From: Melioribacteraceae bacterium
Lineage (GTDB): Bacteria; Bacteroidota; Ignavibacteria; Ignavibacteriales; Melioribacteraceae
Direction of reading: 5' to 3'
Length of the DNA stretch: 64,000 bases
Assembly (NCBI GenBank): GCA_041675645.1
Contig: JBAYTN010000001.1
Coordinates: 145,061-209,060 of the forward strand
How positions within the stretch are numbered: the stretch's first letter is position 1; every line of letters starts with the position of its first letter. Below, in pieces: positions 1 through 64,000 of the stretch. The translations under genes were made by a program, and so were the position numbers. The notes under the pieces were generated by a model. That model was not told where the DNA came from. It made no database searches and was given only the letters and a program-made list of their open reading frames with translations.

Positions 1-137
1 CACTTGAGGATCTATTTCGTTTTTCTCTTTCATCCTAATTACACCTAATCTTTCTGTTTTTAAGTTCTTAATTAACTATTTGTTACCGAGTTGCCGAACA
101 GGACAACACTAATGAAATGTCCCACCTTTTTAGAGTA

Positions 138-959
138 TTATGATTTTGCCAAAACATTAATCAGTTTTTGGCAGCCGCCGTTTTTTATAAATTCCGTATG
201 ATCATTTATTGTTTTGAAATGCTGTCCGCATATTTTCCAACATTCCATCTTATAACTAGTCTCCTCAAAGAATGTTGTCATAATTTTATTCAAACCCGGA
301 TCGGATAATGAATGTTTATAGTTTTGTTGTCTTACTCTAGCCAGTGTATTCATCCATATTGCGGCACTTAAAGCTCCGCATGCATTACCGCTAAGACCAA
401 ATCCTCCGGCAAATCCCGCAACCATTACCATTTCTTCATTACTTCCACCCATCTTCTTAACTACTTCTGAAGCGCAGCTTACCGGTAATTCTGGTGAATC
501 TGTAGGTTGTTGAGATAAACCCGCGTTTGCCGATTGGATTGCCTCTGGCGCCCATTTATCCGCGAGATTAAAACAGATTAAAGGTTTACCCGTGATTAAA
601 AATTTAGCCAAACCAAATTTGCCGTTAAAATCGCAATTAGTAATTACACCGCAGTTAGCACTTTTTGCTCTATTGATGAATGATTCCAAGATGTATTGAG
701 TTGCACTTATAGCGTGGGCAATAGCTTCTCCGTGGTTTTCATATCTGCGGAAGGATTCGGCTCCAACGGCTAACGCCGCTCCCCACAGCATTCCACATTG
801 ATATCCTTCTTGAGCTATCCCGCCGGCAAGCGGATCTGAGGCTTGCTCTTCTTCTTCCTTTAAGTTGCCGAATTCACGATTTAGAATATAGAAGAGTGTG
901 CGAGAGCAAGTTCCCTTTTTCAAAAACACTTTCTTTGTATCACTTTTTTTTGCTTTCAT
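138..959 (-). CDS. C_GCAxxG_C_C family Cys-rich protein (putative redox protein)
   Basis: 273-aa ORF. Contains ...GNACGALSAAIWM... (GCAxxG core) flanked by Cys residues (CGVITNCDF; C-terminal CQKL). Fits the C_GCAxxG_C_C family pattern. Confidence 0.55.
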   Translation of the reverse strand: MKAKKSDTKKVFLKKGTCSRTLFYILNREFGNLKEEEEQASDPLAGGIAQEGYQCGMLWGAALAVGAESFRRYENHGEAIAHAISATQYILESFINRAKSANCGVITNCDFNGKFGLAKFLITGKPLICFNLADKWAPEAIQSANAGLSQQPTDSPELPVSCASEVVKKMGGSNEEMVMVAGFAGGFGLSGNACGALSAAIWMNTLARVRQQNYKHSLSDPGLNKIMTTFFEETSYKMECWKICGQHFKTINDHTEFIKNGGCQKLINVLAKS

Positions 960-1086
960 AAATAATCCATATAGTTTTAATCGCTATTCGAGTATGTTCG
1001 GAATAGTGTACTTATAGCCTCAAGGATGGAAGTCCTGACGCAACGGAAAAGACGACTCGAATAAGCGGTCGTTGTTGAAACGCATG

Positions 1087-1815
1087 TTAACCACTTTTAA
1101 CTTTACTTAAACGCAATAAAAAATCAGCGACGACTTTGTCTGGGTAATTGTAACATTTTACAGCATCATAAAACTCTATAAAAAATAATCCATAATCTTT
1201 AAATAATCTTGCGCGATCATGATCCTTCATGGCATTTGCCCCAGTATGATATTGATCTCCCATAACTTCAAGTATTCCCCAGTTTCCATTTTGACATATG
1301 AGAAAATCTGGCTCCCTTTTAATTCCCTTGTTTCCAAGAATTGCTGTTGAATTTGCGAAGAATAAGACATCTCTTTTTTTAAGTTCATCATAAACTTTTA
1401 TTTCTGTTTTTGACCTAAATCGTAAGCCATCATATTCAATTGGTGCGCTAGATTGGAGCGTTCCACTATTTTGCAATAATTCGTCATCATCTGGAGGTGC
1501 TTCTAAAAGCGGAGAAATGATAACCTCACAAAGATCATATCCAGCTTCTTTTGGAAAAACAACATCAACTGCTTTGAATAATTCACTCTTCAGATCGTCA
1601 TTAAATTTATGTAATGAATCAACCTTTACGTATAGAATGAATGTATAATCATAGGAATTCCATCTTCTATGAGAAAATGATGAAGTTGTTGCAAAATGAC
1701 ATCTTGATCCAAGTAATAATGAAGCAAGTTCGACATTCTTAACAGAATCAAAATAACTTCTCAAAGTGTGCAAGAATACCCTCTCGTCTGGAAGTTCGTA
1801 TGTAAAATCACTCAT
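1087..1815 (-). CDS. hypothetical protein with C-terminal DUF559/Vsr-like PD-(D/E)xK endonuclease-like domain
   Basis: 242-aa ORF. The C-terminal ~100 aa (EIKVYDELKKRDVLFFANS...REPDFLICQNGNWGILEVMGDQYH...DHDRARLFKDYGLFFIEF) matches the DUF559 (Mrr_cat/Vsr-like) core: E-x-L... PDF... hEVDG..YH...D..R...L...G. I did not recognise the N-terminal ~120 aa. Confidence 0.4.
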   Translation of the reverse strand: MSDFTYELPDERVFLHTLRSYFDSVKNVELASLLLGSRCHFATTSSFSHRRWNSYDYTFILYVKVDSLHKFNDDLKSELFKAVDVVFPKEAGYDLCEVIISPLLEAPPDDDELLQNSGTLQSSAPIEYDGLRFRSKTEIKVYDELKKRDVLFFANSTAILGNKGIKREPDFLICQNGNWGILEVMGDQYHTGANAMKDHDRARLFKDYGLFFIEFYDAVKCYNYPDKVVADFLLRLSKVKSG

Positions 1816-2089
1816 AAATATTCCAAGATTTATGATTAGCTATTAATTAACACGCGAGCGAACAATAAACCCAGATCGTTATCCACCAGCGTCGATTCAA
1901 TTTATTCGATAGAAATCTATTTAGAAAATTCTTAGTTCTTACTTCTTCGTTCACTTCCGGTTCCCCCGTAATTGATTTGTATGGAACCACGTTGTTGTTT
2001 GCAACTTAGCCATTGAAGGTTAGATAATCAAGAATTGGAAAATCTGCAATCTACTTTTGCAAAGGCTCTTTTTAGTTTAAGGCTAGAGA

Positions 2090-2512
2090 CTACTTAGTGT
2101 TCAGCTTAACAGTAATAAGCTCCTTTGCGGATTCGATATTATTCTTATTCTTCATCACAAGTGTCAGTCCTCGGATTTTGCCGTACCGCTTTCCTTCCAT
2201 AAAGTCTTTTTTCAGTTCATCGGGTATCGCGCTATTCAAAATTGCCGGCTCGGCTTTATCGCCAAAGTAAAAAGTAATCCTGAACGCTTTAGGAATTACA
2301 GAAAGCCAGAAGATTGTATTGGCTTTGTGAGTAATCTTCATCAGCCAGCTTTTGCCGTCGTTATAGTAGCGCCACTCTTCTTTAAAATCGGGATGGTTTG
2401 CATGAATGTGATCGAATAAGGCTTCCCAATATGTTTGCGTTTTGCCGATGTGGGAGAAAATAACTTCTTCGGTTGGATAGATTTCTTTGTCTTTGAGAAC
2501 TAGGTCGTTCAT
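2090..2512 (-). CDS. DUF3788 family protein
   Basis: 140-aa ORF with the EWRYYNDGKSWLMKI segment characteristic of DUF3788 proteins. Confidence 0.55.
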   Translation of the reverse strand: MNDLVLKDKEIYPTEEVIFSHIGKTQTYWEALFDHIHANHPDFKEEWRYYNDGKSWLMKITHKANTIFWLSVIPKAFRITFYFGDKAEPAILNSAIPDELKKDFMEGKRYGKIRGLTLVMKNKNNIESAKELITVKLNTK

Positions 2513-2577
2513 TTATTCACCCGTATAAACTTACAGCGAAAACTATCGGGTTAAGATTTGAGAAGCAAGTTTGTGTT

Positions 2578-2845
2578 CCTTCTCCTTACTAAGGAGAAGG
2601 TGTCCCGCTAAGCGGGACGGATGAGGTAGGTTTTGCAATGTGGTTTTTCTACCTCACCCTAAATCCCCAATGCTGTCTGGTTAAATACATTAGGCTTTGG
2701 ACTAAAGTCCAATAGGAGGTACTATACTTATAACCCCGCGCTTAAGCGCGGGGTTAATTCAAGAAAAAAATGAATGGGCTTTAGCCCACAACTTAACATG
2801 ATAGCATTGCCCTAAATCCCTCTCCTCAAAAAAAGAGAGGGATTT
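2578..2845. repeat. array of seven distinct short palindromic hairpins in one intergenic spacer
   Basis: Palindromes read directly from the sequence: 2578-2600 ccttctcctta/c/taaggagaagg; 2602-2618 gtcccgc-taa-gcgggac; 2623-2655 gaggtag...ctacctc; 2697-2712 ttggact-aa-agtccaa; 2732-2755 aaccccgcgcttaagcgcggggtt (perfect 24-mer); 2775-2788 tgggctttagccca; 2814-2845 aaatccctctc...gagagggattt. The short repeat ccctaaatccc occurs at 2657 and at 2811. Confidence 0.6.
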
Positions 2846-2854
2846 TTAAAACCA

Positions 2855-5086
2855 TTACACGCCCAGCAAATACTGAATCTTAACAAAGTATTGCTGAGCT
2901 GTGTTCTTCAAACCGATTTCATTGTATTCGGCATAACTTGATGTAGCGCCGGCGTAGAATGTTGTAAACGCATTCAGCTTATAGCTGAAAAGAGGATACA
3001 GATTAAACGATTTATCGAATGAATTGTACTGAGTAATAACACGCACGTACATTTCCGAATTGAATTGATAGATGCCTACTATGCGGTAAATGTTGCCGTC
3101 ATAAAATAAATTTTCCTTTGCTTTGCCGGAAAGATTAGCGCGTGAGTAATCGAACGAGATATTGATTTTAGAACTTGGGCGGACAGTCATACCGGCGTAG
3201 AAATTATGTCCTTCACCCATCTCCGGCTTAGATGATCTGTAAATGAAATTTCCGATTTGTCCGTTTGCGTAAAAGGAAAGTTCTTTAATTGGACGCGTGT
3301 TTATATTGAAAATAATTCTATTAATTTTTTCGAACCAGACGTTGCCGAAGCGTTCATCATTTACCAACAAATAGTTAATAGAAATATTTGTCTGTCCCTT
3401 TAGTGTAAAGTAAAGCTGCGGCATTACATACTGCTCTCGCTTAATACCACTGAAATTAAACTGCATTTCTCCTTGCAGAGAAATTCCCCAGCTATCAATA
3501 AAAGAATCCGTAGGATAGAATTGATATTCATGTTCCATATACAGCTGACGGTAATTTACTTGCCCGAACAATCCGTTATAAGTTTGATACGTAGGGGAGA
3601 AATTATTAAACACAGTTGCAAAACTATACGCGCGGCTATTGTAAGAAAGAGAAAGATGTAGACCATCGCCCGAATAACTTTCACCATCAAAGGCAGCTGT
3701 ATGATTTGTATTTCCAAACTTTCTTGTATTGCCAAACAGCGCTGTGTTATTTAATTCTTTTGTCTTGCTTAAAAAACCTTCTCCGCTAAAGTACCAGTTG
3801 GACCAAAACTTATAATTCCAGTCGAGACCTATAACATAATTGCTTGCGTCATCAATGTTTCTTCCAAGCCCAAGCAAGCCTAAATAATTTTCATCGCCAA
3901 AATCGTAACGTAATCTTCCAATTGTTGCCAAAGATTTCAAATCGGTAGAAACAAGATTGCTTCTTTCTTCACCCGGAACTTCAACAATAGTATTTCTATC
4001 GTAAGCGGAAAGAACCAGATAAGAAAGATTGCCGCTCTTTCCTAAAACTCTACCGGCACCTAAAGGATTATTAATAGAACGTGAATAATACATTGGCGTT
4101 TGAAGCAGATCATTTCCGGTTAAGAAGAAGGGACGCTTCTCATCATAATTAAGAGCAAATGTTGTGTTGATTTCAATTTGTTCAGCATCGGATTCAATCT
4201 GGCTGAAATCGGGATTGATAACCGCTTCAAGTGATAATGCTTGGCTAGGAGAATATTTTAATCCGGCACCGATTCTTCCTTTTAACGGATCGAATTTAAA
4301 TTTAGAAGATGGATTGTCAAAATCTGTTAACTGACCATTGCTTTGACCAATAACATAAGGAAGCAATTCTAAATTTCCACCGCTCTTAATGTTTTTTAAT
4401 CCGGTTAGCAACCCAGCTTGCGGCATAAAGGTTGGAATGTTTCTATCAACCTTCATCCAAGAGACTTGATAACGGCTCTCTCTAGGAATGGTTCTAATAA
4501 CATGCATAGGCCATGTGTGTTCTTCTTTTTCCGAAAAGGCTAAACTCTTGAATGGGATTTTCAATTCAGCAGTCCAGCCATGGTCGTTTAAGGAAGCCGC
4601 CGAGTACCAGATATAATCCATCGAGGCATCTTCATTATCCATTGTAGCTAAAAGGTCACCTTGGTTGCCGTATGGATTAACCGCAAACTCGTAAGATTTT
4701 TGGTAATCGCCGTAAGTATCGAACACAACAATTACAAAATCATCATTATAAATTTTATCACGGTCGCTAACGTTAGCGCGTATGCTTTTCGGATCGTCGT
4801 CCAAGCAATCGAATCCGAAATAGAGAAACTCATTATCGTAAAGAATTCTTACGGTGGTTTTCTGTTTGGATTGGGTATTATCGCCGGGACGGATTTCATA
4901 GTTAAGTTCGAATGACTTGGCTTTATTCCACTGCGGATTATCAAGCTTTCCAGTCAATTCAATAGGAGAATCTATCCTTTCGGCATTAATTGCCGGTTTC
5001 TGTTCCGGTGATGTTTGCTGGGCTTTGATAATTGCGAAGAATGCAAAAAATAAAAGTCCCCATAACGTTGTAGATTTTAACTTCAT
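2855..5086 (-). CDS. DUF5916 domain protein with N-terminal CBM9-like domain (secreted/outer membrane)
   Basis: 743 aa with signal peptide MKLKSTTLWGLLFFAFFAIIKAQQ. The N-terminal region (LDNPQWNKAKSFELNYEIRPG...VRILYDNEFLYFGFDC.D...DDFVIVVFDTYGD..KSYEFAVNPYGNQGD) resembles carbohydrate-binding family 9 / DUF5916 proteins of Bacteroidota. Confidence 0.55.
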   Translation of the reverse strand: MKLKSTTLWGLLFFAFFAIIKAQQTSPEQKPAINAERIDSPIELTGKLDNPQWNKAKSFELNYEIRPGDNTQSKQKTTVRILYDNEFLYFGFDCLDDDPKSIRANVSDRDKIYNDDFVIVVFDTYGDYQKSYEFAVNPYGNQGDLLATMDNEDASMDYIWYSAASLNDHGWTAELKIPFKSLAFSEKEEHTWPMHVIRTIPRESRYQVSWMKVDRNIPTFMPQAGLLTGLKNIKSGGNLELLPYVIGQSNGQLTDFDNPSSKFKFDPLKGRIGAGLKYSPSQALSLEAVINPDFSQIESDAEQIEINTTFALNYDEKRPFFLTGNDLLQTPMYYSRSINNPLGAGRVLGKSGNLSYLVLSAYDRNTIVEVPGEERSNLVSTDLKSLATIGRLRYDFGDENYLGLLGLGRNIDDASNYVIGLDWNYKFWSNWYFSGEGFLSKTKELNNTALFGNTRKFGNTNHTAAFDGESYSGDGLHLSLSYNSRAYSFATVFNNFSPTYQTYNGLFGQVNYRQLYMEHEYQFYPTDSFIDSWGISLQGEMQFNFSGIKREQYVMPQLYFTLKGQTNISINYLLVNDERFGNVWFEKINRIIFNINTRPIKELSFYANGQIGNFIYRSSKPEMGEGHNFYAGMTVRPSSKINISFDYSRANLSGKAKENLFYDGNIYRIVGIYQFNSEMYVRVITQYNSFDKSFNLYPLFSYKLNAFTTFYAGATSSYAEYNEIGLKNTAQQYFVKIQYLLGV

Positions 5087-5252
5087 ACAGACTGCTCCAA
5101 ACTTTCCGAAGAATTTAAATGATGGAATTTGTTTTACGGTTTTTAGACGCGCTTGAATAAGAAAACGTTACTTACTTATCAAAATTTATTTTAACAGAGT
5201 TTGGGAAATGGGAAAGCAAAAGAATCTTTAAAAAGGAATGTGAAATTAAAAA

Positions 5253-5969
5253 CTACTCCAGTAGCTGGGAAAGAGAATAAATTGTAGTAATGTTTTCAAA
5301 TTCTTTTGGAGTGTCTGTTTGATTGCCGCCGTTATGCTTAATTAAAATTGGTTTTATTCCCGCCGCAATTGCGCCGTAAATATCATCTTTGCTGTCCCCC
5401 ACAAAAACTACTTCGCCGTTCTTCAATCCGGTTTGGGCCAGCGCAATACTAAATATTTCCGGATTAGGCTTTTTAATCTCCACCGCATCGGAAACAAGTA
5501 TTGGATTAAGATATTTATCTAGTTGATGTTTCTCAACAACTCTATGAATATGTGGAAGGTGGTCAAAGTTGGTTATTAAAGCAAGCGTTTTGTTTTTTTG
5601 AATTTCTTTCAGAACGAAACCGGCATCAGCCGCCAACGTAATGTTGTTCTGCCAGAGGTTTACGGTTTCATCCGCGAAGGCTGTTAGTTCATCTCCGGAA
5701 ATTGTTATTCCAAGTTTTTTCAGCCATAGATTAATTTTGGTTTCATAAGTTGTTAATCCAAGTGTTTTATCTTTCTCAATATCGCTTTCTAAAATATCAG
5801 CGCAAATATTACTTACCTCACTTAGAGAAATATCCTTATGCTTCAGAATGAATTTATAATATGAATTCACCCAATCGGCATTTGATTGTTGCGCATCGTT
5901 AAAGACGAGTAGAGTTCCATACAAATCGAAGAAAACACCCTTGAAATCAGCCAGAAGTTTGCCGTTCAT
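5253..5969 (-). CDS. HAD family hydrolase
   Basis: Motif I FFDLYGTLL near the N-terminus and motif IV VGDSKDDIYGAIAAG near the C-terminus. Confidence 0.8.
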   Translation of the reverse strand: MNGKLLADFKGVFFDLYGTLLVFNDAQQSNADWVNSYYKFILKHKDISLSEVSNICADILESDIEKDKTLGLTTYETKINLWLKKLGITISGDELTAFADETVNLWQNNITLAADAGFVLKEIQKNKTLALITNFDHLPHIHRVVEKHQLDKYLNPILVSDAVEIKKPNPEIFSIALAQTGLKNGEVVFVGDSKDDIYGAIAAGIKPILIKHNGGNQTDTPKEFENITTIYSLSQLLE

Positions 5970-5987
5970 ATTCCTATCATGATCTCA

Positions 5988-6740
5988 TTATTTTAGAATA
6001 GTAATCACTTCGTTATGAATTGTTCCACCGGTAGCGATTATGCTGTTTCCGGTTTCGGCATTGCCTCCTTGGTAATCCGTAATAGCTCCTCCGGCTCCTC
6101 TAATTACCGGAATAACCGCCATAGAATCCCACACGCTCATAATCGGGTCTATCATAATATCCGCGTATCCGGTTGCAACAAGATAGTAGCCGTAACAGTC
6201 GCCCCACTGCCGGTAAACTTTTACTTGATGCATCAATTCTTCAAACTTTTTAATATTCTGGTACTTTTCAATGTGAATATGATCTGTGGTTAAGAGTGTG
6301 GCCGAAGCAATATCACTACATTCACGCACATGAACTTTAGTGCCGTTAAGCTCGGCTGTTTCGTTATCTCCAATTAAATACTCTTTAAGCACCGGCTGAT
6401 TAATTACACCTAGAATTGGTTTCCCGTTTTTCGTTAAGGCAATCAATGTTCCGAACGTAACAGTACCATGAATAAAACTCTTCGTTCCGTCGATAGGATC
6501 GAGAATCCATTTGTATTCCGCATTGGAATTATACTCACCGAATTCTTCACCCAGTATTCCATGTTCGGGAAAGCGCTTCATAATCATTTCCCGCATCATC
6601 TCTTCTGCTTTTTTATCGGCAATTGTAACGGGAGTTGAATCGGCTTTGTTATCGATAGAAAATTCTTTGCGCCAATATTGGTTAATTATTTTACCGCTCT
6701 CATCGGCAAGTAGTCTGCAAAAGTCTTTTAATTCGTTCAT
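5988..6740 (-). CDS. inositol monophosphatase family protein (HisN/SuhB-like phosphatase)
   Basis: IMPase signatures ILDPIDGTKSFIHG and WDSMAVIPVIRGAGGAITD. Confidence 0.8.
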   Translation of the reverse strand: MNELKDFCRLLADESGKIINQYWRKEFSIDNKADSTPVTIADKKAEEMMREMIMKRFPEHGILGEEFGEYNSNAEYKWILDPIDGTKSFIHGTVTFGTLIALTKNGKPILGVINQPVLKEYLIGDNETAELNGTKVHVRECSDIASATLLTTDHIHIEKYQNIKKFEELMHQVKVYRQWGDCYGYYLVATGYADIMIDPIMSVWDSMAVIPVIRGAGGAITDYQGGNAETGNSIIATGGTIHNEVITILK

Positions 6741-6894
6741 ATCACTCTCTTTAGAATATCTTGGTTTATCTTTTGTCCTCGACTTCGCTCGGGCTGACGG
6801 ACTTTTTTATAAAGACAATTTTAGAATTGTTTCGTTTCCAATGCAAAGATATTTCAAACAAGTCTTTATCAAAAATTATATTTTTGTAAAGGTT

Positions 6895-7857
6895 ATGAAT
6901 ACTTATAAAGCAAATAACGAAAGTGTGCTTAGTGCATCGGAGATTATTAAGTCGGGCGGACTTGTTGCATTCCCGACCGAAACCGTTTACGGTTTAGGGG
7001 CAGATGGATTAAACCCGATTGCCGTTGCAAAAATTTTCGAGGCTAAGAAGCGCCCTACTTTTAATCCTTTGATTCTTCACATAGCAGATAGAATCTGGTT
7101 AAAGAAACTCACTTCTATTGAAAATGGAAGAATTGAACAGTTAATAAATAGGTTTTGGCCGGGACCTTTAACACTTGTTCTTCCAAAGACAGAACTTGTA
7201 CCCGATATTGTTACTTCAGGCAATCCGACAGTTGCGGTTAGAATGCCTAATCATCCGGTAGCTCTCCAGTTAATTGAAATGAGCGAAAGACCAATTGCCG
7301 CACCGAGCGCAAACAAGTTCGGGCATCTTAGTCCAACCGAAGCAGTCCACGTTGCAAAATATCTTGGTGATAAAGTTGATATGATTCTTGACGGAGGCAA
7401 ATGCTCTGTTGGTTTGGAATCAACAATTGTACAGTTTTACAATGATGAGTTTTATTTACTCCGCCACGGCGGCTTATCTAAAGAAGATATTGAAAAAGAG
7501 ATCGGTGAGATTAAAATTGGAATCGTGGATGAAAACAAGCCAAACTCTCCGGGTCAGCTTCCATTTCATTATTCGCCCAACACTCCGCTAAAGTTTTTCA
7601 GTGAGAAACTTCTGGACACAAATAAAAAGATTGGTGTGTTGTTCTTCAAAGAAAATAAATATGAGTTCCCTTTTACGGATGCGCGTGTGCTTTCACCAAA
7701 CGGCAATCTCCGCGAAGCGGCCGCAAATTTATTTTCTTTTCTGCATGATCTCGAAAAAGAAAACCTCGATTTAATTCTTGTTGAGCCGATTGAAGAAAGG
7801 GGTTTGGGGCGGGCAATTATGGATAGACTTCGTAAAGCAACAAAACAGCACGATTAA
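6895..7857 (+). CDS. tsaC: L-threonylcarbamoyladenylate synthase (Sua5/YrdC family, long Sua5-type form)
   Basis: From the ATG at 6895 the protein reads MNTYKANNESVLSASEIIKSGGLVAFPTETVYGLGADGLNPIAVAKIFEAKKRPTFNPLILH..., the YrdC/Sua5 core, with a C-terminal Sua5 domain (321 aa). The 448-aa ORF in the track starts at 6511 and would overlap the convergent IMPase gene, so I trimmed it to this ATG. Confidence 0.8.
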   Translation: MNTYKANNESVLSASEIIKSGGLVAFPTETVYGLGADGLNPIAVAKIFEAKKRPTFNPLILHIADRIWLKKLTSIENGRIEQLINRFWPGPLTLVLPKTELVPDIVTSGNPTVAVRMPNHPVALQLIEMSERPIAAPSANKFGHLSPTEAVHVAKYLGDKVDMILDGGKCSVGLESTIVQFYNDEFYLLRHGGLSKEDIEKEIGEIKIGIVDENKPNSPGQLPFHYSPNTPLKFFSEKLLDTNKKIGVLFFKENKYEFPFTDARVLSPNGNLREAAANLFSFLHDLEKENLDLILVEPIEERGLGRAIMDRLRKATKQHD

Positions 7858-7862
7858 AAATC

Positions 7863-8693
7863 TTATACGCATATACGCAGTTTAGTAATCGCATCTTTTA
7901 AAAAATTGGGTATAACTACTTTTCTCGTTTGCCTAATTCCTTCTTCAGACTCGAGCATGCTAAGCATTTCAAAATATTTTTCTTCGCCATACTTGCTTAC
8001 AACATGCTCTTTTCTTTCCGGTTGACGAAAATGATGATACATGCTAGCTGCATCAGCTTCGGGATGAAATTGCGTTCCGGCAAATTCATCATTAATTCTG
8101 ATTGCCATGATTGCTCGTTCGTAAGGAACGTGCTCTCTAATTTTTTCGAGACAAAGAATTTTTGCGCCGAGTTCTTCAAAAGCTATTCTGTTTGGCTGAA
8201 CTACTTGCCATTCGCGGAAGTCAGCCGCGTAGAACATATCTTGTAATCCATGAAGCAAACTATCTTCTTTACCAAATTCTGTTAGGTGAACCGGCATTAC
8301 ACCAAATGATTTTGAGTGGCGCTTAATTACTTCGCCGAGCTTAAAATACCCTGCCATTATCTGGAACGAGTGACAGATGAAGAAAACGTATTTCTTTCTT
8401 TCATTGTTATGGTTGTGTGTCCAGATAAAATCGAGTAGACGAAAATATTTTGATTCCCATGCGCTGCCCACACCATCCCAAGGACTTCCCGGTCCTCCGG
8501 AAGAAATATAAATATCATATTCCAGATTCGGGAGCTCGAGTTTATTTCTTGTCTCGTAAAAATTGTATGAAAGAGAAACATCCGGATGATTGCAGTCAGT
8601 TTCATTTAATATATCTCGGAGACAGCGAATCCCTTGATTCTCCTCTCCGTTATACAAATCAATTACTGCAACTTTTATTTCTTGTTCTTTCAA
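7863..8693 (-). CDS. type 1 glutamine amidotransferase-like protein
   Basis: 276 aa. Conserved nucleophile elbow FFICHSFQ and a C-terminal FHPEAD-type His/Glu region typical of class I GATases. Confidence 0.6.
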   Translation of the reverse strand: MKEQEIKVAVIDLYNGEENQGIRCLRDILNETDCNHPDVSLSYNFYETRNKLELPNLEYDIYISSGGPGSPWDGVGSAWESKYFRLLDFIWTHNHNNERKKYVFFICHSFQIMAGYFKLGEVIKRHSKSFGVMPVHLTEFGKEDSLLHGLQDMFYAADFREWQVVQPNRIAFEELGAKILCLEKIREHVPYERAIMAIRINDEFAGTQFHPEADAASMYHHFRQPERKEHVVSKYGEEKYFEMLSMLESEEGIRQTRKVVIPNFLKDAITKLRICV

Positions 8694-8746
8694 TCAAATT
8701 CCTTTCGTTTGAAAACAACGCCGCAATTTTACATCAAAGTAGTAGG

Positions 8747-9226
8747 CTAAACAAATATCTGATCCATATGGTGCCTGAGATGAAAATAGTAATCGCGGAT
8801 AAAATAATCCAAGGTTGCCGGTTTGTTTTCCGGAATTCCCACCGAAGCAATATCATACAAATTATGTTTTTTTCTTTCTGCCAGAATCACTTCATCCTGA
8901 ATTTCTCCGGCAAGATGAGCGATTAGGAAATTAAACCCTTTCCACAATTCTACCAGTGCGAACCAGTTTACATATTGATAATTCTGAACCCGCACCCATT
9001 TGTCTTGGTCGTAGCCAAGAAATACAAGACTATCTTGAAACTGCGCGCGTACAAATCTTTGGTGATTGTTTGATGCCGAATCAATCAAATGGCCTAAGAT
9101 TTCTTTCTTAGACCATTTTCCATCTTGCTTCGATGAAGCTTCACCATCTCCCATCAATAACAGTTTAGCGTATGATTCAAGAAGATATTCTTTTTGTTCA
9201 TCAAGAAAACTTTTTAATGAATTCAT
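8747..9226 (-). CDS. DinB/YfiT-like family protein
   Basis: 159 aa with LGHLIDSASNNHQRF and HLAGE motifs of DinB_2-like four-helix-bundle metalloproteins. Its start overlaps the tricorn gene stop by 4 nt. Confidence 0.5.
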   Translation of the reverse strand: MNSLKSFLDEQKEYLLESYAKLLLMGDGEASSKQDGKWSKKEILGHLIDSASNNHQRFVRAQFQDSLVFLGYDQDKWVRVQNYQYVNWFALVELWKGFNFLIAHLAGEIQDEVILAERKKHNLYDIASVGIPENKPATLDYFIRDYYFHLRHHMDQIFV

Positions 9227-12200
9227 TTTATTCCTTTGATAGCTTCTTCTATAGCTTTATCCAATTGAGGATCTTTTTTCTCTAGTCTGTCTTTGAATGT
9301 TGTCTTAACGTAGATATCCGGCTTAACACCTTCAATCTCCAAATCCTTTCCATCAAGTGTATAACAGCCCCAAGATGGTAGTCTGTAGAAAGAACCATCA
9401 ACCAGACCTTTTCCGGAAGTAAAGATAATCCATCGGTAGCTTTCCGTACCAATAATTTTTCCAAGACCAAGCTGCTTAAATCCTTGCGATGTCATCTCTG
9501 CATCGCTTAGTGTTTGTTCGTTGATAAGAATAACTATTGGTTTGGCTGCCGGCGCAAAGTTAGGCTGAATTGTTAAAGCTCCGCCTCTGTATTTCCATTG
9601 CAAATAGGGGCGCTGACTTAGGAATTGAAGAACTGCATCGTGTACGTTACCGCCGGTGTTGAAACGAAGATCGTAAATCAATCCTTCTTTATAGTGAAAT
9701 TCATTCGTCATTTCAATCAAGAAATTCTCAAGTTCTCCGTCCCCCATGTTTTTCATGTGTACGTAAGCAATTTTGTTGTTCGATTTTTCATCAACATACT
9801 TTTGGTTTAGCTCAACCCACTCATCATACAAATTGGTTTTTAATTCGCCATAGCTTTGCGGATGAATCTTCACGTTCACATTCTCACTTCCCCGTTTTAA
9901 TCCAAGGGTAATTTCTTCCGGTTGAGAAGTTGTTAAGAAATATTTATTCCGGTTAGCTTCCTTGTTAACCATAGTTCCGTTAATAGAAACAAGCTCATCG
10001 CCCGGAAGAATTGCATTTCCTTTTTTCCATGCTGCAGAGCTCTTGAGAATTGATTTAACTTTGTACGGATTCTCATCATCAAATACGATTCCGGTTTCCA
10101 TAGACTCGGTTTTGTAGAATACTTTCTCTTCATCGCCGTTGGAGTTAAAGCCAAGATGAGAGGAGTTTAACTCACCGAGCATATCATTCAACAGCAAGCG
10201 CAAGTTGGCGCGAGATTTTACATAAGGCAAAAATGTTGAGTAATATTTTCCAAGTTTCTGCCAATCGGCTCCGTGGAATTTGTCATCATAAAAATTCTCT
10301 TCGAGGTTCGCCCAAGTTTCATAAAACATTTGATTGAATTCGGCGGAAAGATTTCTTGTGAACTTAGCTTCCGTTTCAACGGCGGTTAGTTTGCTTCCGG
10401 CTAAATCGATTTTATAAATTTTGCTGCCGGAGAGTAAATAATAATTGTCTTTCCCTTTGGTGATTTGATATCCGCTAACTTTAGCACCTTCAAACTTTTT
10501 TGTTTCCGGTTTATCAAAAGGTTTTAAAATTAACTGATAAAAATTATTTCCCTCTCCTTCATGATTAGAAGTAAATAGCAATCTTGTTTCATCCCCTTTT
10601 TGATAAATAAATGGCTGACCTTGCGATCCGCTAAGTTTAACAGTGCTTTCCCAGCGGTCTTTCAATCCAGCAAAATCAATTTCCACTTTTACTTTGGAGG
10701 AATCTTTCTTTTCGGGCAAAAACAACTTATCAAAACGGTCAGACTTAAATTCCCTATCAATTGGTTGAAGCGCTATTCTGTAAATATCATCATTTCGTGT
10801 TCCACGCGGATAACTTGGCGTTAATCTATCTGTTGAAAAATAAATGTATTTACCATCCGACGACCATGTTGGCGAACCTTCAGAAACTCCGGTCTTGGTA
10901 ATCTCGTAAGATTTTTCAGTTTTGAAATCGTAAGCAAAAATATCTGATTCAAAATTTCTCTGAGCTGTATAAGCTAAAAATCTATCGTCTGGAGAAAAGC
11001 TTGGATCGCCCGGATTGAGAGCCCAGAATTCATCCTTCACAATTGTTTTTGATTCCAGCGATTTTGAATCGAGAACCCGTAGCTCATTTCTTCCGCTGAA
11101 GTAAGCCACTTTACTTCTGTCGTTGCTAATTACAATTGATTGATTGTTCTGTTCATCTTTTGTCAATTGCTTCTTTTCACCTTTACCGTCAGCTTTAATT
11201 GTAAATAGATTTAACCAGCCGTTTACTGTTTGATTAAAAATGATTGTATCATTATTCAGCCAAAGAACTTCAATAATACGTTCAGCCGGATTTGTATTGA
11301 TCTGTTTTACAAACTTTCCTTCAACATCGGAAACAAACAACTCGCCTCTGGAAACAAACACAAATTTTTTTCCATCCGGCGAGGCGGCAAAATTAGTAAC
11401 CGCGCCTTTGGTATTGTACTCTTGTGAGTTAGTTAGTTTGTAATTACTTATTAACGAAACCGGAACTTTGTCAGACTTTCCAACTTTTACATCGTAAACA
11501 TAAAGCTGGTAATCTTTTTCGAAGACAACTTTTTCGCCATTAGCACTGACCTTCGGTTTCTTAATTGATGAATCAAATTTTGTGAGCTGTTTCTTCTTTC
11601 CATTTTCAAATGTAAAGAGGTTGTATTCGTCTGTTCCTTCGTCGCTGGCAAAGAATATCTTACTATTTTTATCAATTGACTGCCAAAAATCTTTGCCGTG
11701 ATAATCTGTAAGAAGTTTATATTCTTTTGTTGACGGGTTGTAATATTTTACATCGGGATTGAAATCACCTTTGTAGCGTTTTCTGTTCGCTTGGCTCCAG
11801 CTTTCCCAAGTATCGTTAAAGTAGAAGCCTTTGCTGATTGGATCTTCAATTAGGTTGTGTGGCCAGTTAAAAAAGTTATCGAATAATCGTACCGGCGTTT
11901 CTCCACCTAAACTAACTTTGAAAGCTGTTACAGAATTAAATCTATCTGAAGCGAAGTAAATAAATTTGGAATCCCACGACCACGATTCAACTAAATCATT
12001 TGAGCTGTGAAAAGTAAGTTGCTTGATCACTCCGCCTTGTACCGGAATTACATAAACATTGTTATTCCCATCTTGATTGCTAGTGAATGCAATCCATTTT
12101 CCATCCGGAGAATAAACCGGGCGGGTTTCATTCCCATCCATAGCTGTTAAGCGCAAAGCTTTTCCGCCATTAGAACCTACAGTCCATAAATCTCCCTCGT

Positions 12201-12318
12201 AAGAAAACACTATTGTATTAGCATCCGGAGAAAGTGCCGGATCGCTTAAAAAGTATTCTTGGGTTTGAGCATTAAGCTGTAAAAACAAAGCAAGAGAAAG
12301 CAGTATTACTTTTTTCAT
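9223..12318 (-). CDS. tricorn protease homologue (S41 family, beta-propeller + PDZ + C-terminal peptidase)
   Basis: 1031 aa with signal peptide. TolB-like WD40 repeats (YSPDGKWIAFTS, FSPDDRFLAYT) are followed by a PDZ-like region and a C-terminal S41 peptidase core. Size and architecture are typical of tricorn protease. Confidence 0.8.
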   Translation of the reverse strand: MKKVILLSLALFLQLNAQTQEYFLSDPALSPDANTIVFSYEGDLWTVGSNGGKALRLTAMDGNETRPVYSPDGKWIAFTSNQDGNNNVYVIPVQGGVIKQLTFHSSNDLVESWSWDSKFIYFASDRFNSVTAFKVSLGGETPVRLFDNFFNWPHNLIEDPISKGFYFNDTWESWSQANRKRYKGDFNPDVKYYNPSTKEYKLLTDYHGKDFWQSIDKNSKIFFASDEGTDEYNLFTFENGKKKQLTKFDSSIKKPKVSANGEKVVFEKDYQLYVYDVKVGKSDKVPVSLISNYKLTNSQEYNTKGAVTNFAASPDGKKFVFVSRGELFVSDVEGKFVKQINTNPAERIIEVLWLNNDTIIFNQTVNGWLNLFTIKADGKGEKKQLTKDEQNNQSIVISNDRSKVAYFSGRNELRVLDSKSLESKTIVKDEFWALNPGDPSFSPDDRFLAYTAQRNFESDIFAYDFKTEKSYEITKTGVSEGSPTWSSDGKYIYFSTDRLTPSYPRGTRNDDIYRIALQPIDREFKSDRFDKLFLPEKKDSSKVKVEIDFAGLKDRWESTVKLSGSQGQPFIYQKGDETRLLFTSNHEGEGNNFYQLILKPFDKPETKKFEGAKVSGYQITKGKDNYYLLSGSKIYKIDLAGSKLTAVETEAKFTRNLSAEFNQMFYETWANLEENFYDDKFHGADWQKLGKYYSTFLPYVKSRANLRLLLNDMLGELNSSHLGFNSNGDEEKVFYKTESMETGIVFDDENPYKVKSILKSSAAWKKGNAILPGDELVSINGTMVNKEANRNKYFLTTSQPEEITLGLKRGSENVNVKIHPQSYGELKTNLYDEWVELNQKYVDEKSNNKIAYVHMKNMGDGELENFLIEMTNEFHYKEGLIYDLRFNTGGNVHDAVLQFLSQRPYLQWKYRGGALTIQPNFAPAAKPIVILINEQTLSDAEMTSQGFKQLGLGKIIGTESYRWIIFTSGKGLVDGSFYRLPSWGCYTLDGKDLEIEGVKPDIYVKTTFKDRLEKKDPQLDKAIEEAIKGIK

Positions 12319-12698
12319 ATGCGGCCTTCAGTTTAAATTTACGGTTGTGAATCTATCTTATTTCTTTCAATTAAGAAATGAAAAATTCTTTGTAATTTTT
12401 GAACAACAAATTTTAGTGCGAATGCAAAACCATAACAACTTCTCAAAACAAGCATGTTCGTGCGGAAACGATAAATCAAGTTCACAAATTCAGCATACGT
12501 GTGAGTACTCGGGTTTCGGGCAAATTCTCTATTGGATTGGAATTAGCGCGATTCCGGTACGTGTAAATTTTATTTGTTCTAAGTGCGGGGAAGTTGTCGA
12601 ATCGACCAATGACCCTAACATATTAAAGCAATTCGTGGGTCGTTAAGAACAAAATTATAAATCATTTATTCATTGAATAAATATTAATCGGAGGCTGT

Positions 12699-13889
12699 AT
12701 GCCCAACCAAATGATTCTAGAAAAGATTGAACAAGCCGTAAAAATTCTTGAAGAAAAAAATATTGATATGTGGATGACTTACGTTCGCGAAACCGGAAAC
12801 ATGAAAGACCCGATGCTGGATATGATTGTTGGAACCGGCGCTACATGGCAATCCGCATTCATAATTACGAAAAGCGGCAACACGCACGCTGTAATAGGCT
12901 CTCTTGAATATGAAAACATGAAAACAGTTGGAACATACAAAAACATTCACCCTTACCTAAAGTTTGTAAAGGATGATCTTCTTAAAGTTTTGGATATGTA
13001 TAAGCCAAAGAAAATCGCTATTAATTACTCTCGTAACTCCACGCTAGCAGATGGCTTACCGCATGGATTATACCTCGAACTTTTGGATCATCTTAAAGAT
13101 ACTCCTTATTCACATGCTTTAGTTTCATCTGAAGAGATAGTTGCTGCGCTTAAAGGAAGAAAATCTGCTAGCGAATTAGCCAATATGAAAGAAGCTATCA
13201 ATGAAACTCTCAAAATCTTTGGAGAAGTAACTAAGTTTCTTAAAGCTGGCGTAACGGAAAAACAAGTAGCCGATTTTGTGCTTGATCTAGTAAAACAGCG
13301 CGGATTCGAAACCGCTTGGGATGTTGAACATTGTCCGGCTGTTTTTTCCGGTCCAGATACAGCCGGTGCGCATTCCGGTCCAACCGATAGAGTTGTTCAA
13401 TATGGACACGTTGTAAATATGGATTTCGGTATTAAGATTAATGGCTATTGTGCCGATCTGCAGCGTACTTGGTACATTTGCCATCCGCACGAAGATAAAG
13501 CTCCGATGGAAGTTCAGCGCGGATTCGATGTAATTGTAGAATCAATTTCCAAAGCAGCTGCCGAATTAAAACCGGGCAAACAAGGCTGGGAAATTGATCA
13601 GGCCGCTCGTCACTATATTCAAGTAAAAGGATATGATGAGTATCCGCATGGCCTCGGTCATCAAGTTGGAAGATTTGCACACGATGGTGGCTGTCTGCTT
13701 GGACCAAAATGGGAACGTTATAACAATTCTCCCTATCTGCAAGTAGAAGAAGGAAACATATTTACACTTGAGCCGCGTTTGACAGTAAAGGAATATGGAA
13801 TAGCAACAGTTGAAGAAGAAGTATTAATAACTAAAGACGGCTGCGAGTTTCTTTCTGAAAGACAGAAAGAGCTTTATTTGATTAAATAG
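12699..13889 (+). CDS. M24 family metallopeptidase (Xaa-Pro aminopeptidase/prolidase-like)
   Basis: Creatinase-like N-terminal domain and M24 core with the HGLGHQVG metal-binding segment. Confidence 0.8.
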   Translation: MPNQMILEKIEQAVKILEEKNIDMWMTYVRETGNMKDPMLDMIVGTGATWQSAFIITKSGNTHAVIGSLEYENMKTVGTYKNIHPYLKFVKDDLLKVLDMYKPKKIAINYSRNSTLADGLPHGLYLELLDHLKDTPYSHALVSSEEIVAALKGRKSASELANMKEAINETLKIFGEVTKFLKAGVTEKQVADFVLDLVKQRGFETAWDVEHCPAVFSGPDTAGAHSGPTDRVVQYGHVVNMDFGIKINGYCADLQRTWYICHPHEDKAPMEVQRGFDVIVESISKAAAELKPGKQGWEIDQAARHYIQVKGYDEYPHGLGHQVGRFAHDGGCLLGPKWERYNNSPYLQVEEGNIFTLEPRLTVKEYGIATVEEEVLITKDGCEFLSERQKELYLIK

Positions 13890-13903
13890 AAGAAGTGTTT
13901 TTA

Positions 13904-14063
13904 CAAATGAAAAAGAGGCTGTCGCAAAAGGTGAAAAAGTCATTTCGAGCTTGCCCCGCGTTTTTTGCGGGATGTATTCGAGAAATGAGAATTTTCGATT
14001 AATTCACACTTCGACTCCGCTCAGTGTGACTCTGAAAATGGCTTTTGAGACAACCTCTTTTTT
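13904..14063. terminator. structured spacer, probable bidirectional terminator between the convergent M24 peptidase and GH13 genes
   Basis: Nested inverted repeats: aaaaagaggctgtc (13910) pairs with gacaacctctttttt (14049). An inner hairpin ccccgcg-ttttttg-cgggatg and the palindrome cacact...agtgtg are also present. Confidence 0.45.
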
Positions 14064-14067
14064 GCTA

Positions 14068-16431
14068 TTACTGTAGTTTTACAAATTTATAACCTACTGA
14101 ATTCATTTCAATCGGTAAAACATTTCCGGTAACACCTATTTTCTGATTCGTTAGCAAATCCACAGCTTCACCAACCTTATAGCTAGACGGAAGTGTAAAA
14201 TTAACTTTAGCTGGCTCATCAGATTTGTTGAGCACAACAAGAATTCTTTCGTTAAAGTTCGAGCGGATGAACGCGTAAATATTTGGATCGGCTTGCAGAG
14301 TTAAGAAATCTCCACCACTTAGCGCTGAATGATTTTTGCGAAGACTAATTATTTGTCGAACATCTCTAAGCATTTGTTTTTCATCTTTACTGAGCTCAAC
14401 ATCAAATTTCATCATTCTCCGGTTATCCGGATCGGAAGCACCGGTCATTCCAAATTCGCTTCCATAATAAATTACCGGCAGTCCGGGAATTGCATTCATG
14501 TAAGCATAATATAATTTGGCTTTGTTATAGCTTTTAGGGTTATCAACTTTAGGCGGAGTGTTCCATCCCTCTTCAATTGCGCTCCACTGTGTTACTTCTA
14601 AATCACCATCAGCAAAAGCCATAAAACGATTTTTATCATGGCTATCCATGATATTTCCCATCAAATTATTTTCTCCGTATACGAGAAACGATTTTTTCAT
14701 CTCTGCGTCGAGAGTTTTGAATGACATTTTTTTATCTAGAAAAGTGGGAAGAGCCGCATCATAGAGATTAAAATTAAACTGTGCGGATAACTGTCCATTA
14801 TTCACATAAGAACTGATTAATTCGTAGCTGCCGAATGTTTCGCCAATTTGGTAAACTATTTTCTTTTGTGGGATCTCGATTTCAGTTTTGATCTTACGCG
14901 TGAGTGTGCGCCAAAAATCATTGGAAATATGCTTAACAGCATCTTGCCTAAATCCATCCGCACCGGTTTGCTTTAGCCACCAGATAGCATTATCGGCTTG
15001 GTAGTTTATAACTTCTTTGGAGCCGACATAATTAAATTTAGGAAGATACGGCTCGAACCAAGTTGTTAACCGGTATTCATCCCACAACCTTAAATTTTTT
15101 CTTCCATCCGGCAAGTTGAGTTCACCAAACCATCCCGGATGCTGCTTGAATAGCGGATGAGTTTCATGCACATGGTTTGCAACTATATCTAATAAAATTT
15201 TAATCCCATGTTTGTGTGCGGTCTTAACAAGTTCTTTAAGCTTCTGAAGCGTTCCGAATTTCTCTTCTACTTCGAAAGAGCTAACCGGCCAGTAACCATG
15301 ATAGCCGCTAAACCATCTATGAGGTGCGGGAGATTCGCTATAAGCTTTGTTTGGATTATTGTAAACCGGTGAAATCCAGATTGTGTTGATTCCAAGCGAA
15401 TCGAAGTAGCCTTCGTTCAATTTATTAACTATTCCTTGAAAATCTCCTCCCATGTAATTGGCTTTTTCGAACAGAGAATCTTGAACGATAGGATTGTTGA
15501 GCGATTTATCCCCATCGTTAAACCGGTCTATAAGCAGAGAATAAATTATACTATTGTGCCAATCTGATTTATTTTCTCCTAGAAACACTGATTGAATATT
15601 AGTTGTTCTGCCATTCTTATTTACGGCAACGCGTAATAAATTATTGCCACTCAATTCATTCTTTGAAAGAGCAACACCTACAATACCATTGTTAATACTG
15701 ATTTTTTTATCGTCAACTTTTTGGTTATTAATTAAGGCAACAATGTTTGATTTAGAAATATTGTTTCCATCTTTTTCATTATCATAATAAAACTTAAAGG
15801 TGGTTTGATAATTCGAAACCTCCTTTCCTTCTACGTGAAGAAAAAGCTTACCTAGATTTGGCTCGGCAACACTGAACAAAGAATTGAAGTCTCCGGCACC
15901 GTTAGATTTCTTTTCCGGATTATTCGGGTCAACAAGTTCTTCTCCATCGCCAAAAAATTTATATTCATATCTGCCCGGCTCAAGAGCAACTTCGGCTTCA
16001 AATATTCCATCACCATTTTCATCCTTCATTGGTAAATTGCCACGGTCCCAACCGTTAAAACTTCCAAACAGAGTCAGCTTTTTGAATTGCTTCGCTGGTT
16101 TGTAGGAAAATTTATACTTTTGCTGAATTCTGGATCGAACCGGAATTGAATAAATTTGTTTACCTAGTGTGAAATCCACCAAAGTGATTCCGGAAAAATC
16201 CATGTTTGGCGTAAAGCGAACCACACCAGATTTCTTATCATAACTTACGTTTACATCCTTGCTTTGCTTAAAAGCAGCATTATAGTTCTTTGCAAAGAAC
16301 ATATCGCTTATTAGCATAGAATCTGTTTTGCCAGCGATTAAGTTTACCGGTTTAATTACATCTGTGATTTTAGTTTGAGCATTTAAGGAAACAGAAACAA
16401 ATAAAACAATTATGAACGCAAGTTTGCGCAT
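14068..16431 (-). CDS. secreted GH13 alpha-amylase family glycoside hydrolase with N-terminal accessory domains
   Basis: 787 aa with signal peptide. GH13 catalytic regions LLDIVANHV and GFRQDAVKHI (region II with catalytic Asp), and EVINYQADN-type conserved regions. Confidence 0.8.
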   Translation of the reverse strand: MRKLAFIIVLFVSVSLNAQTKITDVIKPVNLIAGKTDSMLISDMFFAKNYNAAFKQSKDVNVSYDKKSGVVRFTPNMDFSGITLVDFTLGKQIYSIPVRSRIQQKYKFSYKPAKQFKKLTLFGSFNGWDRGNLPMKDENGDGIFEAEVALEPGRYEYKFFGDGEELVDPNNPEKKSNGAGDFNSLFSVAEPNLGKLFLHVEGKEVSNYQTTFKFYYDNEKDGNNISKSNIVALINNQKVDDKKISINNGIVGVALSKNELSGNNLLRVAVNKNGRTTNIQSVFLGENKSDWHNSIIYSLLIDRFNDGDKSLNNPIVQDSLFEKANYMGGDFQGIVNKLNEGYFDSLGINTIWISPVYNNPNKAYSESPAPHRWFSGYHGYWPVSSFEVEEKFGTLQKLKELVKTAHKHGIKILLDIVANHVHETHPLFKQHPGWFGELNLPDGRKNLRLWDEYRLTTWFEPYLPKFNYVGSKEVINYQADNAIWWLKQTGADGFRQDAVKHISNDFWRTLTRKIKTEIEIPQKKIVYQIGETFGSYELISSYVNNGQLSAQFNFNLYDAALPTFLDKKMSFKTLDAEMKKSFLVYGENNLMGNIMDSHDKNRFMAFADGDLEVTQWSAIEEGWNTPPKVDNPKSYNKAKLYYAYMNAIPGLPVIYYGSEFGMTGASDPDNRRMMKFDVELSKDEKQMLRDVRQIISLRKNHSALSGGDFLTLQADPNIYAFIRSNFNERILVVLNKSDEPAKVNFTLPSSYKVGEAVDLLTNQKIGVTGNVLPIEMNSVGYKFVKLQ

Positions 16432-16505
16432 TCATCACTCCATAAAATTTTGTTAATCGAAAAATAATTAAATATGATCGTAAAGTGAGTGTAAAAGAGG
16501 AGGTG

Positions 16506-17150
16506 CTACTGTTGTTTTGTTGCGGAGATATATTCATCCAAGACATCTAAAGAAGGAAGGTATTTTACATTTGGATAATTTTTCAGAGAATCGGCTATAC
16601 CTTCTGCTAGTGCTTGTCCGCCAACAAGGACTGTCAGATTAGGAAAATCTTGATTAATTGAGTTAAGTAAATTTACCAAGCGTGTAAAGTTGAGATAGAA
16701 ATTATTAGATATTCCCACAATATCGGGCTGCTTTTCCCGTATTGTTTTAAGTACTTCTTTTTGAGGAGTGTTGGAACCGATAAAATATACTTTGTAGCCG
16801 TGGGTCTCAAAATAACCAGCGACCATCCTAGCTCCAATCTCATGAAACTCTTTATCAATACATGTGATTACTACACTTTTACCGGGGGTTTCTTTTGCCG
16901 AATAACTAGCTGTAACAAAATCAATAAGCCCTTCGGTTATCTTAGTTGCTATATGCTCATCCGAAATTGAACAACGCTCATTTTCCCACATCTGTCCCAC
17001 TCTATACATTGAACGCTGAAAGAGTTTCATAAAAATCTCTCGGGGACTGACTTTCTCATCTATAAGTCGGGAAACTATTTGATAGCACTGTTTCTTGTCG
17101 CCGTCCAATAAGGCATTTAGATAATGTAGGTAAACTGCTTCGGAAATCAT
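16506..17150 (-). CDS. stand-alone cobalamin (B12)-binding domain protein (helical bundle + Rossmann B12-binding module)
   Basis: 214 aa. An N-terminal helical region is followed by a B12-binding Rossmann segment (VVITCIDKEFHEIGARMVAGYF...VYFIG...DIVGIS). The organisation is like the CarH/MerR-family B12 photosensory module without a DNA-binding domain. Confidence 0.6.
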   Translation of the reverse strand: MISEAVYLHYLNALLDGDKKQCYQIVSRLIDEKVSPREIFMKLFQRSMYRVGQMWENERCSISDEHIATKITEGLIDFVTASYSAKETPGKSVVITCIDKEFHEIGARMVAGYFETHGYKVYFIGSNTPQKEVLKTIREKQPDIVGISNNFYLNFTRLVNLLNSINQDFPNLTVLVGGQALAEGIADSLKNYPNVKYLPSLDVLDEYISATKQQ

Positions 17151-17208
17151 TCTGATTTTAGTTTATTTGTCATGAAGACTAAACGATTCCAAGGTGAAAA
17201 TAATTCCC

Positions 17209-17868
17209 CTAAATAGATTTTTTTTTGTTTTTATTTATCAGTCGAGAAATACGGTAGCCGGCATAAGCAATAAAGGGAGCAATTATAACATCAACTGTAT
17301 AGTGAACGTGTTGGGCTAATACAGCGACGGCAACAAGAATTGTAGAGACAACCAAAATTCCTTTCAGAATTTTATTCTTGGCGACAAGAGCTAAGAGGAA
17401 CATAGTTGCCGTATGACCGGAAAAGAAAAGATCCCGAAGAAGCGTTTGTCCTCCGCCAAAGAATTCAACAAAAGGATCTTTCATTGGAATGATATCCGGC
17501 GGGGCATTAAAGGGAAGAAAATAAATTGTTATTAATCTTAGCGATGCAACTAATGTATAAGATTGAAAAGCAATTAGAATTCTTCTAGGATACTTTGCCA
17601 GAGATGCCAAGCCTACAAGTAGTGCACCGTAGATTAGTATAAAAGTAATCCAAGTCAGATCAATTGGAGTAAATGTTTTTAGCAAAGGATCGTCCAAAGT
17701 AAAACCGGGACGCGTTTCATTATATGGCAAAAAACTAGCTAGAAAAAAAAGAGCTATGGCAAGAAGCAGAACAGATATAATCATCTTGGTACGGAATGCT
17801 TTATCAAGCAGAGCCGGCTTCCAAGCCTCATTAATTTCCTTAAAGTGTTGTACGGTTTTCATTTTCAT
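17209..17868 (-). CDS. PAP2 superfamily membrane protein (sphingomyelin-synthase-like SGHT...HYTVD motifs)
   Basis: 219 aa, multi-pass membrane protein with FFSGHTAT and HVHYTVDVI motifs characteristic of the PAP2/SMS-like phosphotransferase family. Confidence 0.55.
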   Translation of the reverse strand: MKMKTVQHFKEINEAWKPALLDKAFRTKMIISVLLLAIALFFLASFLPYNETRPGFTLDDPLLKTFTPIDLTWITFILIYGALLVGLASLAKYPRRILIAFQSYTLVASLRLITIYFLPFNAPPDIIPMKDPFVEFFGGGQTLLRDLFFSGHTATMFLLALVAKNKILKGILVVSTILVAVAVLAQHVHYTVDVIIAPFIAYAGYRISRLINKNKKKSI

Positions 17869-17923
17869 TTATTAAAATTGCGTCGAAAGATAAAAACCGC
17901 ACATCATATAGCAAAACAAAAGA

Positions 17924-18391
17924 TTACTTTTCAAGCTTACCAAATATTTTCTTTAAGAAACCCATAAAGCGATGAAACGGATCGGCATCTTTGATGAACA
18001 TCATAGGGCAACCGCTGTGAATAACTGTTAACCCGTTCTCCTCACCTAACCGCGCCGCTTCTTTGTTATAGCTTCCGTTTCCCATTCCTTGATGAAACCA
18101 AACTCTTTTAACGCCATTTGCTATGCACTGCTTTACAACTTCATAAGCCGCAGTAGGATTTGTAGTTATTAAAATCGCGTCAATTTTTTCCGGTACCGAA
18201 GCCAAATCTTTGTAGCACTTATCTCCCTCAATCATCTCCGCATTCGGATTGATTGGATAAACAGTATAGCCGGCTTCTTTGAATTTCTTATAGATGGCAT
18301 TTCCAACTTTAGCTTTTGGAGTTCTTGAAACTCCGGCAAACGCAATTCTTTTCTGAGAAAGAAAATCGTCAACCTTTTCTTTGTACTTCAT
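17924..18391 (-). CDS. CoA-binding domain protein (YccU-like)
   Basis: 155 aa. The N-terminal part matches the CoA-binding Rossmann domain (KRIAFAGVSRTPKAKVGNAIYKKFKEAGYTVYPINP). It starts 9 nt downstream of the giant gene's stop. Confidence 0.65.
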   Translation of the reverse strand: MKYKEKVDDFLSQKRIAFAGVSRTPKAKVGNAIYKKFKEAGYTVYPINPNAEMIEGDKCYKDLASVPEKIDAILITTNPTAAYEVVKQCIANGVKRVWFHQGMGNGSYNKEAARLGEENGLTVIHSGCPMMFIKDADPFHRFMGFLKKIFGKLEK

Positions 18392-18399
18392 TTCAGCTC

Positions 18400-21300
18400 C
18401 TATAGTTTTCTTGCAACTACTATTGGCTTTTTAATTGTCTCAACGTTATTACTTCCTTCAGCAGCAATTTCTATTAATAGAATATAGATTCCCATACGAA
18501 GAGCTCTTCCGTCATCATCAAGCCCATCGAAAATAACAGTATTGTTTGCAGCTGACGGATGATTTTGTAGCAGTGTTCTTACCAATCGTCCTTGGCTATC
18601 AAAAACCTTTATCTGCACTTGTGAAAGTTTGTACGGTAAATTAAAACTGATAATTGAAAAATCTTCAAAGCCATCATTGTCCGGAGAGAACGGATTCGGA
18701 CTTATACTTACCCTCGCATCAGTTGCAAGGTTTTCCGTATAAACAGAATTCTGCTTGCCCGGTGTAGCGCCTTCGCTGGTTACACTCGTACTCCAATTAG
18801 CTCTGTCGTTTGAACTCAACGAAGGATTCAATCTTTCTAATGATTTGTTTTTCGTCTCAAGAAAATTTCTGTTATGCCATGCCGGAGAATAAACAACCGA
18901 ATCTAACGTTGTTCCGTATAAATCTTTCATTAACAATGGAGTTCCTTCGTTAGACAAACTGAGAGAAGACGAAACACGAGTAATATTTCGTTTTAACGTA
19001 GGGTATTTATTGTAGATAGATGAATCTGAAGCAAGTACCAGAAATTCTTTAGGAGGTATTATAAAAGTTGATGCCGATAACTTCACTTTATCTTTTGTGC
19101 CAACGCGAAGATCCAAGCCGCCAACTTGAATAGAATCGTTTGAGGTATTGTAGAACTCTACAAACTCAGCGTTTCCGCTTTCCGGTTCATAAAGTAATTC
19201 ATTAAGAACAAGAGAGCCGGTTTTATAAGCTTTAGGATTAGCAGAAGTATTTTTCACACCCGGCGAAGCACCTACATTTGAAATGGATACGATCCAGTTT
19301 GTGCTGTCGTTTGTAGCTTTTGTAAAAGATATTCTTTCGAGCGATGAACCGTTGCCGCCGCCCCAACTTGATTTGTAGAAGAAGCTATCAATTACAGCAC
19401 CGCGAAAATCGTAAATTATTATACCATCGGAAGTATTGCCAAGCGAACCAAACTTGGCTTGATAAAATTTCTTAGGCGGATTGTATGCATAAGCTTGTGT
19501 ATCCGGAGTAGCAATTGCGTATTCACCCGGCTGCAGAAATTCATCATTGATTGTTAATAGAGCTTTTGTGGGTGAAGGGAGAACATCGCCGACAGCCCAG
19601 TTCTTTAGATTAATTGCCTCATTTGAAACGTTTAGAAACTCAACCCATTCCGGTTCGTGAGTAAGAGGATCATACATTACCTCGGTAATTAGAACCGAGT
19701 TTTGTTTTGCGCCCGGTATAATGTCTCCGATGAAAGAATTGTTCAACGTGTCTTCATCGTTAGTAAAAGTAACTTTGCACAAAACCGTTTTCGCTTCGGA
19801 TAATTTTATTTTAGTTGATGAATAAACAACTACGGAATCATTGCTCTTTAGATTTACTCCATTCGTTTCGCCCAAATATGAATATAGATTATTATTCTTC
19901 ACGTAGTATTTTACAGTAAACTTATCCGCATCGAATGTTCCGTAATTAATCACTCTCATTCCAACGTTTATGTCTTCATTAAAAGCGGGGTAAAGCGGTT
20001 TTGGTACCAAAGCTTTAAGAGCAAGATCATATTTCTTTATCGCTATGCTATTTATTCTGCCCGGAGTACTCAACTCTAAATCTTTTGAAGAGCCCCAATT
20101 ATTTTTTTCAGAAGAAGCTATTGAGGTCATCCTTCTTTCAAGCGATTTTCCGTTTTCGCCGCCCCATTTACTATCGAAGCGAACCGAATCAATCGTCACA
20201 TCGCGAGAATCTTTAATGACAACACCATCAGCATCATTATTCAAATTCGCAAAACTCGTAATAATCAGCTTGGAAGGAATCGCATTATGATAGTTTTTAA
20301 TTGTAGAGTCTTTTGCAATAACCAAAAATGTGTTTTTCGGAAAGACCGAATCTTTAGCTTTAACAATTTGTTTTTGAGGAGTTGTTAGAATATCTGTAAT
20401 TGACCAATCTTCCAAATCGACATCGTTTGCAGATGCATTATAAATCTCCAACCATTCCGGCTCGCCGTTAATTGGATTATACATTACTTCATTTATATAA
20501 ACTGTTCCGGCTGTGTATCCTGGACGAACAGAAGCTGAGAATGCATTATTCGTAAAATCTTCATCTGAACCAAAATCGGCAACAACTTCAAAAGTATTTT
20601 TTGCAAGAATGCTTTCGATAGCATAAGAAAAATCATAAGAAAGCGAAGCGTCTTTCGAAATAATCATTGTGTTTGTTTCTTCAATTTTCTGCTTCGTTCC
20701 ATCCTTGTTAACTTTATTCAAAACAAATTTGAATGAAGCGTCTGTCTTACCAAAGTTTGTTGCTGCAACAGAAATTTTTACACGCTGACCAACAATTGGA
20801 ACGGCTGGAGTAAACAAAAGCTTTGTAACCGATACGTCAAATTTCTTTCGAGAGATTGAATTAATAAATCCCGGTGTTGCGCCAAGCAGATGAAGCGAAG
20901 TTTTCCAATTAGTTGAATCTGTTGACAATTTCACCCAATCTAATCGCTCTAAAGATTTTCCGCCCGTTCCTCCCCAGCCACTTTTATATTCAAGAGAATC
21001 GATTGTACGATCGAGTGAATCAAGTATAACAACTCTGTCCTTAGAATTATTAAGCGTTGGGAATGAGGCTATCACAGATTTTGTGATGTTTGTGAAGCGT
21101 GTATAGACTGCACTGTCTTTTGCTACAACAAAATATTCTTCCGGTTTCAAAACGACATCTTGAGCAATAACTTTACTTTTGGTAGAACCGTTTGCAATTT
21201 GGTATCCCTTTAGATTAATCTGCTTTAGACTGTTATTATAGATTTCAATCCACTCCGGCTCCCCGGTTAGAGGCGCATACATAATTTCGTTAATTACCAA

Positions 21301-24300
21301 ATCATTTCTTTCTTCATTTACAACAACGGCATTTATTGTTAGCGGAAACATATTGTTATCTAAATATTGATCTGCCGGATATTCTACTGTTGCTAAGTAC
21401 TGGTTTAATCCAATTACATACGACCCATCTTCAACATCATACTTGCTCGCTGTGTTAATCGCCAAGCTGGTTTCATTCTTTAAATAAACCAGCTCGTTTG
21501 TTTCGCCAATACCATTTTTATTTGCATCGCGGTAGAGTTTAACCGAGAAAGCCGACGCAGCATTTTTACCAATATTCTTTATTTCTATACTCATTTTAAT
21601 TTTTCTTCCAACAACCGCATATTTTTGTACCGCTGAAAGAGAACTTAAATAAATATCGTGATCTTTTGGTGAAACCGAGTTTATTCTTCCCGGCGAACTA
21701 AATTCACTGTCTATTGAAGAACCCCAATTAGTCTTTAGATTAGTGGTACTTTCAAACAAAATTCTCTCTAGCGATTTTCCATTTTCTCCGCCCCATGTTT
21801 TATCGAACAGCAATGAATCAATCATTACATCGCGGGAATCTTTAATTACAATGCCCTCTGTATCATTATTCAGATTTGCAAAAGGACTGACAATTACTTT
21901 CCCATTAATTGTCTTATGAAAATCAAGCAGAGTGCTATCCTTTACTATAACTAAATAGGTTTTGCTTGGAAAAGAGAAATCCTTTGCTTGAATTTTTGTC
22001 TTTAGTGGAGAAGTTAGTACATCAGTAATCGACCATTCTTCTAAATCTACATCATATGCAGATGCATTATAAAGTTCTATCCACTCCGGTTCTCCATTCA
22101 TTGGAGCGTACATTACTTCATTCAGCACAACTGTTCCCGATGGATATCCCGGACGAACAAAGTTAGTTACTGTGTTATTTGCTAAATCCTCATCCGCACT
22201 ATAATCAGCAATCGCTTCAAATGTCTGTTTGGATGTAATGTTATCAACAGCGTGAGTAAACTCATAAGAAACTGAAGTACCGACTGCAATAGTTAGATTG
22301 TTCGACTCTTCAACTTTTAGCTTGCTTCCGTCCTTGTCAATCTTATTCAAAACGAACTTAAATGATGCACCGTTTTTCCCAATATTAGTTGCGCTTGCAG
22401 AAATTTTTACTCTCTGACCTACAACCGGCGCTGAAGGAGTGAAAACTATATTTGATATAATAACATCTCTGTCTTTTGGTGAAACAGAATTATTTTTTCC
22501 GGGTGTGCTAAGTTCAATATCTTTTGAAAAGTCCCAATTTGATTTATCATTTGTGGCGCTTTCATAAACCTTACGTTCTAAAGACTTGCCGGCGTCGGCT
22601 CCCCATGTTTTATCATATAACAATGAATCGATTATAACATCGCGAGAATCTTTTATAACAATTCCGTCTGAGTCATTATTTAGAGGGGGTAATGGATTTA
22701 CAATAAATTTTCCGGCAATCGATTCGTGAAAGCTTTTTATTGTACTATCTTTTGCAATCACCAAATAAGTTTTGCTAGCAAACAAATTATTTGGGGCGGC
22801 AATTTTGACTTTATACGGGGATGGCAACACATCTGTTATCGACCAATCATCCAAATCAATATTATAGTCGGAGCTGTTATATAACTCAATCCACTCCGGT
22901 TCACCATTCATTGGGGCGTACATCACTTCATTCAGCACGACTGTTCCGGATGGATATCCCGGACGAACAAAGTGCGTCACTGTGTTATTGGTTAAATCTT
23001 CATCCGCACTGTAATCAACAATCGCTTCGAATGTCTGTTTGGATGTAATGTTATCAACTGCATAAACAAATTCATAAGAAACTGATGCGCCAACCGCGCT
23101 AGTTAGGATGTTAGACTCTTCAACCTTTTGCTTGCTTCCATCCTTATTTACTCTGTTCAAAACGAACTTAAATGAGGCACCGTTTTTCCCAATGTTAGTT
23201 GCGCTTGCAGAAATTTTTACTTTCTGACCTACAACCGGAGTTGAAGGAGTGAAAACAATATTTGATATAGCAACATCTCTATCCTTTGGTGAAATAGAAT
23301 TATTTTTTCCGGGTGTGCTAAGTTCAATATCTTTTGAAAAGTCCCAATTTGATTTATCGTTGGTGGCGCTTTCATAAACCTTACGTTCTAAAGATTTGCC
23401 GGGGTCGGTTCCCCATGTTTTATCATACAACAAAGAATCTATTGTTACATCGCGGGAATCTTTAATCACAATACCGTCTGCTTCATTATCTAGTGGCGGA
23501 AAAGAACTTACTATAAACTTACCGGAGATTGATTTGTGAAAATCTTTTATTGTGCTATCTTTTGCGATGACCAAATATGTTTTACTCGGAAAAGGAATGT
23601 CCTTTGCCAAGATTTTTCTTTTTTGCGGAGTGGTTAACACGTCAGTAATTGACCAGTCTTCCAAATCAACATCGAAAGATGACGCATTGTAGAGCTCAAT
23701 CCACTCCGGTTCACCGTTAAGAGGATTGTACATCACTTCGTTAAGTTTTATAGTACCGGCTAAATATCCGGGACGAACAGAAGCAGTTGTTGAATTATTC
23801 GCTTGATCTTCATCAAGTGCTAAATCAGCGATTACTTCGAAAGTTTGCTTTGAAGCAAGAACTTCCACAGCAAATGTAAAGTTGTAAGTAAGCGAATTTC
23901 CTTTTATCAAAGTAATGGTATTCGATTCTTCTACTTTCTGTTTGCTTCCATCACTATCAACTCTGTTCAGAACAAACTTAAATGAAACATCGTTTTTACC
24001 AATATTTGAAGCACTTGCAGCTATGGTTACCCTTTGCCCAACCAGCGGTGAGGAAGGCGTATATATAATTTTGGAAACAGCTACATCAAAATTTTTCTGA
24101 GAACTTGAATTCACTATTCCGGGTGTTCCTCCCAAATTGTTAAGCGAAGTTATCCAATTCGATGAATCAACAGAGGTTCTAATCCAATCAACACGTTCCA
24201 AAGACTTTCCAACACCTCCGCCCCATGAGTTTTTGTATTCGAGAGAATCTATTGTGCGGTTAAGCGAATCCAGAATTACAACTTTATCTTTAGTGTTAAG

Positions 24301-26316
24301 CAATGTTGGAAACGTTGCCACCGAAAATTTTGATGTTTTCGGATAAGTTTGATACATAGAGCTATCGCGCGTGATTACAAAATACTCTTCCGGATTTATT
24401 ACTATGGTTTTATCAACCACTTTATTTTTTGAAGATGAATTAGCTAATTGATAACCTCTCAGATTAATCTGCTTAGAACTCCTATTGTAAACTTCCACCC
24501 ATTCCGGCTCTGAAGAGTTCGGGCTATACATAATTTCATTTACAACTAAATCGCCGGGCAATTCATTTATCTGTACTGCATTGAATTTTAATACTGAAAT
24601 ATTGTTTTCAAGATATTCATCGTTTAATAAATCAACACGAACAATAAATTGATTTGAACCGGCAACGAAGCTTCCCACAGTGAAGTTTAAATTTACTATT
24701 GCCAGATTAGCAAAAACAGTTCCTTTTATTTCGTCTATCTTCTCATCATCATCGATAGTATTGTTAAGATTAATATCGCGGAACAGTTTAGCAGAATAAG
24801 CTGTTTCTGTACTCTTACCTAGATTTTCTATCGTTGCTGTTAATTGAATTGTCTTTCCAATTTCGGCGTACTTGGAGCTTGTTCCAAAACTTTTAACACT
24901 CAGATCATGACTCTTCTCCGAAACCGAATTTATTTTTGAAGGCGTAGCTTTGTACTTGCTTAAAGAGGTATTCCAGTTAGCAGCATCTATCGAAGAAGCA
25001 TTGAATGAAATTCTCTCCAAAGACTTCCCGCCGCTGTTTCCTCCCCATGTAGGCGCGTATTTTAAAGAATCAACCGTAGAGTTCACATTACTTTTAAGAA
25101 TTACATCATCACCCGTATTGCTAAAAGAAGGAAGCCCTTTTACAATTAAATTGAGCGAATGACTGTAATAGTTTGTAATAGTTGCGTCGCTGCTTATAAC
25201 AACATATTCGCTAGGCTGAAGTAGAAAATCGTTTGAGGTAATTACAGCAGTAGTGGAATTATCGGAAATTTTCCAGTTTTTTAGATTTACCGTATGATCT
25301 GTTCTATTAAAGAGTTCAATCCACTCCGGTTCATCGTTAGAGGGCGCGTACATAATTTCATTTATTACAACATCCGTATAAGAAGCCGGTTTTTCAGATA
25401 TAGTGGTTAAAACATAAGCTCTGTTATCGGAAAGCTTTTCGTCCGGAGTATAATTAACTTTTGCAATAATCAAATTCTGCCCTATCTGCTCAGCATAAAA
25501 TTTAGCATCTACAAAAATTGAATCGTTCGATGAGAGGTCTATATAACTCTGACTAAATATTCTTTCACTTATCTGCTCTACCGAATCGGCATTTTGATCA
25601 CGAAAGATTTCCACAGAATAGGCGGAAGCATCCAGGACGCCGTTATTCTTTACAATAAATTGCACATAAACCGAATCCCGCTCTACGGGATTTGCCGGTG
25701 TTAAAGAACTTAATCTGACTGTAAGGTTATGCAAGTAGCTTATAGGTGTTACGGAATTTATTTTTCCGGGAGAGCCGTTAGCAGTTGTTCCGTTACGCCA
25801 ATTTGCGGAACTGTTATCCTTACCGAGTAAGTATTTTTCATCGGAGATTCCGGAATTGTTATCTGCCGAATATGTATAAGTATCTATCACCTCGCTCGCA
25901 GCATTAAGCAAAGAAACGTCGCGGCTAGTGGTATTTGCCATACCGGAAGAACCAAAAGACGCATCTGTAATTTTTAATACTATTGCATCGGCGGGGATTA
26001 AATTTTTATATGCGCCGTTATTGTAATCATAATCACTTTCTATTATAACCGCATATTTGCCCGGTTGAAGATCCATTCCACCAATAAAAGCAACTAGATT
26101 ATCTGACGAGGAGGTGTAATACTTAATCTTGAACCCGGTAAGATTAACAGTTTCGGTAGTTGAGGTGTTATAAATTTCTATAAACTCGCCGTTGCTTTCG
26201 GATGGATTAAACATGATTTCAGAAAGCGTGAGAACCGATCCGGTTTGTCCGAATGCTTGTGGAGTGGCTAAAAACAGCAAGGTAATTGCTGCAAAGACAA
26301 ATATTATTTTTTTCAT
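18400..26316 (-). CDS. giant (2638 aa) secreted surface protein: 10 lamin-tail domains (LTD) interleaved with CARDB-like Ig domains, with a T9SS type-A C-terminal sorting domain
   Basis: Signal peptide MKKIIFVFAAITLLFLATPQAFGQ. Ten copies of the LTD signature N-E-[IV]-M-Y-x-P...EPEWIE[LI]YN. Repeated DV.IS.I.FTPS.PVVGQ.V.ISASATNIGKN modules (CARDB-like). The C-terminal ~85 aa (ISPNPFSPDNDGFEDFSIISFNL...IKVFDSQGRLVRTL...GIYILLIE) matches the T9SS type-A CTD. Confidence 0.8.
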   Translation of the reverse strand: MKKIIFVFAAITLLFLATPQAFGQTGSVLTLSEIMFNPSESNGEFIEIYNTSTTETVNLTGFKIKYYTSSSDNLVAFIGGMDLQPGKYAVIIESDYDYNNGAYKNLIPADAIVLKITDASFGSSGMANTTSRDVSLLNAASEVIDTYTYSADNNSGISDEKYLLGKDNSSANWRNGTTANGSPGKINSVTPISYLHNLTVRLSSLTPANPVERDSVYVQFIVKNNGVLDASAYSVEIFRDQNADSVEQISERIFSQSYIDLSSNDSIFVDAKFYAEQIGQNLIIAKVNYTPDEKLSDNRAYVLTTISEKPASYTDVVINEIMYAPSNDEPEWIELFNRTDHTVNLKNWKISDNSTTAVITSNDFLLQPSEYVVISSDATITNYYSHSLNLIVKGLPSFSNTGDDVILKSNVNSTVDSLKYAPTWGGNSGGKSLERISFNASSIDAANWNTSLSKYKATPSKINSVSEKSHDLSVKSFGTSSKYAEIGKTIQLTATIENLGKSTETAYSAKLFRDINLNNTIDDDEKIDEIKGTVFANLAIVNLNFTVGSFVAGSNQFIVRVDLLNDEYLENNISVLKFNAVQINELPGDLVVNEIMYSPNSSEPEWVEVYNRSSKQINLRGYQLANSSSKNKVVDKTIVINPEEYFVITRDSSMYQTYPKTSKFSVATFPTLLNTKDKVVILDSLNRTIDSLEYKNSWGGGVGKSLERVDWIRTSVDSSNWITSLNNLGGTPGIVNSSSQKNFDVAVSKIIYTPSSPLVGQRVTIAASASNIGKNDVSFKFVLNRVDSDGSKQKVEESNTITLIKGNSLTYNFTFAVEVLASKQTFEVIADLALDEDQANNSTTASVRPGYLAGTIKLNEVMYNPLNGEPEWIELYNASSFDVDLEDWSITDVLTTPQKRKILAKDIPFPSKTYLVIAKDSTIKDFHKSISGKFIVSSFPPLDNEADGIVIKDSRDVTIDSLLYDKTWGTDPGKSLERKVYESATNDKSNWDFSKDIELSTPGKNNSISPKDRDVAISNIVFTPSTPVVGQKVKISASATNIGKNGASFKFVLNRVNKDGSKQKVEESNILTSAVGASVSYEFVYAVDNITSKQTFEAIVDYSADEDLTNNTVTHFVRPGYPSGTVVLNEVMYAPMNGEPEWIELYNSSDYNIDLDDWSITDVLPSPYKVKIAAPNNLFASKTYLVIAKDSTIKSFHESIAGKFIVNPLPPLNNDSDGIVIKDSRDVIIDSLLYDKTWGADAGKSLERKVYESATNDKSNWDFSKDIELSTPGKNNSVSPKDRDVIISNIVFTPSAPVVGQRVKISASATNIGKNGASFKFVLNKIDKDGSKLKVEESNNLTIAVGTSVSYEFTHAVDNITSKQTFEAIADYSADEDLANNTVTNFVRPGYPSGTVVLNEVMYAPMNGEPEWIELYNASAYDVDLEEWSITDVLTSPLKTKIQAKDFSFPSKTYLVIVKDSTLLDFHKTINGKVIVSPFANLNNDTEGIVIKDSRDVMIDSLLFDKTWGGENGKSLERILFESTTNLKTNWGSSIDSEFSSPGRINSVSPKDHDIYLSSLSAVQKYAVVGRKIKMSIEIKNIGKNAASAFSVKLYRDANKNGIGETNELVYLKNETSLAINTASKYDVEDGSYVIGLNQYLATVEYPADQYLDNNMFPLTINAVVVNEERNDLVINEIMYAPLTGEPEWIEIYNNSLKQINLKGYQIANGSTKSKVIAQDVVLKPEEYFVVAKDSAVYTRFTNITKSVIASFPTLNNSKDRVVILDSLDRTIDSLEYKSGWGGTGGKSLERLDWVKLSTDSTNWKTSLHLLGATPGFINSISRKKFDVSVTKLLFTPAVPIVGQRVKISVAATNFGKTDASFKFVLNKVNKDGTKQKIEETNTMIISKDASLSYDFSYAIESILAKNTFEVVADFGSDEDFTNNAFSASVRPGYTAGTVYINEVMYNPINGEPEWLEIYNASANDVDLEDWSITDILTTPQKQIVKAKDSVFPKNTFLVIAKDSTIKNYHNAIPSKLIITSFANLNNDADGVVIKDSRDVTIDSVRFDSKWGGENGKSLERRMTSIASSEKNNWGSSKDLELSTPGRINSIAIKKYDLALKALVPKPLYPAFNEDINVGMRVINYGTFDADKFTVKYYVKNNNLYSYLGETNGVNLKSNDSVVVYSSTKIKLSEAKTVLCKVTFTNDEDTLNNSFIGDIIPGAKQNSVLITEVMYDPLTHEPEWVEFLNVSNEAINLKNWAVGDVLPSPTKALLTINDEFLQPGEYAIATPDTQAYAYNPPKKFYQAKFGSLGNTSDGIIIYDFRGAVIDSFFYKSSWGGGNGSSLERISFTKATNDSTNWIVSISNVGASPGVKNTSANPKAYKTGSLVLNELLYEPESGNAEFVEFYNTSNDSIQVGGLDLRVGTKDKVKLSASTFIIPPKEFLVLASDSSIYNKYPTLKRNITRVSSSLSLSNEGTPLLMKDLYGTTLDSVVYSPAWHNRNFLETKNKSLERLNPSLSSNDRANWSTSVTSEGATPGKQNSVYTENLATDARVSISPNPFSPDNDGFEDFSIISFNLPYKLSQVQIKVFDSQGRLVRTLLQNHPSAANNTVIFDGLDDDGRALRMGIYILLIEIAAEGSNNVETIKKPIVVARKL
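20450..24400. repeat. intragenic tandem repeats of ~800 bp (LTD + CARDB unit)
   Basis: The segment starting near 22241 and the one starting near 23041 (for example ggatgtaatgttatcaac...tttttccgggtgtgctaagttcaatatcttttgaaaagtcccaatttgatttatc) are about 90% identical at DNA level over roughly 750 bp. Flanking copies near 20640 and 23840 are about 70% identical. The period is about 800 bp. Confidence 0.8.
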
Positions 26317-26498
26317 GTGCGGTATGGGTTGTAGGTTATTATTCGGATTGAAATATAACTAAAGCAAATTATCTCTGCATTAAGTTTCTTGAAATGAATT
26401 TGTTAGCTTTATCATAATTATTCTCCTTAAAGACTATATCTATTGTTATGTTATCCGATAATTGATATGTTCATTTCGGAAAATTAGCCAAGGAAAAC

Positions 26499-28553
26499 AT
26501 GAAACGCGTAAAACTATTTGTGGCTTTAATGATTACCGCTCTATTATTCAGTTGCAACATTAACGAGCCTAACATGCCCCAATGGGATGTATCGTTAAAC
26601 CTACCAATCGCTAAGAAAAACTATTCATTAATCGATTTGTTAGAAAAAAGCTCCGATTTGAATTACTACAAAGATGGCAGCAATCTCCTTTACTTCTCGC
26701 AAGAAAAAAGTATAGACCAGATTGAGCTGAAAGACAAACTGAAAATCGATGCCGTAACCGAATCGGCTTCAGAAACGATCGGGTCAATATCAATTGCGAG
26801 CGATTCCGTTACCGCAGATATTGGCTTTGGATGGATAAGCACCGGTATTACTCCAGGAATGCAAGCCGTCGTTCCTCCTATTAACGATGTGCCGGTATCA
26901 ATCAACACGGATATTCTGGATCAGTTTTTAACTGTAAAATTGGAAGCCGGGACAATTGACCTATCAATCACAAACCAGTTCCCATCTCCGGTATCTTTAA
27001 CAATTAGAAACATTGTTCTAAAGAACGCTTCCGGCGGTGAAGTTGTTGCACAATACAGCGGAAGTACAACAATTCCCGCTAAAGAATCCAGAACTATAAA
27101 AGCAATTCCAATTACAAAAGGAATTTTTATAAAGAACCAACTTACGCTCGATTGTTTGGTTTCAACCAATGGAAGCAATGGAACGCCGGTTACAATTCCA
27201 CAAAATTCTTTTTCTGTAAAAGCTAAGTTTGTTAATTTGAGCGTTGTTGAAGCACAAGCAAAAATTCCGGCGCAAGATCCGGTTGTTATTGATAATACAA
27301 TTACTATTGATGAAGGTGAAGCACAACCGACTAAATTTTCCAATATCAAAATTGAAACCGGCACGTTGACGGTTAAAGTAACCAACAATCTTGATGTTGA
27401 TGCGACACTGAATTTGACGATCAGCAATTTGAAAAATCCGAGCGGACAAATATTTACCGAAATTCGTTCGATTGCAAGAAAACAAACTGTAACTCTCTTC
27501 AACAACTTGTCCTTGCTGGATTATTCAATTGTAAGCACTAGCGGTTCTCCTACAAATCAACTTTCATACAAAATTTCTTTACAAACCAAAGCCACCAGTG
27601 ATTTTAGAACAATAAAGAGTACAGATGGAATTTCCGGTTCCGTTGAAATAAGCAATCTTAAGCTAAAAGAGTTCACAGGTCAGCTTCAACCTCAACTAGT
27701 TGAAGCAGAAAGAAGTGCTATTTCTCTCGATTTGCAAGATTTGAAGGATAAGCTGCAATTCCAGCAAATTAATCTGCGCAATCCTCTCGTTCAACTCCGT
27801 TTAAAAACCAACGCGCAGTTCGAATTCAGAATTGATGGCAGAATTGAAGGTAGAAACAGCCTTGGGCAAAAGGCGATTCTTGGATTAAATAGTAAAACAC
27901 TAAATACTACTTTAATAACTCCGGCCGATTCTATCTTAACAATAAATTCCGACAGCTTAAGTCTCTTCTTTAAAAAGTTTTCCCGTTTCCCGGATTCATT
28001 AATTGTGTACGCCGGCGGCACGCTTAATCCTAACTACAAAACAGTTAGCTTGAAAAGCACAGACAAGATTACCGGAAGAAGCATCTTCGAGCTTCCGCTG
28101 GATTTTGGAATATCAAACGCACAGATAACCGACTCCGTAGCCGTGGATTTATCGAACGATGAGCGAGATCAAATTAAAGATGTAAATTCAATAGAAGCCG
28201 GATTAGTTTTAACAAACGGTTTGCCCGCATCTATTTCTTTTACGGGAAAGATGTATGACCAAAACAATAATTTCTTAACCTACTTCCCGCCAAAGTATTC
28301 CGATCAAGATACTGTACTAACTTTTAATGGAGCCGCAACTGATGCATCCGGCAATGTATCTGTTAAAAATAAACAGACAAAAACGGTGAAAGCATTAAAG
28401 GCAGAAGTTGATAAAATTGCAAAAGCGAAATACATGAGAGTTAGGCTAACTTTGAATACAAGCGGATCGGGCAATTCACCGGTGCGCTTTAAAACTACAG
28501 ACGATTTACTAATTCACGCTTTCGGTTCAACCAATTACCGCGTAAAGCCATAA
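26499..28553 (+). CDS. large lipoprotein of unknown function
   Basis: 684 aa with lipoprotein signal MKRVKLFVALMITALLFSC. I recognised no known domain. Transcribed divergently from the T9SS cargo gene and followed 7 nt later by the outer-membrane barrel gene. Confidence 0.6.
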   Translation: MKRVKLFVALMITALLFSCNINEPNMPQWDVSLNLPIAKKNYSLIDLLEKSSDLNYYKDGSNLLYFSQEKSIDQIELKDKLKIDAVTESASETIGSISIASDSVTADIGFGWISTGITPGMQAVVPPINDVPVSINTDILDQFLTVKLEAGTIDLSITNQFPSPVSLTIRNIVLKNASGGEVVAQYSGSTTIPAKESRTIKAIPITKGIFIKNQLTLDCLVSTNGSNGTPVTIPQNSFSVKAKFVNLSVVEAQAKIPAQDPVVIDNTITIDEGEAQPTKFSNIKIETGTLTVKVTNNLDVDATLNLTISNLKNPSGQIFTEIRSIARKQTVTLFNNLSLLDYSIVSTSGSPTNQLSYKISLQTKATSDFRTIKSTDGISGSVEISNLKLKEFTGQLQPQLVEAERSAISLDLQDLKDKLQFQQINLRNPLVQLRLKTNAQFEFRIDGRIEGRNSLGQKAILGLNSKTLNTTLITPADSILTINSDSLSLFFKKFSRFPDSLIVYAGGTLNPNYKTVSLKSTDKITGRSIFELPLDFGISNAQITDSVAVDLSNDERDQIKDVNSIEAGLVLTNGLPASISFTGKMYDQNNNFLTYFPPKYSDQDTVLTFNGAATDASGNVSVKNKQTKTVKALKAEVDKIAKAKYMRVRLTLNTSGSGNSPVRFKTTDDLLIHAFGSTNYRVKP

Positions 28554-28563
28554 GGAGAGAGTG

Positions 28564-30000
28564 ATGAAAAAAATAAAAGTAATTTCGACTGTTATTGTTC
28601 TCCTAATTTCTACTTTGACCTTTGCCCAAGGAAATGGTTCCATTGGTGTAACCGATGCGCGTTCAATGGGAATGGCAAAAACGTTTACAACATCATCATT
28701 CGGAATTTATGCAGTTGGAAAAAATCCGGCGAACCTTTTTCAAGATTCATCTAGGAAGGTCGAGCTGATACTGCCTCTGCCATTGCCAAATATTTCCGGC
28801 GCGGTTGGTTCAAATTTTATTTCACTCGATGAATACAACTATTACTTCGGAACAAAAGTTACCAATTCCGACGGCTCCACCTCCGGCAGATTACTGACAG
28901 AACAAGACAAAACTAAGCTCAAAGATTTATTTGCTGACGGCGGAACAGTTTTCTCCGATATTCATGTTCAGCTTGTAAGTATTTCAGTTCAGCCATCCAA
29001 AGCTTTCGGTGCAATCGCTTTTTCTATTACAGATCGAATTAGTGGATTAATGACTTTTCCGAAAAGCTTGATTGATCTTGGCGTTGAAGGAAATTTACCA
29101 AACAAAGTTTACAATTTTAACGACACGCAATTCAAAGCTTCTTGGCTGCGCAAATATTCCTTTTCGTATGCCCGCGATTTCAAAATCATTCCAAAACTGT
29201 TCAAGAGTTTCAAAGTTGGTGCTTCAATAAACTTTGTAAGCGGATTTTTCTACGCCGGGCTTGATCACATTAACACGGAATTAAAAACCGGCGAAGCAAA
29301 TACAATAACCGGTAAAGGAGATTTTTTAGCTTACTCGGCTTTCTCGCCGGACTTTAAAGTAAAATACAATTTTGTGAAGGATGAAAAGAAAGAAGACTTT
29401 TCCGGAACACCATTTCCAACTCCCGCCGGCAGCGGCGTTGGTTTTGATTTTGGAATCAGCACACTTTTGAGCGATAATTTCTCTGTTGGATTTTCCATTA
29501 CAGATATCGGCAAAATAAAGTGGGATAAAGATGTAGCACAGTATTCATCCAACGCCGCAATTTATTTGGATGATCTAAGTGATAAAGCTCAGCGAGATAC
29601 TCTTGTAAACCGGCTTACCGGAAAAGAGAGCGGTAAGTTTATCAACTCAATCACAACTCAAATGGCGACGGCATTACACATCGGCGCATCGCTGAAATTA
29701 GAAAGCGTACCGGGCACAATGTTGCTTGCTTTGGATTATCACCAAGGAATGAATGACGAACCGGGAAACAGCAAGAAGCCACGCATTGCGTTAGGTGTTG
29801 ATTGGTACAATCTCGGAGTTTTTGCGCTTCGTACCGGTTGGGCTTTTGGCGGGTTTGATAAATTCAACTGGGGATTGGGTTTAGGAATTGATTTTGGAGT
29901 GATAGCTCTAAACTTTGGTTCGCCAGATTTTCAAAATGTGGTTTCTTCCAGCAAAGCAAAAAGAGTTACATTCGCTTTTGATTCTGTCTGGAGATTTTAA
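28564..30000 (+). CDS. putative outer-membrane beta-barrel protein (PorV/FadL-like?)
   Basis: ATG at 28564, preceded by aggaga 5 nt upstream. Signal peptide MKKIKVISTVIVLLISTLTFAQG. The mature N-terminus GSIGVTDARSMGMAKTFTTSS resembles the conserved N-terminus of the PorV/PorQ/FadL-like barrel family. A C-terminal aromatic residue (…SVWRF) is typical of outer-membrane proteins. Confidence 0.4.
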   Translation: MKKIKVISTVIVLLISTLTFAQGNGSIGVTDARSMGMAKTFTTSSFGIYAVGKNPANLFQDSSRKVELILPLPLPNISGAVGSNFISLDEYNYYFGTKVTNSDGSTSGRLLTEQDKTKLKDLFADGGTVFSDIHVQLVSISVQPSKAFGAIAFSITDRISGLMTFPKSLIDLGVEGNLPNKVYNFNDTQFKASWLRKYSFSYARDFKIIPKLFKSFKVGASINFVSGFFYAGLDHINTELKTGEANTITGKGDFLAYSAFSPDFKVKYNFVKDEKKEDFSGTPFPTPAGSGVGFDFGISTLLSDNFSVGFSITDIGKIKWDKDVAQYSSNAAIYLDDLSDKAQRDTLVNRLTGKESGKFINSITTQMATALHIGASLKLESVPGTMLLALDYHQGMNDEPGNSKKPRIALGVDWYNLGVFALRTGWAFGGFDKFNWGLGLGIDFGVIALNFGSPDFQNVVSSSKAKRVTFAFDSVWRF

Positions 30001-30049
30001 TTTAGAGATTAAATGTAGTGGCGGAATTAATTCCGCCACTACACAGATT

Positions 30050-30892
30050 TTATTTCAAACGAAATGCATCACTAACCAAATTTTCTTCAAAGAACCCGGT
30101 TGTCTTTCCTTCAGCAGCATAAATATAAACCGCTGCTTCATAAATGCTTCCCAAGGTTGAGCTAATTAATGCAAGCAATATAAACGCGAGAACAAAAAGT
30201 GAGATAACAAAAATCAGCATAGCAGTAGTTATAACTTCTGCTAGCGCAACAATAGTAAAGATCATTGCGATAACTAAAGCCACCATTATGAATCCGGTTA
30301 CAAAACCAACGCCCATGTTTCCGATGATTTGCTCACCCCAAGTTTTTTTCAACAGTGTTGTGCTTCGCTTGATAGCATCAATCGGTCCAATGTTTTCAAC
30401 AACTAAAACCGGTATAACTAAGAACGTAGCAAGGCTCCACGCAAAACTAAAAATAGAAACAACAAGTTTTCCTAGTAATCCCGAGCGCTCTGAGATTGCC
30501 CGCAAAATCATTCCTACTGTTGCAGAAATGAAAGCGTAGCCAAGTATTGTTGTGATATGATCGAAGGCAATTTTAAATCCGTCGCCAACTGTAGGATTGC
30601 CTCCGCGTAAGCGAATCATAGCCGCGCCTACCAACGCAGTATTGCTGAAAATTATAATCGTGTATTGGATGAAGTAAAAGAGAAATCCAACCACATATTT
30701 TAAGGCTCCGCTATCTCTCAATACGGCTTGGTCTAGAAAGCCGGCAAAGAACATTGGAACGACAAAACTAATGGTCACCAATATCACTGCAACTGTTGAT
30801 AAGATTGGAAAAATTATCAACTCTTTATCTTGCTTTAGAACTCCCCAGCTTGCTTTCATCAAATTCCAGCTATTGCTAAGTTTAGTAAACAT
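30050..30892 (-). CDS. polytopic integral membrane protein of unknown function
   Basis: 280 aa with 6-7 predicted hydrophobic helices. It lies 76 nt downstream of the flotillin gene on the same strand. Confidence 0.55.
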   Translation of the reverse strand: MFTKLSNSWNLMKASWGVLKQDKELIIFPILSTVAVILVTISFVVPMFFAGFLDQAVLRDSGALKYVVGFLFYFIQYTIIIFSNTALVGAAMIRLRGGNPTVGDGFKIAFDHITTILGYAFISATVGMILRAISERSGLLGKLVVSIFSFAWSLATFLVIPVLVVENIGPIDAIKRSTTLLKKTWGEQIIGNMGVGFVTGFIMVALVIAMIFTIVALAEVITTAMLIFVISLFVLAFILLALISSTLGSIYEAAVYIYAAEGKTTGFFEENLVSDAFRLK

Positions 30893-30968
30893 AAACGTCT
30901 CCCATATAATTTAAGCGTTGCGCTTGTCCCGCGGAAACACGAGACAAACGCAACATATCGAATAATAA

Positions 30969-33092
30969 TTATGCAACCGGTTCTTTATCAACTGTTTTTT
31001 GATTTCCGGCAATAATATTAGTTAAGAAAGCTGAAAGCAAGCCGCCAAGATTATCTCCGCCTTGAACAAGGAAATCCGGAGTAACTTTTACATTGCCGCT
31101 TGCAATCTGCTTAGCAATTTCGATTGCAGTAACACCTTGCTGACCGACAGCCTTGTTTTGCAGTTCGTAAGCTTTCGCTGTTGATTCACCAATCGCAAGA
31201 ATCTTAGAACCTTCTGCATCACCTTTGGCCTTTATACCAAGAGCCTCACCTTCGGCTCGCAAACGGATACTTTCAGATTCACCTTCGGCAAATCGGATCG
31301 CTTTCTGTTTGTTCTGTTCGGCAATCTTAACACCAATTTCGGCTTCAACAAGATTCTTCTGTTGATCAGCTTCAGATCTAGTCTTTTCAGTTGCTATTCT
31401 TGTCTGCTCTGCTTTCTGCATATCTTGATACATCGCTTGCTGCTGCTGAGCAATGATTTTCTTTGTCTGCGTATCCATCAACTCTTGCGGTAAATTAATT
31501 TGGCAAATAAGAACACTCACACATTCAACATGATATTTTTCCAGTTCGGCTTTTGCGCGCTCTTCAGCTTTACGCTGTTCTTCTTGTCTGTCTTGCATAA
31601 AATTCATTGCAGAAGTTGAAGAAGCTTGATTCCGGAATGATGAATCAATCATTGGATGAATAACGTGGAGAATTAGATTTTCAATCGACCCGATTTTAGC
31701 AACCATGTATGGTGCTTGATCCGGACGAACACGAATTACAACTTTTACAGAAACACTAATTTCAAATCCATCTCGAGAAATTACTTTGAGCGGATCGAAA
31801 CGTGTAGATTCTGCATTATCCCAATCGATTGTTATGTTGGTCGTATCTATAACATAAGCCATATAAGCTCTTCTGTTCAAATAATAGAATCCCGGTCCGG
31901 CAACTTCTTGCTGAATACCGCGGTAACCTTTCGGTACAACGTAGCGTTCAATTCCCATATTCAAACGTTTCTCAATTGCTTTGTATGCCTCAGAACCCGG
32001 TTTAACATCATCAAGTTTTGCGGCTTCGGCAATTGCGTTCTTTACTTCAACCGGCTCATCGCCAACATTCGAAACAACAACCGCTACTTGTCCGCGTTCT
32101 ACAACAGCAACATCATCTAATTCTACTTTAAAGATGAGAGGATTGATATAGTATGTTCCCGGTTTGAGAACATCGAACTGAGGGCCGCGCTGACCGCCGG
32201 CTTCTAAAAACTTAGATGCATTTTGAAAATCGTTGTGACCGCCAACTGGTTTTGCAACATATTCAGCTTCCGGTAATGGTTCGCCATCGAGCGCGGTCAC
32301 AAGTCCAACTTTATTAGCCGGAATAACTGTTGCATCTTGAATCTCTAAGTGAAATAAGTCTGTGTTAATTCTGTAAGTACCGGGAAACATAACTTCAATT
32401 TGCGGACCTTTTTGACCGCCATTTTGTAAGAAGTTTTCTCCATTTTCAAAATTGGAATGTCCTTCTGTTTTTTTCGCCAGCAATCTGCCAGCCGGAATTT
32501 GAGTTCCATCCATAGAAGTTATTAAACCGATTTTACCTTTATCAATAAATATTGATGGCGTCTTTCTAATGTTAAACAGAACGGGATTAATTCTGTAAAC
32601 ACCGGGAGGAAGAATTTCTATCTGCGGTCCCTTCTCTCCATTGTTCTTCAAAAAGTTTTCTCCGTCTTGAAAAGAATTATGCCCTTCTACAACTTTAGCA
32701 AAAATCTTTCCCGGAGGAATAGCGTTACCGTCAATTGATTCTATGATACCGATTTCATTTTCAGAAATTACAGTAAAGGAATATTTCTTCGGTACATAGA
32801 TGAATGGAATTAAAAAGTGTAAGCCCGGCCCGAGCGTTCTGGCTTGAATACCAATTTCATTTGCAAGAGCAATTACTCTTCCTTGCGGCATTTTCTTGCC
32901 AAAGTATTTTCTTTCAATTACAGCAATTTCTCGTCCGCCAACAATTACAATTGATTTTGCTATAAGTACAATTACTACAAGTCCAATTGCATAAGGCGCA
33001 ACGTTTGACATAAGCAGTTCGAGATTGTTCATACATCTCCTCTTGTTATTAATAATGCGTTTTATTTTAGGTGATTCGATTATTAGACACAC
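30969..33092 (-). CDS. SPFH/Band-7 flotillin-like protein with an internal triple ~70-aa repeat insertion
   Basis: N-terminal TM helix (PYAIGLVVIVLIAK). SPFH core. C-terminal flotillin-type charged coiled coil (EERAKAELEK...AEGEALGIKAKGDAEGSKI). Three tandem repeats of GHNSFQDGENFLKNNGEKGPQIEILPPGVYRINP / GHSNFENGENFLQNGGQKGPQIEVMFPGTYRIN / GHNDFQNASKFLEAGGQRGPQFDVLKPGTYYINP. The true start may be the internal ATG at 33032 (MNNLELL...). Confidence 0.75.
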   Translation of the reverse strand: MCLIIESPKIKRIINNKRRCMNNLELLMSNVAPYAIGLVVIVLIAKSIVIVGGREIAVIERKYFGKKMPQGRVIALANEIGIQARTLGPGLHFLIPFIYVPKKYSFTVISENEIGIIESIDGNAIPPGKIFAKVVEGHNSFQDGENFLKNNGEKGPQIEILPPGVYRINPVLFNIRKTPSIFIDKGKIGLITSMDGTQIPAGRLLAKKTEGHSNFENGENFLQNGGQKGPQIEVMFPGTYRINTDLFHLEIQDATVIPANKVGLVTALDGEPLPEAEYVAKPVGGHNDFQNASKFLEAGGQRGPQFDVLKPGTYYINPLIFKVELDDVAVVERGQVAVVVSNVGDEPVEVKNAIAEAAKLDDVKPGSEAYKAIEKRLNMGIERYVVPKGYRGIQQEVAGPGFYYLNRRAYMAYVIDTTNITIDWDNAESTRFDPLKVISRDGFEISVSVKVVIRVRPDQAPYMVAKIGSIENLILHVIHPMIDSSFRNQASSTSAMNFMQDRQEEQRKAEERAKAELEKYHVECVSVLICQINLPQELMDTQTKKIIAQQQQAMYQDMQKAEQTRIATEKTRSEADQQKNLVEAEIGVKIAEQNKQKAIRFAEGESESIRLRAEGEALGIKAKGDAEGSKILAIGESTAKAYELQNKAVGQQGVTAIEIAKQIASGNVKVTPDFLVQGGDNLGGLLSAFLTNIIAGNQKTVDKEPVA

Positions 33093-33095
33093 TTA

Positions 33096-33158
33096 TTCTT
33101 CTAACAGAAATTCTTCTTTACAAAAGAAATATGAGATTAACTTACTCTGTTAGAAGAA
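33096..33158. promoter_or_regulatory. 12-bp perfect inverted repeat pair (ttcttctaacag ... ctgttagaagaa) upstream of the flotillin gene
   Basis: Arms at 33096-33107 and 33147-33158, separated by 39 bp, in the 390-bp AT-rich leader of the flotillin operon. Confidence 0.3.
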
Positions 33159-33482
33159 ATTCTAAATGCCTGGAGAGATCTGGCTATAAATTTTTGTTTG
33201 TAGAAATGGATGAAATGATTTATGACTGCGGTTCATATTAACCCCCGGTTTTTTAGTGCAACATAAAATTAATGATGATGAATCTTCTTGTCCTTCCATT
33301 TTACTTTTTGTCCATTGTTTTCAATTAGTTAAAAAGCCATTGTGCTGTATATGTTCCAAAATATCAAAAATTATTTTCCGATAACCACTTTATCATTTTC
33401 TATTAATTAGACGCATTAGAATAAAAAGGTTTCATTTAAAGTCATGAGAATTGTTTAATCAAGCGGCTATTCATAAGTTTGG

Positions 33483-33947
33483 ATGGTTTCTTTTACTAAT
33501 CTAACAATGAGGAATACTTTGGAAACTTACAAACTGAAGCAGAATTTTTATGGTTTATTTCAAGCATACGGAACACCAATCTCGGTAATAGCTGTAGTTC
33601 TTTATTTTTACTTTGCGTTGAACAATGTTAACTCCACATTTTTTCTTGTTTACTTCCTAGCTATTCTTGGTTTTACCGGTTATAGATATTACATGTATCT
33701 TAAACGCCCTATGGAAATTGAAGTGTCCGGCGATCAAATAAAAATGAAGGATATTATAGGCAAAGTAACAGAAATAACCTTTGCCGATTTAACAGATATT
33801 GAAATTAATAAACGCCGCGAGTTATATATTTCTTTTAAGGAAACAAAGTTAAGAGGACTTAACACATTTAAGGATTTCGATCGTTTCATCGAAGATGTTA
33901 AAAAGAAAAACCCCAATACAAAGTTCTGGGGTTTTGAAAACAAATAA
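33483..33947 (+). CDS. hypothetical small membrane protein
   Basis: 154 aa (or from ATG 33507). Two hydrophobic helices are followed by a soluble C-terminal domain. I recognised no family. Confidence 0.5.
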   Translation: MVSFTNLTMRNTLETYKLKQNFYGLFQAYGTPISVIAVVLYFYFALNNVNSTFFLVYFLAILGFTGYRYYMYLKRPMEIEVSGDQIKMKDIIGKVTEITFADLTDIEINKRRELYISFKETKLRGLNTFKDFDRFIEDVKKKNPNTKFWGFENK

Positions 33948-33954
33948 AGCTTAT

Positions 33955-33981
33955 GCCGTCACGGATTGTTTCCGTGACGGC
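33955..33981. terminator. bidirectional intrinsic terminator hairpin
   Basis: gccgtcacgg-attgttt-ccgtgacggc, a perfect 10-bp stem, between convergent genes ending at 33947 (+) and 33989 (-). Confidence 0.6.
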
Positions 33982-33988
33982 AAGAAAA

Positions 33989-35833
33989 TTAATCTGCATA
34001 ATACGCTTCTACTCTTGCCACTTGTGTTTTCTGTTTGAAAACAATTTTCACGTAGCTGGCTTTTAATAATTCCGAAGCCGTATAAGTGTAAGTACACGGA
34101 ACCCAGTAGCCGTAATCTCCTTTACCTGCAAATAACGAGGAACGTTCAAATTCAACTTTTGAATATTCTTTGTTGTCGTTGGAAACAAAGAATTCCAGAG
34201 AAGCTGCGTCTTCTTCGGAAAAAGCATATACGTTGCATGCTTTCAGATTTCCATTTACTAAATAAATCAGTTCAGCATTAACATCGCCAAGTATGCGGTG
34301 CGTTTTTTCTCGGTAGGATCTGTCGTTATCCGTTACAATAGAAACACTACCATTCTTGTGATAAAACGTTCCAAAGTTTACCATATCATCAATTAAACAT
34401 TTGCGCTCTGCTTTAACCGGACCCACAACATTCGACGGCTCGGAATTTCCACCCGAATTTTTTGCAATCACTCTGTAGAAATAATTTTTGCCAAGCTCTA
34501 CACTTGCATCGTTGAACAATGAAAAGTATTGAACGCTTGCATCATCAACATCAAAACCAACAAGCTGCCAAGGACCATTTGCAGAAACAGCTCGTTCTAT
34601 ATTATAAGATGAAGCGCCAACCGAGCCTTGCCAAGAAATATGAGCCGGTTCGGAGATTGGCAACAGTTTTGGTGCCGCCGGTTTAACAACTTCCGGCACT
34701 TTTAATCCTTGAATTTCAAAAGCTTTCTTCTGCATTACGTTAAGTAAGTTTTTCTCATCGTACTCAATGCCACTTTCAAAACCGGGCCAGTGATAAGCTT
34801 TATAAATTCCACCGCCTAGTGGTTCGCTATGCCAGTAGAAGCCACCTTCTTTTCTATGATGGCGCAAACTCCAGATCATAGCTCCCGCAATACTTTGGTC
34901 GTTGATTACATAGTCTAACACTTTTTCAATCGCCGGCGTGCTTACAAAACCAAACTCTCCCACTATGTAGGGTTTCCTTCCGGCTACAATTGCTGAATTT
35001 TGCTTGATATGTTCGATTATCATAGCGGGATCAGTTTCATAGTGATGTGTTGAAACGATATCAACCGAAGGCTCGGTAAAAGATTCTGCTTGCGGCGCAA
35101 TTCCATCAATAGCATTAAAGCCATCCATAATTAAGTGATTCTGATCTAGACTCTTAATGTAGCGGCATATTGTTGCCGTCCATTGAGGAGTAGAATAAAG
35201 TTCGTTGCCGGTTTCCCAGCAAAAAATCGCTTTATCATCTTTGTATGTAACTCCAGTTACTGTGTTTTTTCTGTTCACTACAAAATTGATAGTTATTTTG
35301 ATGTCTTCAATTAATTGAGGATCGCTCCAAAAATCATCTTGATTCTTTCCGCGGAAATCAGCGTACTGGGGTCTGCCGCCCATCCATTGCCAGTTATTAA
35401 CGAATGGAAGAATTACTCTTACTCCTTTTTGATTTGCAATCGCTAAAAGTGTGTCCATAGTTTTAAATGATTGTACATCGAACTCTCCCGGCGCAATTAC
35501 ATAAGTTGGATATGGTTCTTCTTTAATGTTTCTAACCGGAAAAGTATAATTACGTATTACATTACCTCCAAGCTGTTTAATGCTTTCCATTGCATCGGTA
35601 ATCTCATAAAAATCCGGCATTCTGTAGGGATGTTTTGTGCTGTAATCAAATTCATCTTCAACATAATTTAGATTGGGAATGTTAAAGGAGATGAACCGAA
35701 ATTCTTTATCACCATCCATCAATTTTCCATCTTTCACAGTAATGAAATTCTTAAACACGGATTGCTGTGCAAAGGCAAGATTTGCGATTAGCATTAAAAT
35801 TATTAAGGAAGGCAATTTTAGTTTGTTATACAT
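33989..35833 (-). CDS. secreted GH5-like glycoside hydrolase with FN3-like and C-terminal beta-sandwich domains
   Basis: Start set at ATG 35833 (MYNKLKLPSLIILMLIANLAFAQQ signal peptide). The track ORF extends 43 codons further upstream without a signal peptide. The (beta/alpha)8 cellulase-superfamily region contains the catalytic-acid motif CWETGNELYS (NE[LP] motif), followed by an FN3-like segment and a C-terminal domain. Confidence 0.6.
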   Translation of the reverse strand: MYNKLKLPSLIILMLIANLAFAQQSVFKNFITVKDGKLMDGDKEFRFISFNIPNLNYVEDEFDYSTKHPYRMPDFYEITDAMESIKQLGGNVIRNYTFPVRNIKEEPYPTYVIAPGEFDVQSFKTMDTLLAIANQKGVRVILPFVNNWQWMGGRPQYADFRGKNQDDFWSDPQLIEDIKITINFVVNRKNTVTGVTYKDDKAIFCWETGNELYSTPQWTATICRYIKSLDQNHLIMDGFNAIDGIAPQAESFTEPSVDIVSTHHYETDPAMIIEHIKQNSAIVAGRKPYIVGEFGFVSTPAIEKVLDYVINDQSIAGAMIWSLRHHRKEGGFYWHSEPLGGGIYKAYHWPGFESGIEYDEKNLLNVMQKKAFEIQGLKVPEVVKPAAPKLLPISEPAHISWQGSVGASSYNIERAVSANGPWQLVGFDVDDASVQYFSLFNDASVELGKNYFYRVIAKNSGGNSEPSNVVGPVKAERKCLIDDMVNFGTFYHKNGSVSIVTDNDRSYREKTHRILGDVNAELIYLVNGNLKACNVYAFSEEDAASLEFFVSNDNKEYSKVEFERSSLFAGKGDYGYWVPCTYTYTASELLKASYVKIVFKQKTQVARVEAYYAD

Positions 35834-36028
35834 TTTTACTCCATAACTTTTATTGGATCTTTTATAACTAAATGGAAAAATAATCTTTATCATATCAGAA
35901 TTAACAACTTTGGTTTGACAATTACCGTACCAGTTTTCTATTCGTATTTTGTTTGAACGCATTCAGAAATTAAGCAAAGAAAACGATTTAATTATATAAT
36001 ACAAAGCCAATGATTTTTTCTATTTATC

Positions 36029-36052
36029 GAATTAATAAGCTCTTATTAATTC
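36029..36052. promoter_or_regulatory. perfect 11-bp palindrome (gaattaataag-ct-cttattaattc) in a divergent promoter region
   Basis: Lies between the divergently transcribed GH5 and MFS genes. Typical architecture for a dimeric regulator operator. Confidence 0.3.
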
Positions 36053-36119
36053 AATAAATGTATAGTTTTACATTGATAAATTTAAGAACACAACTCCAAT
36101 TCTTTTTATTAGAAATTTT

Positions 36120-37349
36120 TTGAATAAAAAAGACGCATACGCAGCTATAAAAATTTTAGATTACCGGCGCTTCATTCTTGCCCGTTTCCAGTTAACATTT
36201 GCAATACACATGCAATCCGTAATTGTTGGCTGGCAAATTTACGAATTAACGCACGACGCACTTTCACTTGGTATGATTGGACTAGCCGAAGCAATTCCCT
36301 TTCTTACTGTTGCTCTATTTGCCGGCCATGTTGCAGATACATTCGACAGAAAAAAAATTATTCTAATCACCAACATGATTTATTCTTTTTGCGCAATTGC
36401 CTTGTTCTTAATTTCAACTCATTTTCATTTTGCATTAGCGCAGTTTGGTGTCTTGCCCATCTATTTAGTCATTTTCCTTACCGGGTTAGCGCGTGGATTT
36501 ATGTCTCCGGCAACAAGCGCGTTTGCAGCACAGCTTATTCCAAGAGAACTATTTGGAAACGCATCTACGTGGAGTAGTATTTCTTGGCAAACAGCCGAAA
36601 TAACCGGACCAGCAATTGGTGGATTGGTGTATGGATTTTGGGGAATCGGTGCAGCTTACGGTTTAGTAATTCTATTTAGTCTAACCGGCTGGCTATTCTT
36701 TTTTTCTGTTAAAAAAAGACCAATGCCGGAACAGAAAAAGGATGAACCGATTATAAAAAGTTTAACCGCCGGATTAAAATTCGTTTTCAACAATCAGATA
36801 ATTCTTGGATCAGTAAGTTTAGATATGTTCGCCGTTTTCTTTGGAGGCGCCATTGCAGTACTGCCGATTTTTGCAGATCAAGTTTTGAATGTAGGTGCAC
36901 AAGGGCTTGGTTTTTTGCGAGCCGCACCGGCGGTTGGAGCAGTGTTAATGTCCTTTCTTCAAGCACACAATCCTCCGTTTAAGAATGCCGGAAGGAATCT
37001 GCTAATAAGTGTTTTTGCTTTTGGCTTATGTATAATTGCTTTTGCGCTGGCTCGTAATTTCTATCTAGTAATGTTTATTCTGTTTCTCAGTGGAGCTGTT
37101 GATAATGTAAGCGTGATAATCCGTCACACAATAATCCAAACATATACGCCGGATGAAATGCGCGGACGGGTTTCTGCAGTAAATGGAATATTTATCGGTT
37201 CATCAAACGAACTTGGTTCTTTTGAATCCGGAGTTGCTGCCCGGTTGCTAGGTTTAATTCCTTCTGTAATTTTTGGGGGGAGCATGACTCTTGCCGTAGT
37301 TATTGCAACTTACTTTAAAGCACCTATTCTTCGTAGACTAAAAATGTAA
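36120..37349 (+). CDS. MFS transporter
   Basis: 409 aa with about 12 TM helices. The MFS motif GHVADTFDRKKI lies between TM2 and TM3. The apparent TTG start at 36120 is uncertain. Confidence 0.75.
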   Translation: MNKKDAYAAIKILDYRRFILARFQLTFAIHMQSVIVGWQIYELTHDALSLGMIGLAEAIPFLTVALFAGHVADTFDRKKIILITNMIYSFCAIALFLISTHFHFALAQFGVLPIYLVIFLTGLARGFMSPATSAFAAQLIPRELFGNASTWSSISWQTAEITGPAIGGLVYGFWGIGAAYGLVILFSLTGWLFFFSVKKRPMPEQKKDEPIIKSLTAGLKFVFNNQIILGSVSLDMFAVFFGGAIAVLPIFADQVLNVGAQGLGFLRAAPAVGAVLMSFLQAHNPPFKNAGRNLLISVFAFGLCIIAFALARNFYLVMFILFLSGAVDNVSVIIRHTIIQTYTPDEMRGRVSAVNGIFIGSSNELGSFESGVAARLLGLIPSVIFGGSMTLAVVIATYFKAPILRRLKM

Positions 37350-37444
37350 TCCTCAATACAGCTAATTTCTATTTTTTCCTCTCTTAAAAAAAATCCTTTT
37401 CTTAATTTGTACCCTAATTTGAAACTATTCCATTAGGATAAATT

Positions 37445-39829
37445 ATGAAGCGATTCTTTTCTTCTCTGATTCTTCTTCTTACAATAATTACAACACAAAG
37501 CTTCTCGCAGGCTGATCCAGTTATTCAAAAAATAATTGAGATTGGTAAAACAGATAACCAAACAATGCGCCATTTGGACATTCTTTGTAACCGCATAGGC
37601 GGCAGACCAATCGGTTCCGATGCTTACACAAACGCCGCAAATTGGGTTCTTGGAGAATTTAAGAAATGGGGCATTAAAGCAGAGTTAGATGAATCGGGAG
37701 AACTTCCGGTTGGTTTTAACCGCGGAGCTTGGTTTGGCAAGATGATCAAGCCAAAAGAAATGCATTTGGAATTTGGTACCCCGGCATTTACAGCCGGAAC
37801 AAAAGGTGTTCAGCGCGGTCACGTAATTATTATGCCCAACACCTATGCAAAGTTTGATTCACTAAAAAATAAAATAAAAGGCGCTTGGATTTTAGTAGAC
37901 GGAATTAATGAAGGCTGGCCACGGGATCGTGACTCTGTTTCTTCTCTAACTACTAAGTTGATTGCTGCCGGCGCTCTTGGAACAATTCAGTTATCTAAAC
38001 TTCCTATTCGTCTTCTTGATGCGCGGTATGTTAAATCATGGAATAATTTGCCAATGCTTCCGGATATTAAATTGCTCGACACACAATTCAACGAAATAAA
38101 ATCATCCGTTGAAAAAGGTGAAGAAGTAATTCTCGAATTTGATATCCGGAATTTTTTCAAACAAGGTCCGATCAAATATCATAATGTAATTGGAATTATT
38201 CCCGGCACAGAATTTCCGAACGAGTATGTTGTTCTTGGTGCACATTTGGATTCATACGATTTTGCGACCGGTGCTGTTGATAACGGTTCCGGTGTAACGC
38301 CAATGATGGAAGCAATGAGAATGCTTGTTCTCTCCGGCGCAAAACCGAAACGTTCAATCATGATTCAAATTTATGCCGGTGAAGAAAGAGGTTTACTAGG
38401 TTCAAAATCTTGGGTAGCAAAAAACCAAAAACTGCTTCCTAAAATTTCTGTAATGCTGAATAAGGATTTTGGGACAAATCCTATAGTTGGAATTGGAGTT
38501 CCTAAAGTTATGATGGAACAAACGAAAACTGTTGTTGAGCCAATACTAAACGCCGGATTAAAATATCCATTCAAACTAAATGAAACCGGTCCATTTAGAA
38601 AAGCCGGACGCGGCGGAACCGATAGTCATTCATTTTTGATGGAAGGAGTTCCAACTCCTCGCTTAAATTCCGAAGGTCCGCATCAATATGGAAGAACATG
38701 GCATACGCTTTACGATACTTACAACGAAGTGATTCCCGATGCGCAAGAAGATGCGGCTGTAAAAATAGCTTTGCTTGCTTATGGCTTTGCTAATCTTGAT
38801 GAACTCCTTCCGCGAGAAGGCGCATTTGTTCCCGATGGAATTTATGCTGATATAAGCACCGCATCAAAAGGAAGAATTACGCTTGCGCTTGATTATGAAC
38901 ATGCACCTATGACTGTTGCCAACTTTATTGGTTTGGCTGAAGGAACAATAAAGAATGAAGCAATCGTTGAAGGAAAACCATATTACTCTAATGTTGTTTG
39001 GCATCGGGTTGTAGATGGGCACGTAATACAAGCCGGAATGCCGAATACCGGAAAAGAAACCGAAGGCCCCGGATATGAATTTCCAAATGAAATTTATAAC
39101 GGCTTCTCACATAATAAAGCCGGTATGCTTGGTATGGCGAACTCTGGTCCTAATACCAACGGAAGTCAATTCTACATTACACTTGCCGACCGTTCCTATT
39201 TGGATGGCAACTACACTTTATTCGGTTGGGTAACAGAAGGAATGGATGTAGTAAATAAGATTGCTCAAGGAGATACAATTAAAAGCATTACAATTACGCG
39301 CATCGGTGAAAAAGCAAATGCATTTAAAGTAACAAACGATTCATTTACTAAAATGGTTGACGAAGCTAAAGCCAAAGTTAAACTTGCTGATGAACAAAGA
39401 GTTAAAACCGAAGCTCAACTGGTTGCGAATAATTACTCGAATGCCGTAACAACCGCGAGCGGTTTGAAATATATAATAAAAAAAGAAGGCTCCGGAGAAA
39501 AACCCGCTGCTGGATCAATAGTAAAAGCGAAATACACCGGTAAGCTATTAATCAACGGAACCGAGTTTGTAAGTACTAGTGTAGAAGGAAAGGCTAACAC
39601 AATTGAGACGCCGGAAATTTTTGATTACGAAGTTGGTAAAACGAAAATTAACCACGGTGTTGATGAAGCATTAGCAGATATGAAACCGGGCGAAGTTCGT
39701 TTAGTAGTTGTGCCCTCCAATCTGGCATTTGGAACAAGCGGATTTTACGGCAAATCAATTTCGGGCAAAAAACGTTTTGTGATTTCTCCAAACACTAGTT
39801 TGGTTTATGAAATTGAAGTATTGCAATAA
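37445..39829 (+). CDS. secreted tri-domain protein: M28 family peptidase (PA domain) + cyclophilin-type PPIase + FKBP-type PPIase
   Basis: Signal peptide MKRFFSSLILLLTIITTQSFSQA. M28 zinc-ligand regions (HLDSYDFATGAVDNGSG, AGEERGLLGS). Cyclophilin core (VVWHRVVDGHVIQAGMP...GPNTNGSQFYITLAD...GWVTEGMDVV). C-terminal FKBP domain (GLKYIIKKEGSGEKPAAGSIVKAKYTGKLLINGTEF...RLVVVPSNLAFG). Confidence 0.75.
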   Translation: MKRFFSSLILLLTIITTQSFSQADPVIQKIIEIGKTDNQTMRHLDILCNRIGGRPIGSDAYTNAANWVLGEFKKWGIKAELDESGELPVGFNRGAWFGKMIKPKEMHLEFGTPAFTAGTKGVQRGHVIIMPNTYAKFDSLKNKIKGAWILVDGINEGWPRDRDSVSSLTTKLIAAGALGTIQLSKLPIRLLDARYVKSWNNLPMLPDIKLLDTQFNEIKSSVEKGEEVILEFDIRNFFKQGPIKYHNVIGIIPGTEFPNEYVVLGAHLDSYDFATGAVDNGSGVTPMMEAMRMLVLSGAKPKRSIMIQIYAGEERGLLGSKSWVAKNQKLLPKISVMLNKDFGTNPIVGIGVPKVMMEQTKTVVEPILNAGLKYPFKLNETGPFRKAGRGGTDSHSFLMEGVPTPRLNSEGPHQYGRTWHTLYDTYNEVIPDAQEDAAVKIALLAYGFANLDELLPREGAFVPDGIYADISTASKGRITLALDYEHAPMTVANFIGLAEGTIKNEAIVEGKPYYSNVVWHRVVDGHVIQAGMPNTGKETEGPGYEFPNEIYNGFSHNKAGMLGMANSGPNTNGSQFYITLADRSYLDGNYTLFGWVTEGMDVVNKIAQGDTIKSITITRIGEKANAFKVTNDSFTKMVDEAKAKVKLADEQRVKTEAQLVANNYSNAVTTASGLKYIIKKEGSGEKPAAGSIVKAKYTGKLLINGTEFVSTSVEGKANTIETPEIFDYEVGKTKINHGVDEALADMKPGEVRLVVVPSNLAFGTSGFYGKSISGKKRFVISPNTSLVYEIEVLQ

Positions 39830-39865
39830 TCTTTATAGGAAATTAAGTCGTTGAATGTTCAAAAT

Positions 39866-39889
39866 ATTTCCCGGACACGTCCGGGAAAT
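39866..39889 (+). terminator. hairpin downstream of the M28-PPIase gene
   Basis: Perfect palindrome atttcccggac-ac-gtccgggaaat. Confidence 0.5.
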
Positions 39890-39924
39890 TGTTTATAAGA
39901 AAGAGAATTTTAGGGTAATCAATC

Positions 39925-41055
39925 ATGAGTATAGAAATTACCTCAAATAAAGAATATAAGAATTGGCTTGCCGGGCTAAAGACTAAAGTCCGCACCGCTC
40001 AGCTAAAGGCTGCTGTTAGAGTAAACAAAGAACTCCTCACTCTTTATTGGGAACTGGGTGCAGACATCATATCAAAACAGTCTGAAACTAAGTGGGGTGA
40101 TAAATTTCTTCAGCAATTGAGTAAAGATTTGGCGGAAGAATTCCCGGAGATAAAAGGTTTTTCCGAGAGAAATCTGAAGTATATCCGGCAATGGTATAGT
40201 TTTTACGCATCAACCACCAACGCATTTGGGCAACAACCTGTTGCCCAAATAGCAAAACAACTTGTTTTGCAATCGCCTACGGTATCAAATAGCCAACAGA
40301 CTGTTGACTTAATTAGTCAGCAAGCTGTTCCCCTAATTACCCAAATCCCATGGGGTCATAACATTGCAATCATCGCAAAATGCAAGAATATTGAGGAGGC
40401 GCTTTTCTATATTCAAAATACTATCGAGCATGGGTGGAGCCGCAGTGTTCTAATTCATCAGATAGAGAGCGGTTTATTCCGGCGAGAAGGAAGTTCTGTG
40501 AATAACTTTGCCCTCACACTTCCGGCTCCGCAATCCGACCTTGCAAAGCAAACAATTAAAGATCCGTATGTTTTCGATTTTCTTAGCATGACCAAAGATT
40601 ATAACGAGCGGGATTTGGAATCCGCGCTTGTTGAACATTTAACTCACTTCCTTTTGGAACTCGGTGCCGGGTTTGCATACTTGGGAAGACAAATACAAAT
40701 TAATGTTGGAGAGAGGGAATTCTTTCTCGATCTTCTCTTCTACCATACGCGGCTTCATTGCTATGTTGTGGTGGAACTTAAAACCGGAGAATTTGAACCG
40801 GAGTTTGCCGGTAAACTTAATTTTTATATCAAAGCGGTAGATAAAAAATTTAGAAATGAGAGAGACCAGCCGACAATTGGCATTCTGCTCTGTAAGAAAA
40901 AAGATAGACTTGTTGCAGAGTACGCTCTTAGCGATATACATAAACCAATTGGTGTTTCCGAATATCAGTTAACGCAATCTTTGCCGGATAATTTAAAGCC
41001 AAGCTTGCCAAGTATTGAAGAAATTGAAAGAGAATTTGATGCGGAGAGACAATGA
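39925..41055 (+). CDS. YhcG/DUF1016 family PD-(D/E)xK nuclease domain protein
   Basis: 376 aa. The N-terminal DUF1016 region (KNWLAGLKTKVRTAQLKAAVRVNKELLTLYWELGADI...GFSERNLKYIRQWY) and the C-terminal PDDEXK core (FFLDLLFYHTRLHCYVVVELKTGEF) are typical of YhcG-like proteins. Confidence 0.75.
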   Translation: MSIEITSNKEYKNWLAGLKTKVRTAQLKAAVRVNKELLTLYWELGADIISKQSETKWGDKFLQQLSKDLAEEFPEIKGFSERNLKYIRQWYSFYASTTNAFGQQPVAQIAKQLVLQSPTVSNSQQTVDLISQQAVPLITQIPWGHNIAIIAKCKNIEEALFYIQNTIEHGWSRSVLIHQIESGLFRREGSSVNNFALTLPAPQSDLAKQTIKDPYVFDFLSMTKDYNERDLESALVEHLTHFLLELGAGFAYLGRQIQINVGEREFFLDLLFYHTRLHCYVVVELKTGEFEPEFAGKLNFYIKAVDKKFRNERDQPTIGILLCKKKDRLVAEYALSDIHKPIGVSEYQLTQSLPDNLKPSLPSIEEIEREFDAERQ

Positions 41056-41059
41056 GTAA

Positions 41060-41170
41060 CAGAAATTTGGGTTCTCATGGTTTTGTGACAAATTGATTGA
41101 ACGTAAAAAACGTTTTGTTATTTCTCCGAACACAAGTTTGGTTTATGAAATAGAAGTGCTTGAAAAAAAG
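41060..41170 (+). pseudogene. displaced 3'-end remnant (about 30 codons) homologous to the end of the M28-PPIase gene
   Basis: In frame it reads ...KFGFSWFCDKLIERKKRFVISPNTSLVYEIEVLEKK*. The intact gene 1.3 kb upstream ends ...AFGTSGFYGKSISGKKRFVISPNTSLVYEIEVLQ*. The last 18 residues are identical at protein level and differ by silent changes at DNA level. Confidence 0.7.
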
Positions 41171-41330
41171 TAAGACTATGCTTTCGGCTATCAGCGTTCG
41201 GCTTTCGGAGAAACATCTTTACTGATAACTGAATGCTGGTCGCAATGATAAATTGATTAACAAATATTGCATAGTTATTACCACTGTTTGAAAATTGAGT
41301 TGCATATTAATAGCTTATTGGAATAATCCG

Positions 41331-41942
41331 ATGAAAAAATCACGAACAAAGATCCCCAAAAAGATTGCCGACGAAGTGGCTTATCAATCTGATATGGTTT
41401 GTGCAGTATGTGAAACGCCAGGGGATCATATACACCACATTGACGGCAATCCATCAAATAACGATTCGGACAACTTGATTCTATTATGTTTCAGACATCA
41501 TAGTTCTGCTAGCACTAAAGGTAATTTATCTCGTAAGTTATCAAAGGGTATACTGATGCGTTATCGTGAACAGCATTATAAACGAGTCGCACAGAAGCGA
41601 TACCTTCCACCCATTCAGAAAAACCCAAAAGTTCATGAACATATTTCCGAAGGAATCTTCTTTCAACTCACAATGGATGCTTTGGTTTGTATAGAAGTAG
41701 AAAAAATACGAAGGAATTTGAGGCGTCATAATTGGCCTTTAATTCAAAAACACATTTATGACTTGAATGCATTTCCGGCAGAAATAGGTCCACGTGCACG
41801 AAATGCAATTCTTTGTGCACTCGATGATATAAGCTCCAGCACTCGTCATCGTATGCCCCTACTGTTGCTCAGGCTATTCAACACATCGCCTCAAATATAC
41901 TTCCAGAACGTAGTCGTTCGACTCATAGACATGAAAAGTTGA
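41331..41942 (+). CDS. HNH endonuclease domain protein with uncharacterised C-terminal domain
   Basis: The N-terminus carries a canonical HNH zinc-finger nuclease motif: CAVCE...HIHHIDGNPSNNDSDNLILLCFRHH. The C-terminal ~130 aa are unassigned. ATG 41331 is preferred over the TTG at 41295. Confidence 0.65.
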   Translation: MKKSRTKIPKKIADEVAYQSDMVCAVCETPGDHIHHIDGNPSNNDSDNLILLCFRHHSSASTKGNLSRKLSKGILMRYREQHYKRVAQKRYLPPIQKNPKVHEHISEGIFFQLTMDALVCIEVEKIRRNLRRHNWPLIQKHIYDLNAFPAEIGPRARNAILCALDDISSSTRHRMPLLLLRLFNTSPQIYFQNVVVRLIDMKS

Positions 41943-42262
41943 GCGCTATCGAAAAACAAATGCTGCACACAGGAATTGCTATCAGCTTTGATATGGCTTA
42001 TGATGCTGTTCGGTACCTCGGGAAAATAAGGATCGCTGATGAAGGTGCACAAATATTATGGCAAATCCTCTGTTTTGCTAATCGCAATAAGGTTAATGAT
42101 ATTACAAAACTTGCCAGCTCAGAATTCAGTCGTTTAGAAGAAACAGCTCAAAAAATTGGAGACAAATATTCTGCTATGCTTTTCAATTTGTATCATAAAC
42201 ATGGTTTGTCGGGGGATTATCATTTCCCGGATTATCCTGATGAGCTTGCTGAGAGGCTTTAG
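41939..42262 (+). CDS. hypothetical 107-aa protein co-transcribed with the HNH gene (candidate partner/immunity-like protein)
   Basis: Its ATG overlaps the HNH gene's stop by 4 nt (ATGA). Composition is alpha-helical. I recognised no family. Confidence 0.45.
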   Translation: MSAIEKQMLHTGIAISFDMAYDAVRYLGKIRIADEGAQILWQILCFANRNKVNDITKLASSEFSRLEETAQKIGDKYSAMLFNLYHKHGLSGDYHFPDYPDELAERL

Positions 42263-42478
42263 GATATTTGTAAAACAATTTCACATAAAAAACACAACTA
42301 AATATTAGTTTAATTATATCTACTATTTTTTCTGGAAAAGAAATAATCCATTTTTCCATATTCATAGTCTATTTCTCTGACTGTCGAAGATCATTCCTAA
42401 TAAGAAAGACAATTAAGCATGTCGTGTTAGCTATCTGTGCTCAGCTTTCAGAGAAACATTTTTTACTGATAGCTAAAT

Positions 42479-42501
42479 GCTGACGGCTGATTGCCGTCAG
42501 C
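42479..42501 (-). terminator. hairpin immediately downstream of trhO
   Basis: gctgacgg-ctgattg-ccgtcagc abuts the trhO stop codon. Confidence 0.4.
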
Positions 42502-43385
42502 TATTCATCATACTTTTTTCTTCTGTTATCCGACGCGCGGCATTCATCAGAACAGCAATAATCATTTTCAATTTTGCATTCCTGGCAAGTAACAAGCAGC
42601 TCATCACAATTTTGGTTGTGGCAGTTAATGTAATATGATGCCGGCGTTCCGCAGAAATAACATTTTCCAATATGTTTTGTTTCTTCGTTTTTGTTTGGAG
42701 TGATGACTCTCCGCTCATCAAAGACAAACATACTTCCTTCCCAATATTTATCGGGATGCTGGTTTATGTAATTCCAGATGCCGCCATTCATTTGGTAAAC
42801 ATCTTTGAATCCTTGCTCTACCAAATAGGCGCTTGCCTTCTCGCAGCGGATTCCTCCCGTGCAGTAAGTAACTACAGTTTTGTTTTTGTAGTCAGAAATA
42901 TCTTCGGCTACTTTAACCCAATCGCGGAACGTTTTCATTTCCGGAGTTACCGCATTCTTAAATTTTCCAATAACACTTTCGTAATCGTTGCGCGCATCAA
43001 TAATTAAAAACTCTTTGCCGGATTCATAAAACTCGTTGAGCATTTCCGGCGCCAAATACTTACCGGTTTTGGAAAGATCAACTTCACCAAAACTCGCGTT
43101 TACAATTTCTTTCTTCAGCCGCACATGAATTTTTCTGAATGCGTGCTCTGTGTGTTCATCTTCTTTAAACCAAATATCGGCAAACTGAGGATAGCTTCTT
43201 ATCTCATTTTTGAATGCTTCTATATTCTCAACCTTGCCGGAGACTGTCGCATTAATCCCCTCATCAGAAATCCAAACACGTCCTTTGATATCGTGATTCT
43301 GGCAAAACTTGAGATGATCTTGAACAAACTTTTCCGGCTCGGGAAAGCCGATGTATTTATAAAAAAGTAAAACCCGGTAATCCAT
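42501..43385 (-). CDS. trhO: rhodanese-domain tRNA U34 hydroxylase TrhO/YceA-like (UPF0176)
   Basis: Start set at ATG 43385 (MDYRVLLFYKYIGF... the conserved UPF0176 N-terminus). Rhodanese active-site segment YCTGGIRCEKASAYL. C-terminal Cys cluster CYFCG...CHNQNCDELLVTCQEC. Confidence 0.7.
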   Translation of the reverse strand: MDYRVLLFYKYIGFPEPEKFVQDHLKFCQNHDIKGRVWISDEGINATVSGKVENIEAFKNEIRSYPQFADIWFKEDEHTEHAFRKIHVRLKKEIVNASFGEVDLSKTGKYLAPEMLNEFYESGKEFLIIDARNDYESVIGKFKNAVTPEMKTFRDWVKVAEDISDYKNKTVVTYCTGGIRCEKASAYLVEQGFKDVYQMNGGIWNYINQHPDKYWEGSMFVFDERRVITPNKNEETKHIGKCYFCGTPASYYINCHNQNCDELLVTCQECKIENDYCCSDECRASDNRRKKYDE

Positions 43386-43448
43386 ATTCTTCCTTTCTTG
43401 CAGCATTGCTCTTATATTTGAACGCAAAAATAGCAAATAGGAGTTTAA

Positions 43449-43742
43449 ATGAGACATTTCATCGTAGAAATTATTTACAAGGCGCCGATTGAGAAAATTG
43501 AGGAATTAACCCCTATTCACAGAGAATTTTTACAAACGGGCTATAAAGCGGGAATGCTGCTTGTTTCGGGACCCAAAGTGCCGCGTACCGGCGGAATTGT
43601 AATTGCCAAAGCAAAATCTATGGAAGAGTTAGCAGAGTTTTTTAAGAACGATCCTTACGCTGTGAACTATGCCGCTGATTACAGCTTTATAGAGTTCAAC
43701 CCGAAAAGCCATCAGAAGATTCTGAAAGACTGGTTGGAATAA
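43449..43742 (+). CDS. YciI-like protein
   Basis: 97 aa: MRHFIVEIIYKAPIEKIEELTPIHREFLQ...GMLLVSGP...GGIVIAKAKSMEELAEFFKNDPY fits the YciI family pattern. Confidence 0.6.
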   Translation: MRHFIVEIIYKAPIEKIEELTPIHREFLQTGYKAGMLLVSGPKVPRTGGIVIAKAKSMEELAEFFKNDPYAVNYAADYSFIEFNPKSHQKILKDWLE

Positions 43743-43814
43743 AAATAGTACGAAGACTTTGCCTACCTAATTAACTGCATCGTTGCTATATTTAGGTCAA
43801 AATTATTGAAGAAT

Positions 43815-45146
43815 ATGAATCAGCCCGATGTACGTGTTGGAGTGTTGACGGAAAAGGAAATCCGCTTTGATCTTTACGGCGATTTCTCCGTCCGCGGTTA
43901 CGAAAAAAAATTCAGCGGCAAGTTTACAGCTAAACTCGCCGGAGATTTAATCACCCTTTTCCATGATAAGAAAGAAGTTCTTTCCGCTAAGGAAATTTCA
44001 TTTATCCCGAACGATCTGGAAATAGAATCATTTCTTCTTCGCGATGTTGTTATTGGAATTAATTTCCACTGGCAAAAAAAAGAGAACCAGCGTTTCCGCG
44101 GTAAGCTTAATCTTATAATTGAAGGAGACAAAATCACAGCGGTAAATATTCTTCCTCTTGAAGATTACTTAACGAGTGTCATCTCCTCCGAGATGAGTCC
44201 GAACTCATCTGTTGAACTTCTGAAAGCGCATGCAATAGTTTCCCGCGGCTGGCTTCTTGCTCAGCTCGCAAAGAAGAAAACTCATACAAACACAATGATT
44301 GAAAACGCCTCGGAAGATGAAGTAATCCGCTGGTACGATAGAGAAGACCATATTAATTTCGATTTCTGCGCCGACGATCACTGCCAGCGCTATCAAGGAA
44401 TTACAAAAATTATTAACGACCACGCTACTACCGCAATAATGGAAACGCGCGGCTTGTTCTTAACATACAACGATAAAATTTGCGATACGCGCTATTCGAA
44501 AAGCTGCGGCGGAATTTCGGAAGCATTTGAAAACTGCTGGGAAGATACTCCTCATAAATATCTTTCTCCAATTATTGATTACAAGTTTGAGCTTGACGGT
44601 TACGAAACCGACTTAACTAAAGAAAATTTTGCAGAGAAGTGGATAAAGAGTTCACCTCACGCATTCTGCAACACAACAGATAAAAAAGTTCTCTCTCAAG
44701 TGCTTGTGGATTTTGACCGCGATACAAATGACTTCTTCCGCTGGAAAGTTGAATACACTCAAGAAGAAATTGCCGGATTAATAAACAGCAAAAGCGGATT
44801 TGATTTTGGCGATATACTCGATCTCGTTCCGGTTAGCAGAGGCGCTTCAGCGCGACTTATAAAACTGAAAATTATCGGCACTAAAAAAACTTTAACGATC
44901 GGCAAAGAACTTGAAATAAGAAAAGTTCTTTCCAAAACTCATCTCTACAGTTCTGCCTTCATAGTTCAAAAAGAAAATATTGTTAATGGTGTTCCTCAAA
45001 AATTTACTTTGCTCGGTGCTGGCTGGGGACACGGAGTTGGGCTTTGCCAAATAGGCGCGGCTGTAATGGGAGAAAAAGGTTATACGTTTGATGAAATCCT
45101 AAAGCATTACTTCCGCGGGGCAACCATTCAAAAAGGATATGAATGA
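43815..45146 (+). CDS. SpoIID/LytB domain protein
   Basis: ATG at 43815 (TTG alternative at 43806). SpoIID/LytB signatures FCADDHCQRYQG and GWGHGVGLCQIGAAVMGEKGY. Confidence 0.7.
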   Translation: MNQPDVRVGVLTEKEIRFDLYGDFSVRGYEKKFSGKFTAKLAGDLITLFHDKKEVLSAKEISFIPNDLEIESFLLRDVVIGINFHWQKKENQRFRGKLNLIIEGDKITAVNILPLEDYLTSVISSEMSPNSSVELLKAHAIVSRGWLLAQLAKKKTHTNTMIENASEDEVIRWYDREDHINFDFCADDHCQRYQGITKIINDHATTAIMETRGLFLTYNDKICDTRYSKSCGGISEAFENCWEDTPHKYLSPIIDYKFELDGYETDLTKENFAEKWIKSSPHAFCNTTDKKVLSQVLVDFDRDTNDFFRWKVEYTQEEIAGLINSKSGFDFGDILDLVPVSRGASARLIKLKIIGTKKTLTIGKELEIRKVLSKTHLYSSAFIVQKENIVNGVPQKFTLLGAGWGHGVGLCQIGAAVMGEKGYTFDEILKHYFRGATIQKGYE

Positions 45147-46252
45147 GAGTACTTTTCACTTGTCTTTCCCAAAGTTGGGGCGGAATGGAAATGTACGCTC
45201 TAACTACGGTTAAGCAGCTTCTCAAACATAATATTGAAACCGAATTAGTTTGCTTTCCAGATTCGCGGCTTCACGAAGAAGCGGCTAAAGAAAATATTAC
45301 TATACATACTTTTAGATTTAAGTCGTATATCAATCTCTCCGCCACAAGCAAGCTTTCCTCATTGATAAAGAAGAACTCCTACGATGTAATTGAGTGCGGC
45401 GGATCGAAAGATTTATGGCTTGTTGTTCCGGTATTAAAACTTTCGGGATCAACAATTCCCTTGTTTCTTTCTAAGCAGATGGCTTCCTTTATAGTAAAAA
45501 AAGATTTTATGCATCGCTGGATTTACAGCCGAGTTTCAAAAGCATTTGCAATCAGCAACATGATTGCCAAGAACCTTGAAGAGACAACGCCGCTAACGAA
45601 AGATAAAATTGTACTTCTGCACAACGCGATTGATACAACCAAGTTTGATCCGGCAAAGATTGACAGAACAAAAGTCCGAAAGGAATTTTCAATTGCTGAT
45701 GACCAAATACTAATCGGGATGATTGCAAGATTTAGTCCCGGAAAAGGGCACGAGGAATTTCTTACAGCAGTTAATCAACTTAGCGATAGCCATTCAAACG
45801 TAAGATTTATGATTGTAGGTGAAGCAAGCCGGGGCGAAGAAAGCTACGCGCAGAAAATAAAATCGCTTGCGGGCGAACTTAACATTTTAGATAAAATAAT
45901 TTTTACCGGTTTCCGTAAAGACACACCGGAAATTTTAGCGGCACTGGATATTTTTATTTTTCCATCTCACGATGAAGCTTTTGGAATTGCGCTAGCTGAA
46001 GCTCTAAGTATGGGAAAGCCTTCTGTTTGTTCTAATTTTGCCGGAGTTCTTGATATTGCCGTTGATAATGAAACATCTTACTTGTTCGAAAAAGGAAACG
46101 GAATCGATCTAGCTACAAAAACTGAGTTGCTGGTTAATTCGAAGGAAACTCGTGAGCGTTTCAGTAATGCGGCGCGCAAAAGAGCTGTTGAGATGTTCGA
46201 TATAGAATTATTCACCGAAAAGTTAATTAATCACTTTAAGCTAAGCAGATGA
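45143..46252 (+). CDS. glycosyltransferase family 4 (GT-B fold)
   Basis: 369 aa. The C-terminal half has the GT4 EX7E region (SHDEAFGIALAEALSMGKPSVCSN). It overlaps the upstream gene by 4 nt. Confidence 0.75.
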   Translation: MRVLFTCLSQSWGGMEMYALTTVKQLLKHNIETELVCFPDSRLHEEAAKENITIHTFRFKSYINLSATSKLSSLIKKNSYDVIECGGSKDLWLVVPVLKLSGSTIPLFLSKQMASFIVKKDFMHRWIYSRVSKAFAISNMIAKNLEETTPLTKDKIVLLHNAIDTTKFDPAKIDRTKVRKEFSIADDQILIGMIARFSPGKGHEEFLTAVNQLSDSHSNVRFMIVGEASRGEESYAQKIKSLAGELNILDKIIFTGFRKDTPEILAALDIFIFPSHDEAFGIALAEALSMGKPSVCSNFAGVLDIAVDNETSYLFEKGNGIDLATKTELLVNSKETRERFSNAARKRAVEMFDIELFTEKLINHFKLSR

Positions 46253-48342
46253 CCTTTCTTAATCCCGCGGTATTATTTGGCTTGTTCGCTGCTGCGATTC
46301 CAATTGTTCTGCACTTTTTAAACTTACGTAAGCTGAAAACTATTGAGTTCAGCACGCTCGCTTTCTTAAAGGAATTGCAGAAAACAAAGATCCGCAGAAT
46401 TAAGCTGAAGCAATGGCTGCTTTTGCTTATTCGTGTTTTGATTATTCTGTTTCTAGTACTTGCGTTTGCCAGACCAACATTAAAAAGTATTACTTTGGGT
46501 GAATCTTCCGCAGCAAAAACAACCGCGGTTATTATACTCGATAACACTTTCAGCATGTCTGTTGTTGGAGAAAAAGGTTCACGGCTCAATAACTACAAAC
46601 AAATTGCCAAGAACTTGCTTAACAATTTTCAGCCGGGTGATGAAATTGCGCTGATATCGGTTGGTGATCTTACCGGACAGAATCAATTAGTTTCCGGCAA
46701 TCTGGCCGAAATCAAAAAAAGAATTGATGATTTAGAAATCTCGAACATAAGCGGCACACTTAATCAAGCAATGATTCGTGCAGCTCAAATTCTTTATCAA
46801 TCAAAAAACTTTAACAAAGAAATTTATTTGCTCACAGATCTGCAGAAAGATAGAATCGCAAACTCACCATTGGAAATTTCGAACTTTGCAAAAACTATTT
46901 CGACGGAAACCCGTTTATATCTTTTTAACAACAACCAAAACGAAGTTGTGAATCTTGGCATTGCTGACTTGAAGCCCAACAACCAGCTTTATGAGCTTGG
47001 CAAAGAAGTAAGCTTTTCCGCACAAATTAAAAATTATTCAAATTCATCGGTTAACGATAACGTTGTTTCATTCTTTATCAATGGAAAACGTAACGTGCAG
47101 AAAAGCCTTTCTATGACAGCCAACGAAACCAAAGAAATATCTTTTGAAACAACTTTGCAAGACACCGGACTGGTTGAATTTACAGCAGAGCTTGAAGATG
47201 ATGCAATACTTCAAGACAACAGAAGATTTTTTAGCGTTTACATTCCGAGCAGTATTTCGCTTCTCTTGTTATACGATCGTGCAGATGATGCAAAGTTTGT
47301 TAAGCTTGCGCTTGGAATACCTAATCCGAAGATTAAACTGACGGAGTTAAGAACCGAGCAAGCAGCTTCAGTGAATCCGCAAAAGTTTGACTGTGTTATT
47401 GTAATTGGAAGTGAAGGATTGCTTAATTCCAAAGCACTTGCTTCTTTCGTAGAGAATGGCGGCGGGTTAATTGTTTTACCCGGGACACAAAGCACACTAG
47501 CTGGTTTTCAAAAATTCAATAAAGCGTTAGGAATACCATTTCCTACTTCTTTGATCGGAAAGCCCGGTTCACCTGATTCATTTACTCAATTCTCGAAAAC
47601 AGATTTTCAGCATCCGCTTCTTAAAAACATATTCGAACAAAAAACAAAAACACAGATTGAATCGCCCGAAATATTTTGCTATTTCAAAACACTTACTGCG
47701 GCTAACGGAAAAAACATAATATCGCTTGTTGATAATTCTTCATTTTTAGCAGAATACAAATTTGGAAGAGGCCGGGTTCTTTCTTTTTCTTCTGCGCCGG
47801 TTTTAAGCTGGAATACTTTTCCCCTAAAAGCTTTCTTCGCCCCATTGATGAATAAGGCGTTGCTATATTGTTCCGTAAAATCAAATCAAGATTCTACTCT
47901 AATATGTGGAAACGAAGCGGTAACAGATGTTTCAAGCGCTGCGTCCAAGCAAATCAAAATTTTATCGCCGGATAATACCGAAACATATTACGATGCGGAT
48001 TCACTCGTTAACAAAAAGTATCTTACTTATCCTAACACTTCAAAGGCCGGGACTTATAAAGTATATTCAGGCAATAATTTCATCAATTACTTTTCTGTTA
48101 ATCATGATTCACGCGAATCGGTTTTGGAAAGTGAACCGGAAAATGAATTTGAAAACTACTTAAAACAAACCGGCTATGAAGGAAAGTATATTTCTCTTTC
48201 AGCCGATGCCGATTACCTTAAGGAAATTTATCAATCACGATTTGGTACAGAGCTTTGGAAATACTTTTTAATCATCGTATTGATGCTAGCCATTGCCGAA
48301 TCACTTTTATCAAGAAGTACTAAGAAAGACTTAACCACATGA
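46249..48342 (+). CDS. BatA-like N-terminal double-TM domain + VWA domain protein
   Basis: The N-terminus MTFLNPAVLFGLFAAAIPIVLHFLNLRKLKTIEFSTLAFL matches the aerotolerance BatA N-terminal domain. A VWA MIDAS-like segment AVIILDNTFSMS follows. There is a C-terminal TM helix. Confidence 0.55.
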   Translation: MTFLNPAVLFGLFAAAIPIVLHFLNLRKLKTIEFSTLAFLKELQKTKIRRIKLKQWLLLLIRVLIILFLVLAFARPTLKSITLGESSAAKTTAVIILDNTFSMSVVGEKGSRLNNYKQIAKNLLNNFQPGDEIALISVGDLTGQNQLVSGNLAEIKKRIDDLEISNISGTLNQAMIRAAQILYQSKNFNKEIYLLTDLQKDRIANSPLEISNFAKTISTETRLYLFNNNQNEVVNLGIADLKPNNQLYELGKEVSFSAQIKNYSNSSVNDNVVSFFINGKRNVQKSLSMTANETKEISFETTLQDTGLVEFTAELEDDAILQDNRRFFSVYIPSSISLLLLYDRADDAKFVKLALGIPNPKIKLTELRTEQAASVNPQKFDCVIVIGSEGLLNSKALASFVENGGGLIVLPGTQSTLAGFQKFNKALGIPFPTSLIGKPGSPDSFTQFSKTDFQHPLLKNIFEQKTKTQIESPEIFCYFKTLTAANGKNIISLVDNSSFLAEYKFGRGRVLSFSSAPVLSWNTFPLKAFFAPLMNKALLYCSVKSNQDSTLICGNEAVTDVSSAASKQIKILSPDNTETYYDADSLVNKKYLTYPNTSKAGTYKVYSGNNFINYFSVNHDSRESVLESEPENEFENYLKQTGYEGKYISLSADADYLKEIYQSRFGTELWKYFLIIVLMLAIAESLLSRSTKKDLTT

Positions 48343-49607
48343 TAACACTGGCCCCAACGCCAAAAGAAAGAGCAATATTAATAGCATTAGCCTTTGGTGA
48401 GTATACCAAAGAGCAAGTTGAAGAGCATTTAGATGAGCTAGAACTGCTGACCGATACAGCCGGTGCAGATACAGTTTTCAAGGTTATGCAAGAACGTTAC
48501 CGCCCGGATCCGGCTTATTATATTGGAAAAGGAAAAGCTGAAGAGATTGCTCAGTTAATTGAATTGAATGAAATTCAGCTTGTAATCTTCGATGACGATT
48601 TGAACCCAACTCAAGTCCGTAACCTTGAGAGACTTTTCGAGCGGAAAATCTTAGATAGAAGCGGGCTGATTTTAGACATTTTTGCTTCGCATGCAAAAAC
48701 AAGAGAAGCAAAAACACAAGTGGAACTTGCTCAGCTACAATATATGCTTCCTCGCTTAACACGCGCATGGACTCACCTTTCCAAACAGTATGGCGGTATT
48801 GGAACAAAAGGTCCGGGTGAAACACAGATTGAAACTGACCGTAGAGCAATTAGAACAAGAATTAGCAAGCTGAAAGAAAATTTAAAGAAGATAGAATCTC
48901 AGCAAACGACAAAGAGCGCCGGAAGAAAAGATTTTCTTACAGCAACTTTGGTCGGTTACACAAATGCTGGAAAATCTACTCTGCTTAACCGCTTAACTAA
49001 TTCGGATGTTCTTGCGGAAAATAAACTTTTTGCAACGCTTGATTCTACCACCCGTTCATTTGAGCTTGCAAAGGGAAAGACAATTTTACTTAGCGATACA
49101 GTTGGTTTCATTCGTAAACTTCCGCACAATCTTGTAGCTTCATTTAAAACAACACTTAATGTTGTCCGTGATGCCGATATTATAATTCATGTTATTGATA
49201 TTACACACGATTTTTTTGAAGATCACATTCGCGTAGTTGAAGAAACATTGACGGAGCTTGATGCGAAAAAGAAGATCAACATTATGGTGTTTAATAAAGT
49301 AGATGCTATTAAAGATAGAAACCGGCTTGATCTTGTAATGAGCAATCATCCCGACTGCATAATGGTTTCTGCCGAGCGAGGAATCAACATAAATAATTTA
49401 AAGAGAATGCTAGTTGAGATTTACGAAAAACACTTCGTTGAAGAGTCAATCGAAATCCCCAACAGTGAATCCAGAATAATTGCCAAGCTGTATGAGCTTG
49501 CAGATGTAACATTCATAAAATATTTAGATGATAGGGCCCAGATAAAATACCGGGCAAATTCTTCCAATCAACAAAAAATCAAGAGATTGATAAATGAAGC
49601 CAGCTAA
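48339..49607 (+). CDS. hflX: GTPase HflX
   Basis: HflX N-terminal domain followed by a GTPase domain with G1 GYTNAGKSTLLNRLT and G3 DTVGF. Confidence 0.85.
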   Translation: MITLAPTPKERAILIALAFGEYTKEQVEEHLDELELLTDTAGADTVFKVMQERYRPDPAYYIGKGKAEEIAQLIELNEIQLVIFDDDLNPTQVRNLERLFERKILDRSGLILDIFASHAKTREAKTQVELAQLQYMLPRLTRAWTHLSKQYGGIGTKGPGETQIETDRRAIRTRISKLKENLKKIESQQTTKSAGRKDFLTATLVGYTNAGKSTLLNRLTNSDVLAENKLFATLDSTTRSFELAKGKTILLSDTVGFIRKLPHNLVASFKTTLNVVRDADIIIHVIDITHDFFEDHIRVVEETLTELDAKKKINIMVFNKVDAIKDRNRLDLVMSNHPDCIMVSAERGININNLKRMLVEIYEKHFVEESIEIPNSESRIIAKLYELADVTFIKYLDDRAQIKYRANSSNQQKIKRLINEAS

Positions 49608-51159
49608 ACTAATTATCGACGGAAAATCGCTAACACTTGATAAAATAAATTTCTTCCTTCACGAAAATCCAATTGTTGAGTTATCCGCTCAATCGAAAAA
49701 GAAAGTTAACGCCGCGCGGAGGCTTGTTGACGAATGGGTAGAAAAAGGTGAAACTATTTACGGCGTTACAACAGGCTTTGGCGGATTTTCAAGTGTAAGA
49801 ATTCCAAAAGAAGATATTGCACGACTTCAAGAAAATTTAATTATCAGCCACACCGCCGGAGTTGGAGAAAACCTTCCTCCATTTATTGTCAAATTGATGA
49901 TGCTTCTCCGCGCGAATGCTCTAGCAAGCGGTTTCTCCGGAATTAGATTAGAAACACTCCAGCTTCTGTTGGACATGATGAACAATAACATAATCCCGGT
50001 TATTCCTTCGCAAGGATCTGTTGGTGCCAGTGGCGACTTAGCTCCTTTAGCTCATTTAGTTTTAGCGATGATTGGCAAAGGTGAAGTGCAAATCATAAAA
50101 AACGTTTTAGATGAAAAAGCTTCCGAAGCCAAAGTTCACTCTTCAGTCAAAATATTAAAAAAATTCGGACTCTCGCCCGTTAAGCTTGCGGCGAAAGAAG
50201 GATTAGCTTTGATTAACGGCACGCAAATGATGACAGCCTTCGGAGCGTTCATTTGCATCGAAGCCAAGAAGCTTATGAAACTAGCAGATATTTCCAGTGC
50301 TCTTTCTCATGAGGCTCTTCGGGCAACAGACAGAGCATTTGATTTGCGTGTTCATAACTTGCGTCCTTATCCCGGACAAATTGCAACTGCAAAAAATTTA
50401 TTAGCTTTATTGAATAAGAGTGAAATCCGCGCTTCACATCTGCAAGACGATCCGCGCGTACAAGATTCCTACTCCATTCGCTGTATTCCACAAGTTCACG
50501 GCGCTTCTCGCGATGCAATAGATTATGTCTGCTCACGAATTGAAATTGAATTAAATTCGGTAAATGATAACCCAATAATTTTCCCGGATGATAAAGATTA
50601 TATCAGCGGCGGGAATTTTCATGGTCAGCCTCTCGCTCTTCCGTTAGACTTTATGGCTATCGCACTTGCCGAATTAGCCGACATTTCAGAGAGAAGAATA
50701 GATCGTTTGACAAACGGGACTTCGGAAAAACTTCCTAAGTTTCTTGCTAAAGATGGAGGTTTAAATTCCGGTTACATGATTGCACAATACACCGCGGCAG
50801 CACTTGTATCGGAAAATAAAGTATTGGCTCATCCCGCAAGTGTAGATTCGATTCCTACATCTGCCGGAAAAGAGGATTTAAATTCTATGGGATCAATCTC
50901 TGCAAGAAAATGTCATCAAGTTTTAAAGAATGTCCAAACGGTTATTGCGATTGAATTATTGTTAGCCGCGCAAGGTATAGACTTCTTGAAACCGCTTAAA
51001 TGTGGAATCGGAACAAATGCCGCATATAAAACCATTCGAAAATTAATCCCGACTTTGAATCAAGATAGAATTCTTTATGAGGACACGAAAAAAATTCTGA
51101 GTTTAGTTGCGGAAGGAAAAATTCTGAACGAAGTTGAGAAAGCGGTTATGTTGTTATAG
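49594..51159 (+). CDS. hutH: histidine ammonia-lyase (MIO-dependent aromatic amino acid lyase family)
   Basis: 521 aa. YGVTTGFGGFS and the MIO-forming GSVGASGDLAPLAHL (Ala-Ser-Gly triad) are present. The overall length is typical of HAL. Confidence 0.75.
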   Translation: MKPAKLIIDGKSLTLDKINFFLHENPIVELSAQSKKKVNAARRLVDEWVEKGETIYGVTTGFGGFSSVRIPKEDIARLQENLIISHTAGVGENLPPFIVKLMMLLRANALASGFSGIRLETLQLLLDMMNNNIIPVIPSQGSVGASGDLAPLAHLVLAMIGKGEVQIIKNVLDEKASEAKVHSSVKILKKFGLSPVKLAAKEGLALINGTQMMTAFGAFICIEAKKLMKLADISSALSHEALRATDRAFDLRVHNLRPYPGQIATAKNLLALLNKSEIRASHLQDDPRVQDSYSIRCIPQVHGASRDAIDYVCSRIEIELNSVNDNPIIFPDDKDYISGGNFHGQPLALPLDFMAIALAELADISERRIDRLTNGTSEKLPKFLAKDGGLNSGYMIAQYTAAALVSENKVLAHPASVDSIPTSAGKEDLNSMGSISARKCHQVLKNVQTVIAIELLLAAQGIDFLKPLKCGIGTNAAYKTIRKLIPTLNQDRILYEDTKKILSLVAEGKILNEVEKAVMLL

Positions 51160-51167
51160 ACATTAAA

Positions 51168-51214
51168 GTGAAATGTGAAAGTTAATTTCTTTCACAGTTC
51201 ACTTTTTTCTTTTT
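51168..51214 (+). terminator. rho-independent terminator after hutH
   Basis: Hairpin gtgaaatgtgaaag...ctttcacagttcac followed by ttttttcttttt. Confidence 0.65.
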
Positions 51215-51356
51215 CCGATTTGTATATGCTTTCTTTACCAAGCCTTTCTCTGCGGTCAATCCATTTATCTAATTTGGATATAGCAAGGCCGAATAATGTA
51301 ATCCCTAGTAAAATAAGAATTGTTACAAGTATAAAAACGATTGTGTAAATACTCAT
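51192..51356 (-). CDS. 54-aa single-pass membrane peptide with 4-nt start/stop overlap to the transposase gene
   Basis: Not in the ORF track (shorter than 60 aa). MSIYTIVFILVTILILLGITLFGLAISKLDKWIDRRERLGKESIYKSEKEKSEL has one hydrophobic helix and a charged tail. Its ATG overlaps the tnpA TGA as ATGA. Its stop lies inside the hutH terminator hairpin. Confidence 0.35.
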   Translation of the reverse strand: MSIYTIVFILVTILILLGITLFGLAISKLDKWIDRRERLGKESIYKSEKEKSEL

Positions 51357-51790
51357 CTTAAATCCAAACCATATTTTTTAATAAAACTATCATATTCCTC
51401 GCTAAAGCTTTTCTGCATATGATGATTTTTCTGATTATCAATATAATTAATTACGTTATTTAAGATGGATTCGCTGACAGAAAACGCCGCATATCCCGTT
51501 TGCCATGCAAACTTCTCGTTCAAAAATTCATTTTGATTAATCCAGTGAGATGATTCTCCCTTTAAGTAATGAAAAACATCTTTGACTGAGTGAATTTGAT
51601 TTAGCAAAAACAATACATGAACATGGTCTTTATAACCGCCAATTGATTTTAGCGTAATATCAAATCTTTCTTTTAGAATTTCATCCATGTGCTGATATAA
51701 TACTTTTTCAAACTTTTCCGTAATCAGCGCTTCTCTATTTTTTGTGCTGAATATTCCGTGGATCCAAATTTTAGTTACGGAATGAGACAT
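51353..51790 (-). mobile_element. tnpA: IS200/IS605-family Y1 (HuH) transposase TnpA gene, no tnpB; possibly RAYT-like
   Basis: 145 aa with the HuH motif DHVHVLF and a catalytic Tyr region (WQTGYAAFSVS). The size and N-terminus (IWIHGIFSTKNR) are typical of IS200 TnpA and REP-associated tyrosine transposases. Confidence 0.75.
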
Positions 51791-51799
51791 ACATCCTCC

Positions 51800-51903
51800 A
51801 AACGGTTAAAACCGTTTAAAATATAATGAGTTTAACTTTCAGCCCATAGATTAATCTATGGGCTGAGATATATCGTTAAAAAGGAAGAACCGTTTCAACG
51901 GTT
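51800..51903. repeat. three hairpins upstream of tnpA (possible IS200 end or REP-like elements)
   Basis: aaacggtt-aa-aaccgttt (51800-51817). cagcccatagatt-a-aatctatgggctg (51840-51865, 13-bp arms). aaccgtt-tc-aacggtt (51888-51903), an inverted version of the first hairpin. Confidence 0.55.
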
Positions 51904-51962
51904 TGTATTTCACTTCCCATTTCTTAAGTTGCTATTGGACTTAGCCAAAAAGGAGATAAGTT

Positions 51963-53486
51963 ATGTCGATTGTTCTTGATGGTTCCAATCTCACAGTAGA
52001 AAAAGTAGTTGCAATAGCCCGCCACAATGAAAAAGTTGAATTACACCCCGAAGCTCTTGAAAGGATTAAAATTTGTCGTGCAATGCTTGAACAGAAAATC
52101 CAAGCGCACGAAATTATGTATGGTGTTAACACCGGTATAGGTGAATTTAGCGAAGTTGTTTTAAATGATGAGCAAGTAAAAGAATTTCAGAAGTACTTGA
52201 TTTACAACCATGCTGCCGGTATTGGTGATCCAGCGCCGATTGAATACGTCCGCGGGGCTATTACCGGAAGGATTAATGTTCACGCACATGGAATGTCCGG
52301 CATCCGTCCGGAAATAACCCTAACCCTTATTGAAATGCTTAACAAAGGTGTAACTCCAGTTGTCTGCCAGAAAGGCTCTGTTGGCGCAAGCGGCGATTTA
52401 GCACCAATGAGTCAAATTGCTTTGCTGCTAATGGGAGAAGGGGAAGCATTCTATAACGATGAGCGATTGCCGGGAAGAGTTGCTTTTGAAAAAGCCGGAA
52501 TTGAAATTCCCGGACTTCAAGCGCGAGACGGGCTCGGGACAATTAACGGTTCTAATTTGTTAACAGCAATGAGCGCAATTCATCTTTATGATATTAACCG
52601 TTGGTTAAAACAAGCTGAGATTGCTTGCGCAATGTCGCTTGAAGCTTTGTTTGCAAATCTAAAACCATACGATACTCGCCTTCATGAAGTACGTGGTTTT
52701 AAAGGTTCTGTGCGAAGCGCCCGCTCAATATTAAAATGTATCGAAGGAAGCGATTTACAAACCGGAAAACTGAAATCGAAAGTGCAAGATGCTTACTCAA
52801 TGCGTTCTTCTCCTCAAGTGATTGGTGCGGCTCACGATGCAATTGCATACGCAAAGCAGCAAGTTGAAATTGAATTGAATGGCGTTGGCGATAATCCAAT
52901 TTTTATTCCAGAAAGTAATATCACTTTAACGGGCGCAAATTTTCAAGGAACGCCGGTTTCACTTCCCATGGACATGGTTAGCGCCGCGGTAACAATGGTT
53001 TCTGTTCTTTCCGAAAGACGATTGAACCGTTTACTTAATCCCGCTCTTAGTATCGGTCTTCCGGATTTTCTTACTAAAGGCGCCGGAATGTTTTCCGGGT
53101 TGATGCTTAGTCAGTACACCGCCGATACATTAATAGTTGAGCAGAGAATGCTTTCGGCACCGGCTTCCGTTCAATCCATTCCGGCAGCGGCAGATCAAGA
53201 AGATTTTGTTTCTATGGGAATGAATACCGCAATTAAGAATGCGCAGATTATAGATAATGCATATGGAGTTCTTGGTATTGAATTCATTGCGGCATCTCAA
53301 GCATTAGATTTTAGAAACTTCACAAATGGGAAGGGAGTTTCTAAAGCAAAAGAGATCGTACGCAAACATGTTGCTCATCTTGATGTTGACAGACCTCTTT
53401 ATCCCGACCATACAAAAATGAAAGAAGTTGTAAAGAGTTGTGAAATATTAGATGAAGTTGAAAGGGTAGTTGGTACTTTAGAATAA
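51963..53486 (+). CDS. second MIO-dependent ammonia-lyase/aminomutase family paralogue (HAL-like)
   Basis: 507 aa with YGVNTGIGEFS and GSVGASGDLAPMSQI (ASG triad). By eye it is only about 35% identical to the upstream hutH product. Confidence 0.7.
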   Translation: MSIVLDGSNLTVEKVVAIARHNEKVELHPEALERIKICRAMLEQKIQAHEIMYGVNTGIGEFSEVVLNDEQVKEFQKYLIYNHAAGIGDPAPIEYVRGAITGRINVHAHGMSGIRPEITLTLIEMLNKGVTPVVCQKGSVGASGDLAPMSQIALLLMGEGEAFYNDERLPGRVAFEKAGIEIPGLQARDGLGTINGSNLLTAMSAIHLYDINRWLKQAEIACAMSLEALFANLKPYDTRLHEVRGFKGSVRSARSILKCIEGSDLQTGKLKSKVQDAYSMRSSPQVIGAAHDAIAYAKQQVEIELNGVGDNPIFIPESNITLTGANFQGTPVSLPMDMVSAAVTMVSVLSERRLNRLLNPALSIGLPDFLTKGAGMFSGLMLSQYTADTLIVEQRMLSAPASVQSIPAAADQEDFVSMGMNTAIKNAQIIDNAYGVLGIEFIAASQALDFRNFTNGKGVSKAKEIVRKHVAHLDVDRPLYPDHTKMKEVVKSCEILDEVERVVGTLE

Positions 53487-53510
53487 TTCTTAAACTAAAA
53501 TGGAGTTAAT

Positions 53511-53879
53511 ATGAAGAAGTATTTTTCCACAATTATTTTTTCCGTCCTATTATTTTCAAGCAGCCAAATACTCTTTGCTCAGCTAAGAGTACAAACCGGA
53601 GTGTTTAATGCAGATAAAAATGTTTCCAACTACATGCTTGCGGCCGGCGGTGATATGGAAAGAACATTACAACTAAGTATATCTTTTCCAAAACCGTTTA
53701 CTAAAACTCCCGACATTCAATTAAGCATAACCAGATTAGATCAAGATCGCGGGAACAATACTCGTTACGATGTGAAAGTAGTTTCGGCGCATAAAGCCGG
53801 CTTTACGCTCGAAATCAAAACTTGGGGTGGTTCAAAAATTTATTTGATTGGCGGAACATATATGGCTGTTGGAGAATAG
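53511..53879 (+). CDS. small secreted H-type lectin domain protein
   Basis: 122 aa with signal peptide. The mature part (QTGVFNADKN...LQLSISFPKPFTKTPDIQLSITRLD...RYDVKVVSAHKAGFTLEIKTWGGSKIYLIGGTYMAVGE) matches the H-type lectin domain pattern (Helix pomatia agglutinin / discoidin type). Confidence 0.5.
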   Translation: MKKYFSTIIFSVLLFSSSQILFAQLRVQTGVFNADKNVSNYMLAAGGDMERTLQLSISFPKPFTKTPDIQLSITRLDQDRGNNTRYDVKVVSAHKAGFTLEIKTWGGSKIYLIGGTYMAVGE

Positions 53880-53894
53880 TATAAATTAATTCAT

Positions 53895-53922
53895 GCACCC
53901 GATTTGTACTTGGGTCGGGTGC
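53895..53922. terminator. bidirectional terminator hairpin
   Basis: gcacccga-tttgtacttggg-tcgggtgc, between convergent genes ending at 53879 (+) and 53929 (-). Confidence 0.5.
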
Positions 53923-53928
53923 GCTTCT

Positions 53929-54339
53929 TTATAATTCAAACTCTCTTTCTATTCTTGCTTTTCTTCCGGTATAATCATCTTTGGCTCTAAAGATTAAAAC
54001 GTACTTTCCCGCTTTGTAAGTTGAGTCAAGTTGTACTTGCGTGTTTATTGCTAAATCTACAACACCGTCATTGGCAAGTTGATCAACCCTTCCATGCTGT
54101 ACGTCTTCCTTAATTGTTCCGTCCGGTTTTTTTAGATCAAGTACAAACGAAACTTGCGCACCAAATCTTCCTTTGTAAGCGGTTTGTGCAAAACCTTTTG
54201 CCTGACAGCTTGCATTCAACTCCCAACTGTTATCTAAAGCATATGCAAAAGCGACTGGAGAATATAGTTCGAATTTTTCTTCTTTCTTTGAACAACCAAG
54301 CATCAATAAAATAATCAATAACAATTGGAAGATTTTTTT
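53929..54339 (-). CDS. small lipoprotein of unknown function
   Basis: Start at the internal Met (MKKIFQLLLIILLMLGCSKK, lipobox LGC). I recognised no family. Confidence 0.5.
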   Translation of the reverse strand, partial: KKIFQLLLIILLMLGCSKKEEKFELYSPVAFAYALDNSWELNASCQAKGFAQTAYKGRFGAQVSFVLDLKKPDGTIKEDVQHGRVDQLANDGVVDLAINTQVQLDSTYKAGKYVLIFRAKDDYTGRKARIEREFEL

Positions 54340-54363
54340 CATTTGAATCACTCCTAAAAAATA

Positions 54364-54384
54364 GGGTCGAAATTTCTTCGACCC
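54364..54384 (-). terminator. rho-independent terminator of serC
   Basis: gggtcgaa-attt-cttcgaccc. On the minus strand it is followed by tatttttt. Confidence 0.6.
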
Positions 54385-54426
54385 ATTCTAAATACTCACT
54401 ACTTAATACTAGCGACTTTATATTTG

Positions 54427-55512
54427 CTAGTTATTCTTCTTAAACTCACTCATAAATTCTGTTAAAGCTTCAACACCAGCTTTAGGGAATGCGTTATAAA
54501 TTGAAGCGCGAATTCCGCCAACAGAACGATGCCCCTTTAATCCACTAAATCCTTTTGCCGAAGCTTCTTTCACAAATTTTTCTTCCAACTGCTCGTTTGG
54601 TAGTCTATAAGTCACATTCATAAGTGAACGGTCTTCAACTGCTGTTGTACCTTTGTAATAACCATCGCTGCCATCTATTACATCATAAAGAACTTTAGCT
54701 TTGTCCAAATTGCGTTTGTACATTTCGTCTAATCCGCCCATGTTAAGCAGCCACTTGAAAACCAATCCGGCAATGTAAATTCCAAAAGTAGTTGGAGTAT
54801 TGTACATTGTTTCGTTATCAGCATGAATTTTATAGTTCATGTATGTATGAAGTGAATCGCTGCTTCTAGCAAGCAAATCTTTTTTGATAACGACAACAGT
54901 AACACCAGAAGGACCAATATTCTTTTGTGCGCCCGCATAGATTAAACTGTATTTGTTCATATCAATTTTCTTGTGAAGAAAGTCAGAAGACGCATCACAA
55001 ACAAGCGGAACATTTCCAGTTTCCGGTTCTGTTCTAAATTGTGTTCCAAAGATCGTGTTGTTTGAAGTGAAGTGAACATAAGAAGCTTCTGGATCTAACT
55101 TCATTTCAGCTTGTTTTGGAATTCTAGCATAATTATCGGACTTTGTAGTAGCAGCAACATTTACAGCTCCAACGCGTTTAGCTTCTTTAGCAGCCTTTTC
55201 TGCCCATGCGCCGGTTACTATGTAATCAGCTTTATTATTTGGAGGCATCAAATTTAATGGCACCATAGAAAATTGAAGAGTGGCTCCACCTTGTAAAAAC
55301 AGAATTGAATAATCTTCATTTATTCCTAAAAGTTTCCTTAAATCTGCATCTGCATCTTTTATGATTCCGTCAAAGATTTTTCCGCGGTGACTCATTTCCA
55401 TAACGCTCATTCCGCTTCCTTTGTAGGAATACAAATCCTTCTGAGCCTCTAACAAAACTTCTTCCGGTAGAATAGCCGGGCCGGCACTTAAATTATAAAT
55501 CCTTTTTTCCAT
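54427..55512 (-). CDS. serC: phosphoserine aminotransferase
   Basis: 361 aa. The N-terminus MEKRIYNLSAGPAILPEEVL and the fold-type I PLP enzyme core are characteristic of SerC. Confidence 0.85.
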   Translation of the reverse strand: MEKRIYNLSAGPAILPEEVLLEAQKDLYSYKGSGMSVMEMSHRGKIFDGIIKDADADLRKLLGINEDYSILFLQGGATLQFSMVPLNLMPPNNKADYIVTGAWAEKAAKEAKRVGAVNVAATTKSDNYARIPKQAEMKLDPEASYVHFTSNNTIFGTQFRTEPETGNVPLVCDASSDFLHKKIDMNKYSLIYAGAQKNIGPSGVTVVVIKKDLLARSSDSLHTYMNYKIHADNETMYNTPTTFGIYIAGLVFKWLLNMGGLDEMYKRNLDKAKVLYDVIDGSDGYYKGTTAVEDRSLMNVTYRLPNEQLEEKFVKEASAKGFSGLKGHRSVGGIRASIYNAFPKAGVEALTEFMSEFKKNN

Positions 55513-55575
55513 GTTATCCTCTTATATGTAAAATTAGGTAGGTGAAACTTAGTAGAAATTTAAGAACTGCTCAAA

Positions 55576-57741
55576 TCAAATTTGGACTTTCGCCCTTGGC
55601 AAAGTAAAAGTAAAAGTGGTTCCGCTGTTTTCTTTACTATTAAAGGAAATCTGTCCTCCATTAATTTCGACCAATTCTTTACAGATTATTAGTCCAAGTC
55701 CGGTTCCCTTTTCGTCGTTTGTACCGCGAGATGTTGTTTGAACTTCCAAATTAAAAATTTTATCTCGAAATTCGATTGGAATACCGACCCCATGATCAAC
55801 AACATTAACTATAACAACATTCTCTAAGCTTTTCGCGGTAATGTTTACTACTCCCTTTTCATAAGTAAACTTTATTGCGTTCGTAACTAAATTTTGAATT
55901 ACAGAGTGAATCATTCTTCTATCGGCTAAAACAAGTGTATTCTCCGGAACTTCGTTAACTAGCTTTATGCTTTTTCGTTCAGCATTTTGCCCCAGAAGGA
56001 AAAGAGAATGGGATAATTCTTCGTTTAAGTCGAAAACTTCCGGGTTATACTCCATACGTTTAGATTGAAGTCTGGACCAATCTAGTAAATTTTCCAGCAG
56101 CATATAAATATCTTTTACCGTTCTATTCAGTTTTACTAGATAAACGTTTTTCTCTTCTTCACTTAACTCTTCGCCCCCCTCGGCCAAAATTTCCGCTAAT
56201 CCCTTTAAACCAAAAAATGGACTTTTAAGATCATGCGAAATAATTGAGAAGAATCTATCGCGCGATTTTATGGTGCTTTCCAGCGCATGGGATTTTTCTT
56301 CTATATCCCGATTCATTTTTTCAAGCTGACGTTTTATTTTTTGGATAGATCTGTACCTAAACAGAAGGACAACCAATGCAAGCACAATCAATAACGATAC
56401 TATATATAAATAAACAGTTTTGTTCTGCTCTTTCTCGATTTCCAAATTTTTAATTTTCAACTCGTGATCTTTAGAATCAACATCGTAGATAACTGAAAGC
56501 TCTAAAATTTTATCTCTCGCTTCTTTACTCCAGACAGAATCCAGCACGGTTGAATATTTTTTTAAGTATTCAAATGCTTGATTTGTATTTCCTCTTATCT
56601 GATTTATATCAGATAGTTCCTTGTAAATAGCCGCTTCAATTCTTTTGTTGCCGATCGACAGTGCGTAATTAAGAGCGGCGTTTAAGGAAGATTGAACACT
56701 TGCAATATCTCCCTCTTCTTTTTTAACCCTGGCAATATTTAACAGTACCGTGGCTATACCAAATTTATCTTTTAGCTGTTTTCTAATTTCAAGAGAGCGA
56801 TTATAATACTTACCGGCTTCATCATATTTTTTTTGAGCTAGACATATATCGCCTAAATCATTATAAGAATAAGCCATGCCGCTTTTATCGCCGGCAAGTT
56901 TTTTAATTTTAAGCGATTCATTTTGATAGTATGTGGCCTTCTCAAAATCCTTGAGTTTGTAGTAGCTCGCTCCCATATTATTTAGTACACGACCTAAAAC
57001 ATAGTTATCTCTTAATACGTAAGCTATATCTAAAACTTTTTTTGAATAGTAAATTGATTGATTGGTTTGATTCATTTCGTTATAAAGAAAAGCGATGTTA
57101 TTTAAGGTGAGACCAATTTCAAATTTATCGCCCACAGCTTCTTTTATTTTCAACGATTTGAAGAAATAATCCAGTGCTTTGTCGTAATCACTCCACTTCC
57201 AATATATCAGCCCCATGTAGTTTAAGGCTTCAGCAGAAATTTCTTGTGCATCGGAACTATCGGCAAGGTTATGCGCCTTGCGGTAAAATTGAAACGCCTG
57301 TACAAACTGATTTCTTCGCCAAAAGACTAAGCCAAGACTATTATATGTGCGGGCAATTTCTTTAGCGTTTTCCAGTTCGCGATAAATTGACAAAGCACTT
57401 CTGTATAAACTTTCGGCTTTTTCTAAATTATTCAGCGAGTAAAATAGAAATCCAAGATTGTTTTCTGCGTATGCCTCGCCCCGGGCATAATCTTTTTCTT
57501 TTGCGATTGATAATGCTTCTTCAGCGTAGATTCTGGACTTTTCGAACGAGCTTCTTTTAAGAAGGTGTGATAATTTATTAAGCGCATCTACGCGCTCAAT
57601 TCCCGAAAGCGAAGGAAGTTGCTTTTCAAGTTCGGCTGTATTATTTGTTTGTGCCAATGTAAATGTAACGAACAGCAGCAAACTAAATAGCACAAGTACC
57701 GAGCGTTTTTTATTATTCAATATATTTAATGTGTTTAACAC
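55576..57741 (-). CDS. TPR-repeat sensor histidine kinase (membrane-anchored)
   Basis: Signal/TM segment, then about 8 TPR repeats, a TM helix (LYIVSLLIVLALVVLLF), a coiled coil, the HisKA H-box FFSIISHDLKSP, and HATPase_c G-boxes (DHGVGI, GTGLGL). Confidence 0.8.
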   Translation of the reverse strand: MLNTLNILNNKKRSVLVLFSLLLFVTFTLAQTNNTAELEKQLPSLSGIERVDALNKLSHLLKRSSFEKSRIYAEEALSIAKEKDYARGEAYAENNLGFLFYSLNNLEKAESLYRSALSIYRELENAKEIARTYNSLGLVFWRRNQFVQAFQFYRKAHNLADSSDAQEISAEALNYMGLIYWKWSDYDKALDYFFKSLKIKEAVGDKFEIGLTLNNIAFLYNEMNQTNQSIYYSKKVLDIAYVLRDNYVLGRVLNNMGASYYKLKDFEKATYYQNESLKIKKLAGDKSGMAYSYNDLGDICLAQKKYDEAGKYYNRSLEIRKQLKDKFGIATVLLNIARVKKEEGDIASVQSSLNAALNYALSIGNKRIEAAIYKELSDINQIRGNTNQAFEYLKKYSTVLDSVWSKEARDKILELSVIYDVDSKDHELKIKNLEIEKEQNKTVYLYIVSLLIVLALVVLLFRYRSIQKIKRQLEKMNRDIEEKSHALESTIKSRDRFFSIISHDLKSPFFGLKGLAEILAEGGEELSEEEKNVYLVKLNRTVKDIYMLLENLLDWSRLQSKRMEYNPEVFDLNEELSHSLFLLGQNAERKSIKLVNEVPENTLVLADRRMIHSVIQNLVTNAIKFTYEKGVVNITAKSLENVVIVNVVDHGVGIPIEFRDKIFNLEVQTTSRGTNDEKGTGLGLIICKELVEINGGQISFNSKENSGTTFTFTLPRAKVQI

Positions 57742-57749
57742 TTCATTTT

Positions 57750-58982
57750 CTATATTGTATGTACCAGCAAACCGTCCCGCAGCTTTGGCTCAAACCAAGT
57801 GGATTTAGGAGGCATTATTTCTCCGGCATCCGAAATACCTATTAAATCACCCAGTGTTACGGGATACATAGAAAAGGCAACTGCTGCTTTTCCACTGTTA
57901 ACTAATCTTTCAAGTTCTTCCGTTCCCCGAATTCCACCTATGAAATCTATGTTGGTATCGGTACGCGGATCTTCAATTCCCAAAACCGGATGCAATAAAT
58001 AATTTTGGAGAATGCTTACATCTAAATTATCGCCAATTGTCTTGCCCGGTTTAACGTTTTCGTTAGGCAATAATAAATGCCATTTTCCATTTAGATACAT
58101 TCCAAATGTTTTCTTTGCTGCTGGACTTGTTTTATCAGTTTCTTCAATGGAAAAATTTTGTTTTACTTTAATCACAAACTCCGTTTCGCTCATTTTCAGT
58201 TCGTGTACAACACGGTTGTAGGGAAGAATTCTTAATTGTTCCGCCGGAAATAGAACAGCGAGAAAATAATTATACTCTTCGGAACCATTATGTGCCGGAT
58301 TCTTATCCATTTTAACTTTTTGCGCCCGGCTTGCACTTGCAGCGCGGTGATGCCCATCGGCTATATACAAATTTTTAACTTTAGCTATCCCACTAATTAT
58401 TACATCATTTTGTTCGGTCGGCAAAATCCAAACACTATGTTTTATTCCATCAACCGAGGTGAAATCATAAATCGGAGAAGCTTTTTTCATCGTTTCATTT
58501 ACAACTTTATCAATTTCAGTAACTGCTTTGTATGTTAAAAATACCGGCCCGGTTTGCGCTTCGGTTGCTACAATATGATTTGTTCTATCGTCTTCCTTTA
58601 CTTTTCTTGTCTTCTCATGCTTTTTGATAACGTCATTATTGTAATCCTCAACAGAAAATGTAGCCGCTAGACCAACTTGAGAATGGTCTCCCATTGTCAG
58701 TTTATAGATGTACAAACATGGGGTTGCTTCCTGAACAAGCGGGGCTTCTATTTTCAATCGTTCAAAATTCTCTTTTGCTTTCGCATAAACTTCTAGTGAA
58801 TAAGCATCGGTACCATCTTTCAATTCAATTTCAGAGCGAGTTACACGTAAAAAACTAATTGGATTTCCCTTTGCAAGTTCGGCTGATTCTTCTTTATTAA
58901 CTACATCGTAAGGTACACTTGCTACTAAATGTGCAACTTTTGCATTTGGGCGGACAGCTTGAAAAGGGCGAATAATAGCCAT
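57750..58982 (-). CDS. DUF1015 domain protein
   Basis: The 410-aa N-terminus MAIIRPFQAVRPNAKVAHLVASVPYDVVN is the conserved DUF1015 opening. The family is commonly linked to serC/serA in Bacteroidota. Confidence 0.7.
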   Translation of the reverse strand: MAIIRPFQAVRPNAKVAHLVASVPYDVVNKEESAELAKGNPISFLRVTRSEIELKDGTDAYSLEVYAKAKENFERLKIEAPLVQEATPCLYIYKLTMGDHSQVGLAATFSVEDYNNDVIKKHEKTRKVKEDDRTNHIVATEAQTGPVFLTYKAVTEIDKVVNETMKKASPIYDFTSVDGIKHSVWILPTEQNDVIISGIAKVKNLYIADGHHRAASASRAQKVKMDKNPAHNGSEEYNYFLAVLFPAEQLRILPYNRVVHELKMSETEFVIKVKQNFSIEETDKTSPAAKKTFGMYLNGKWHLLLPNENVKPGKTIGDNLDVSILQNYLLHPVLGIEDPRTDTNIDFIGGIRGTEELERLVNSGKAAVAFSMYPVTLGDLIGISDAGEIMPPKSTWFEPKLRDGLLVHTI

Positions 58983-59058
58983 GTTTTCTCCAGATATTAA
59001 AATTTTGTAGGTGAAATTAGCACATAAAGGTCTGATTGCAAAATGGCCCCAAAGTAAA

Positions 59059-59083
59059 ATGCCCGAGCTTTTGACCCGGGCAT
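59059..59083 (-). terminator. terminator hairpin downstream of the thioredoxin-like gene
   Basis: atgcccg-agcttttgac-ccgggcat. Confidence 0.45.
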
Positions 59084-59108
59084 CTTTTAAAATGGATGAG
59101 AAGACGGT

Positions 59109-60983
59109 TTATTGAATCATGCCAATCATCAATCCTAGTTCTTCTACCAATTTTACTGCATCGCCGCCAAAGCCAACGCTTTTGAAACGTATATTTCCAT
59201 TTCCATCAATGATAAACTTTGTTGGAATGCCGGAAACTTTGTAAGCCGTGATTACATCATTTTTGTCATCAAGAAGAACGTGGAATGGATAACTGTTCTT
59301 GGCAATAAAGTCGGTAGCGTTTTTCTTTTTGTCTTCTACGTTTTCCCAAGTGTTAACAAATAAAAACTTCACTTTTCCACCGGATTCATATTTTTCAACT
59401 GCAGTTTTCATTCCCGGAAATGAAGATAAGCATGGACCGCACCATGTAGCCCAGAAATCAACAATAACTACCTTACCTTTAAAGTCTGCTAGAGAAACTT
59501 TCTTGCCATTTAAATCGAGCAGACTAAACTGCGGTGCCGGTTCATTCAGCAATTCTTTTTTCAAGTTAGCCGTTTTCTTATCGAAGGCTGCTTTTTCGAA
59601 TGTGGCAACATATTTATCAAATCCGGTTTCACTTCCGCTCTGTTTTACATAAACTTCTTTTAATTGTTCTTTCATCTTTGCTGTGCCTTGCTCACCGGAT
59701 AAGTACTTTTCCAACTTAGCTTGGGCTTCTTTTGTGTTGCCCACAGCAATTAGAGCAGAAACATATCTTTCGTTTGTTTCACCCTCTTGTTCTTCTCGAA
59801 GCTGAACTGCTTCTGCTAAAGCCTTTACAGCTTCTTCTTTCTTGCCGACTTTAAGCAGAATTGCGCCGTATGTATCCAATACCATTCCCATAGATCTTAG
59901 AATGCTTTTTTTATACTCGGATTCAGTTTGATATGGAGTTCTTTTCATATCTGCGTAGAAAATATTTTTTCTTCCTAGCTCGATTCCTTTTGCAGCAAGT
60001 TCCAAGGCTTTGTTTATATCAGCATCTTTTTCATACATAGCCCAAGCTAAGGTATTGTAATTCATAGCCGTAGGATTGGCAATTTTTGTGTTAGTATACT
60101 CAATTGCTTTATCAAACTGACCAGCTTTTATATATTCATTAACTATTACTCCTTGGATGTAGCTTACATAGTTGCCTTTAGGAAATTTTGTAATGTATTC
60201 TTCCCCGACTTTTAGTTTAGCATCAAAATCTTTCGCGGCACGAAATTCCATAAACTTAGGAGCTTGTGCAGCGCTTCCTTCCGGAAATTTTTCTAACATA
60301 ACTTTTTGAAAAGGTGCGGCTTTATCTGCAGCTTTTGCGCGTGTATAACCATTTACTACAGCACTTAACTGAGCTTCATTTAATTCATTTGGATTTGTGA
60401 AAGCGGCAAGTTCAGCAAGAACTAACTCATTCCCTTTTTCCTTTAGTGCCGAGCCAATTGCAGAGATATAGTAGGTTAGATAATCTTTCTTTAAAGAGGC
60501 ATTTTCATCAAGGTCTTCGCGGACAAGTTCAAATGCTTTTTCTTTATCAATTTCGGTCCCAATTAAATCACCGTAAAACATATTAAGCAATCCAACGCTT
60601 GCATTTGCACCTCCCACAGCTTTGCCAGCGGCATCGTGTGCAAGAACCACAAATCCTTTTTTGGAATTGTTATCAACTTCTTCACCGGAAACAAATTTTA
60701 GAAAAGCGCCTTTGCATGTATCCGCCATCTTGAACTTTGCAGTCCAAATATTTCCGGCTTTTGTCATCTTGAACTCATCGGAAGAACTAAGCAATACGCT
60801 AAACTGATGAGCAACAAGAGTAATCTCCTTTGCTTCTGTCAGCTTTGTCCCTTGAGGGTTATAAGAAACAGTAATTTCATCGCCGGCTTTTGGCTTTTCC
60901 GGTTTGAATGTTACTTTGCCTTGAGCAAAAATTAATTGCTGAAAGATTATTCCAACCAACAACAAATAAACTACTTTTTTCAT
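59109..60983 (-). CDS. secreted TlpA-like thiol:disulfide oxidoreductase with N-terminal TPR-like domain
   Basis: Signal peptide. The C-terminal thioredoxin fold has KGKVVIVDFWATWCGPC (CxxC). Confidence 0.8.
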   Translation of the reverse strand: MKKVVYLLLVGIIFQQLIFAQGKVTFKPEKPKAGDEITVSYNPQGTKLTEAKEITLVAHQFSVLLSSSDEFKMTKAGNIWTAKFKMADTCKGAFLKFVSGEEVDNNSKKGFVVLAHDAAGKAVGGANASVGLLNMFYGDLIGTEIDKEKAFELVREDLDENASLKKDYLTYYISAIGSALKEKGNELVLAELAAFTNPNELNEAQLSAVVNGYTRAKAADKAAPFQKVMLEKFPEGSAAQAPKFMEFRAAKDFDAKLKVGEEYITKFPKGNYVSYIQGVIVNEYIKAGQFDKAIEYTNTKIANPTAMNYNTLAWAMYEKDADINKALELAAKGIELGRKNIFYADMKRTPYQTESEYKKSILRSMGMVLDTYGAILLKVGKKEEAVKALAEAVQLREEQEGETNERYVSALIAVGNTKEAQAKLEKYLSGEQGTAKMKEQLKEVYVKQSGSETGFDKYVATFEKAAFDKKTANLKKELLNEPAPQFSLLDLNGKKVSLADFKGKVVIVDFWATWCGPCLSSFPGMKTAVEKYESGGKVKFLFVNTWENVEDKKKNATDFIAKNSYPFHVLLDDKNDVITAYKVSGIPTKFIIDGNGNIRFKSVGFGGDAVKLVEELGLMIGMIQ

Positions 60984-61056
60984 TTTCTGATCCCATTATG
61001 ATTTTGAACGGGATTAAAATAATGAGGTTTAGTTGGAAAGCCAAAGTAAAATTGGG

Positions 61057-61764
61057 TTAGAAATTCATCACCACGTCAAATAAAATAAATCCGGCGTTTT
61101 CTGTGGCCTTAATTTCCAAACTTTCTACACCCGATAACTTAATTGCATCTCCGCTGGAAAGTTTCGTCTCGGTAACTTCAACTGAACCATCTGTAACGTG
61201 AATATAAATTCCACGGGGTTTTTCAGTTTTGTATGTTATGCTTTTATCTGTTTCAAGATCAGCCAAATAAATTTTAGCATCTTGATTAATAAAGATTACG
61301 CCATCAGCATGATTGTTACTTGCAACCAGCAATAGTTTGTTCTTTTTTTCCGACACTTCATAACGAATATCTTCGTAAGCTGGCTTAAGTCCATTTTGAT
61401 TAGGCATAATCCAAATTTGATACAGCTTTAGAATTTCTTTATCCGAAGCATTAAACTCCGAATGAAATATTCCTTTGCCGGCAGACATTTTCTGAACTTC
61501 ACCGACACGGATTATTCCTTCGCCGCCGGAGCTATCACGGTGAGCAACTGCACCTTGAGTTACTATTGTAACGATTTCCATATCTCTATGAGGATGAGTT
61601 GGAAATCCACCGCCCGCTTGAATTAAATCATCATTAATTACTCTAATTGGACCAAAACCCATGTTTTTAGGATCGTAATATTCCCCGAATGAAAAACTAT
61701 GGTAACTATCCAGCCAATCTATTTTTGTTCTACCCCTCTCTTTTGAACGAAGAACTTCTAACAT
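61057..61764 (-). CDS. pirin family protein
   Basis: Cupin motif PTHPHRDMEIVTIVTQG and HSEFN, with overall pirin N-domain similarity. Confidence 0.8.
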   Translation of the reverse strand: MLEVLRSKERGRTKIDWLDSYHSFSFGEYYDPKNMGFGPIRVINDDLIQAGGGFPTHPHRDMEIVTIVTQGAVAHRDSSGGEGIIRVGEVQKMSAGKGIFHSEFNASDKEILKLYQIWIMPNQNGLKPAYEDIRYEVSEKKNKLLLVASNNHADGVIFINQDAKIYLADLETDKSITYKTEKPRGIYIHVTDGSVEVTETKLSSGDAIKLSGVESLEIKATENAGFILFDVVMNF

Positions 61765-62183
61765 TAACTTCCCTTTCGTATTACTATTTCTTTTATTGAA
61801 CTTGAAACTTTTAATGATTCGATTCTAGTTTCAAACTGTTCTGTGTTAATTATTTTCTGCTTAAGTGAATTCAATAGATGTGAAAACCGAAGCAGCCACA
61901 CAGCTTTTTTAATATCGTCTTCACTTTCAAAATAATAAGAGATCCAGCCGGTTTGCGGAAAAATATGATGCGGCTTGGCTAAACCTTCGGAGACCAAAGC
62001 TTCGCGCAATTTATTTCCCAAAAGAATATCCATTGTTCCGAAATTGTGTATATGCCCAATCTCTTTTCCATTAAGCTGAAACTCTATTCCGCCAAATCTA
62101 TGTGGATGAATAGAAACATCATCCCAGAGAGAAAGCTGATCTGAAATTTTGGTTTGTATCTCTTTTATTATTTTCTTTTCCAT
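61764..62183 (-). CDS. small luciferase-like-domain family protein
   Basis: HPHRFGGIEFQLNGKEIGHIHNFGTMDI...PHHIFPQTGWISYYF matches the small 'luciferase domain' protein family pattern. It overlaps the pirin gene start by 1 nt. Confidence 0.5.
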   Translation of the reverse strand: MEKKIIKEIQTKISDQLSLWDDVSIHPHRFGGIEFQLNGKEIGHIHNFGTMDILLGNKLREALVSEGLAKPHHIFPQTGWISYYFESEDDIKKAVWLLRFSHLLNSLKQKIINTEQFETRIESLKVSSSIKEIVIRKGS

Positions 62184-62207
62184 AATACCTCAACAAGGAA
62201 ACCGCAC

Positions 62208-62663
62208 TTAAAGTTTAATAACATTAATTCCCAATTTTTTTAATAGATCGCCTAAATTTTTCTGTTCGTCTGCCGTTAACACAGACATATATTTCGTAAT
62301 CTGCTCCGCATGTTCAACAAAGACTTTATCGAAAAGATCTTTTCCTTTTTGAGTTAGCTGGACAAGAATCGCGCGTCTATCTTCTTTACTATGTGTTCTT
62401 TCTATGAATCCAAGTTTCGCAACATTATCCAGCACGAGAGTCATGTTCCCGCCGCTGGCAAGCATTTTATCGCAAATTTCTCCAACCTTTAGCGGACCCA
62501 AATGACCAAGAACTTCGACTACTGCAAATTGCGGCTGAGTTAAACCAAATACTCTAATGCTATCAACAGCTTTTTTGTTAAAAGAGGTGTAAGCTCGTGC
62601 AAGTTTTACCCATGTTGACAAGGCTAAATCTGCTTTTTTTCCATATTTTTTTGTCGTTTTCAT
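62208..62663 (-). CDS. MarR family transcriptional regulator
   Basis: Winged-helix region LTQPQFAVVEVLGHLGPLKVGEICDKM...RTHSKEDRRAILVQLTQKG. Confidence 0.8.
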   Translation of the reverse strand: MKTTKKYGKKADLALSTWVKLARAYTSFNKKAVDSIRVFGLTQPQFAVVEVLGHLGPLKVGEICDKMLASGGNMTLVLDNVAKLGFIERTHSKEDRRAILVQLTQKGKDLFDKVFVEHAEQITKYMSVLTADEQKNLGDLLKKLGINVIKL

Positions 62664-62768
62664 TTTTTATCACTAACTAAATTATTACGACATCAAAATA
62701 ATTATAACCGGAGGGTTTGTCAAGTTGTACTATAAAAGCTAAATTTGCTGCAAGAGAAAGGACAAAAA

Positions 62769-63149
62769 ATGCCTCAAGTTGATGTTAAATACTTTACTCC
62801 GCGTGAAGCGCAGAAAACTTTACCACTGGTTAAACAGATCGTAAGAGATATTCTTGCAAATGCGAATAAGATTAAAACTATTGCTGAATCAATAGGTGAT
62901 GACTTTGAAGAGAACCATGAAGTAAAAACACTAACGGCACAAATACATAGTTTTATGCGAGAACTAGAAGAGATTGGGTGCACTTACAAGGATTGGAATT
63001 TTGAAATTGGATTAGTCGACTTTCCTTCTGTAATAAACGGGAATGATGTTTTACTCTGCTGGAAAAGTGACGAGGAAGATATTCGCTTTTATCACGGTTT
63101 GTTGGATGGCTTCAGCGGTCGCAAAGAAATTCCACAAGAGTATCTTTAA
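62769..63149 (+). CDS. DUF2203 family protein
   Basis: MPQVDVKYFTPREAQKTLPLVKQIVRDIL... resembles the DUF2203 N-terminus. The ORF in the track starts 8 codons earlier. Confidence 0.5.
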   Translation: MPQVDVKYFTPREAQKTLPLVKQIVRDILANANKIKTIAESIGDDFEENHEVKTLTAQIHSFMRELEEIGCTYKDWNFEIGLVDFPSVINGNDVLLCWKSDEEDIRFYHGLLDGFSGRKEIPQEYL

Positions 63150-63202
63150 TGCTCTTCATTCTGATCTCACTAATCGCGAGATCAGAATGAAAACACATAG
63201 CT

Positions 63203-63631
63203 TTATTTCACTTCTTCAATTCTATACGAATGCGTTATCTCAATAGACTTTTGCAACATCGCAGTAACGCTGCAATAAGTTTTTTGAGAAAGCTCTATTG
63301 CTCGTTCAACAGCTTCCTTTGGAATATCGTTTCCGTAAAAAACATATTCCAAATTAATCTTGGTATAAACTTGTGGATGAGTCTCTTGAACTTCGGCTGT
63401 TAAAAAAATATCAAACCCATCAACATTAATTTTTTTCTTTTTCAAGATTACCGCAACATCACTTCCGGTACAGCCGCCAAGCGCCAAAAGCAATAGTTCT
63501 TTTGGGCGAGTTCCGGCATTGCTTCCGCCAAATTCTTCCGGTCCATCCATAGAAACCCAATGGTTTGAATCGGCTTTACCCATGAATGTTACACCTTTGA
63601 TATGCTTAACAACTGCTTTTTTCTCTGCCAT
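63203..63631 (-). CDS. OsmC family protein
   Basis: 142 aa with LLLALGGCTGSDV and ...KTYCSVTAML, the two conserved Cys regions of the OsmC/Ohr family. Confidence 0.8.
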   Translation of the reverse strand: MAEKKAVVKHIKGVTFMGKADSNHWVSMDGPEEFGGSNAGTRPKELLLLALGGCTGSDVAVILKKKKINVDGFDIFLTAEVQETHPQVYTKINLEYVFYGNDIPKEAVERAIELSQKTYCSVTAMLQKSIEITHSYRIEEVK

Positions 63632-63761
63632 GTCAAATCCTTATTATTTTTTATAGTTAGATGTTTTTGACTAAGGAACGATTCTTAAATTATTATTGTG
63701 TTTTTTTTGTTTTATCTAAGCAACCTCGGTTGTAGATTGGCTTATTAAAATAAGGGAAAAA

Positions 63762-64000
63762 ATGAAACAAGCAACTATTAGCAAACACATAGATATTTTT
63801 GGTTTTCCTATGGACTTAGGCGCCGGAAGACGTGGCGTAGATATGGGTCCTTCTGCCTTACGAATTGCCGGGATTGAGCAGCAGCTCGAACATCTTGGTT
63901 ATGATGTTACAGATCATGGTGACGTATTTATTAAAAACCAAGAGCGACAAGTCGTTAAAAATCCCAACATGAAATATCTTGATGAAATAACCAGAACGAC
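63762..64000 (+). CDS. arginase/agmatinase family protein (5' part; truncated by window end)
   Basis: MKQATISKHIDIFGFPMDLGAGRRGVDMGPSALRIAGI... is a typical arginase-family N-terminus. The ORF runs off the window. Confidence 0.7.
   Translation, partial: MKQATISKHIDIFGFPMDLGAGRRGVDMGPSALRIAGIEQQLEHLGYDVTDHGDVFIKNQERQVVKNPNMKYLDEITRT

What the first reader, a model, noticed from the sequence alone, without database searches (positions are those of the whole stretch)
18400..26316. 8-kb gene for a 2638-aa T9SS cargo built from ten lamin-tail domains alternating with CARDB-like Ig domains
The LTD signature (NE[IV]MY.P...EPEWIE[LI]YN) occurs ten times, from residue ~30 up to the T9SS type-A CTD. 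Most LTDs are followed by a DV.IS.I.FTPS.PVVGQ.V.ISASATNIGKN module. Bacterial LTD proteins are poorly understood. They often sit with extracellular nucleases or membrane- or DNA-binding surface proteins. A protein made almost entirely of ten LTDs is an unusual architecture. It is plausibly a very long cell-surface fibre, adhesin or extracellular-DNA-binding protein.
Basis: partly seen in the sequence, partly recalled or inferred. Interest (0 to 1): 0.6.

Follow-up and report, generated by a model that had tools for sequence, protein, structure and literature searches.

The report
Giant lamin-tail-repeat surface protein gene
This 8-kb gene really does encode a 2638-residue secreted protein built from ten lamin-tail domains, eight CARDB-type spacer domains and a type IX secretion tail. 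It is one ordinary, already annotated member of a protein family found throughout the Ignavibacteria, and its function is still untested.

Summary
ORF 18400..26316 (-) encodes 2638 aa with ten Pfam LTD matches (E 9e-151). Eight CARDB-fold modules lie between the LTDs, and a C-terminal beta-sandwich superposes on verified type-A T9SS sorting domains.

Two details are overstated. Only 4 of the 8 spacer modules carry the quoted "FTPS...NIGKN" motif. LTD9 also joins LTD10 directly.

The gene is not an assembly artefact. The repeat units are at most 79-86% identical at DNA level, and a same-length homologue with 87% identity exists in another sample.

The architecture is not unusual in its lineage. 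[quoted passage not shown] All 118 complete top homologues, and the best 80 loci from 80 different assemblies, share the plan SP-(LTD-CARDB)n-LTD-LTD-CTD, with 3 to 12 LTDs (mode 6). Extra units arose independently inside the protein in different lineages.

Most likely it is a Sec- and T9SS-exported, roughly 288-kDa extended cell-surface fibre or adhesin. LTDs are more conserved (54-60%) than spacers (39-44%) and are acidic, which argues against direct DNA binding. The ligand and the function are unknown. Interest is modest.

The parts
18400..26316 (-). Whole gene: 2638 codons plus the stop codon at 18400-18402. The mature protein is about 288 kDa, pI 5.0, with one Cys.
   Evidence: identical to GenBank MFA7418178.1
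26248..26316 (-). Sec signal peptide, aa 1-23 (MKKIIFVFAAITLLFLATPQAFG|Q). After cleavage the new N-terminus would be Gln.
   Evidence: Read from the sequence. Family members nearly always have Q after the predicted cleavage site. No signal-peptide predictor was available.
25753..26247 (-). LTD1 (aa 24-188). It is the most divergent copy and carries an insertion of about 10 residues. It is orthologous to L1 of all family members.
25387..25752 (-). Ig module 1 (aa 189-310), CARDB-like
   Evidence: CARDB 21.5 bits against a cut-off of 22.7; N.G and D..NN motifs present
24925..25386 (-). LTD2 (aa 311-464)
24565..24924 (-). Ig module 2 (aa 465-584), CARDB-like, same subtype as module 6
   Evidence: CARDB 21.9 bits; 36% identical to IG6
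24106..24564 (-). LTD3 (aa 585-737), 61% identical to LTD7
23767..24105 (-). Ig module 3 (aa 738-850), 'FTPS' subtype
   Evidence: CARDB 16.4 and DUF11 17.7 bits; motif found
23296..23766 (-). LTD4 (aa 851-1007). It belongs to the recently duplicated L4-type group (LTD4, 5, 6 and 8).
22957..23295 (-). Ig module 4 (aa 1008-1120), 'FTPS' subtype
22486..22956 (-). LTD5 (aa 1121-1277), 78% aa and 79% DNA identity to LTD4
22147..22485 (-). Ig module 5 (aa 1278-1390), 'FTPS' subtype, 86% identical to IG4
21676..22146 (-). LTD6 (aa 1391-1547)
21316..21675 (-). Ig module 6 (aa 1548-1667). It is the only module that passes Pfam's CARDB cut-off on its own.
   Evidence: CARDB 27.7 bits against 22.7
20857..21315 (-). 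LTD7 (aa 1668-1820), orthologous to L3 of the 6-LTD family members. It was modelled.
20518..20856 (-). Ig module 7 (aa 1821-1933), 'FTPA' subtype. It was modelled.
20047..20517 (-). LTD8 (aa 1934-2090)
19711..20046 (-). Ig module 8 (aa 2091-2202), orthologous to i4 of all family members
19246..19710 (-). LTD9 (aa 2203-2357), orthologous to L5. It is joined to LTD10 by 6 residues (19228-19245).
18745..19227 (-). LTD10 (aa 2364-2524), orthologous to L6
18403..18744 (-). C-terminal sorting domain (aa 2525-2638), a 7-stranded beta-sandwich of T9SS CTD type. It is the most conserved part of the family (64.6% mean pairwise identity).

Best explanation
The gene encodes a giant secreted protein with the plan: signal peptide, (LTD-CARDB) x8, LTD, LTD, T9SS-type C-terminal domain. 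It is the 10-LTD version of a family that appears to be present once per genome across Ignavibacteria.

Proposed mechanism, with the status of each step:
1. Sec export and signal-peptidase I cleavage after AFG, exposing Gln (inferred from the sequence).
2. Recognition of the C-terminal beta-sandwich by a type IX secretion translocon and transport across the outer membrane. The CTD identity is shown at family and fold level. The machinery in this genome was not seen.
3. Either removal of the CTD and attachment to the cell surface, as for type-A cargo, or release (inferred).
4. The product is a string of 18 beta-sandwich domains. At about 4 nm per domain it could reach roughly 70-80 nm if fully extended (estimate from general knowledge of Ig-like domains).

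Within this string the LTDs are the conserved working modules and the CARDB domains are more freely evolving spacers. The N-terminal LTD1 and the C-terminal i4-L5-L6-CTD block are fixed. The reach, or the number of binding modules, is tuned by internal duplication of LTD-CARDB units. The most likely role is a surface fibre or adhesin, or a surface-coat component. The ligand is unknown.
For: - Domain content: LTD x10 at E 9e-151. CARDB motifs are present in all 8 modules.
- Models: AF2 pLDDT 87.3 and 90.5, all-beta.
- CTD by HMM: TIGR04183 24.8 against a cut-off of 23. Of 18 family tails, 18 match the C-terminal end of the PorU model and 17 match TIGR04183.
- Family: all 118 complete top homologues have (L-i)n-L-L-CTD with 6 to 12 LTDs. 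The best 80 genome loci come from 80 different assemblies, all Ignavibacteria, with 3 to 10 LTDs.
- Orthology of the end units, and internal, lineage-specific expansions.
- Conservation: LTDs 54-60%, Ig modules 39-44%, CTD 65%.
- Literature: Por-type sorting domains on Melioribacter roseus CAZymes (PMC3534657). T9SS genes reported as possibly present in Ignavibacteriota (PMC11285876). Ignavibacterium album follows the Q-rule at 77% (PMC5837995).
Against: - No T9SS machinery gene was found in the 64-kb window among the 20 ORFs scanned.
- The Pfam type-A model PF18962 is below its cut-off (19.4 vs 27). The type-B-related CHU_C model is above its cut-off (30.8 vs 27). The nearest solved sequence relative of the tail is FlgD (E 1.5e-4). 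CTD subtype, and therefore the mode of anchoring, is not settled.
- There is no expression, localisation or binding evidence for any family member. No paper on it was found.
- The role of bacterial LTDs is unknown (PMC6085458).
- Gene neighbourhood gives no functional hint. It is conserved only among close relatives.
Confidence: 0.6

Rival explanations
1. Extracellular-DNA-binding protein. The tandem LTDs would capture eDNA at the cell surface for nutrition, biofilm building or uptake, as the first reader suggested from the association of LTDs with secreted nucleases.
For: Single LTDs are fused to extracellular nucleases such as Shewanella ExeM and halophile DNases, and lamin tails are said to bind DNA (PMC6085458; PMC4486849; PMC8289736). 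ExeM lacking its LTD degraded DNA more slowly in vitro.
Against: Nine of ten LTDs here are acidic (pI 4.3-5.5, net charge -1 to -9). The whole protein has pI 5.0 and net charge -65. There is no nuclease, OB-fold or HhH domain in the protein or in its neighbours. In ExeM the LTD was dispensable for extracellular DNA degradation in vivo.
Confidence: 0.1
2. Polysaccharide-binding fibre or scaffold. The LTD and/or CARDB modules would act like carbohydrate-binding modules that hold the cell on insoluble polymers or organise T9SS-secreted glycoside hydrolases.
Confidence: 0.15
3. Released extracellular matrix or biofilm protein rather than a cell-anchored fibre. The CTD would serve only for export, and the protein would be shed and self-associate.
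For: Some type-A T9SS cargo is released rather than anchored (general knowledge of the system). The CARDB structure 3idu binds metal ions, and the modules here carry conserved acidic/Asn motifs that could mediate cation-dependent association. This is inference only.
Against: Nothing distinguishes this from anchoring with the data at hand. The strict conservation of the CTD-proximal L5-L6 block fits a fixed attachment end somewhat better.
Confidence: 0.1
4. Assembly artefact: the repeat number is wrong because of collapsed or expanded repeats.
For: Internal units 4 and 5 are similar to each other.
Against: The most similar units are only 79-86% identical in DNA, and no exact repeat reaches 80 nt. 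An independent sample holds a 2638-aa homologue at 87% identity with the same unit order. A graded series of 8, 9 and 10 LTDs exists in relatives (P0003, P0004, query). Other 10-LTD members exist (L073, L079, P0014, P0015, P0035, P0042).
Confidence: 0.01

Closest known systems
Tandem-LTD bacterial proteins (Pfam PF00932; noted by Mans et al. 2004) and NCBI's 'lamin tail domain-containing protein' annotations in Ignavibacteria
   Same: Same domain and the same tandem arrangement. The exact sequence is GenBank MFA7418178.1. Homologues named this way occur in Melioribacter, Ignavibacterium, Rosettibacter and Stygiobacter.
   Different: Nothing beyond the domain name has been described for this family. 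The (LTD-CARDB)n-LTD-LTD-CTD plan, its spread of 3 to 12 copies and its independent expansions were worked out here.
Giant repetitive T9SS surface adhesins of Bacteroidota (for example Flavobacterium johnsoniae SprB and RemA)
   Different: The repeat domain types differ (LTD and CARDB here). There is no gliding-motility context and no adjacent PorP/SprF-like gene. The host phylum is different, and T9SS function has not been demonstrated there.
LTD-carrying extracellular nucleases (Shewanella ExeM; halophile DNase I-family enzymes; Hfx. volcanii Hvo_1477)
   Same: A secreted or envelope-associated protein with an LTD.
   Different: Those have one LTD attached to catalytic and nucleic-acid-binding domains. 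This protein has ten LTDs and no catalytic domain.
Nuclear lamin tail Ig-like domain (human lamin B1, PDB 7dtg)
   Different: Only 16% identity. Profile searches against PDB sequences do not find lamins. The location is extracellular rather than nuclear, and the LTDs here are longer (about 155 aa).
DUF4876 lipoprotein BT_1938 of Bacteroides thetaiotaomicron (PDB 4q1z)
   Different: It is a 389-residue lipoprotein of unknown function, not a tandem-repeat protein. The tool does not report which query residues aligned, and no sequence-level relation was tested.
CARDB domains of archaeal and bacterial cell-surface proteins (PF1109, PDB 3idu; MA_4588, PDB 2l0d)
   Different: By sequence, only one of the eight modules reaches Pfam's CARDB cut-off. 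Four modules score about equally with DUF11.

Membership tests
Lamin tail domain (Pfam PF00932) | Match to the family HMM above the gathering score | tested here: met
   493.1 bits against a cut-off of 34.3, E 8.8e-151, 10 stretches
Lamin tail domain (Pfam PF00932) | Ig-like beta-sandwich fold of the lamin tail | tested here: met
   [not shown]
CARDB (Pfam PF07705) | Match to the family HMM above the gathering score, module by module | tested here: inconclusive
   The whole protein scores 50.7 bits but with one stretch only. Scanned alone: IG6 27.7 (passes the 22.7 cut-off); IG1 21.5 and IG2 21.9 (just below); IG3 16.4, IG5 16.3 and IG8 18.3 (below); IG4 and IG7 have no CARDB hit at E<=1. DUF11 gives 15-18 bits for IG3, IG4, IG5 and IG7.
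CARDB (Pfam PF07705) | CARDB beta-sandwich fold | tested here: met
   [not shown]
T9SS type-A C-terminal sorting domain (TIGR04183 / PF18962) | HMM match above the cut-off at the extreme C-terminus | tested here: inconclusive
   TIGR04183 gives 24.8 against 23 when the tail is scanned alone, but 18.4 in the whole-protein scan. Pfam PF18962 gives 19.4 against 27. Of 18 family tails, 17 match TIGR04183 and 10 match PF18962 at E<0.01.
T9SS type-A C-terminal sorting domain (TIGR04183 / PF18962) | Seven-stranded beta-sandwich that superposes on experimentally verified CTDs | tested here: met
   [not shown]
T9SS cargo (functional class) | N-terminal Sec signal peptide | tested here: met
   MKK, a hydrophobic core, then AFG|Q, read directly from the sequence. 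No predictor tool was available, so this is by inspection only.
T9SS cargo (functional class) | T9SS machinery (SprA/Sov, PorU, PorV, PorK-N) encoded in the same genome | not testable with these tools
   Only 64 kb is available, and none was found among the 20 ORFs scanned. The literature says only that T9SS genes 'may be present' in Ignavibacteriota (PMC11285876; PMC5837995).
T9SS cargo (functional class) | T9SS-dependent secretion and CTD cleavage or surface attachment | not testable with these tools
   This needs proteomics or genetics in a cultured relative.
T9SS type-B C-terminal domain (TIGR04131 / PF13585 CHU_C) | HMM match above the cut-off | tested here: inconclusive
   CHU_C gives 30.8 against 27 (pass, tail alone). 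TIGR04131 gives 18.1 against 35 (fail). All 18 family tails hit CHU_C and 16 of 18 hit TIGR04131 weakly.
T9SS type-B C-terminal domain (TIGR04131 / PF13585 CHU_C) | A PorP/SprF-like partner gene next to the cargo gene | tested here: not met
   The downstream gene encodes a CoA-binding protein. The upstream divergent genes encode a lipoprotein and a DUF5723 protein with only a faint PorV/PorQ hit (20.6 against 90). Other neighbours are unrelated. The neighbourhood is not conserved across the family.
FlgD Ig-like domain (PF13860) | HMM match above the cut-off | tested here: met
   32.9 against 27. A profile of the family tails hits FlgD 3osv at E 1.5e-4. This is a fold-family relation only. There is no FlgD N-terminal domain, and I saw no flagellar context among the neighbours scanned.

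The most novel reading that the evidence does not exclude
The family is a clade-defining, single-copy surface organelle of Ignavibacteria. It would be a modular fibre whose length is set by the number of LTD-CARDB units (3 to 12), repeatedly re-tuned by internal duplication in different lineages, and in which the LTD has a specific, conserved extracellular binding role, for example to the cell's own outer-membrane glycolipid, to a partner cell or to a mineral or polymer surface. That would give the first defined function for the bacterial lamin-tail domain. It would also provide a natural series for testing how fibre length relates to function.
Probability: 0.15. Interest if true: 0.55.

Novelty: new member of a known kind. 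Interest (0 to 1): 0.3.

Why it matters
The function of bacterial LTDs is still unknown, although the domain is widespread and shares its fold with nuclear lamins. This family packs 3 to 12 LTDs into one conserved protein that appears to occur once per genome. It is found across a whole class that has cultured representatives: Ignavibacterium album, Melioribacter roseus, Stygiobacter electus and Rosettibacter firmus. That makes it a practical place to ask what a bacterial LTD binds. It would also be direct test material for whether T9SS-type sorting operates outside Bacteroidota. As a genomic finding it is otherwise ordinary: a large repetitive surface protein that is already correctly named in GenBank.

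Tried and rejected
- phmmer of the whole protein against PDB sequences found nothing.
- A profile of the ten LTDs against PDB gave only a chance-level hit (4fyp, E 0.28), so the link to lamins had to come from fold comparison.
- The afdb50 library was not available.
- Sigma-70 promoter and terminator scans around the gene were no better than shuffled sequence (24 sites against 27 expected; 6 against 6.2).
- There are no tRNA genes in the window.
- Synteny was examined for functional partners. The divergent lipoprotein plus DUF5723 pair and the downstream CoA-binding, PAP2, B12-binding and amylase genes are kept only in close relatives, and are absent in I. album and Rosettibacter. I therefore rejected an operon-level function.
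- Literature searches for LTD proteins in Ignavibacteria found nothing specific.
- I did not use the representative-protein search or the remaining homologue searches, because the family and its distribution were already clear.
Full report
**Observation**

A single ORF runs from 26316 down to 18400 on the minus strand (ATG start, 2638 codons). Base composition across it (36-39% G+C) matches the rest of the window.

Pfam gives the lamin tail domain (PF00932) at 493 bits, E 8.8e-151, in ten separate stretches. Using the start motif (N/S/T)E(I/V/L)(M/L)(Y/F).P and the end motif (S/T)P(G/S)..N(S/T), I placed the ten LTDs at aa 24-188, 311-464, 585-737, 851-1007, 1121-1277, 1391-1547, 1668-1820, 1934-2090, 2203-2357 and 2364-2524. 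They align with twelve invariant positions.

Modules of 112-122 residues lie between LTD1 and LTD9, eight in all. LTD9 and LTD10 are separated by only six residues, and 114 residues follow LTD10.

The others are different subtypes. All eight share the N.G and D(E/Q)..NN motifs.

**Is the repeat structure real?**

At DNA level the most similar units are LTD4/LTD5 (79%) and IG4/IG5 (86%). Most pairs are 50-65% identical, and no exact repeat reaches 80 nt. A homologue from another sample is 87% identical over the full length, has the same 2638 residues and shows the same unit order (P0001). Collapse or expansion during assembly is therefore very unlikely.

**Domain identities**

- *Ig modules by sequence.* Scanned alone, the modules match CARDB (PF07705) weakly. 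Six of them score 16-28 bits, and IG4 and IG7 give no CARDB hit at E<=1. Only IG6 is above the 22.7-bit cut-off, with IG1 and IG2 just below. The four 'FTPS' modules score similarly with DUF11. A profile of the eight modules finds the CARDB-type NMR structure 2l0d as its best PDB sequence hit, at E 0.043.
- *Models.* I modelled two segments with alignments of orthologous segments from 24-25 diverse family members. LTD7-IG7 gave mean pLDDT 90.5. IG8-LTD9-LTD10-tail gave mean pLDDT 87.3 and pTM 0.71. Both are all-beta.
- The phrase 'ten LTDs alternating with CARDB-like Ig domains' is therefore correct, with the two corrections above.

**The C-terminal domain**

The sequence models disagree:

| Model | Score | Cut-off | Result |
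|---|---|---|---|
| NCBIfam TIGR04183 (type A) | 24.8 | 23 | pass, tail scanned alone |
| NCBIfam TIGR04131 (type B) | 18.1 | 35 | fail |
| Pfam PF18962 (type A) | 19.4 | 27 | fail |
| Pfam CHU_C (type-B related) | 30.8 | 27 | pass |
| Pfam FlgD_ig | 32.9 | 27 | pass |

The best NCBIfam hit is the last 95 or so positions of the PorU model (33.5 bits).

The same pattern holds for 18 diverse family tails. All 18 hit the PorU C-terminus, FlgD_ig and CHU_C; 17 hit TIGR04183; 16 hit TIGR04131. A review notes that type-B CTDs are sometimes labelled FlgD_ig (PMC11611037). The nearest solved sequence relative is indeed FlgD (3osv, E 1.5e-4).

Fold comparison is clearer. The tail is a seven-stranded sandwich. 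It superposes at 1.8 A rmsd on three CTDs:

I conclude that the tail is a T9SS-type sorting domain, probably type A. The subtype is not certain.

**N-terminus**

The N-terminus (MKKIIFVFAAITLLFLATPQAFG|Q) looks like a signal-peptidase I substrate that would expose Gln. This is the Bacteroidetes 'Q-rule', which Ignavibacterium album follows at 77% (PMC5837995). Other family members show the same pattern.

**Who has it**

The exact sequence is GenBank MFA7418178.1, 'MAG: lamin tail domain-containing protein [Melioribacteraceae bacterium]', on a 282.5-kb contig.

The homologue search returned 511 proteins at E<=1e-10. The named ones come from Stygiobacter, Melioribacter, Ignavibacterium, Rosettibacter and unclassified Ignavibacteria/'Bacteroidota' MAGs.

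I annotated the 120 best with HMMs built from this protein's own units. Every complete one has the plan (LTD-Ig)n-LTD-LTD-tail. The LTD counts are 6 (56 proteins), 7 (16), 8 (25), 9 (13), 10 (6), 11 (1) and 12 (1).

A scan of one genome per GTDB species found at least 536 matching stretches. The best 80 loci come from 80 different assemblies, all Ignavibacteria, including the isolate Stygiobacter electus 09-Me (6 LTDs). Their counts run from 3 to 10, with 6 and 5 the commonest. The 3- and 4-LTD forms start with proper signal peptides, so they are full-length.

Ten LTDs is therefore the upper part of a common range, not an oddity. Tandem LTD repeats in bacterial proteins were already noted by Mans et al. 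2004, as cited in PMC6085458.

**How the family evolves**

I classified every unit against the six-LTD I. album protein. The ends are orthologous everywhere: L1-i1-L2 at the N-terminus and i3-L4-i4-L5-L6-tail at the C-terminus. The extra units are internal.

In this protein's lineage an i2-L3-i3-L4 block was duplicated (8-LTD relatives such as P0003). An i3-L4 unit was then duplicated once (P0004, 9 LTDs) and again (this protein and P0001, 10 LTDs). Other 9- to 12-LTD proteins instead multiplied i1/i2-L2/L3 units (P0014, P0015, P0021, P0026, P0035, P0046). Lengthening has therefore happened independently several times.

Among the 56 six-LTD proteins, mean pairwise identity is 54-60% for each LTD, 39-44% for each Ig module and 64.6% for the tail. 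LTDs are thus more constrained than the spacers.

**Context**

- The gene is followed after 8 nt by a small CoA-binding-domain gene, then PAP2, B12-binding and alpha-amylase genes.
- Upstream and divergent are a 684-aa lipoprotein with no family match and a DUF5723 protein.
- This neighbourhood is kept in the closest relatives only. It is entirely different in I. album and Rosettibacter firmus, so it gives no functional clue.
- No T9SS machinery gene is among the 20 window ORFs I scanned.
- The literature says only that T9SS genes may be present in Ignavibacteriota (PMC11285876; PMC5837995), and that M. roseus CAZymes carry Por sorting domains (PMC3534657). An I. album locus fetched here also has two neighbours with Por_Secre_tail.

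**Function**

Shown:
- the domain architecture;
- the export signals at both ends;
- family-wide conservation;
- modular variation in copy number.

Inferred:
- Sec export followed by T9SS transport, then surface attachment or release;
- an extended string of 18 beta-sandwich domains, about 288 kDa, which at about 4 nm per domain would reach roughly 70-80 nm (my estimate from general knowledge);
- LTDs as the binding modules and CARDB domains as spacers.

The DNA-binding idea is disfavoured. Nine of ten LTDs have pI 4.3-5.5, and the mature protein has net charge -65. There is no nuclease or nucleic-acid-binding domain in or near the gene. The one experimental test of a bacterial LTD found it dispensable for extracellular DNA degradation in vivo and left its role open (ExeM; PMC6085458).

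A carbohydrate-binding or scaffold role cannot be excluded. I commit to 'T9SS-exported extended surface fibre or adhesin with LTDs as binding modules' at about 0.6.

**Verdict**

This is a new member of a known kind, already correctly named in GenBank and functionally uncharacterised. Interest is modest, at 0.3. The main value is as an accessible system for finding out what bacterial LTDs do.

Noticed in passing
window 26499-28553 (+) and 28561-30000 (+): A 684-aa ORF has a lipoprotein-type signal (…ALLFSC) and no Pfam or NCBIfam match. Eight nt later comes a DUF5723 protein (PF18990, E 2e-33) with a faint N-terminal PorV/PorQ-family hit (20.6 bits against a cut-off of 90). The pair is divergent from the LTD gene. 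The lipoprotein is matched in five close relatives (L001, L002, L006, L008, L009) and DUF5723 in three of them (L001, L002, L008). It may be an outer-membrane lipoprotein plus barrel pair.
   Followed up: partly
window 37445-39829 (+): A 794-aa protein appears to fuse an M28-type aminopeptidase, a cyclophilin-type PPIase and an FKBP-type PPIase, with weak BamJ and GldI-like hits. The same fusion is present in the Stygiobacter-like loci L001 and L002.
   Followed up: no
window 49594-51159 (+) and 51963-53486 (+): Two histidine ammonia-lyase-family genes lie close together. Both pass the HAL subfamily model (671 and 532 bits). Both also resemble tyrosine ammonia-lyases and aminomutases.
   Followed up: no
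window 43806-49607 (+): Four overlapping or abutting ORFs include one with the N-terminal double-transmembrane domain TIGR02226 (46249-48342). The run looks like a Bat/aerotolerance-type operon.
   Followed up: no
window 9223-12318 (-): A 1031-aa tricorn-like protease (PD40 beta-propeller repeats, Tricorn_C1, PDZ and S41 peptidase domains). It is conserved nearby in the closest relatives.
   Followed up: no
window 18391-18402: Only 8 nt separate the stop codon of the LTD gene from the start of the downstream 155-aa CoA-binding-domain gene (17924-18391). This suggests co-transcription. The pairing is kept in 13 of the 85 fetched loci (L001-L085: 5 from contig look-ups plus the 80 genome loci).
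   Followed up: partly
[not shown]
   Followed up: no
loci L019 and L067 (genome contigs): Full-length family members with only 3 LTDs (743-751 aa, with signal peptide). These are the minimal form of the architecture and would be convenient for experiments.
   Followed up: partly

What the first reader, a model, noticed from the sequence alone, without database searches (positions are those of the whole stretch)
20450..24400. Near-identical ~800-bp tandem repeats inside the giant gene (assembly risk and likely copy-number variation)
The units starting near 22241 and near 23041 share about 90% nucleotide identity over roughly 750 bp. These are the LTD4-CARDB and LTD5-CARDB units. The flanking units are about 70% identical. 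Repeats this long and this similar recombine readily. They make the gene a probable phase-variable or length-variable locus. They are also a classic place for short-read assemblies to mis-set copy number.
Basis: seen in the sequence. Interest (0 to 1): 0.5.

Follow-up and report, generated by a model that had tools for sequence, protein, structure and literature searches.

The report
Tandem domain repeats, giant surface protein
The flagged stretch is the middle of a 2,638-residue secreted protein of an Ignavibacteriota bacterium built from ten lamin-tail/Ig-like modules; two adjacent 810-bp modules are 83-86% (not about 90%) identical because an old duplication was partly homogenised by gene conversion, and module number changes between related species, which is ordinary evolution for such proteins and neither a fast switch nor an assembly error in this window.

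Summary
The period is 810 nt (270 codons), not 800. The best pair is 22019-22773 versus 22829-23583: 85.8% identity over 755 nt, with a longest exact run of 63 nt. Other unit pairs are 55-65% identical.

The repeats lie in one unbroken minus-strand ORF (18400-26316). It encodes a signal peptide, 10 LTD domains, 8 CARDB-like Ig domains and a weak T9SS-type C-terminal domain.

Two independently assembled relatives (83-85% nt identity) have the same ten-module layout with one-to-one orthologues of both units. The duplication is therefore old, and the count in this window is corroborated. Both copies are under purifying selection (dN/dS about 0.14).

A central tract of about 220 nt shows post-speciation gene conversion. 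The sister MAG carries one hybrid U4/U5 unit (exactly 810 nt fewer). Two relatives' assemblies break inside this gene: one across the U4/U5 repeats, the sister MAG about 800 nt upstream at the start of LTD3.

Across the family, lengths step by one module (about 5 to 12 LTDs). This is evolutionary copy-number change by unequal recombination. Nothing indicates phase variation. It is a new member of a known kind and of modest interest.

The parts
18400..26316 (-). Giant ORF of 2638 aa. It encodes a signal peptide, 10 LTD domains, 8 CARDB-like Ig domains and a C-terminal Ig-like sorting-type domain.
   Evidence: It is the only ORF of 80 aa or more in the interval, apart from one 81-aa ORF on the other strand.
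26248..26316 (-). Predicted Sec signal peptide, aa 1-23 (MKKIIFVFAAITLLFLATPQAFG|QT).
   Evidence: Read from the translation. This is an inference from sequence features; no signal-peptide predictor was run.
25366..26226 (-). U1 (LTD1 + Ig1). It is the best conserved unit and the candidate distal functional tip.
   Evidence: dN/dS 0.02; 87-90% aa identity to orthologues.
24544..25365 (-). U2 (LTD2 + CARDB type B).
23746..24543 (-). U3 (LTD type b + CARDB type A).
22936..23745 (-). U4 (LTD type a + CARDB type A), 810 nt. It is one member of the high-identity pair.
   Evidence: Its orthologues are in L001 and L008.
22126..22935 (-). U5 (LTD type a + CARDB type A), 810 nt. It is the other member of the high-identity pair.
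   Evidence: Its orthologues are in L001 and L008.
21295..22125 (-). U6 (LTD type a + CARDB type B).
20497..21294 (-). U7 (LTD type b + CARDB type A).
19690..20496 (-). U8 (LTD type a + Ig8).
18730..19689 (-). U9 and U10 (two LTD domains with no intervening Ig domain).
18403..18729 (-). C-terminal domain of about 109 aa, FlgD_ig/CHU_C/Por_Secre_tail-like. It is a probable T9SS sorting domain.
   Evidence: FlgD_ig scores 29.0 bits against a cut-off of 27, CHU_C 22.8 against 27, and TIGR04183 18.4 against 23.
22019..22773 (.). Copy A of the best offset-810 match (755 nt, 85.8% identical to 22829-23583).
22829..23583 (.). Copy B of the best offset-810 match.
22378..22594 (-). Gene-conversion tract in U5 (unit nt 342-558). 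It contains the 63-nt exact run at 22486-22548.
23188..23404 (-). Gene-conversion tract in U4 (unit nt 342-558). It contains the 63-nt exact run at 23296-23358.
22344..22470 (-). U5 side of the interval (unit nt 466-592; the U4 equivalent is 23154-23280) in which the sister MAG's hybrid unit switches from U4 state to U5 state.

Best explanation
The region is the central stalk of a giant, secreted, all-beta modular surface protein. The protein is conserved in the same genomic neighbourhood in Ignavibacteriota (the Melioribacteraceae/Stygiobacter group).

The array has a higher-order pattern. A two-unit super-repeat [CARDB-B, LTD-b, CARDB-A, LTD-a] occurs twice. Two extra [CARDB-A, LTD-a] modules of 810 nt (270 codons) were added inside the first copy by tandem duplication. 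These extra modules give U4 and U5.

That duplication predates the common ancestor of the window organism and three relatives. Both copies have since been kept under purifying selection. Their high similarity is concentrated in a central tract of about 220 nt that has been homogenised by gene conversion since the lineages split.

Unequal homologous recombination or slippage between in-register units adds or removes whole modules without breaking the frame. As a result, orthologues differ in module number: 8, 9 and 10 in close relatives, and about 5 to 12 in the family.

Shown here: the architecture, the orthology, the selection regime, the conversion mosaic, the hybrid unit in the sister MAG, and the quantised protein lengths. 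Inferred: the recombination mechanism, cell-surface anchoring through a T9SS-type C-terminal domain, and the idea that module number sets how far the conserved N-terminal unit projects from the cell.
For: Architecture:
- 10 LTD stretches (493 bits), CARDB and a C-terminal Ig-like domain.
- The AF2 model of U4 is two beta-sandwiches (mean pLDDT 78). Its second domain matches the CARDB structure 3idu with TM 0.74-0.81.

Sub-families:
- LTD{4,5,6,8} share 57-80% aa identity and LTD{3,7} 61%. CARDB{3,4,5,7} share 53-87% and CARDB{2,6} 36%.
- Repeat spacings are 1629, 810 and 810 nt, with one pair at 3249 nt.

Age and orthology:
- P0001/L001 and L008 have genes of identical length (7917 nt). They are 83.1% and 84.6% identical to the window gene in nt.
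- Their U4 and U5 each match the window's U4 and U5 best: for P0001, 86% and 88% aa against 77% and 79% for the cross comparisons.
- In the four-sequence test, 46 informative sites support orthology.

Gene conversion:
- 17 'concerted' sites are clustered; 14 of the 15 informative sites between unit nt 342 and 558 are concerted. The runs test gives p of about 1e-5.
- In that tract, synonymous divergence between the paralogues (dS 0.19) is lower than between the orthologues (0.42 and 0.60). In the first 330 nt it is saturated (dS 2.4).

Selection:
- dN/dS is 0.07-0.21 for all unit comparisons.
- pN is far below pS in every 300-nt window along the gene.

Copy-number change:
- P0004 has one unit in place of U4 and U5, and the Stygiobacter protein P0003 has none, in conserved synteny.
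- P0014 and P0015 have the same length as the window protein but expanded a different unit type.
- The 120 best homologues fall into length classes spaced about 270 aa apart. Further classes lie near 1284 and 1012 aa.
- The sister MAG bin.740 is collinear with the window except for exactly 810 nt. At 39 fixed U4/U5 differences, its single unit carries the U4 state at nt 6-465 (26 of 30) and the U5 state at nt 593-747 (8 of 9).
Against: - No reads or strain-level relatives were available. The bin.740 hybrid unit could therefore be a collapsed MEGAHIT assembly rather than a real deletion. That MAG's gene is split over two contigs.
- The conversion inference rests on four sequences and 17 sites.
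- The T9SS sorting-domain assignment is below the curated cut-off for TIGR04183 and CHU_C.
- No function is known for bacterial LTD domains (PMC6085458).
- Synonymous divergence is mosaic along the whole gene. Inter-lineage recombination therefore contributes to some patterns and complicates simple dating.
Confidence: 0.8

Rival explanations
1. This is a fast length-variable contingency locus. The long, similar repeats would recombine often enough for unit number to vary within populations and act as an adaptive switch, in the manner of Periscope proteins.
For: - The U4/U5 aa identity of 83% just passes the 80% repeat criterion used for Periscope proteins.
- The sister MAG has a U4/U5 hybrid and one unit fewer.
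- Contigs of two relatives end inside this gene: one across the U4/U5 repeats (clean1192), the other about 800 nt upstream at the start of LTD3 (bin.740). This could reflect population heterogeneity.
- Gene conversion shows that recombination between the units does occur.
Against: - Only one pair of units is similar. All other pairs share 26-59% aa identity.
- The copies differ at 14-18% of nt, and the longest exact run is 63 nt.
- The count of ten, with one-to-one orthologues, is retained in three genomes separated by dS of about 0.5-0.9.
- An identical 2098-aa Stygiobacter orthologue was assembled on 23 contigs from several samples. That look-up finds only exact copies, so this point is weak.
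- There are no SSRs and no invertible-promoter signals.
- The median best intra-protein unit identity across 120 family members is only 43%.
Confidence: 0.12
2. This is an assembly artefact in the window. U4 and U5 would be a falsely duplicated or chimeric unit, or further near-identical copies would have been collapsed.
For: - Repeats of about 800 nt are longer than short reads.
- Relatives' assemblies break inside this gene. The clean1192 contigs end in CARDB3 and CARDB5 on either side of U4/U5, and the two bin.740 contigs nearly abut at the start of LTD3.
Against: - U4 and U5 differ at 142 of 810 positions. The longest exact run of 63 nt is easily spanned by ordinary reads.
- Two independent assemblies from other projects have the same 7917-nt gene. 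Each of their units is orthologous to its counterpart here (46 orthology-supporting sites).
- The ORF is unbroken and G+C content is uniform.
Confidence: 0.04
3. There has been no recombination at all. The similarity of U4 and U5 would simply reflect a more recent duplication together with protein-level constraint.
For: Purifying selection is strong throughout the gene (dN/dS 0.07-0.21).
Against: - Synonymous divergence between U4 and U5 varies more than tenfold along the unit: 2.4, 0.19 and 0.66 in the three segments.
- In the central tract the paralogues are closer at synonymous sites than the orthologues are.
- The concerted-pattern sites are tightly clustered (p of about 1e-5).
Confidence: 0.04

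Closest known systems
Periscope proteins and variable-length repeat surface proteins (SasG/Aap, Rib, Sgo_0707 SHIRT, Esp, CdrA; PMC8201768)
   Same: - It is a secreted, probably surface-anchored protein made of tandem folded beta-sandwich modules.
- Whole modules are gained and lost in frame.
- Module number differs among homologues.
- The most conserved unit sits at the end farthest from the presumed anchor.
   Different: - Periscope repeats are many and 80-100% identical, and their number varies between closely related strains.
- Here only one pair reaches 83% aa identity; the rest share 26-59%.
- Variation is seen between species-level lineages only.
- The repeating unit is a two-domain LTD+CARDB pair.
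- The organism is an environmental Ignavibacteriota bacterium, and the anchor is T9SS-like rather than LPXTG.
Bacterial multi-LTD proteins (lamin tail domain, PF00932; Mans et al. 2004, as cited in PMC6085458)
   Same: - It contains LTD domains in multiple tandem copies in a secreted bacterial protein.
- The role of these domains is unknown, as it is for other bacterial LTD proteins.
   Different: - Characterised bacterial LTD proteins such as ExeM carry one LTD fused to a nuclease. There the LTD is dispensable for extracellular DNA degradation in vivo but needed for full activity in vitro.
- This protein has no detected enzymatic domain.
- Its LTD domains alternate strictly with CARDB-like Ig domains.
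Giant repetitive T9SS cargo proteins of Bacteroidota (for example SprB of Flavobacterium johnsoniae; from my own knowledge, not tested here)
   Same: - It is very large and has a signal peptide.
- It is built from repeated beta-rich modules.
- It has a C-terminal Ig-like domain resembling T9SS sorting domains.
- Neighbouring genes in relatives carry Por_Secre_tail domains.
   Different: - The domain families are different (LTD/CARDB).
- The C-terminal domain match is below the curated cut-offs of the two T9SS models, TIGR04183 and CHU_C.
- Neither motility nor adhesion has been shown.
Concerted evolution and gene conversion in tandem-repeat surface genes (for example the alpha C protein of group B streptococci; from my own knowledge)
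   Same: - Recombination between repeats within the gene homogenises sequence.
- It can also delete whole repeats, producing hybrid junction units.
   Different: - Alpha C repeats are identical at the nucleotide level, and deletions arise within infections.
- Here the repeats are 14-18% diverged, and the events are visible only between lineages.

Membership tests
LTD (lamin tail domain, Pfam PF00932) | The whole protein scores above the Pfam gathering score. | tested here: met
   493.1 bits against a cut-off of 34.3, with 10 matched stretches. The conserved NE[IV]MY...EPEW[IV]E...SLER...NW...TPG motifs recur ten times.
CARDB (Pfam PF07705) | A Pfam match above the gathering score, and a CARDB-type beta-sandwich fold. 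| tested here: met
   50.7 bits against a cut-off of 22.7 for aa 1561-1634, in unit U6. The second domain of the U4 model matches the CARDB structure 3idu with TMt 0.74-0.81 and rmsd 2.3 A. The other inter-LTD domains are assigned by paralogy.
T9SS type A sorting domain (TIGR04183 / PF18962 Por_Secre_tail) | The C-terminal domain of about 70-100 aa scores above the curated cut-off. | tested here: inconclusive
   TIGR04183 scores 18.4 bits against a cut-off of 23, and CHU_C 22.8 against 27. The related FlgD_ig model scores 29.0 against 27. Neighbouring genes in relatives carry PF18962.
T9SS cargo | The genome encodes the T9SS machinery, and secretion depends on it. | not tested
   The only hint is a DUF5723 protein with a faint PorV/PorQ-family hit at 28561-30000. 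An experiment is needed.
Periscope proteins (PMC8201768) | [quoted passage not shown] | tested here: inconclusive
   Only U4/U5 (270 aa, 83% identity) pass. All other unit pairs share 26-59%. The criterion was read.
Periscope proteins (PMC8201768) | Repeat number varies among closely related proteins or strains (at least 90% identity). | not testable with these tools
   No relative above about 90% nt identity was found. The 89%-identical sister MAG has 9 units against 10 here, but assembly collapse cannot be excluded.
Phase-variable contingency locus | A frame-shifting simple-sequence tract in the gene or promoter, or an invertible promoter. | tested here: not met
   There is no homopolymer (A/T of 8 or more, G/C of 6 or more) and no SSR in 18301-26600. 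There are no inverted repeats in 26000-26900. TRF finds nothing. The repeat unit is a multiple of three.

The most novel reading that the evidence does not exclude
The LTD-CARDB giants would form an Ignavibacteriota-wide family of variable-length surface fibrils, a Periscope-like system outside host-associated bacteria. In this reading, module gain, loss and gene conversion tune how far a conserved N-terminal LTD tip projects from the cell. The window's clade would be caught in an active phase of that process: a recent pair of units, a conversion tract, and a recombinant deletion in the sister lineage.
Probability: 0.3. Interest if true: 0.45.

Novelty: new member of a known kind. Interest (0 to 1): 0.3.

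Why it matters
For annotation, the ten-module gene model in this window can be trusted. The locus should not be labelled phase-variable.

For MAG users, this gene family is a place where short-read assemblies of relatives fragment. One MAG may also have lost a unit there. Module counts taken from MAGs should therefore be checked against reads.

Biologically, the locus is a clean, dated example of three processes in an uncharacterised and widespread Ignavibacteriota surface-protein family: duplication of a two-domain module, local gene conversion, and unequal-crossover loss. It also points to the conserved N-terminal unit as the part to test for ligand binding.

Tried and rejected
- Tandem Repeats Finder found nothing, because its period cap is 500.
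- The JGI metagenome scan found no relative above 60% identity, so it gave no strain-level comparison.
- A second protein search with the U3-U6 segment returned only hits of 31-43% identity and did not even list P0001. It says nothing about close strains, and only added the length classes near 1284 and 1012 aa.
- A profile search of the units against PDB sequences gave no hit.
- The fold search gave only generic Ig/Fn3/CARDB matches and no functional clue.
- Positive selection was rejected, because pN is far below pS in every window.
- I looked for a donor unit for the fast-diverging N-terminal half of LTD4 and found none above about 78% identity.
- Promoter and terminator scans inside the gene were at shuffle level.
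- G+C content is uniform, which gives no sign of foreign origin.
- Literature searches found no study of this family.
Full report
**Observation.**
The flagged interval lies inside one minus-strand ORF, 18400..26316, of 2638 codons with no internal stop. All repeat junctions are therefore in frame.

Direct-repeat search finds families with start-to-start spacings of 810 nt. Neighbouring spacings are 798-831 nt, and 1629 nt corresponds to two units. Tandem Repeats Finder is blind to this repeat because its period cap is 500.

At 810 nt it reaches 75-98% in 60-nt windows. The main measurements are:
- The best segment is 22019-22773 versus 22829-23583: 755 nt at 85.8% identity.
- A 571-nt core is 88.6% identical, and a 301-nt core 91.7%.
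- The longest exact shared run is 63 nt, followed by runs of 32, 29, 27 and 25 nt.
- Whole units U4 (22936-23745) and U5 (22126-22935) align without gaps at 82.5% nt and 83% aa identity.
- All other unit pairs are 55-65% identical in nt and 26-59% in aa.

The repeat is therefore real and far beyond chance. However, 'about 90% over 750 bp' and 'near-identical' overstate it, and the period is 810 nt (270 codons).

**What the gene is.**
Pfam finds ten LTD stretches (493 bits), a CARDB domain and a C-terminal FlgD_ig/CHU_C-like domain. NCBIfam gives a sub-threshold match to the T9SS type A sorting domain. The N-terminus looks like a Sec signal peptide.

LTD domains start at aa 31, 318, 592, 858, 1128, 1398, 1675, 1941, 2210 and 2371. 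The first eight are each followed by an Ig-like domain of about 120 aa.

An AlphaFold model of U4, built from an alignment of the window's ten units, has mean pLDDT 78 and consists of two beta-sandwiches. The second matches the solved CARDB domain 3idu with TM 0.74-0.81.

Domain-level comparison shows sub-families: LTD{4,5,6,8}, LTD{3,7}, CARDB{3,4,5,7} and CARDB{2,6}. The array therefore reads as a two-unit super-repeat [CARDB-B, LTD-b, CARDB-A, LTD-a] present twice, with two extra [CARDB-A, LTD-a] modules inserted in the first copy. This explains the spacings of 1629, 810 and 810 nt and the pair 3249 nt apart.

**Relatives.**
Homologues are annotated as Ignavibacteriota (Stygiobacter, Melioribacter, Ignavibacterium, Rosettibacter).

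The Stygiobacter orthologue P0003 sits in the same neighbourhood as the window gene. Upstream lie a 684-aa ORF of unknown function, DUF5723, DUF6159 and Band_7. Downstream lie CoA_binding and PAP2, then amylase, M24 peptidase and tricorn protease.

Unit-by-unit mapping gives the following.
- **P0001/L001 and L008:** two independent MAG assemblies, 83.1% and 84.6% identical to the window gene in nt. They have genes of identical length (7917 nt) with all ten units in one-to-one correspondence. In P0001 this includes U4 (86% aa to the window's U4, 77% to its U5) and U5 (88% against 79%).
- **P0004:** 2368 aa, with one unit where the window has U4 and U5.
- **P0003:** 2098 aa, with no unit at that position.
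- **P0014 and P0015:** 2640 aa. They reach the same length by expanding a different unit type.

The 120 best homologues fall into length classes about 270 aa apart. The counts are 55-58 proteins with 6 LTDs, 17 with 7, 25 with 8, 13 with 9, 5 with 10, 1 with 11 and 1 with 12. Further classes lie near 1284 and 1012 aa.

Across those 120 proteins, the median best intra-protein unit identity is only 43%. Six proteins reach 70% or more. The window's 83% pair is therefore unusual for the family.

**History of U4 and U5.**
I compared four sequences: U4 and U5 of the window, and U4 and U5 of L001. Of the informative sites, 46 support orthology, 17 support 'concerted' grouping by genome, and 2 support the third topology.

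The concerted sites are clustered: 14 of the 15 informative sites between unit nt 342 and 558 are concerted. The permutation runs test gives p of about 1e-5.

Synonymous divergence between the window's U4 and U5 varies strongly along the unit:
- nt 1-330: dS 2.4, which is saturated.
- nt 331-570: dS 0.19.
- nt 571-810: dS 0.66.

In the central tract the paralogues are closer at synonymous sites than the orthologues are (0.42 and 0.60).

This is the signature of an old duplication followed by a local gene-conversion tract after the lineages split. The tract contains the 63-nt exact run.

dN/dS is 0.07-0.21 in every comparison, and pN is far below pS in every 300-nt window of the gene. Both copies are thus maintained by purifying selection, and there is no sign of diversifying selection.

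**Copy-number change and assembly behaviour in close relatives.**
MAG bin.740 is the window's sister. It is 89% identical in nt, against about 85% for L001 and L008, which are 92% identical to each other.

Its gene is split over two contigs that nearly abut at the start of LTD3 (gene nt 1739 and 1798). The downstream contig is collinear with the window except that exactly 810 nt are missing.

At the 39 positions where U4 and U5 differ consistently in the three ten-unit genomes, its single unit carries the U4 state at nt 6-465 (26 of 30) and the U5 state at nt 593-747 (8 of 9). It is therefore a U4/U5 recombinant. Because both sub-clades contain ten-unit genes with orthologous U4 and U5, the nine-unit state is derived.

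The nine-unit state is either a real unequal-crossover deletion or a collapsed de Bruijn assembly. I cannot tell which without reads.

In MAG clean1192, one contig ends in CARDB3 and another starts in CARDB5. That assembly broke exactly across the U4/U5 repeats.

The locus is thus troublesome for short-read assembly in relatives. The window's own count, however, is corroborated by two independent assemblies.

**Phase variation.**
There are no homopolymer or simple-sequence tracts in 18301-26600. There are no inverted repeats in 26000-26900, which includes the 182-nt upstream intergenic region. Promoter-like and terminator-like sites are at shuffle level, and G+C content is uniform.

Unit gain or loss preserves the reading frame. 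At most it changes protein length and cannot switch expression on or off.

**Mechanism.**
- *Shown:* the modular architecture, the orthology, the conversion mosaic, the hybrid unit, and the quantised lengths.
- *Inferred:* RecA-type unequal recombination or replication slippage between in-register 810-nt units adds or deletes one LTD+Ig pair.
- *Inferred:* the protein is exported by Sec and then displayed through a T9SS-type C-terminal domain.
- *Inferred:* the N-terminal unit U1 is the functional tip. It is the best conserved unit, with dN/dS 0.02 and 87-90% aa identity even where synonymous sites are saturated. The central modules would act as a spacer.

The role of bacterial LTD domains is unknown. 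In the nuclease ExeM, the LTD is dispensable for extracellular DNA degradation in vivo but needed for full activity in vitro. A role in targeting proteins to the envelope has been suggested (PMC6085458). A DNA-binding role has been proposed by analogy (PMC4486849).

**Comparison with known systems.**
The closest concept is the Periscope or variable-length surface protein (PMC8201768). [quoted passage not shown]

Here a single pair of units just passes the identity criterion. Strain-level variation could not be tested.

The locus works like that class on an evolutionary time scale, but I do not file it as a member. It is a new member of the known kind 'modular repeat surface protein evolving by module duplication, conversion and loss'.

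**Limits.**
- No read data were available, and no relative is closer than about 89% nt identity.
- The conversion test uses four sequences.
- Synonymous divergence is mosaic along the gene. The 5' 1.7 kb has a different history from the rest: it is 76-77% identical to L001 and L008, against about 85% for the U6-to-stop part of the gene. The upstream neighbour also differs in L001 and L002. Inter-lineage recombination is therefore also at work.

Noticed in passing
window 24578-26316 (the 5' 1739 nt of the gene) and the upstream region 26317-30000: The 5' 1.7 kb of the gene is only 76-77% identical to L001 and L008, against about 85% for the U6-to-stop part of the gene. It is 89.6% identical to bin.740, and dS for U1 and U2 is saturated (2.3-2.9). 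The upstream neighbour also differs. The window and Stygiobacter have a divergent 684-aa ORF plus DUF5723, whereas L001 and L002 have a co-oriented Por_Secre_tail protein. This suggests an inter-lineage recombination breakpoint in or near the 5' part of the gene.
   Followed up: partly
window 23476-23685 (LTD4, unit nt 60-270): The N-terminal half of LTD4 diverges fast in every genome. The window's copy is about 70% identical to that of L001, and the L001 and L008 copies are 71-79% identical although those genes are 92% identical overall. The same part of LTD5 is 89-96% conserved. Both synonymous and non-synonymous changes are elevated, and no donor unit was found. This asymmetric evolution of the two duplicates is unexplained.
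   Followed up: partly
window 25366-26226 (U1): The N-terminal LTD+Ig unit is the most conserved module of the protein. Its dN/dS is 0.02, and it is 87-90% identical in aa to orthologues whose synonymous sites are saturated. It is a candidate ligand-binding tip.
   Followed up: partly
window 26499-30000 (+ strand): Two genes lie divergently upstream of the giant gene. One is a 684-aa ORF with no Pfam or NCBIfam match. The other is a 479-aa DUF5723 protein with a faint PorV/PorQ-family hit. Both are conserved next to the giant gene in Stygiobacter. They may be an outer-membrane partner or T9SS-related.
   Followed up: no
protein P0022 (JGI, 2354 aa), units 3 and 5: In this distant family member, two non-adjacent LTD-Ig units are 100% identical in aa. 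This is either a very recent duplication of a two-unit block or an assembly artefact. P0026 has an adjacent pair of units at 81% identity.
   Followed up: no
loci L009 and L027 (MAG bin.740, JBHEKZ01): The two contigs carrying the gene end 58 nt apart in window-gene coordinates (gene nt 1739 and 1798), at the start of LTD3. The cause of the assembly break at that point was not determined.
   Followed up: no

Follow-up and report, generated by a model that had tools for sequence, protein, structure and literature searches.

How did a gene for a YhcG/DUF1016 nuclease come to stand between two diverged copies of the end of a peptidase gene, and how does it pass from one genome to another? The locus belongs to a 64-kb stretch of DNA (64,000 nucleotides) from a Melioribacteraceae bacterium, referred to as the window, which together with partial MAG contigs makes up the genome data at hand. 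With a probability of about 55%, we read it as an integrase-less single-gene cassette that sits in a variable spot between the convergent M28-PPIase and trhO genes and moves by homologous recombination, the duplicated gene end being the homology arm. The features are, in order:

37445-39829, plus strand: target gene, an intact M28 peptidase-cyclophilin-FKBP fusion of 794 aa (ORF and Pfam).
39743-39819, plus strand: direct-repeat copy A, native allele, spanning the final ~26 codons of the M28 gene (repeat search and comparison with L115).
39820-39865, plus strand: left flank associated with the cassette, made up of the three final codons, the stop (ATTGCAATAA), and ~36 nt (comparison with relatives).
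39866-39889, plus strand: palindrome/hairpin with 10-11-bp arms, ATTTCCCGGAC-AC-GTCCGGGAAAT (motif search across loci).
39925-41055, plus strand: cargo, a YhcG/DUF1016 protein of 376 aa whose N-terminal part is a helical DUF1016_N domain and whose C-terminal part is a PD-(D/E)xK nuclease domain (Pfam and PADLOC).
41052-41080, plus strand: cassette trailer, ATGAGTAACAGAAATTTGGGTTCTCATGG, overlapping the YhcG stop as ATGA (comparison across loci).
41081-41173, plus strand: direct-repeat copy B, fossil of the last ~30 codons and stop of a relative's M28 gene, non-coding here (repeat, alignment, and translation).
41163-41238, plus strand: first copy of the 'Down' element, duplicating the hairpin (bidirectional terminator region) native to the M28/trhO intergenic space (repeats D2, 71%, and D4, 90%).
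41331-42262, plus strand: second, stacked cassette, an HNH-motif protein and an overlapping small ORF (ORFs).
42406-42500, plus strand: 'Down' element copy 2 and terminal hairpin, the native intergenic region adjoining the trhO 3' end (repeats and relatives).
42501-43457, minus strand: trhO (UPF0176 rhodanese family), a core gene that faces the M28 gene in convergent orientation and borders the variable spot on its right (Pfam and synteny).

The product of the target gene matches the Pfam domains Peptidase_M28, Pro_isomerase, and FKBP_C, terminates as ...GKKRFVISPNTSLVYEIEVLQ* at 39829, and has M28-cyclophilin-FKBP orthologues in 31 genomes. An independent repeat search recovers the two gene-end copies around the intact YhcG gene from which the original prediction started (39743-39819 versus 41081-41157, 77 nt, 82% identical, with a 53-nt core at 92.5% identity). 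BLAST scores the pair at 78.7 bits (E = 1.3e-18), against a 95th percentile of 25 bits in cross-locus null comparisons, which rules out a chance or low-complexity match. An assembly artefact is rejected as well, the same structure being present in two independent assemblies and homologous structures in five other genomes. The six silent differences listed earlier (GTG/GTT, CCA/CCG, ACT/ACA, ATT/ATA, GTA/GTG, and TTG/CTT) are visible in the alignment. With Sd = 8 and Nd = 6 in 25 aligned codons, pN/pS is 0.20, and every non-synonymous change falls within the 5'-most third of the repeat. The proposal that the copies represent two alleles under purifying selection generalises: pooled over nine independent repeat pairs, pN/pS between copies is 0.116, with P = 2e-14 under a model in which the end was duplicated in situ and B then decayed neutrally. 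In the window, A is the native allele and B that of a donor, which would explain why their differences are mainly silent.

The cassette-free close relative L115 tells the two copies apart. Copy A is 99% identical to its gene end and is therefore the native copy, while copy B, only 82% identical to it, is a cassette-borne fossil; the idea that the host's original end had been displaced to the far side of the insert is thus reversed. The segment after copy A (39820-39865) is common to the cassette-bearing L006, L056, and L004. L114 and L115, the closest relatives, do not have it, their genes ending with ...GTAATACAAAATAATTAA and ...GTAATCAAGAACAATTAA, respectively. The left recombination joint lies at or near 39819/39820, right where the A homology stops. 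The element had also been thought to carry its own replacement 3' end, but no more than its three final codons and the stop (TTGCAATAA) co-vary with the cassette, the remainder of copy A being the native allele. Translation of 41060-41173 yields QKFGFSWFCDKLIERKKRFVISPNTSLVYEIEVLEKK*, in a reading frame that differs from that of YhcG, and copy B is therefore not a read-through extension of the latter. It is nearest to the copy B of L027 (86% identity), with which it has the B-specific signature GAAATAGAAGT in common, and the right junction (..TAACAGAAATTTTGG..) is identical in five other genomes carrying YhcG and copy B. Therefore, copy B is a fossil that arrived with the cassette. It is not maintained as a coding sequence: it is damaged by a 1-nt deletion (L006), a premature stop (L007), or indels (L008). 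Its 5' end is decaying in the window.

These junctions bear on one-sided homology capture (homology-facilitated illegitimate recombination, HFIR) as the event behind each interspecies transfer, whereby incoming DNA would anchor in the conserved upstream gene and its far end would join illegitimately inside the recipient's gene end, leaving the latter as copy B. The allelic look of the A/B divergence fits this scheme, as do the truncation of copy B at a junction with little or no homology and the hypervariable downstream DNA, in which a right-hand homologous crossover would often be unavailable; precedents in bacteria capable of natural transformation are on record (de Vries & Wackernagel 2002; Prudhomme et al. 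2002; both cited by PMC2884548). However, copy B in the window is not the recipient's allele, and the junction is identical in five species, so that the transfers did not each involve a new illegitimate join. HFIR, moreover, typically deletes recipient DNA instead of duplicating it. It is an unlikely account of the transfers, and could explain a single founding event.

Occupancy of the site varies among relatives. L114 and L116, the closest ones (96% and 89% M28 protein identity), have an empty site, which the original prediction had proposed to look for, with the M28 gene directly before trhO; the cassette is absent from L114 even at 96% amino-acid and 92.6% nucleotide identity of the M28 gene with that of the window, and L115 is cassette-free too. 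Between M28 and trhO, nothing is found in L024, L031, L114, and L116, a serpin in L003 and L005, YhcG and a serpin in L004, L006, L007, and L027, Bro-N and a serpin in L008, and larger inserts in others. At 87-89% nucleotide identity, the cassette is closer to its counterparts in certain other species than is the M28 gene beside it (only ~79%), and it recurs, palindrome included, in three other genomic contexts. Judging from these comparisons, the YhcG DNA is horizontally acquired, as had been proposed; its GC content, suggested as a further indicator, is unremarkable and displays no anomaly. With conserved flanks, variable content, and no mobility genes, the site is a core-gene-flanked variable (defence) hotspot. 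The core defence hotspots of Pseudomonas aeruginosa are likewise flanked by core genes and devoid of mobility genes. They resemble the present site by their variable content (here empty, serpin, YhcG, Bro-N, HNH, and others), by the lack of recombinase genes, and by an exchange thought to use homologous recombination in the flanks. In contrast with these hotspots, each cassette here is delimited by duplicated flank pieces, an arrangement that would permit transfer with homology to one flanking gene only.

The cargo is a single PD-(D/E)xK nuclease gene, in agreement with the earlier assignment. Pfam reports DUF1016_N and YhcG_C far above threshold (137.9 and 224.6 bits; gathering cut-offs 32.8 and 32.5; E = 7e-67 and 3e-40), and the residues D269, E284, and K286 (D ... 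E-x-K) are invariant in 36 YhcG homologues; the PD-(D/E)xK motif has been described for the YhcG/DUF1016 (COG4804) family (PMC1189080). Fold comparison of the weak model (pLDDT 61) returns weak matches, all of them with PD-(D/E)xK nucleases, such as NucS/EndoMS, MGME1, and Cas4. PADLOC assigns the protein to PDC-S02 (E = 4e-156), a candidate family and the sole defence-type family matched. In all probability a DNA nuclease of the defence or addiction type, it has kept its catalytic residues intact. The palindrome upstream of the gene differs from the consensus TTTCCGAGAC/GTCTCGGAAA by two compensatory pair changes. It occurs solely in front of YhcG genes with at least 78% identity to that of the window, at a distance of 27-64 nt, is present in four different genomic contexts, and was found neither elsewhere in 1 Mb of loci, nor in the rest of the window, nor in the viral contigs searched. 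It marks the 5' edge of the portable cassette. The hairpin scores as terminator-like, with a centroid energy of -14.5 kcal/mol, and may serve as a terminator-like insulator or as an operator. An integron gene cassette was considered and rejected, the sole conserved palindrome lying 5' of the ORF and no integrase being present; an Rfam search found nothing.

Repeats of at least 37 bits, 30-214 nt in length, flank 23 of 72 distinct YhcG loci in unrelated genomes, most of the loci coming from metagenome assemblies, versus 10 of 150 control ORFs, several of these ten being themselves cargo genes in similar spots. A detectable repeat is absent from about two-thirds of the YhcG loci, including four out of four plasmid examples and two out of four extra contigs. 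Across contexts, the repeats are 29-273 nt long and 74-100% identical, and no common core was found among those that flank the same cassette in different contexts. In at least 11 loci, copy A extends as far as the upstream gene's stop codon; this gene is often hsdM, copy B then directly preceding the hypervariable hsdS. Flanking duplications of an upstream gene end were not found described in the literature searched.

The hsdM-type loci also offer an origin for the trailer. The sequence ATGAGTAACAGAAATTTGGGTTCTCATGG is found again in L004, L006, L007, and L027, and is shortened to ATGAGT in L036. In the hsdM-YhcG-hsdS loci L035 and L040, the hsdS start overlaps the YhcG stop as ...cgATGAGTG..., and the trailer probably preserves the beginning of a gene that once lay downstream, namely hsdS. 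Type I restriction-modification operons harbour accessory genes such as the PrrC-type guards. The window cassette resembles these accessory genes by its cargo family, by the location of its YhcG relatives between hsdM and hsdS, and by its hsdS-like start relic, but differs in being solitary, outside a restriction operon, and equipped with its own leader and palindrome. DUF1016, RhuM/DinD, and GIY-YIG accessory genes embedded in such operons have been reported by Milman et al. 2023 (PMC9881135).

In the hsdM-YhcG-hsdS operons, the repeat spans the hsdS start codon and the first 1-4 codons, so that YhcG and hsdS inherit the same coupled start, and in L027 and L007 it takes in the whole terminator region. 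In operon contexts, copy B could thus be retained for the hsdS ribosome-binding site and translational coupling instead of as a recombination arm. A broader version holds that the duplication was kept, or arose, for expression, copy B preserving the terminator or ribosome-binding context of the next gene and the cassette being a passive passenger of a variable hotspot. We give this version the lowest probability of all readings considered: no gene needing copy B follows it in the window, where its 5' end decays, and repeats also lie behind housekeeping genes and in intergenic DNA (L036, L037). It is compatible with the cassette reading, and is not exclusive of movement by homologous recombination.

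The nuclease might alternatively drive its own insertion, and the HNH protein of the adjoining cassette likewise, either by nicking or breaking gene ends at widely staggered positions, so that repair around the cassette would duplicate 30-270 bp of target, or through a homing-like drive in which cleavage of empty alleles would stimulate copying of the cassette. The predicted catalytic residues are intact, the left edge of the portable unit coincides with the conserved palindrome, a second nuclease is encoded in the cassette next to it, and the family is very widespread, homologues from different phyla still being 64-70% identical. The palindrome-bearing subfamily, moreover, occupies four contexts, three of which exhibit repeats made of the new target, i.e., a new duplication at 3/3 relocations. 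However, a Bro-N/DinD-like cargo, devoid of any recognised nuclease domain, displays the same repeat-flanked architecture, the mainly silent A/B differences do not fit a duplication identical at birth that then decayed, most YhcG loci are without repeats, and there are neither terminal inverted repeats nor a fixed duplication length. We regard autonomous insertion as quite improbable. Free-standing homing endonuclease genes resemble the cassette as single nuclease genes beside a conserved gene with a patchy horizontal distribution, and differ by the 77-nt target duplication here and by the non-nuclease cargo of the same architecture; homing endonuclease genes are not known to duplicate their target. 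This class was rejected, the nuclease domain notwithstanding. A transposon or insertion sequence was also discarded, with no transposase, a long and variable duplication, and only a weak 35-nt inverted pair at 71%.

The original prediction had likened the locus to islands inserted by an integrase at a gene 3' end. Elements targeting such ends include ICESt1/ICESt3 in fda and SCCmec in rlmH/orfX, and their integrase-less derivatives are known as CIMEs. If a tyrosine or serine integrase had inserted an island into the M28 3' end, A and B would be attL and attR, and the integrase would since have been lost or would act in trans, as in ICE-derived CIMEs. The locus shares with these elements a conserved gene kept intact, direct repeats made of the gene end, two stacked cassettes reminiscent of tandem accretion at an att site, and variable presence among strains. 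Unlike them, it has no integrase or conserved core, carries a single gene with imprecise ends, and its long repeats have diverged and change from one context to the next. Pfam annotation reports no integrase, transposase, or other recombinase within +/-10 kb of the cassette, and the ORF lists leave non-coding gaps of at most 275 nt, without room for the remnant that had been suggested. Likewise, there is no short identical att core, the stacked cassettes use different segments (gene end versus terminator), the relic of a previous neighbour's start codon in the trailer implies imprecise cassette ends, and the palindrome is not found in viral contigs. Integrase-mediated entry is very improbable.

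Returning to the preferred reading, the portable unit would comprise the palindrome and leader, the YhcG gene, and the short trailer, bounded on the right by the fossil copy B. The cassette would stem from a type I restriction operon, and the A/cassette/B structure from a single origin in a related Ignavibacteria lineage, where the founding insertion would have duplicated the gene end and, originally, the terminator behind it. The block would then spread between species by ordinary homologous recombination, its left arm being the true gene end A and the gene body, and its built-in right arm copy B, either alone or together with the terminator duplicate; with such an arm, a recipient must share only the upstream gene and not the hypervariable downstream DNA. 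The repeats, the presence/absence polymorphism, the horizontal exchange, the common junction, the allelic divergence, the lack of recombinase genes, and the recurrence of this architecture are shown by the data, while recombination as the vehicle, B as an arm, and the origin of the first duplication are the steps that we infer. Crossover between A and B would delete the cassette and restore the empty site, and gene conversion would homogenise the two copies in some genomes. Indeed, A and B are almost identical within L027 (204 nt, 99%), L006, and L007, with genome-specific substitutions common to both copies, which points to ongoing recombination between them. Campbell-type integration of circles by homologous recombination and IS26-like translocatable units also leave direct copies of a shared segment around the insert, allow its loss by recombination between copies, and can stack in tandem. 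Unlike these, the present locus has no transposase or IS, its shared segment belongs to a host gene, and no circular form of the cassette has been observed. Some points stand against homologous recombination. A duplication upon entry into a non-homologous target would be left without explanation, yet the 3/3 relocations mentioned above show one, which may mean that the act of insertion duplicates the target; and ~2/3 of the YhcG loci have no detectable repeat.

Beyond copy B, two copies of the native terminator region bracket the second cassette, which would have been stacked in a similar manner. It encodes an HNH-motif protein of 203 aa (41331-41942) and an overlapping ORF of 107 aa (41939-42262), the latter without family match. 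The HNH protein matches HNH_3 and the PADLOC ZorE-type HNH models weakly, and matches HNH PHROGs. As this cassette follows copy B, the right-hand crossover in the window is not locatable. Among relatives, the HNH cassette is present only in identical assemblies. 'Down' copy 1 is homologous to the intergenic region of the L116 empty site and to the trhO-adjacent region of L003 and L004, and folds with z = -3.0; copy 2 folds with z of about -2.8 to -3.0 on both strands.

The end of the M28 peptidase-cyclophilin-FKBP gene occurs twice at this locus, once in place (copy A) and once, in diverged form (copy B), beyond a YhcG/DUF1016 gene of the PD-(D/E)xK nuclease family.

Features of the locus (window positions)
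37445-39829, plus strand: M28 peptidase-cyclophilin-FKBP gene (ORF and Pfam), its end reading ...GKKRFVISPNTSLVYEIEVLQ and stop
39925-41055, plus strand: YhcG/DUF1016 gene, both Pfam domains far over threshold
41060-41173, plus strand: second gene-end copy, translation QKFGFSWFCDKLIERKKRFVISPNTSLVYEIEVLEKK and stop
39743-39819 versus 41081-41157: direct repeat A/B, 77 nt, 82% identity (independent repeat-finder result)
41163-41238 versus 42406-42482: second direct repeat, in two blocks (71% and 90%), beginning where the first repeat ends
41331-41942: HNH-motif gene, within the second cassette

The duplicated gene end around YhcG, first noticed from the sequence alone in the original prediction, is thus recovered by a repeat finder, and the A/B match scores 78.7 bits (E = 1e-18), the 95th percentile of the cross-locus null being 25 bits. 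The repeat core spans 53 nt at 92.5% identity, and the six silent A/B differences listed earlier are all seen in the alignment. The same structure is present in two independent assemblies of the organism, which excludes an assembly artefact. The second direct repeat encloses the HNH-motif gene and an overlapping 107-aa ORF. Its unit is the native intergenic hairpin region of the convergent M28/trhO pair, trhO being the core gene that closes the variable spot on the right; homologues are found in the intergenic region of the empty site of relative L116 and in the region adjoining trhO in relatives L003 and L004, and this hairpin region folds better than shuffled sequence (z about -3). The order is therefore M28 with copy A, a leader with a palindrome, YhcG, a trailer, copy B with terminator copy 1, the HNH gene with the 107-aa ORF, terminator copy 2, and trhO on the minus strand: two stacked cassettes, each between duplicated pieces of the original site. 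The second of these (41163-42500) is found in none of the relatives examined. Non-coding gaps at the locus do not exceed 275 nt. The GC content is 0.36-0.43 over cassette and flanks, and this similarity makes composition uninformative on foreignness. Neither YhcG nor the HNH protein nor the 107-aa ORF, which matches no family, receives a name from NCBIfam, and Rfam reports two sub-threshold chance matches and nothing else in 39600-42700. A third, decayed M28 gene-end copy at 42263-42420 was considered and rejected, since neither local nor semi-global alignments to four alleles scored as high as the 95th percentile for shuffled sequence. A weak inverted repeat of 35 nt (71% complementary; 39736-39770 and 41081-41115) pairs the start of copy A with that of copy B and probably reflects the A/T richness of the repeat.

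The window genome is an Ignavibacteria MAG near Stygiobacter and Melioribacter, and the M28-trhO interval is a variable spot among its relatives.

Contents of the M28-trhO spot in relatives
L024, L031, L114, L116: empty
L003, L005: serpin
L004, L006, L007, L027: YhcG, copy B and serpin
L008: Bro-N/DinD-like gene, 273-nt M28-end copy and serpin

Other relatives carry larger inserts between the two genes. The closest relative, L114 (M28 96% identical in amino acids and 92.6% in nucleotides), provides the empty site that the original prediction had called for, the M28 stop being followed by a 61-nt hairpin and then trhO. At the nucleotide level, the cassettes of L004, L006 and L027 share 87-89% identity with the window cassette, while their M28 genes are only ~79% identical to that of the window. 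Such patchy occurrence, together with a cassette similarity above that of the flanks, indicates horizontal exchange, and the predicted horizontal acquisition of the YhcG DNA is upheld on these grounds and by the empty sites. This part of the window genome is otherwise a conserved core region, to which YhcG and the HNH pair were added recently by horizontal transfer. In most close relatives (L003-L008; e.g. L003 12633-13871), a gene for a serpin lipoprotein of 407-421 aa separates M28/YhcG from trhO. It is missing from the window, which has the HNH pair instead, and terminator-like copies also border the serpin. In L008, a 273-nt, 85% identical duplicate of the last 88 M28 codons (12113-12384 and 13507-13778) surrounds the Bro-N/DinD-like gene (12620-13450). 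In this 70%-identical relative, that gene takes the position of YhcG, an independent event with other cargo and another repeat length. The YhcG gene of L007 (11761-12790) is a pseudogene split in two fragments, its flanking repeat nonetheless being 94% identical, and the YhcG ORF of L006 (12382-13590) is open upstream up to the M28 stop (402 aa).

All cassette-bearing genomes possess one common right junction (..ATGAGTAACAGAAATTTTGG.., followed by gene-end homology), implying that the A/cassette/B structure arose once. Relative L115, which has no cassette, has a gene end 99% identical to copy A of the window. Copy B matches that gene end at only 82% and has its nearest counterpart in copy B of L027, with which it shares the B-specific GAAATAGAAGT. 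The last three M28 codons of the window (TTGCAATAA) and the next 36 nt are common to cassette carriers and absent from L114 and L115. On these identities, copy A is the native allele, with the left joint at the end of the A homology, and copy B is a fossil of another species' allele brought in with the cassette. The earlier proposal that the original host end had been displaced to the far side is thereby reversed. Copy B is not maintained as coding sequence: it is damaged in relatives by a 1-nt deletion (L006), a premature stop (L007) and indels (L008). A translated extension of YhcG into copy B was likewise rejected, as copy B lies in another frame than YhcG and is frameshifted or interrupted by stops in these same three genomes. 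Over nine independent A/B pairs, 71 synonymous (Sd) and 31 non-synonymous (Nd) differences give a pooled pN/pS of 0.116 (0.29 for the L008 pair), and so few non-synonymous differences have a probability of 2e-14 under in-situ duplication and neutral decay of B. This low ratio indicates that most of the divergence arose between functional alleles in separate genomes, or that A repeatedly refreshes B; homologous recombination would be involved under either route. The two copies are almost the same within each of L027 (204 nt, 99%), L006 and L007 and have genome-specific changes in common, arguing that they recombine or convert.

The portable unit is marked by a palindrome (consensus TTTCCGAGAC-N3-GTCTCGGAAA). 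All YhcG genes with 78% or more identity to that of the window have it 27-64 nt upstream, and it is found nowhere else in the window or in 1 Mb of examined locus DNA. In the window, it lies at 39866-39889, displays two compensatory pair changes and has a terminator-like score. A phage-borne site was considered and dropped, viral contigs returning no exact match.

Contexts of the palindrome
after the M28 gene
in the hsdM/hsdS interval (L035)
after a xanthine-dehydrogenase-type FAD subunit gene (L036)
after a GIY-YIG/DUF4357 gene (L037)

In three of these four contexts, the unit sits between duplicated pieces of its new target (77-204 nt, 48 nt and 73 nt). The trailer past the YhcG stop starts with ATGAGT, which is the overlapped hsdS start of loci L035 and L040; the cassette therefore probably derives from a type I restriction operon.

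More generally, 23 of the 72 distinct YhcG loci with enough flank lie between direct repeats that score 37 bits or more (30-214 nt, 73-100% identical), against 10 of 150 control ORFs, several of which are themselves cargo in similar spots, two Bro-N genes among them. In at least 11 loci, the stop codon of the upstream gene, often hsdM, is also where copy A ends. At the hsdM loci, the repeat continues into hsdS, taking in its start and first 1-4 codons, with copy B directly before hsdS, so that YhcG and hsdS begin identically. Of four extra contigs, one (L123) carries cassettes in tandem among three copies of a repeat, one is a weak case and two show no repeat, and none of the four plasmid-borne YhcG loci, including the P. 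avellanae hsdM-hsdS-YhcG-hsdR, has flanking repeats. The architecture is thus frequent, not universal. The two tandem YhcG genes of L123 (2300-5413) share only ~31% identity, and a non-coding repeat of 130-190 nt occurs before, between and after them in three copies (87-95% identical), again a case of stacking. In locus L045, a 159-nt repeat (6086-6244 and 7216-7374) around a Bro-N gene duplicates the 5' end of the downstream gene, its upstream copy ending in a stop, and mirrors the 3'-end duplications of other loci. Between the YhcG stop and copy B, locus L092 (1309-1413) harbors REP-like nested palindromes (gttcccacg...cgtgggaac). An ORF of small size (1305-1631) extends there from the YhcG stop across copy B as far as the start of hsdS and could be translated, preserving translational coupling.

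YhcG matches the PADLOC candidate family PDC-S02 (E = 4e-156), and its D269, E284 and K286 are invariant; a D/E/K catalytic motif has been described for the family (PMC1189080). Its AlphaFold2 model is weak (pLDDT 61), and Foldseek reports with this model weak matches, all to PD-(D/E)xK nucleases such as NucS/EndoMS, and none for the N-terminal domain. Sequence searches of solved structures returned no hit at E <= 1.

The reading with the best support is that of a cassette without an integrase, which homologous recombination of the host would move. Copy A and the gene body would form the left arm and copy B the right arm, homology to a single conserved gene would suffice for transfer, and the cassette would be lost through A x B recombination. 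With both arms in one gene, it could enter genomes with unrelated downstream DNA, such as a variable hotspot or a hypervariable hsdS. The arm model explains the absent recombinase, the variable and diverged repeats and the allelic differences, as well as the common junction, the left-joint position, the empty sites and the preference for sites before hypervariable DNA; it leaves the founding duplication unexplained. Since a duplication accompanies all three relocations within one subfamily, a rival in which the insertion mechanism itself, whether nuclease-assisted, replication-based or HFIR-like, generates it stays in play. A site-specific integrase is unlikely, as no such gene is present (no integrase or transposase within 10 kb), the sites have no common core and the cassette ends are imprecise. 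The observation in the original prediction is confirmed and its interpretation partly upheld: horizontal acquisition is supported, the displaced native end and an integrase-type island are not. The locus resembles a core-gene-flanked variable spot or an att-like gene-end duplication, here as a recurrent architecture that merits a systematic survey.

A broader proposal is more tentative, with a probability of roughly 0.3: YhcG/DUF1016, Bro-N/DinD-like and some HNH genes would constitute a widespread, undescribed class of minimal mobile cassettes with a built-in gene-end homology arm. Such cassettes may insert at a conserved gene end or operon junction, typically hsdM/hsdS, with a 30-270-bp 3'-end duplicate, and any genome with the upstream gene may be open to invasion, no integrase or transposase being needed; the nuclease might help by breaking empty alleles or by making the duplication itself. 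Defence-gene variable spots without mobility genes are common, the movement of their contents is largely unexplained, and the present locus suggests an answer that is both concrete and testable. DUF1016 and RhuM/DinD genes are enriched within type I restriction operons (PMC9881135), and in the literature searched, mostly outside subscription journals, neither DUF1016 nor embedded genes are described as lying between duplicated gene ends. If general, the proposal would explain this frequent embedding, the cross-phylum spread of a very widespread uncharacterised nuclease family, and the short gene-end 'pseudogene' fragments beside accessory genes, which annotators could then use as a simple mark of cassettes acquired horizontally.

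Lastly, several relatives have in their M28-trhO spot a ~45-nt promoter-like element (AAATTGATTGACAAAGCTAAATCTCTTCTCTAACTTTCT) that recurs before one cargo gene after another and could be both a shared promoter and a recombination substrate.

Occurrences of the ~45-nt element
L009: 14575-14619 and 15695-15739
L015: 4978-5055 and 6837-6914
L016: 19881-19988 and 20901-21008
L038: 1-44 and 1418-1461
L039: 5861-5921 and 7407-7468
window: ~41247-41290, degenerate
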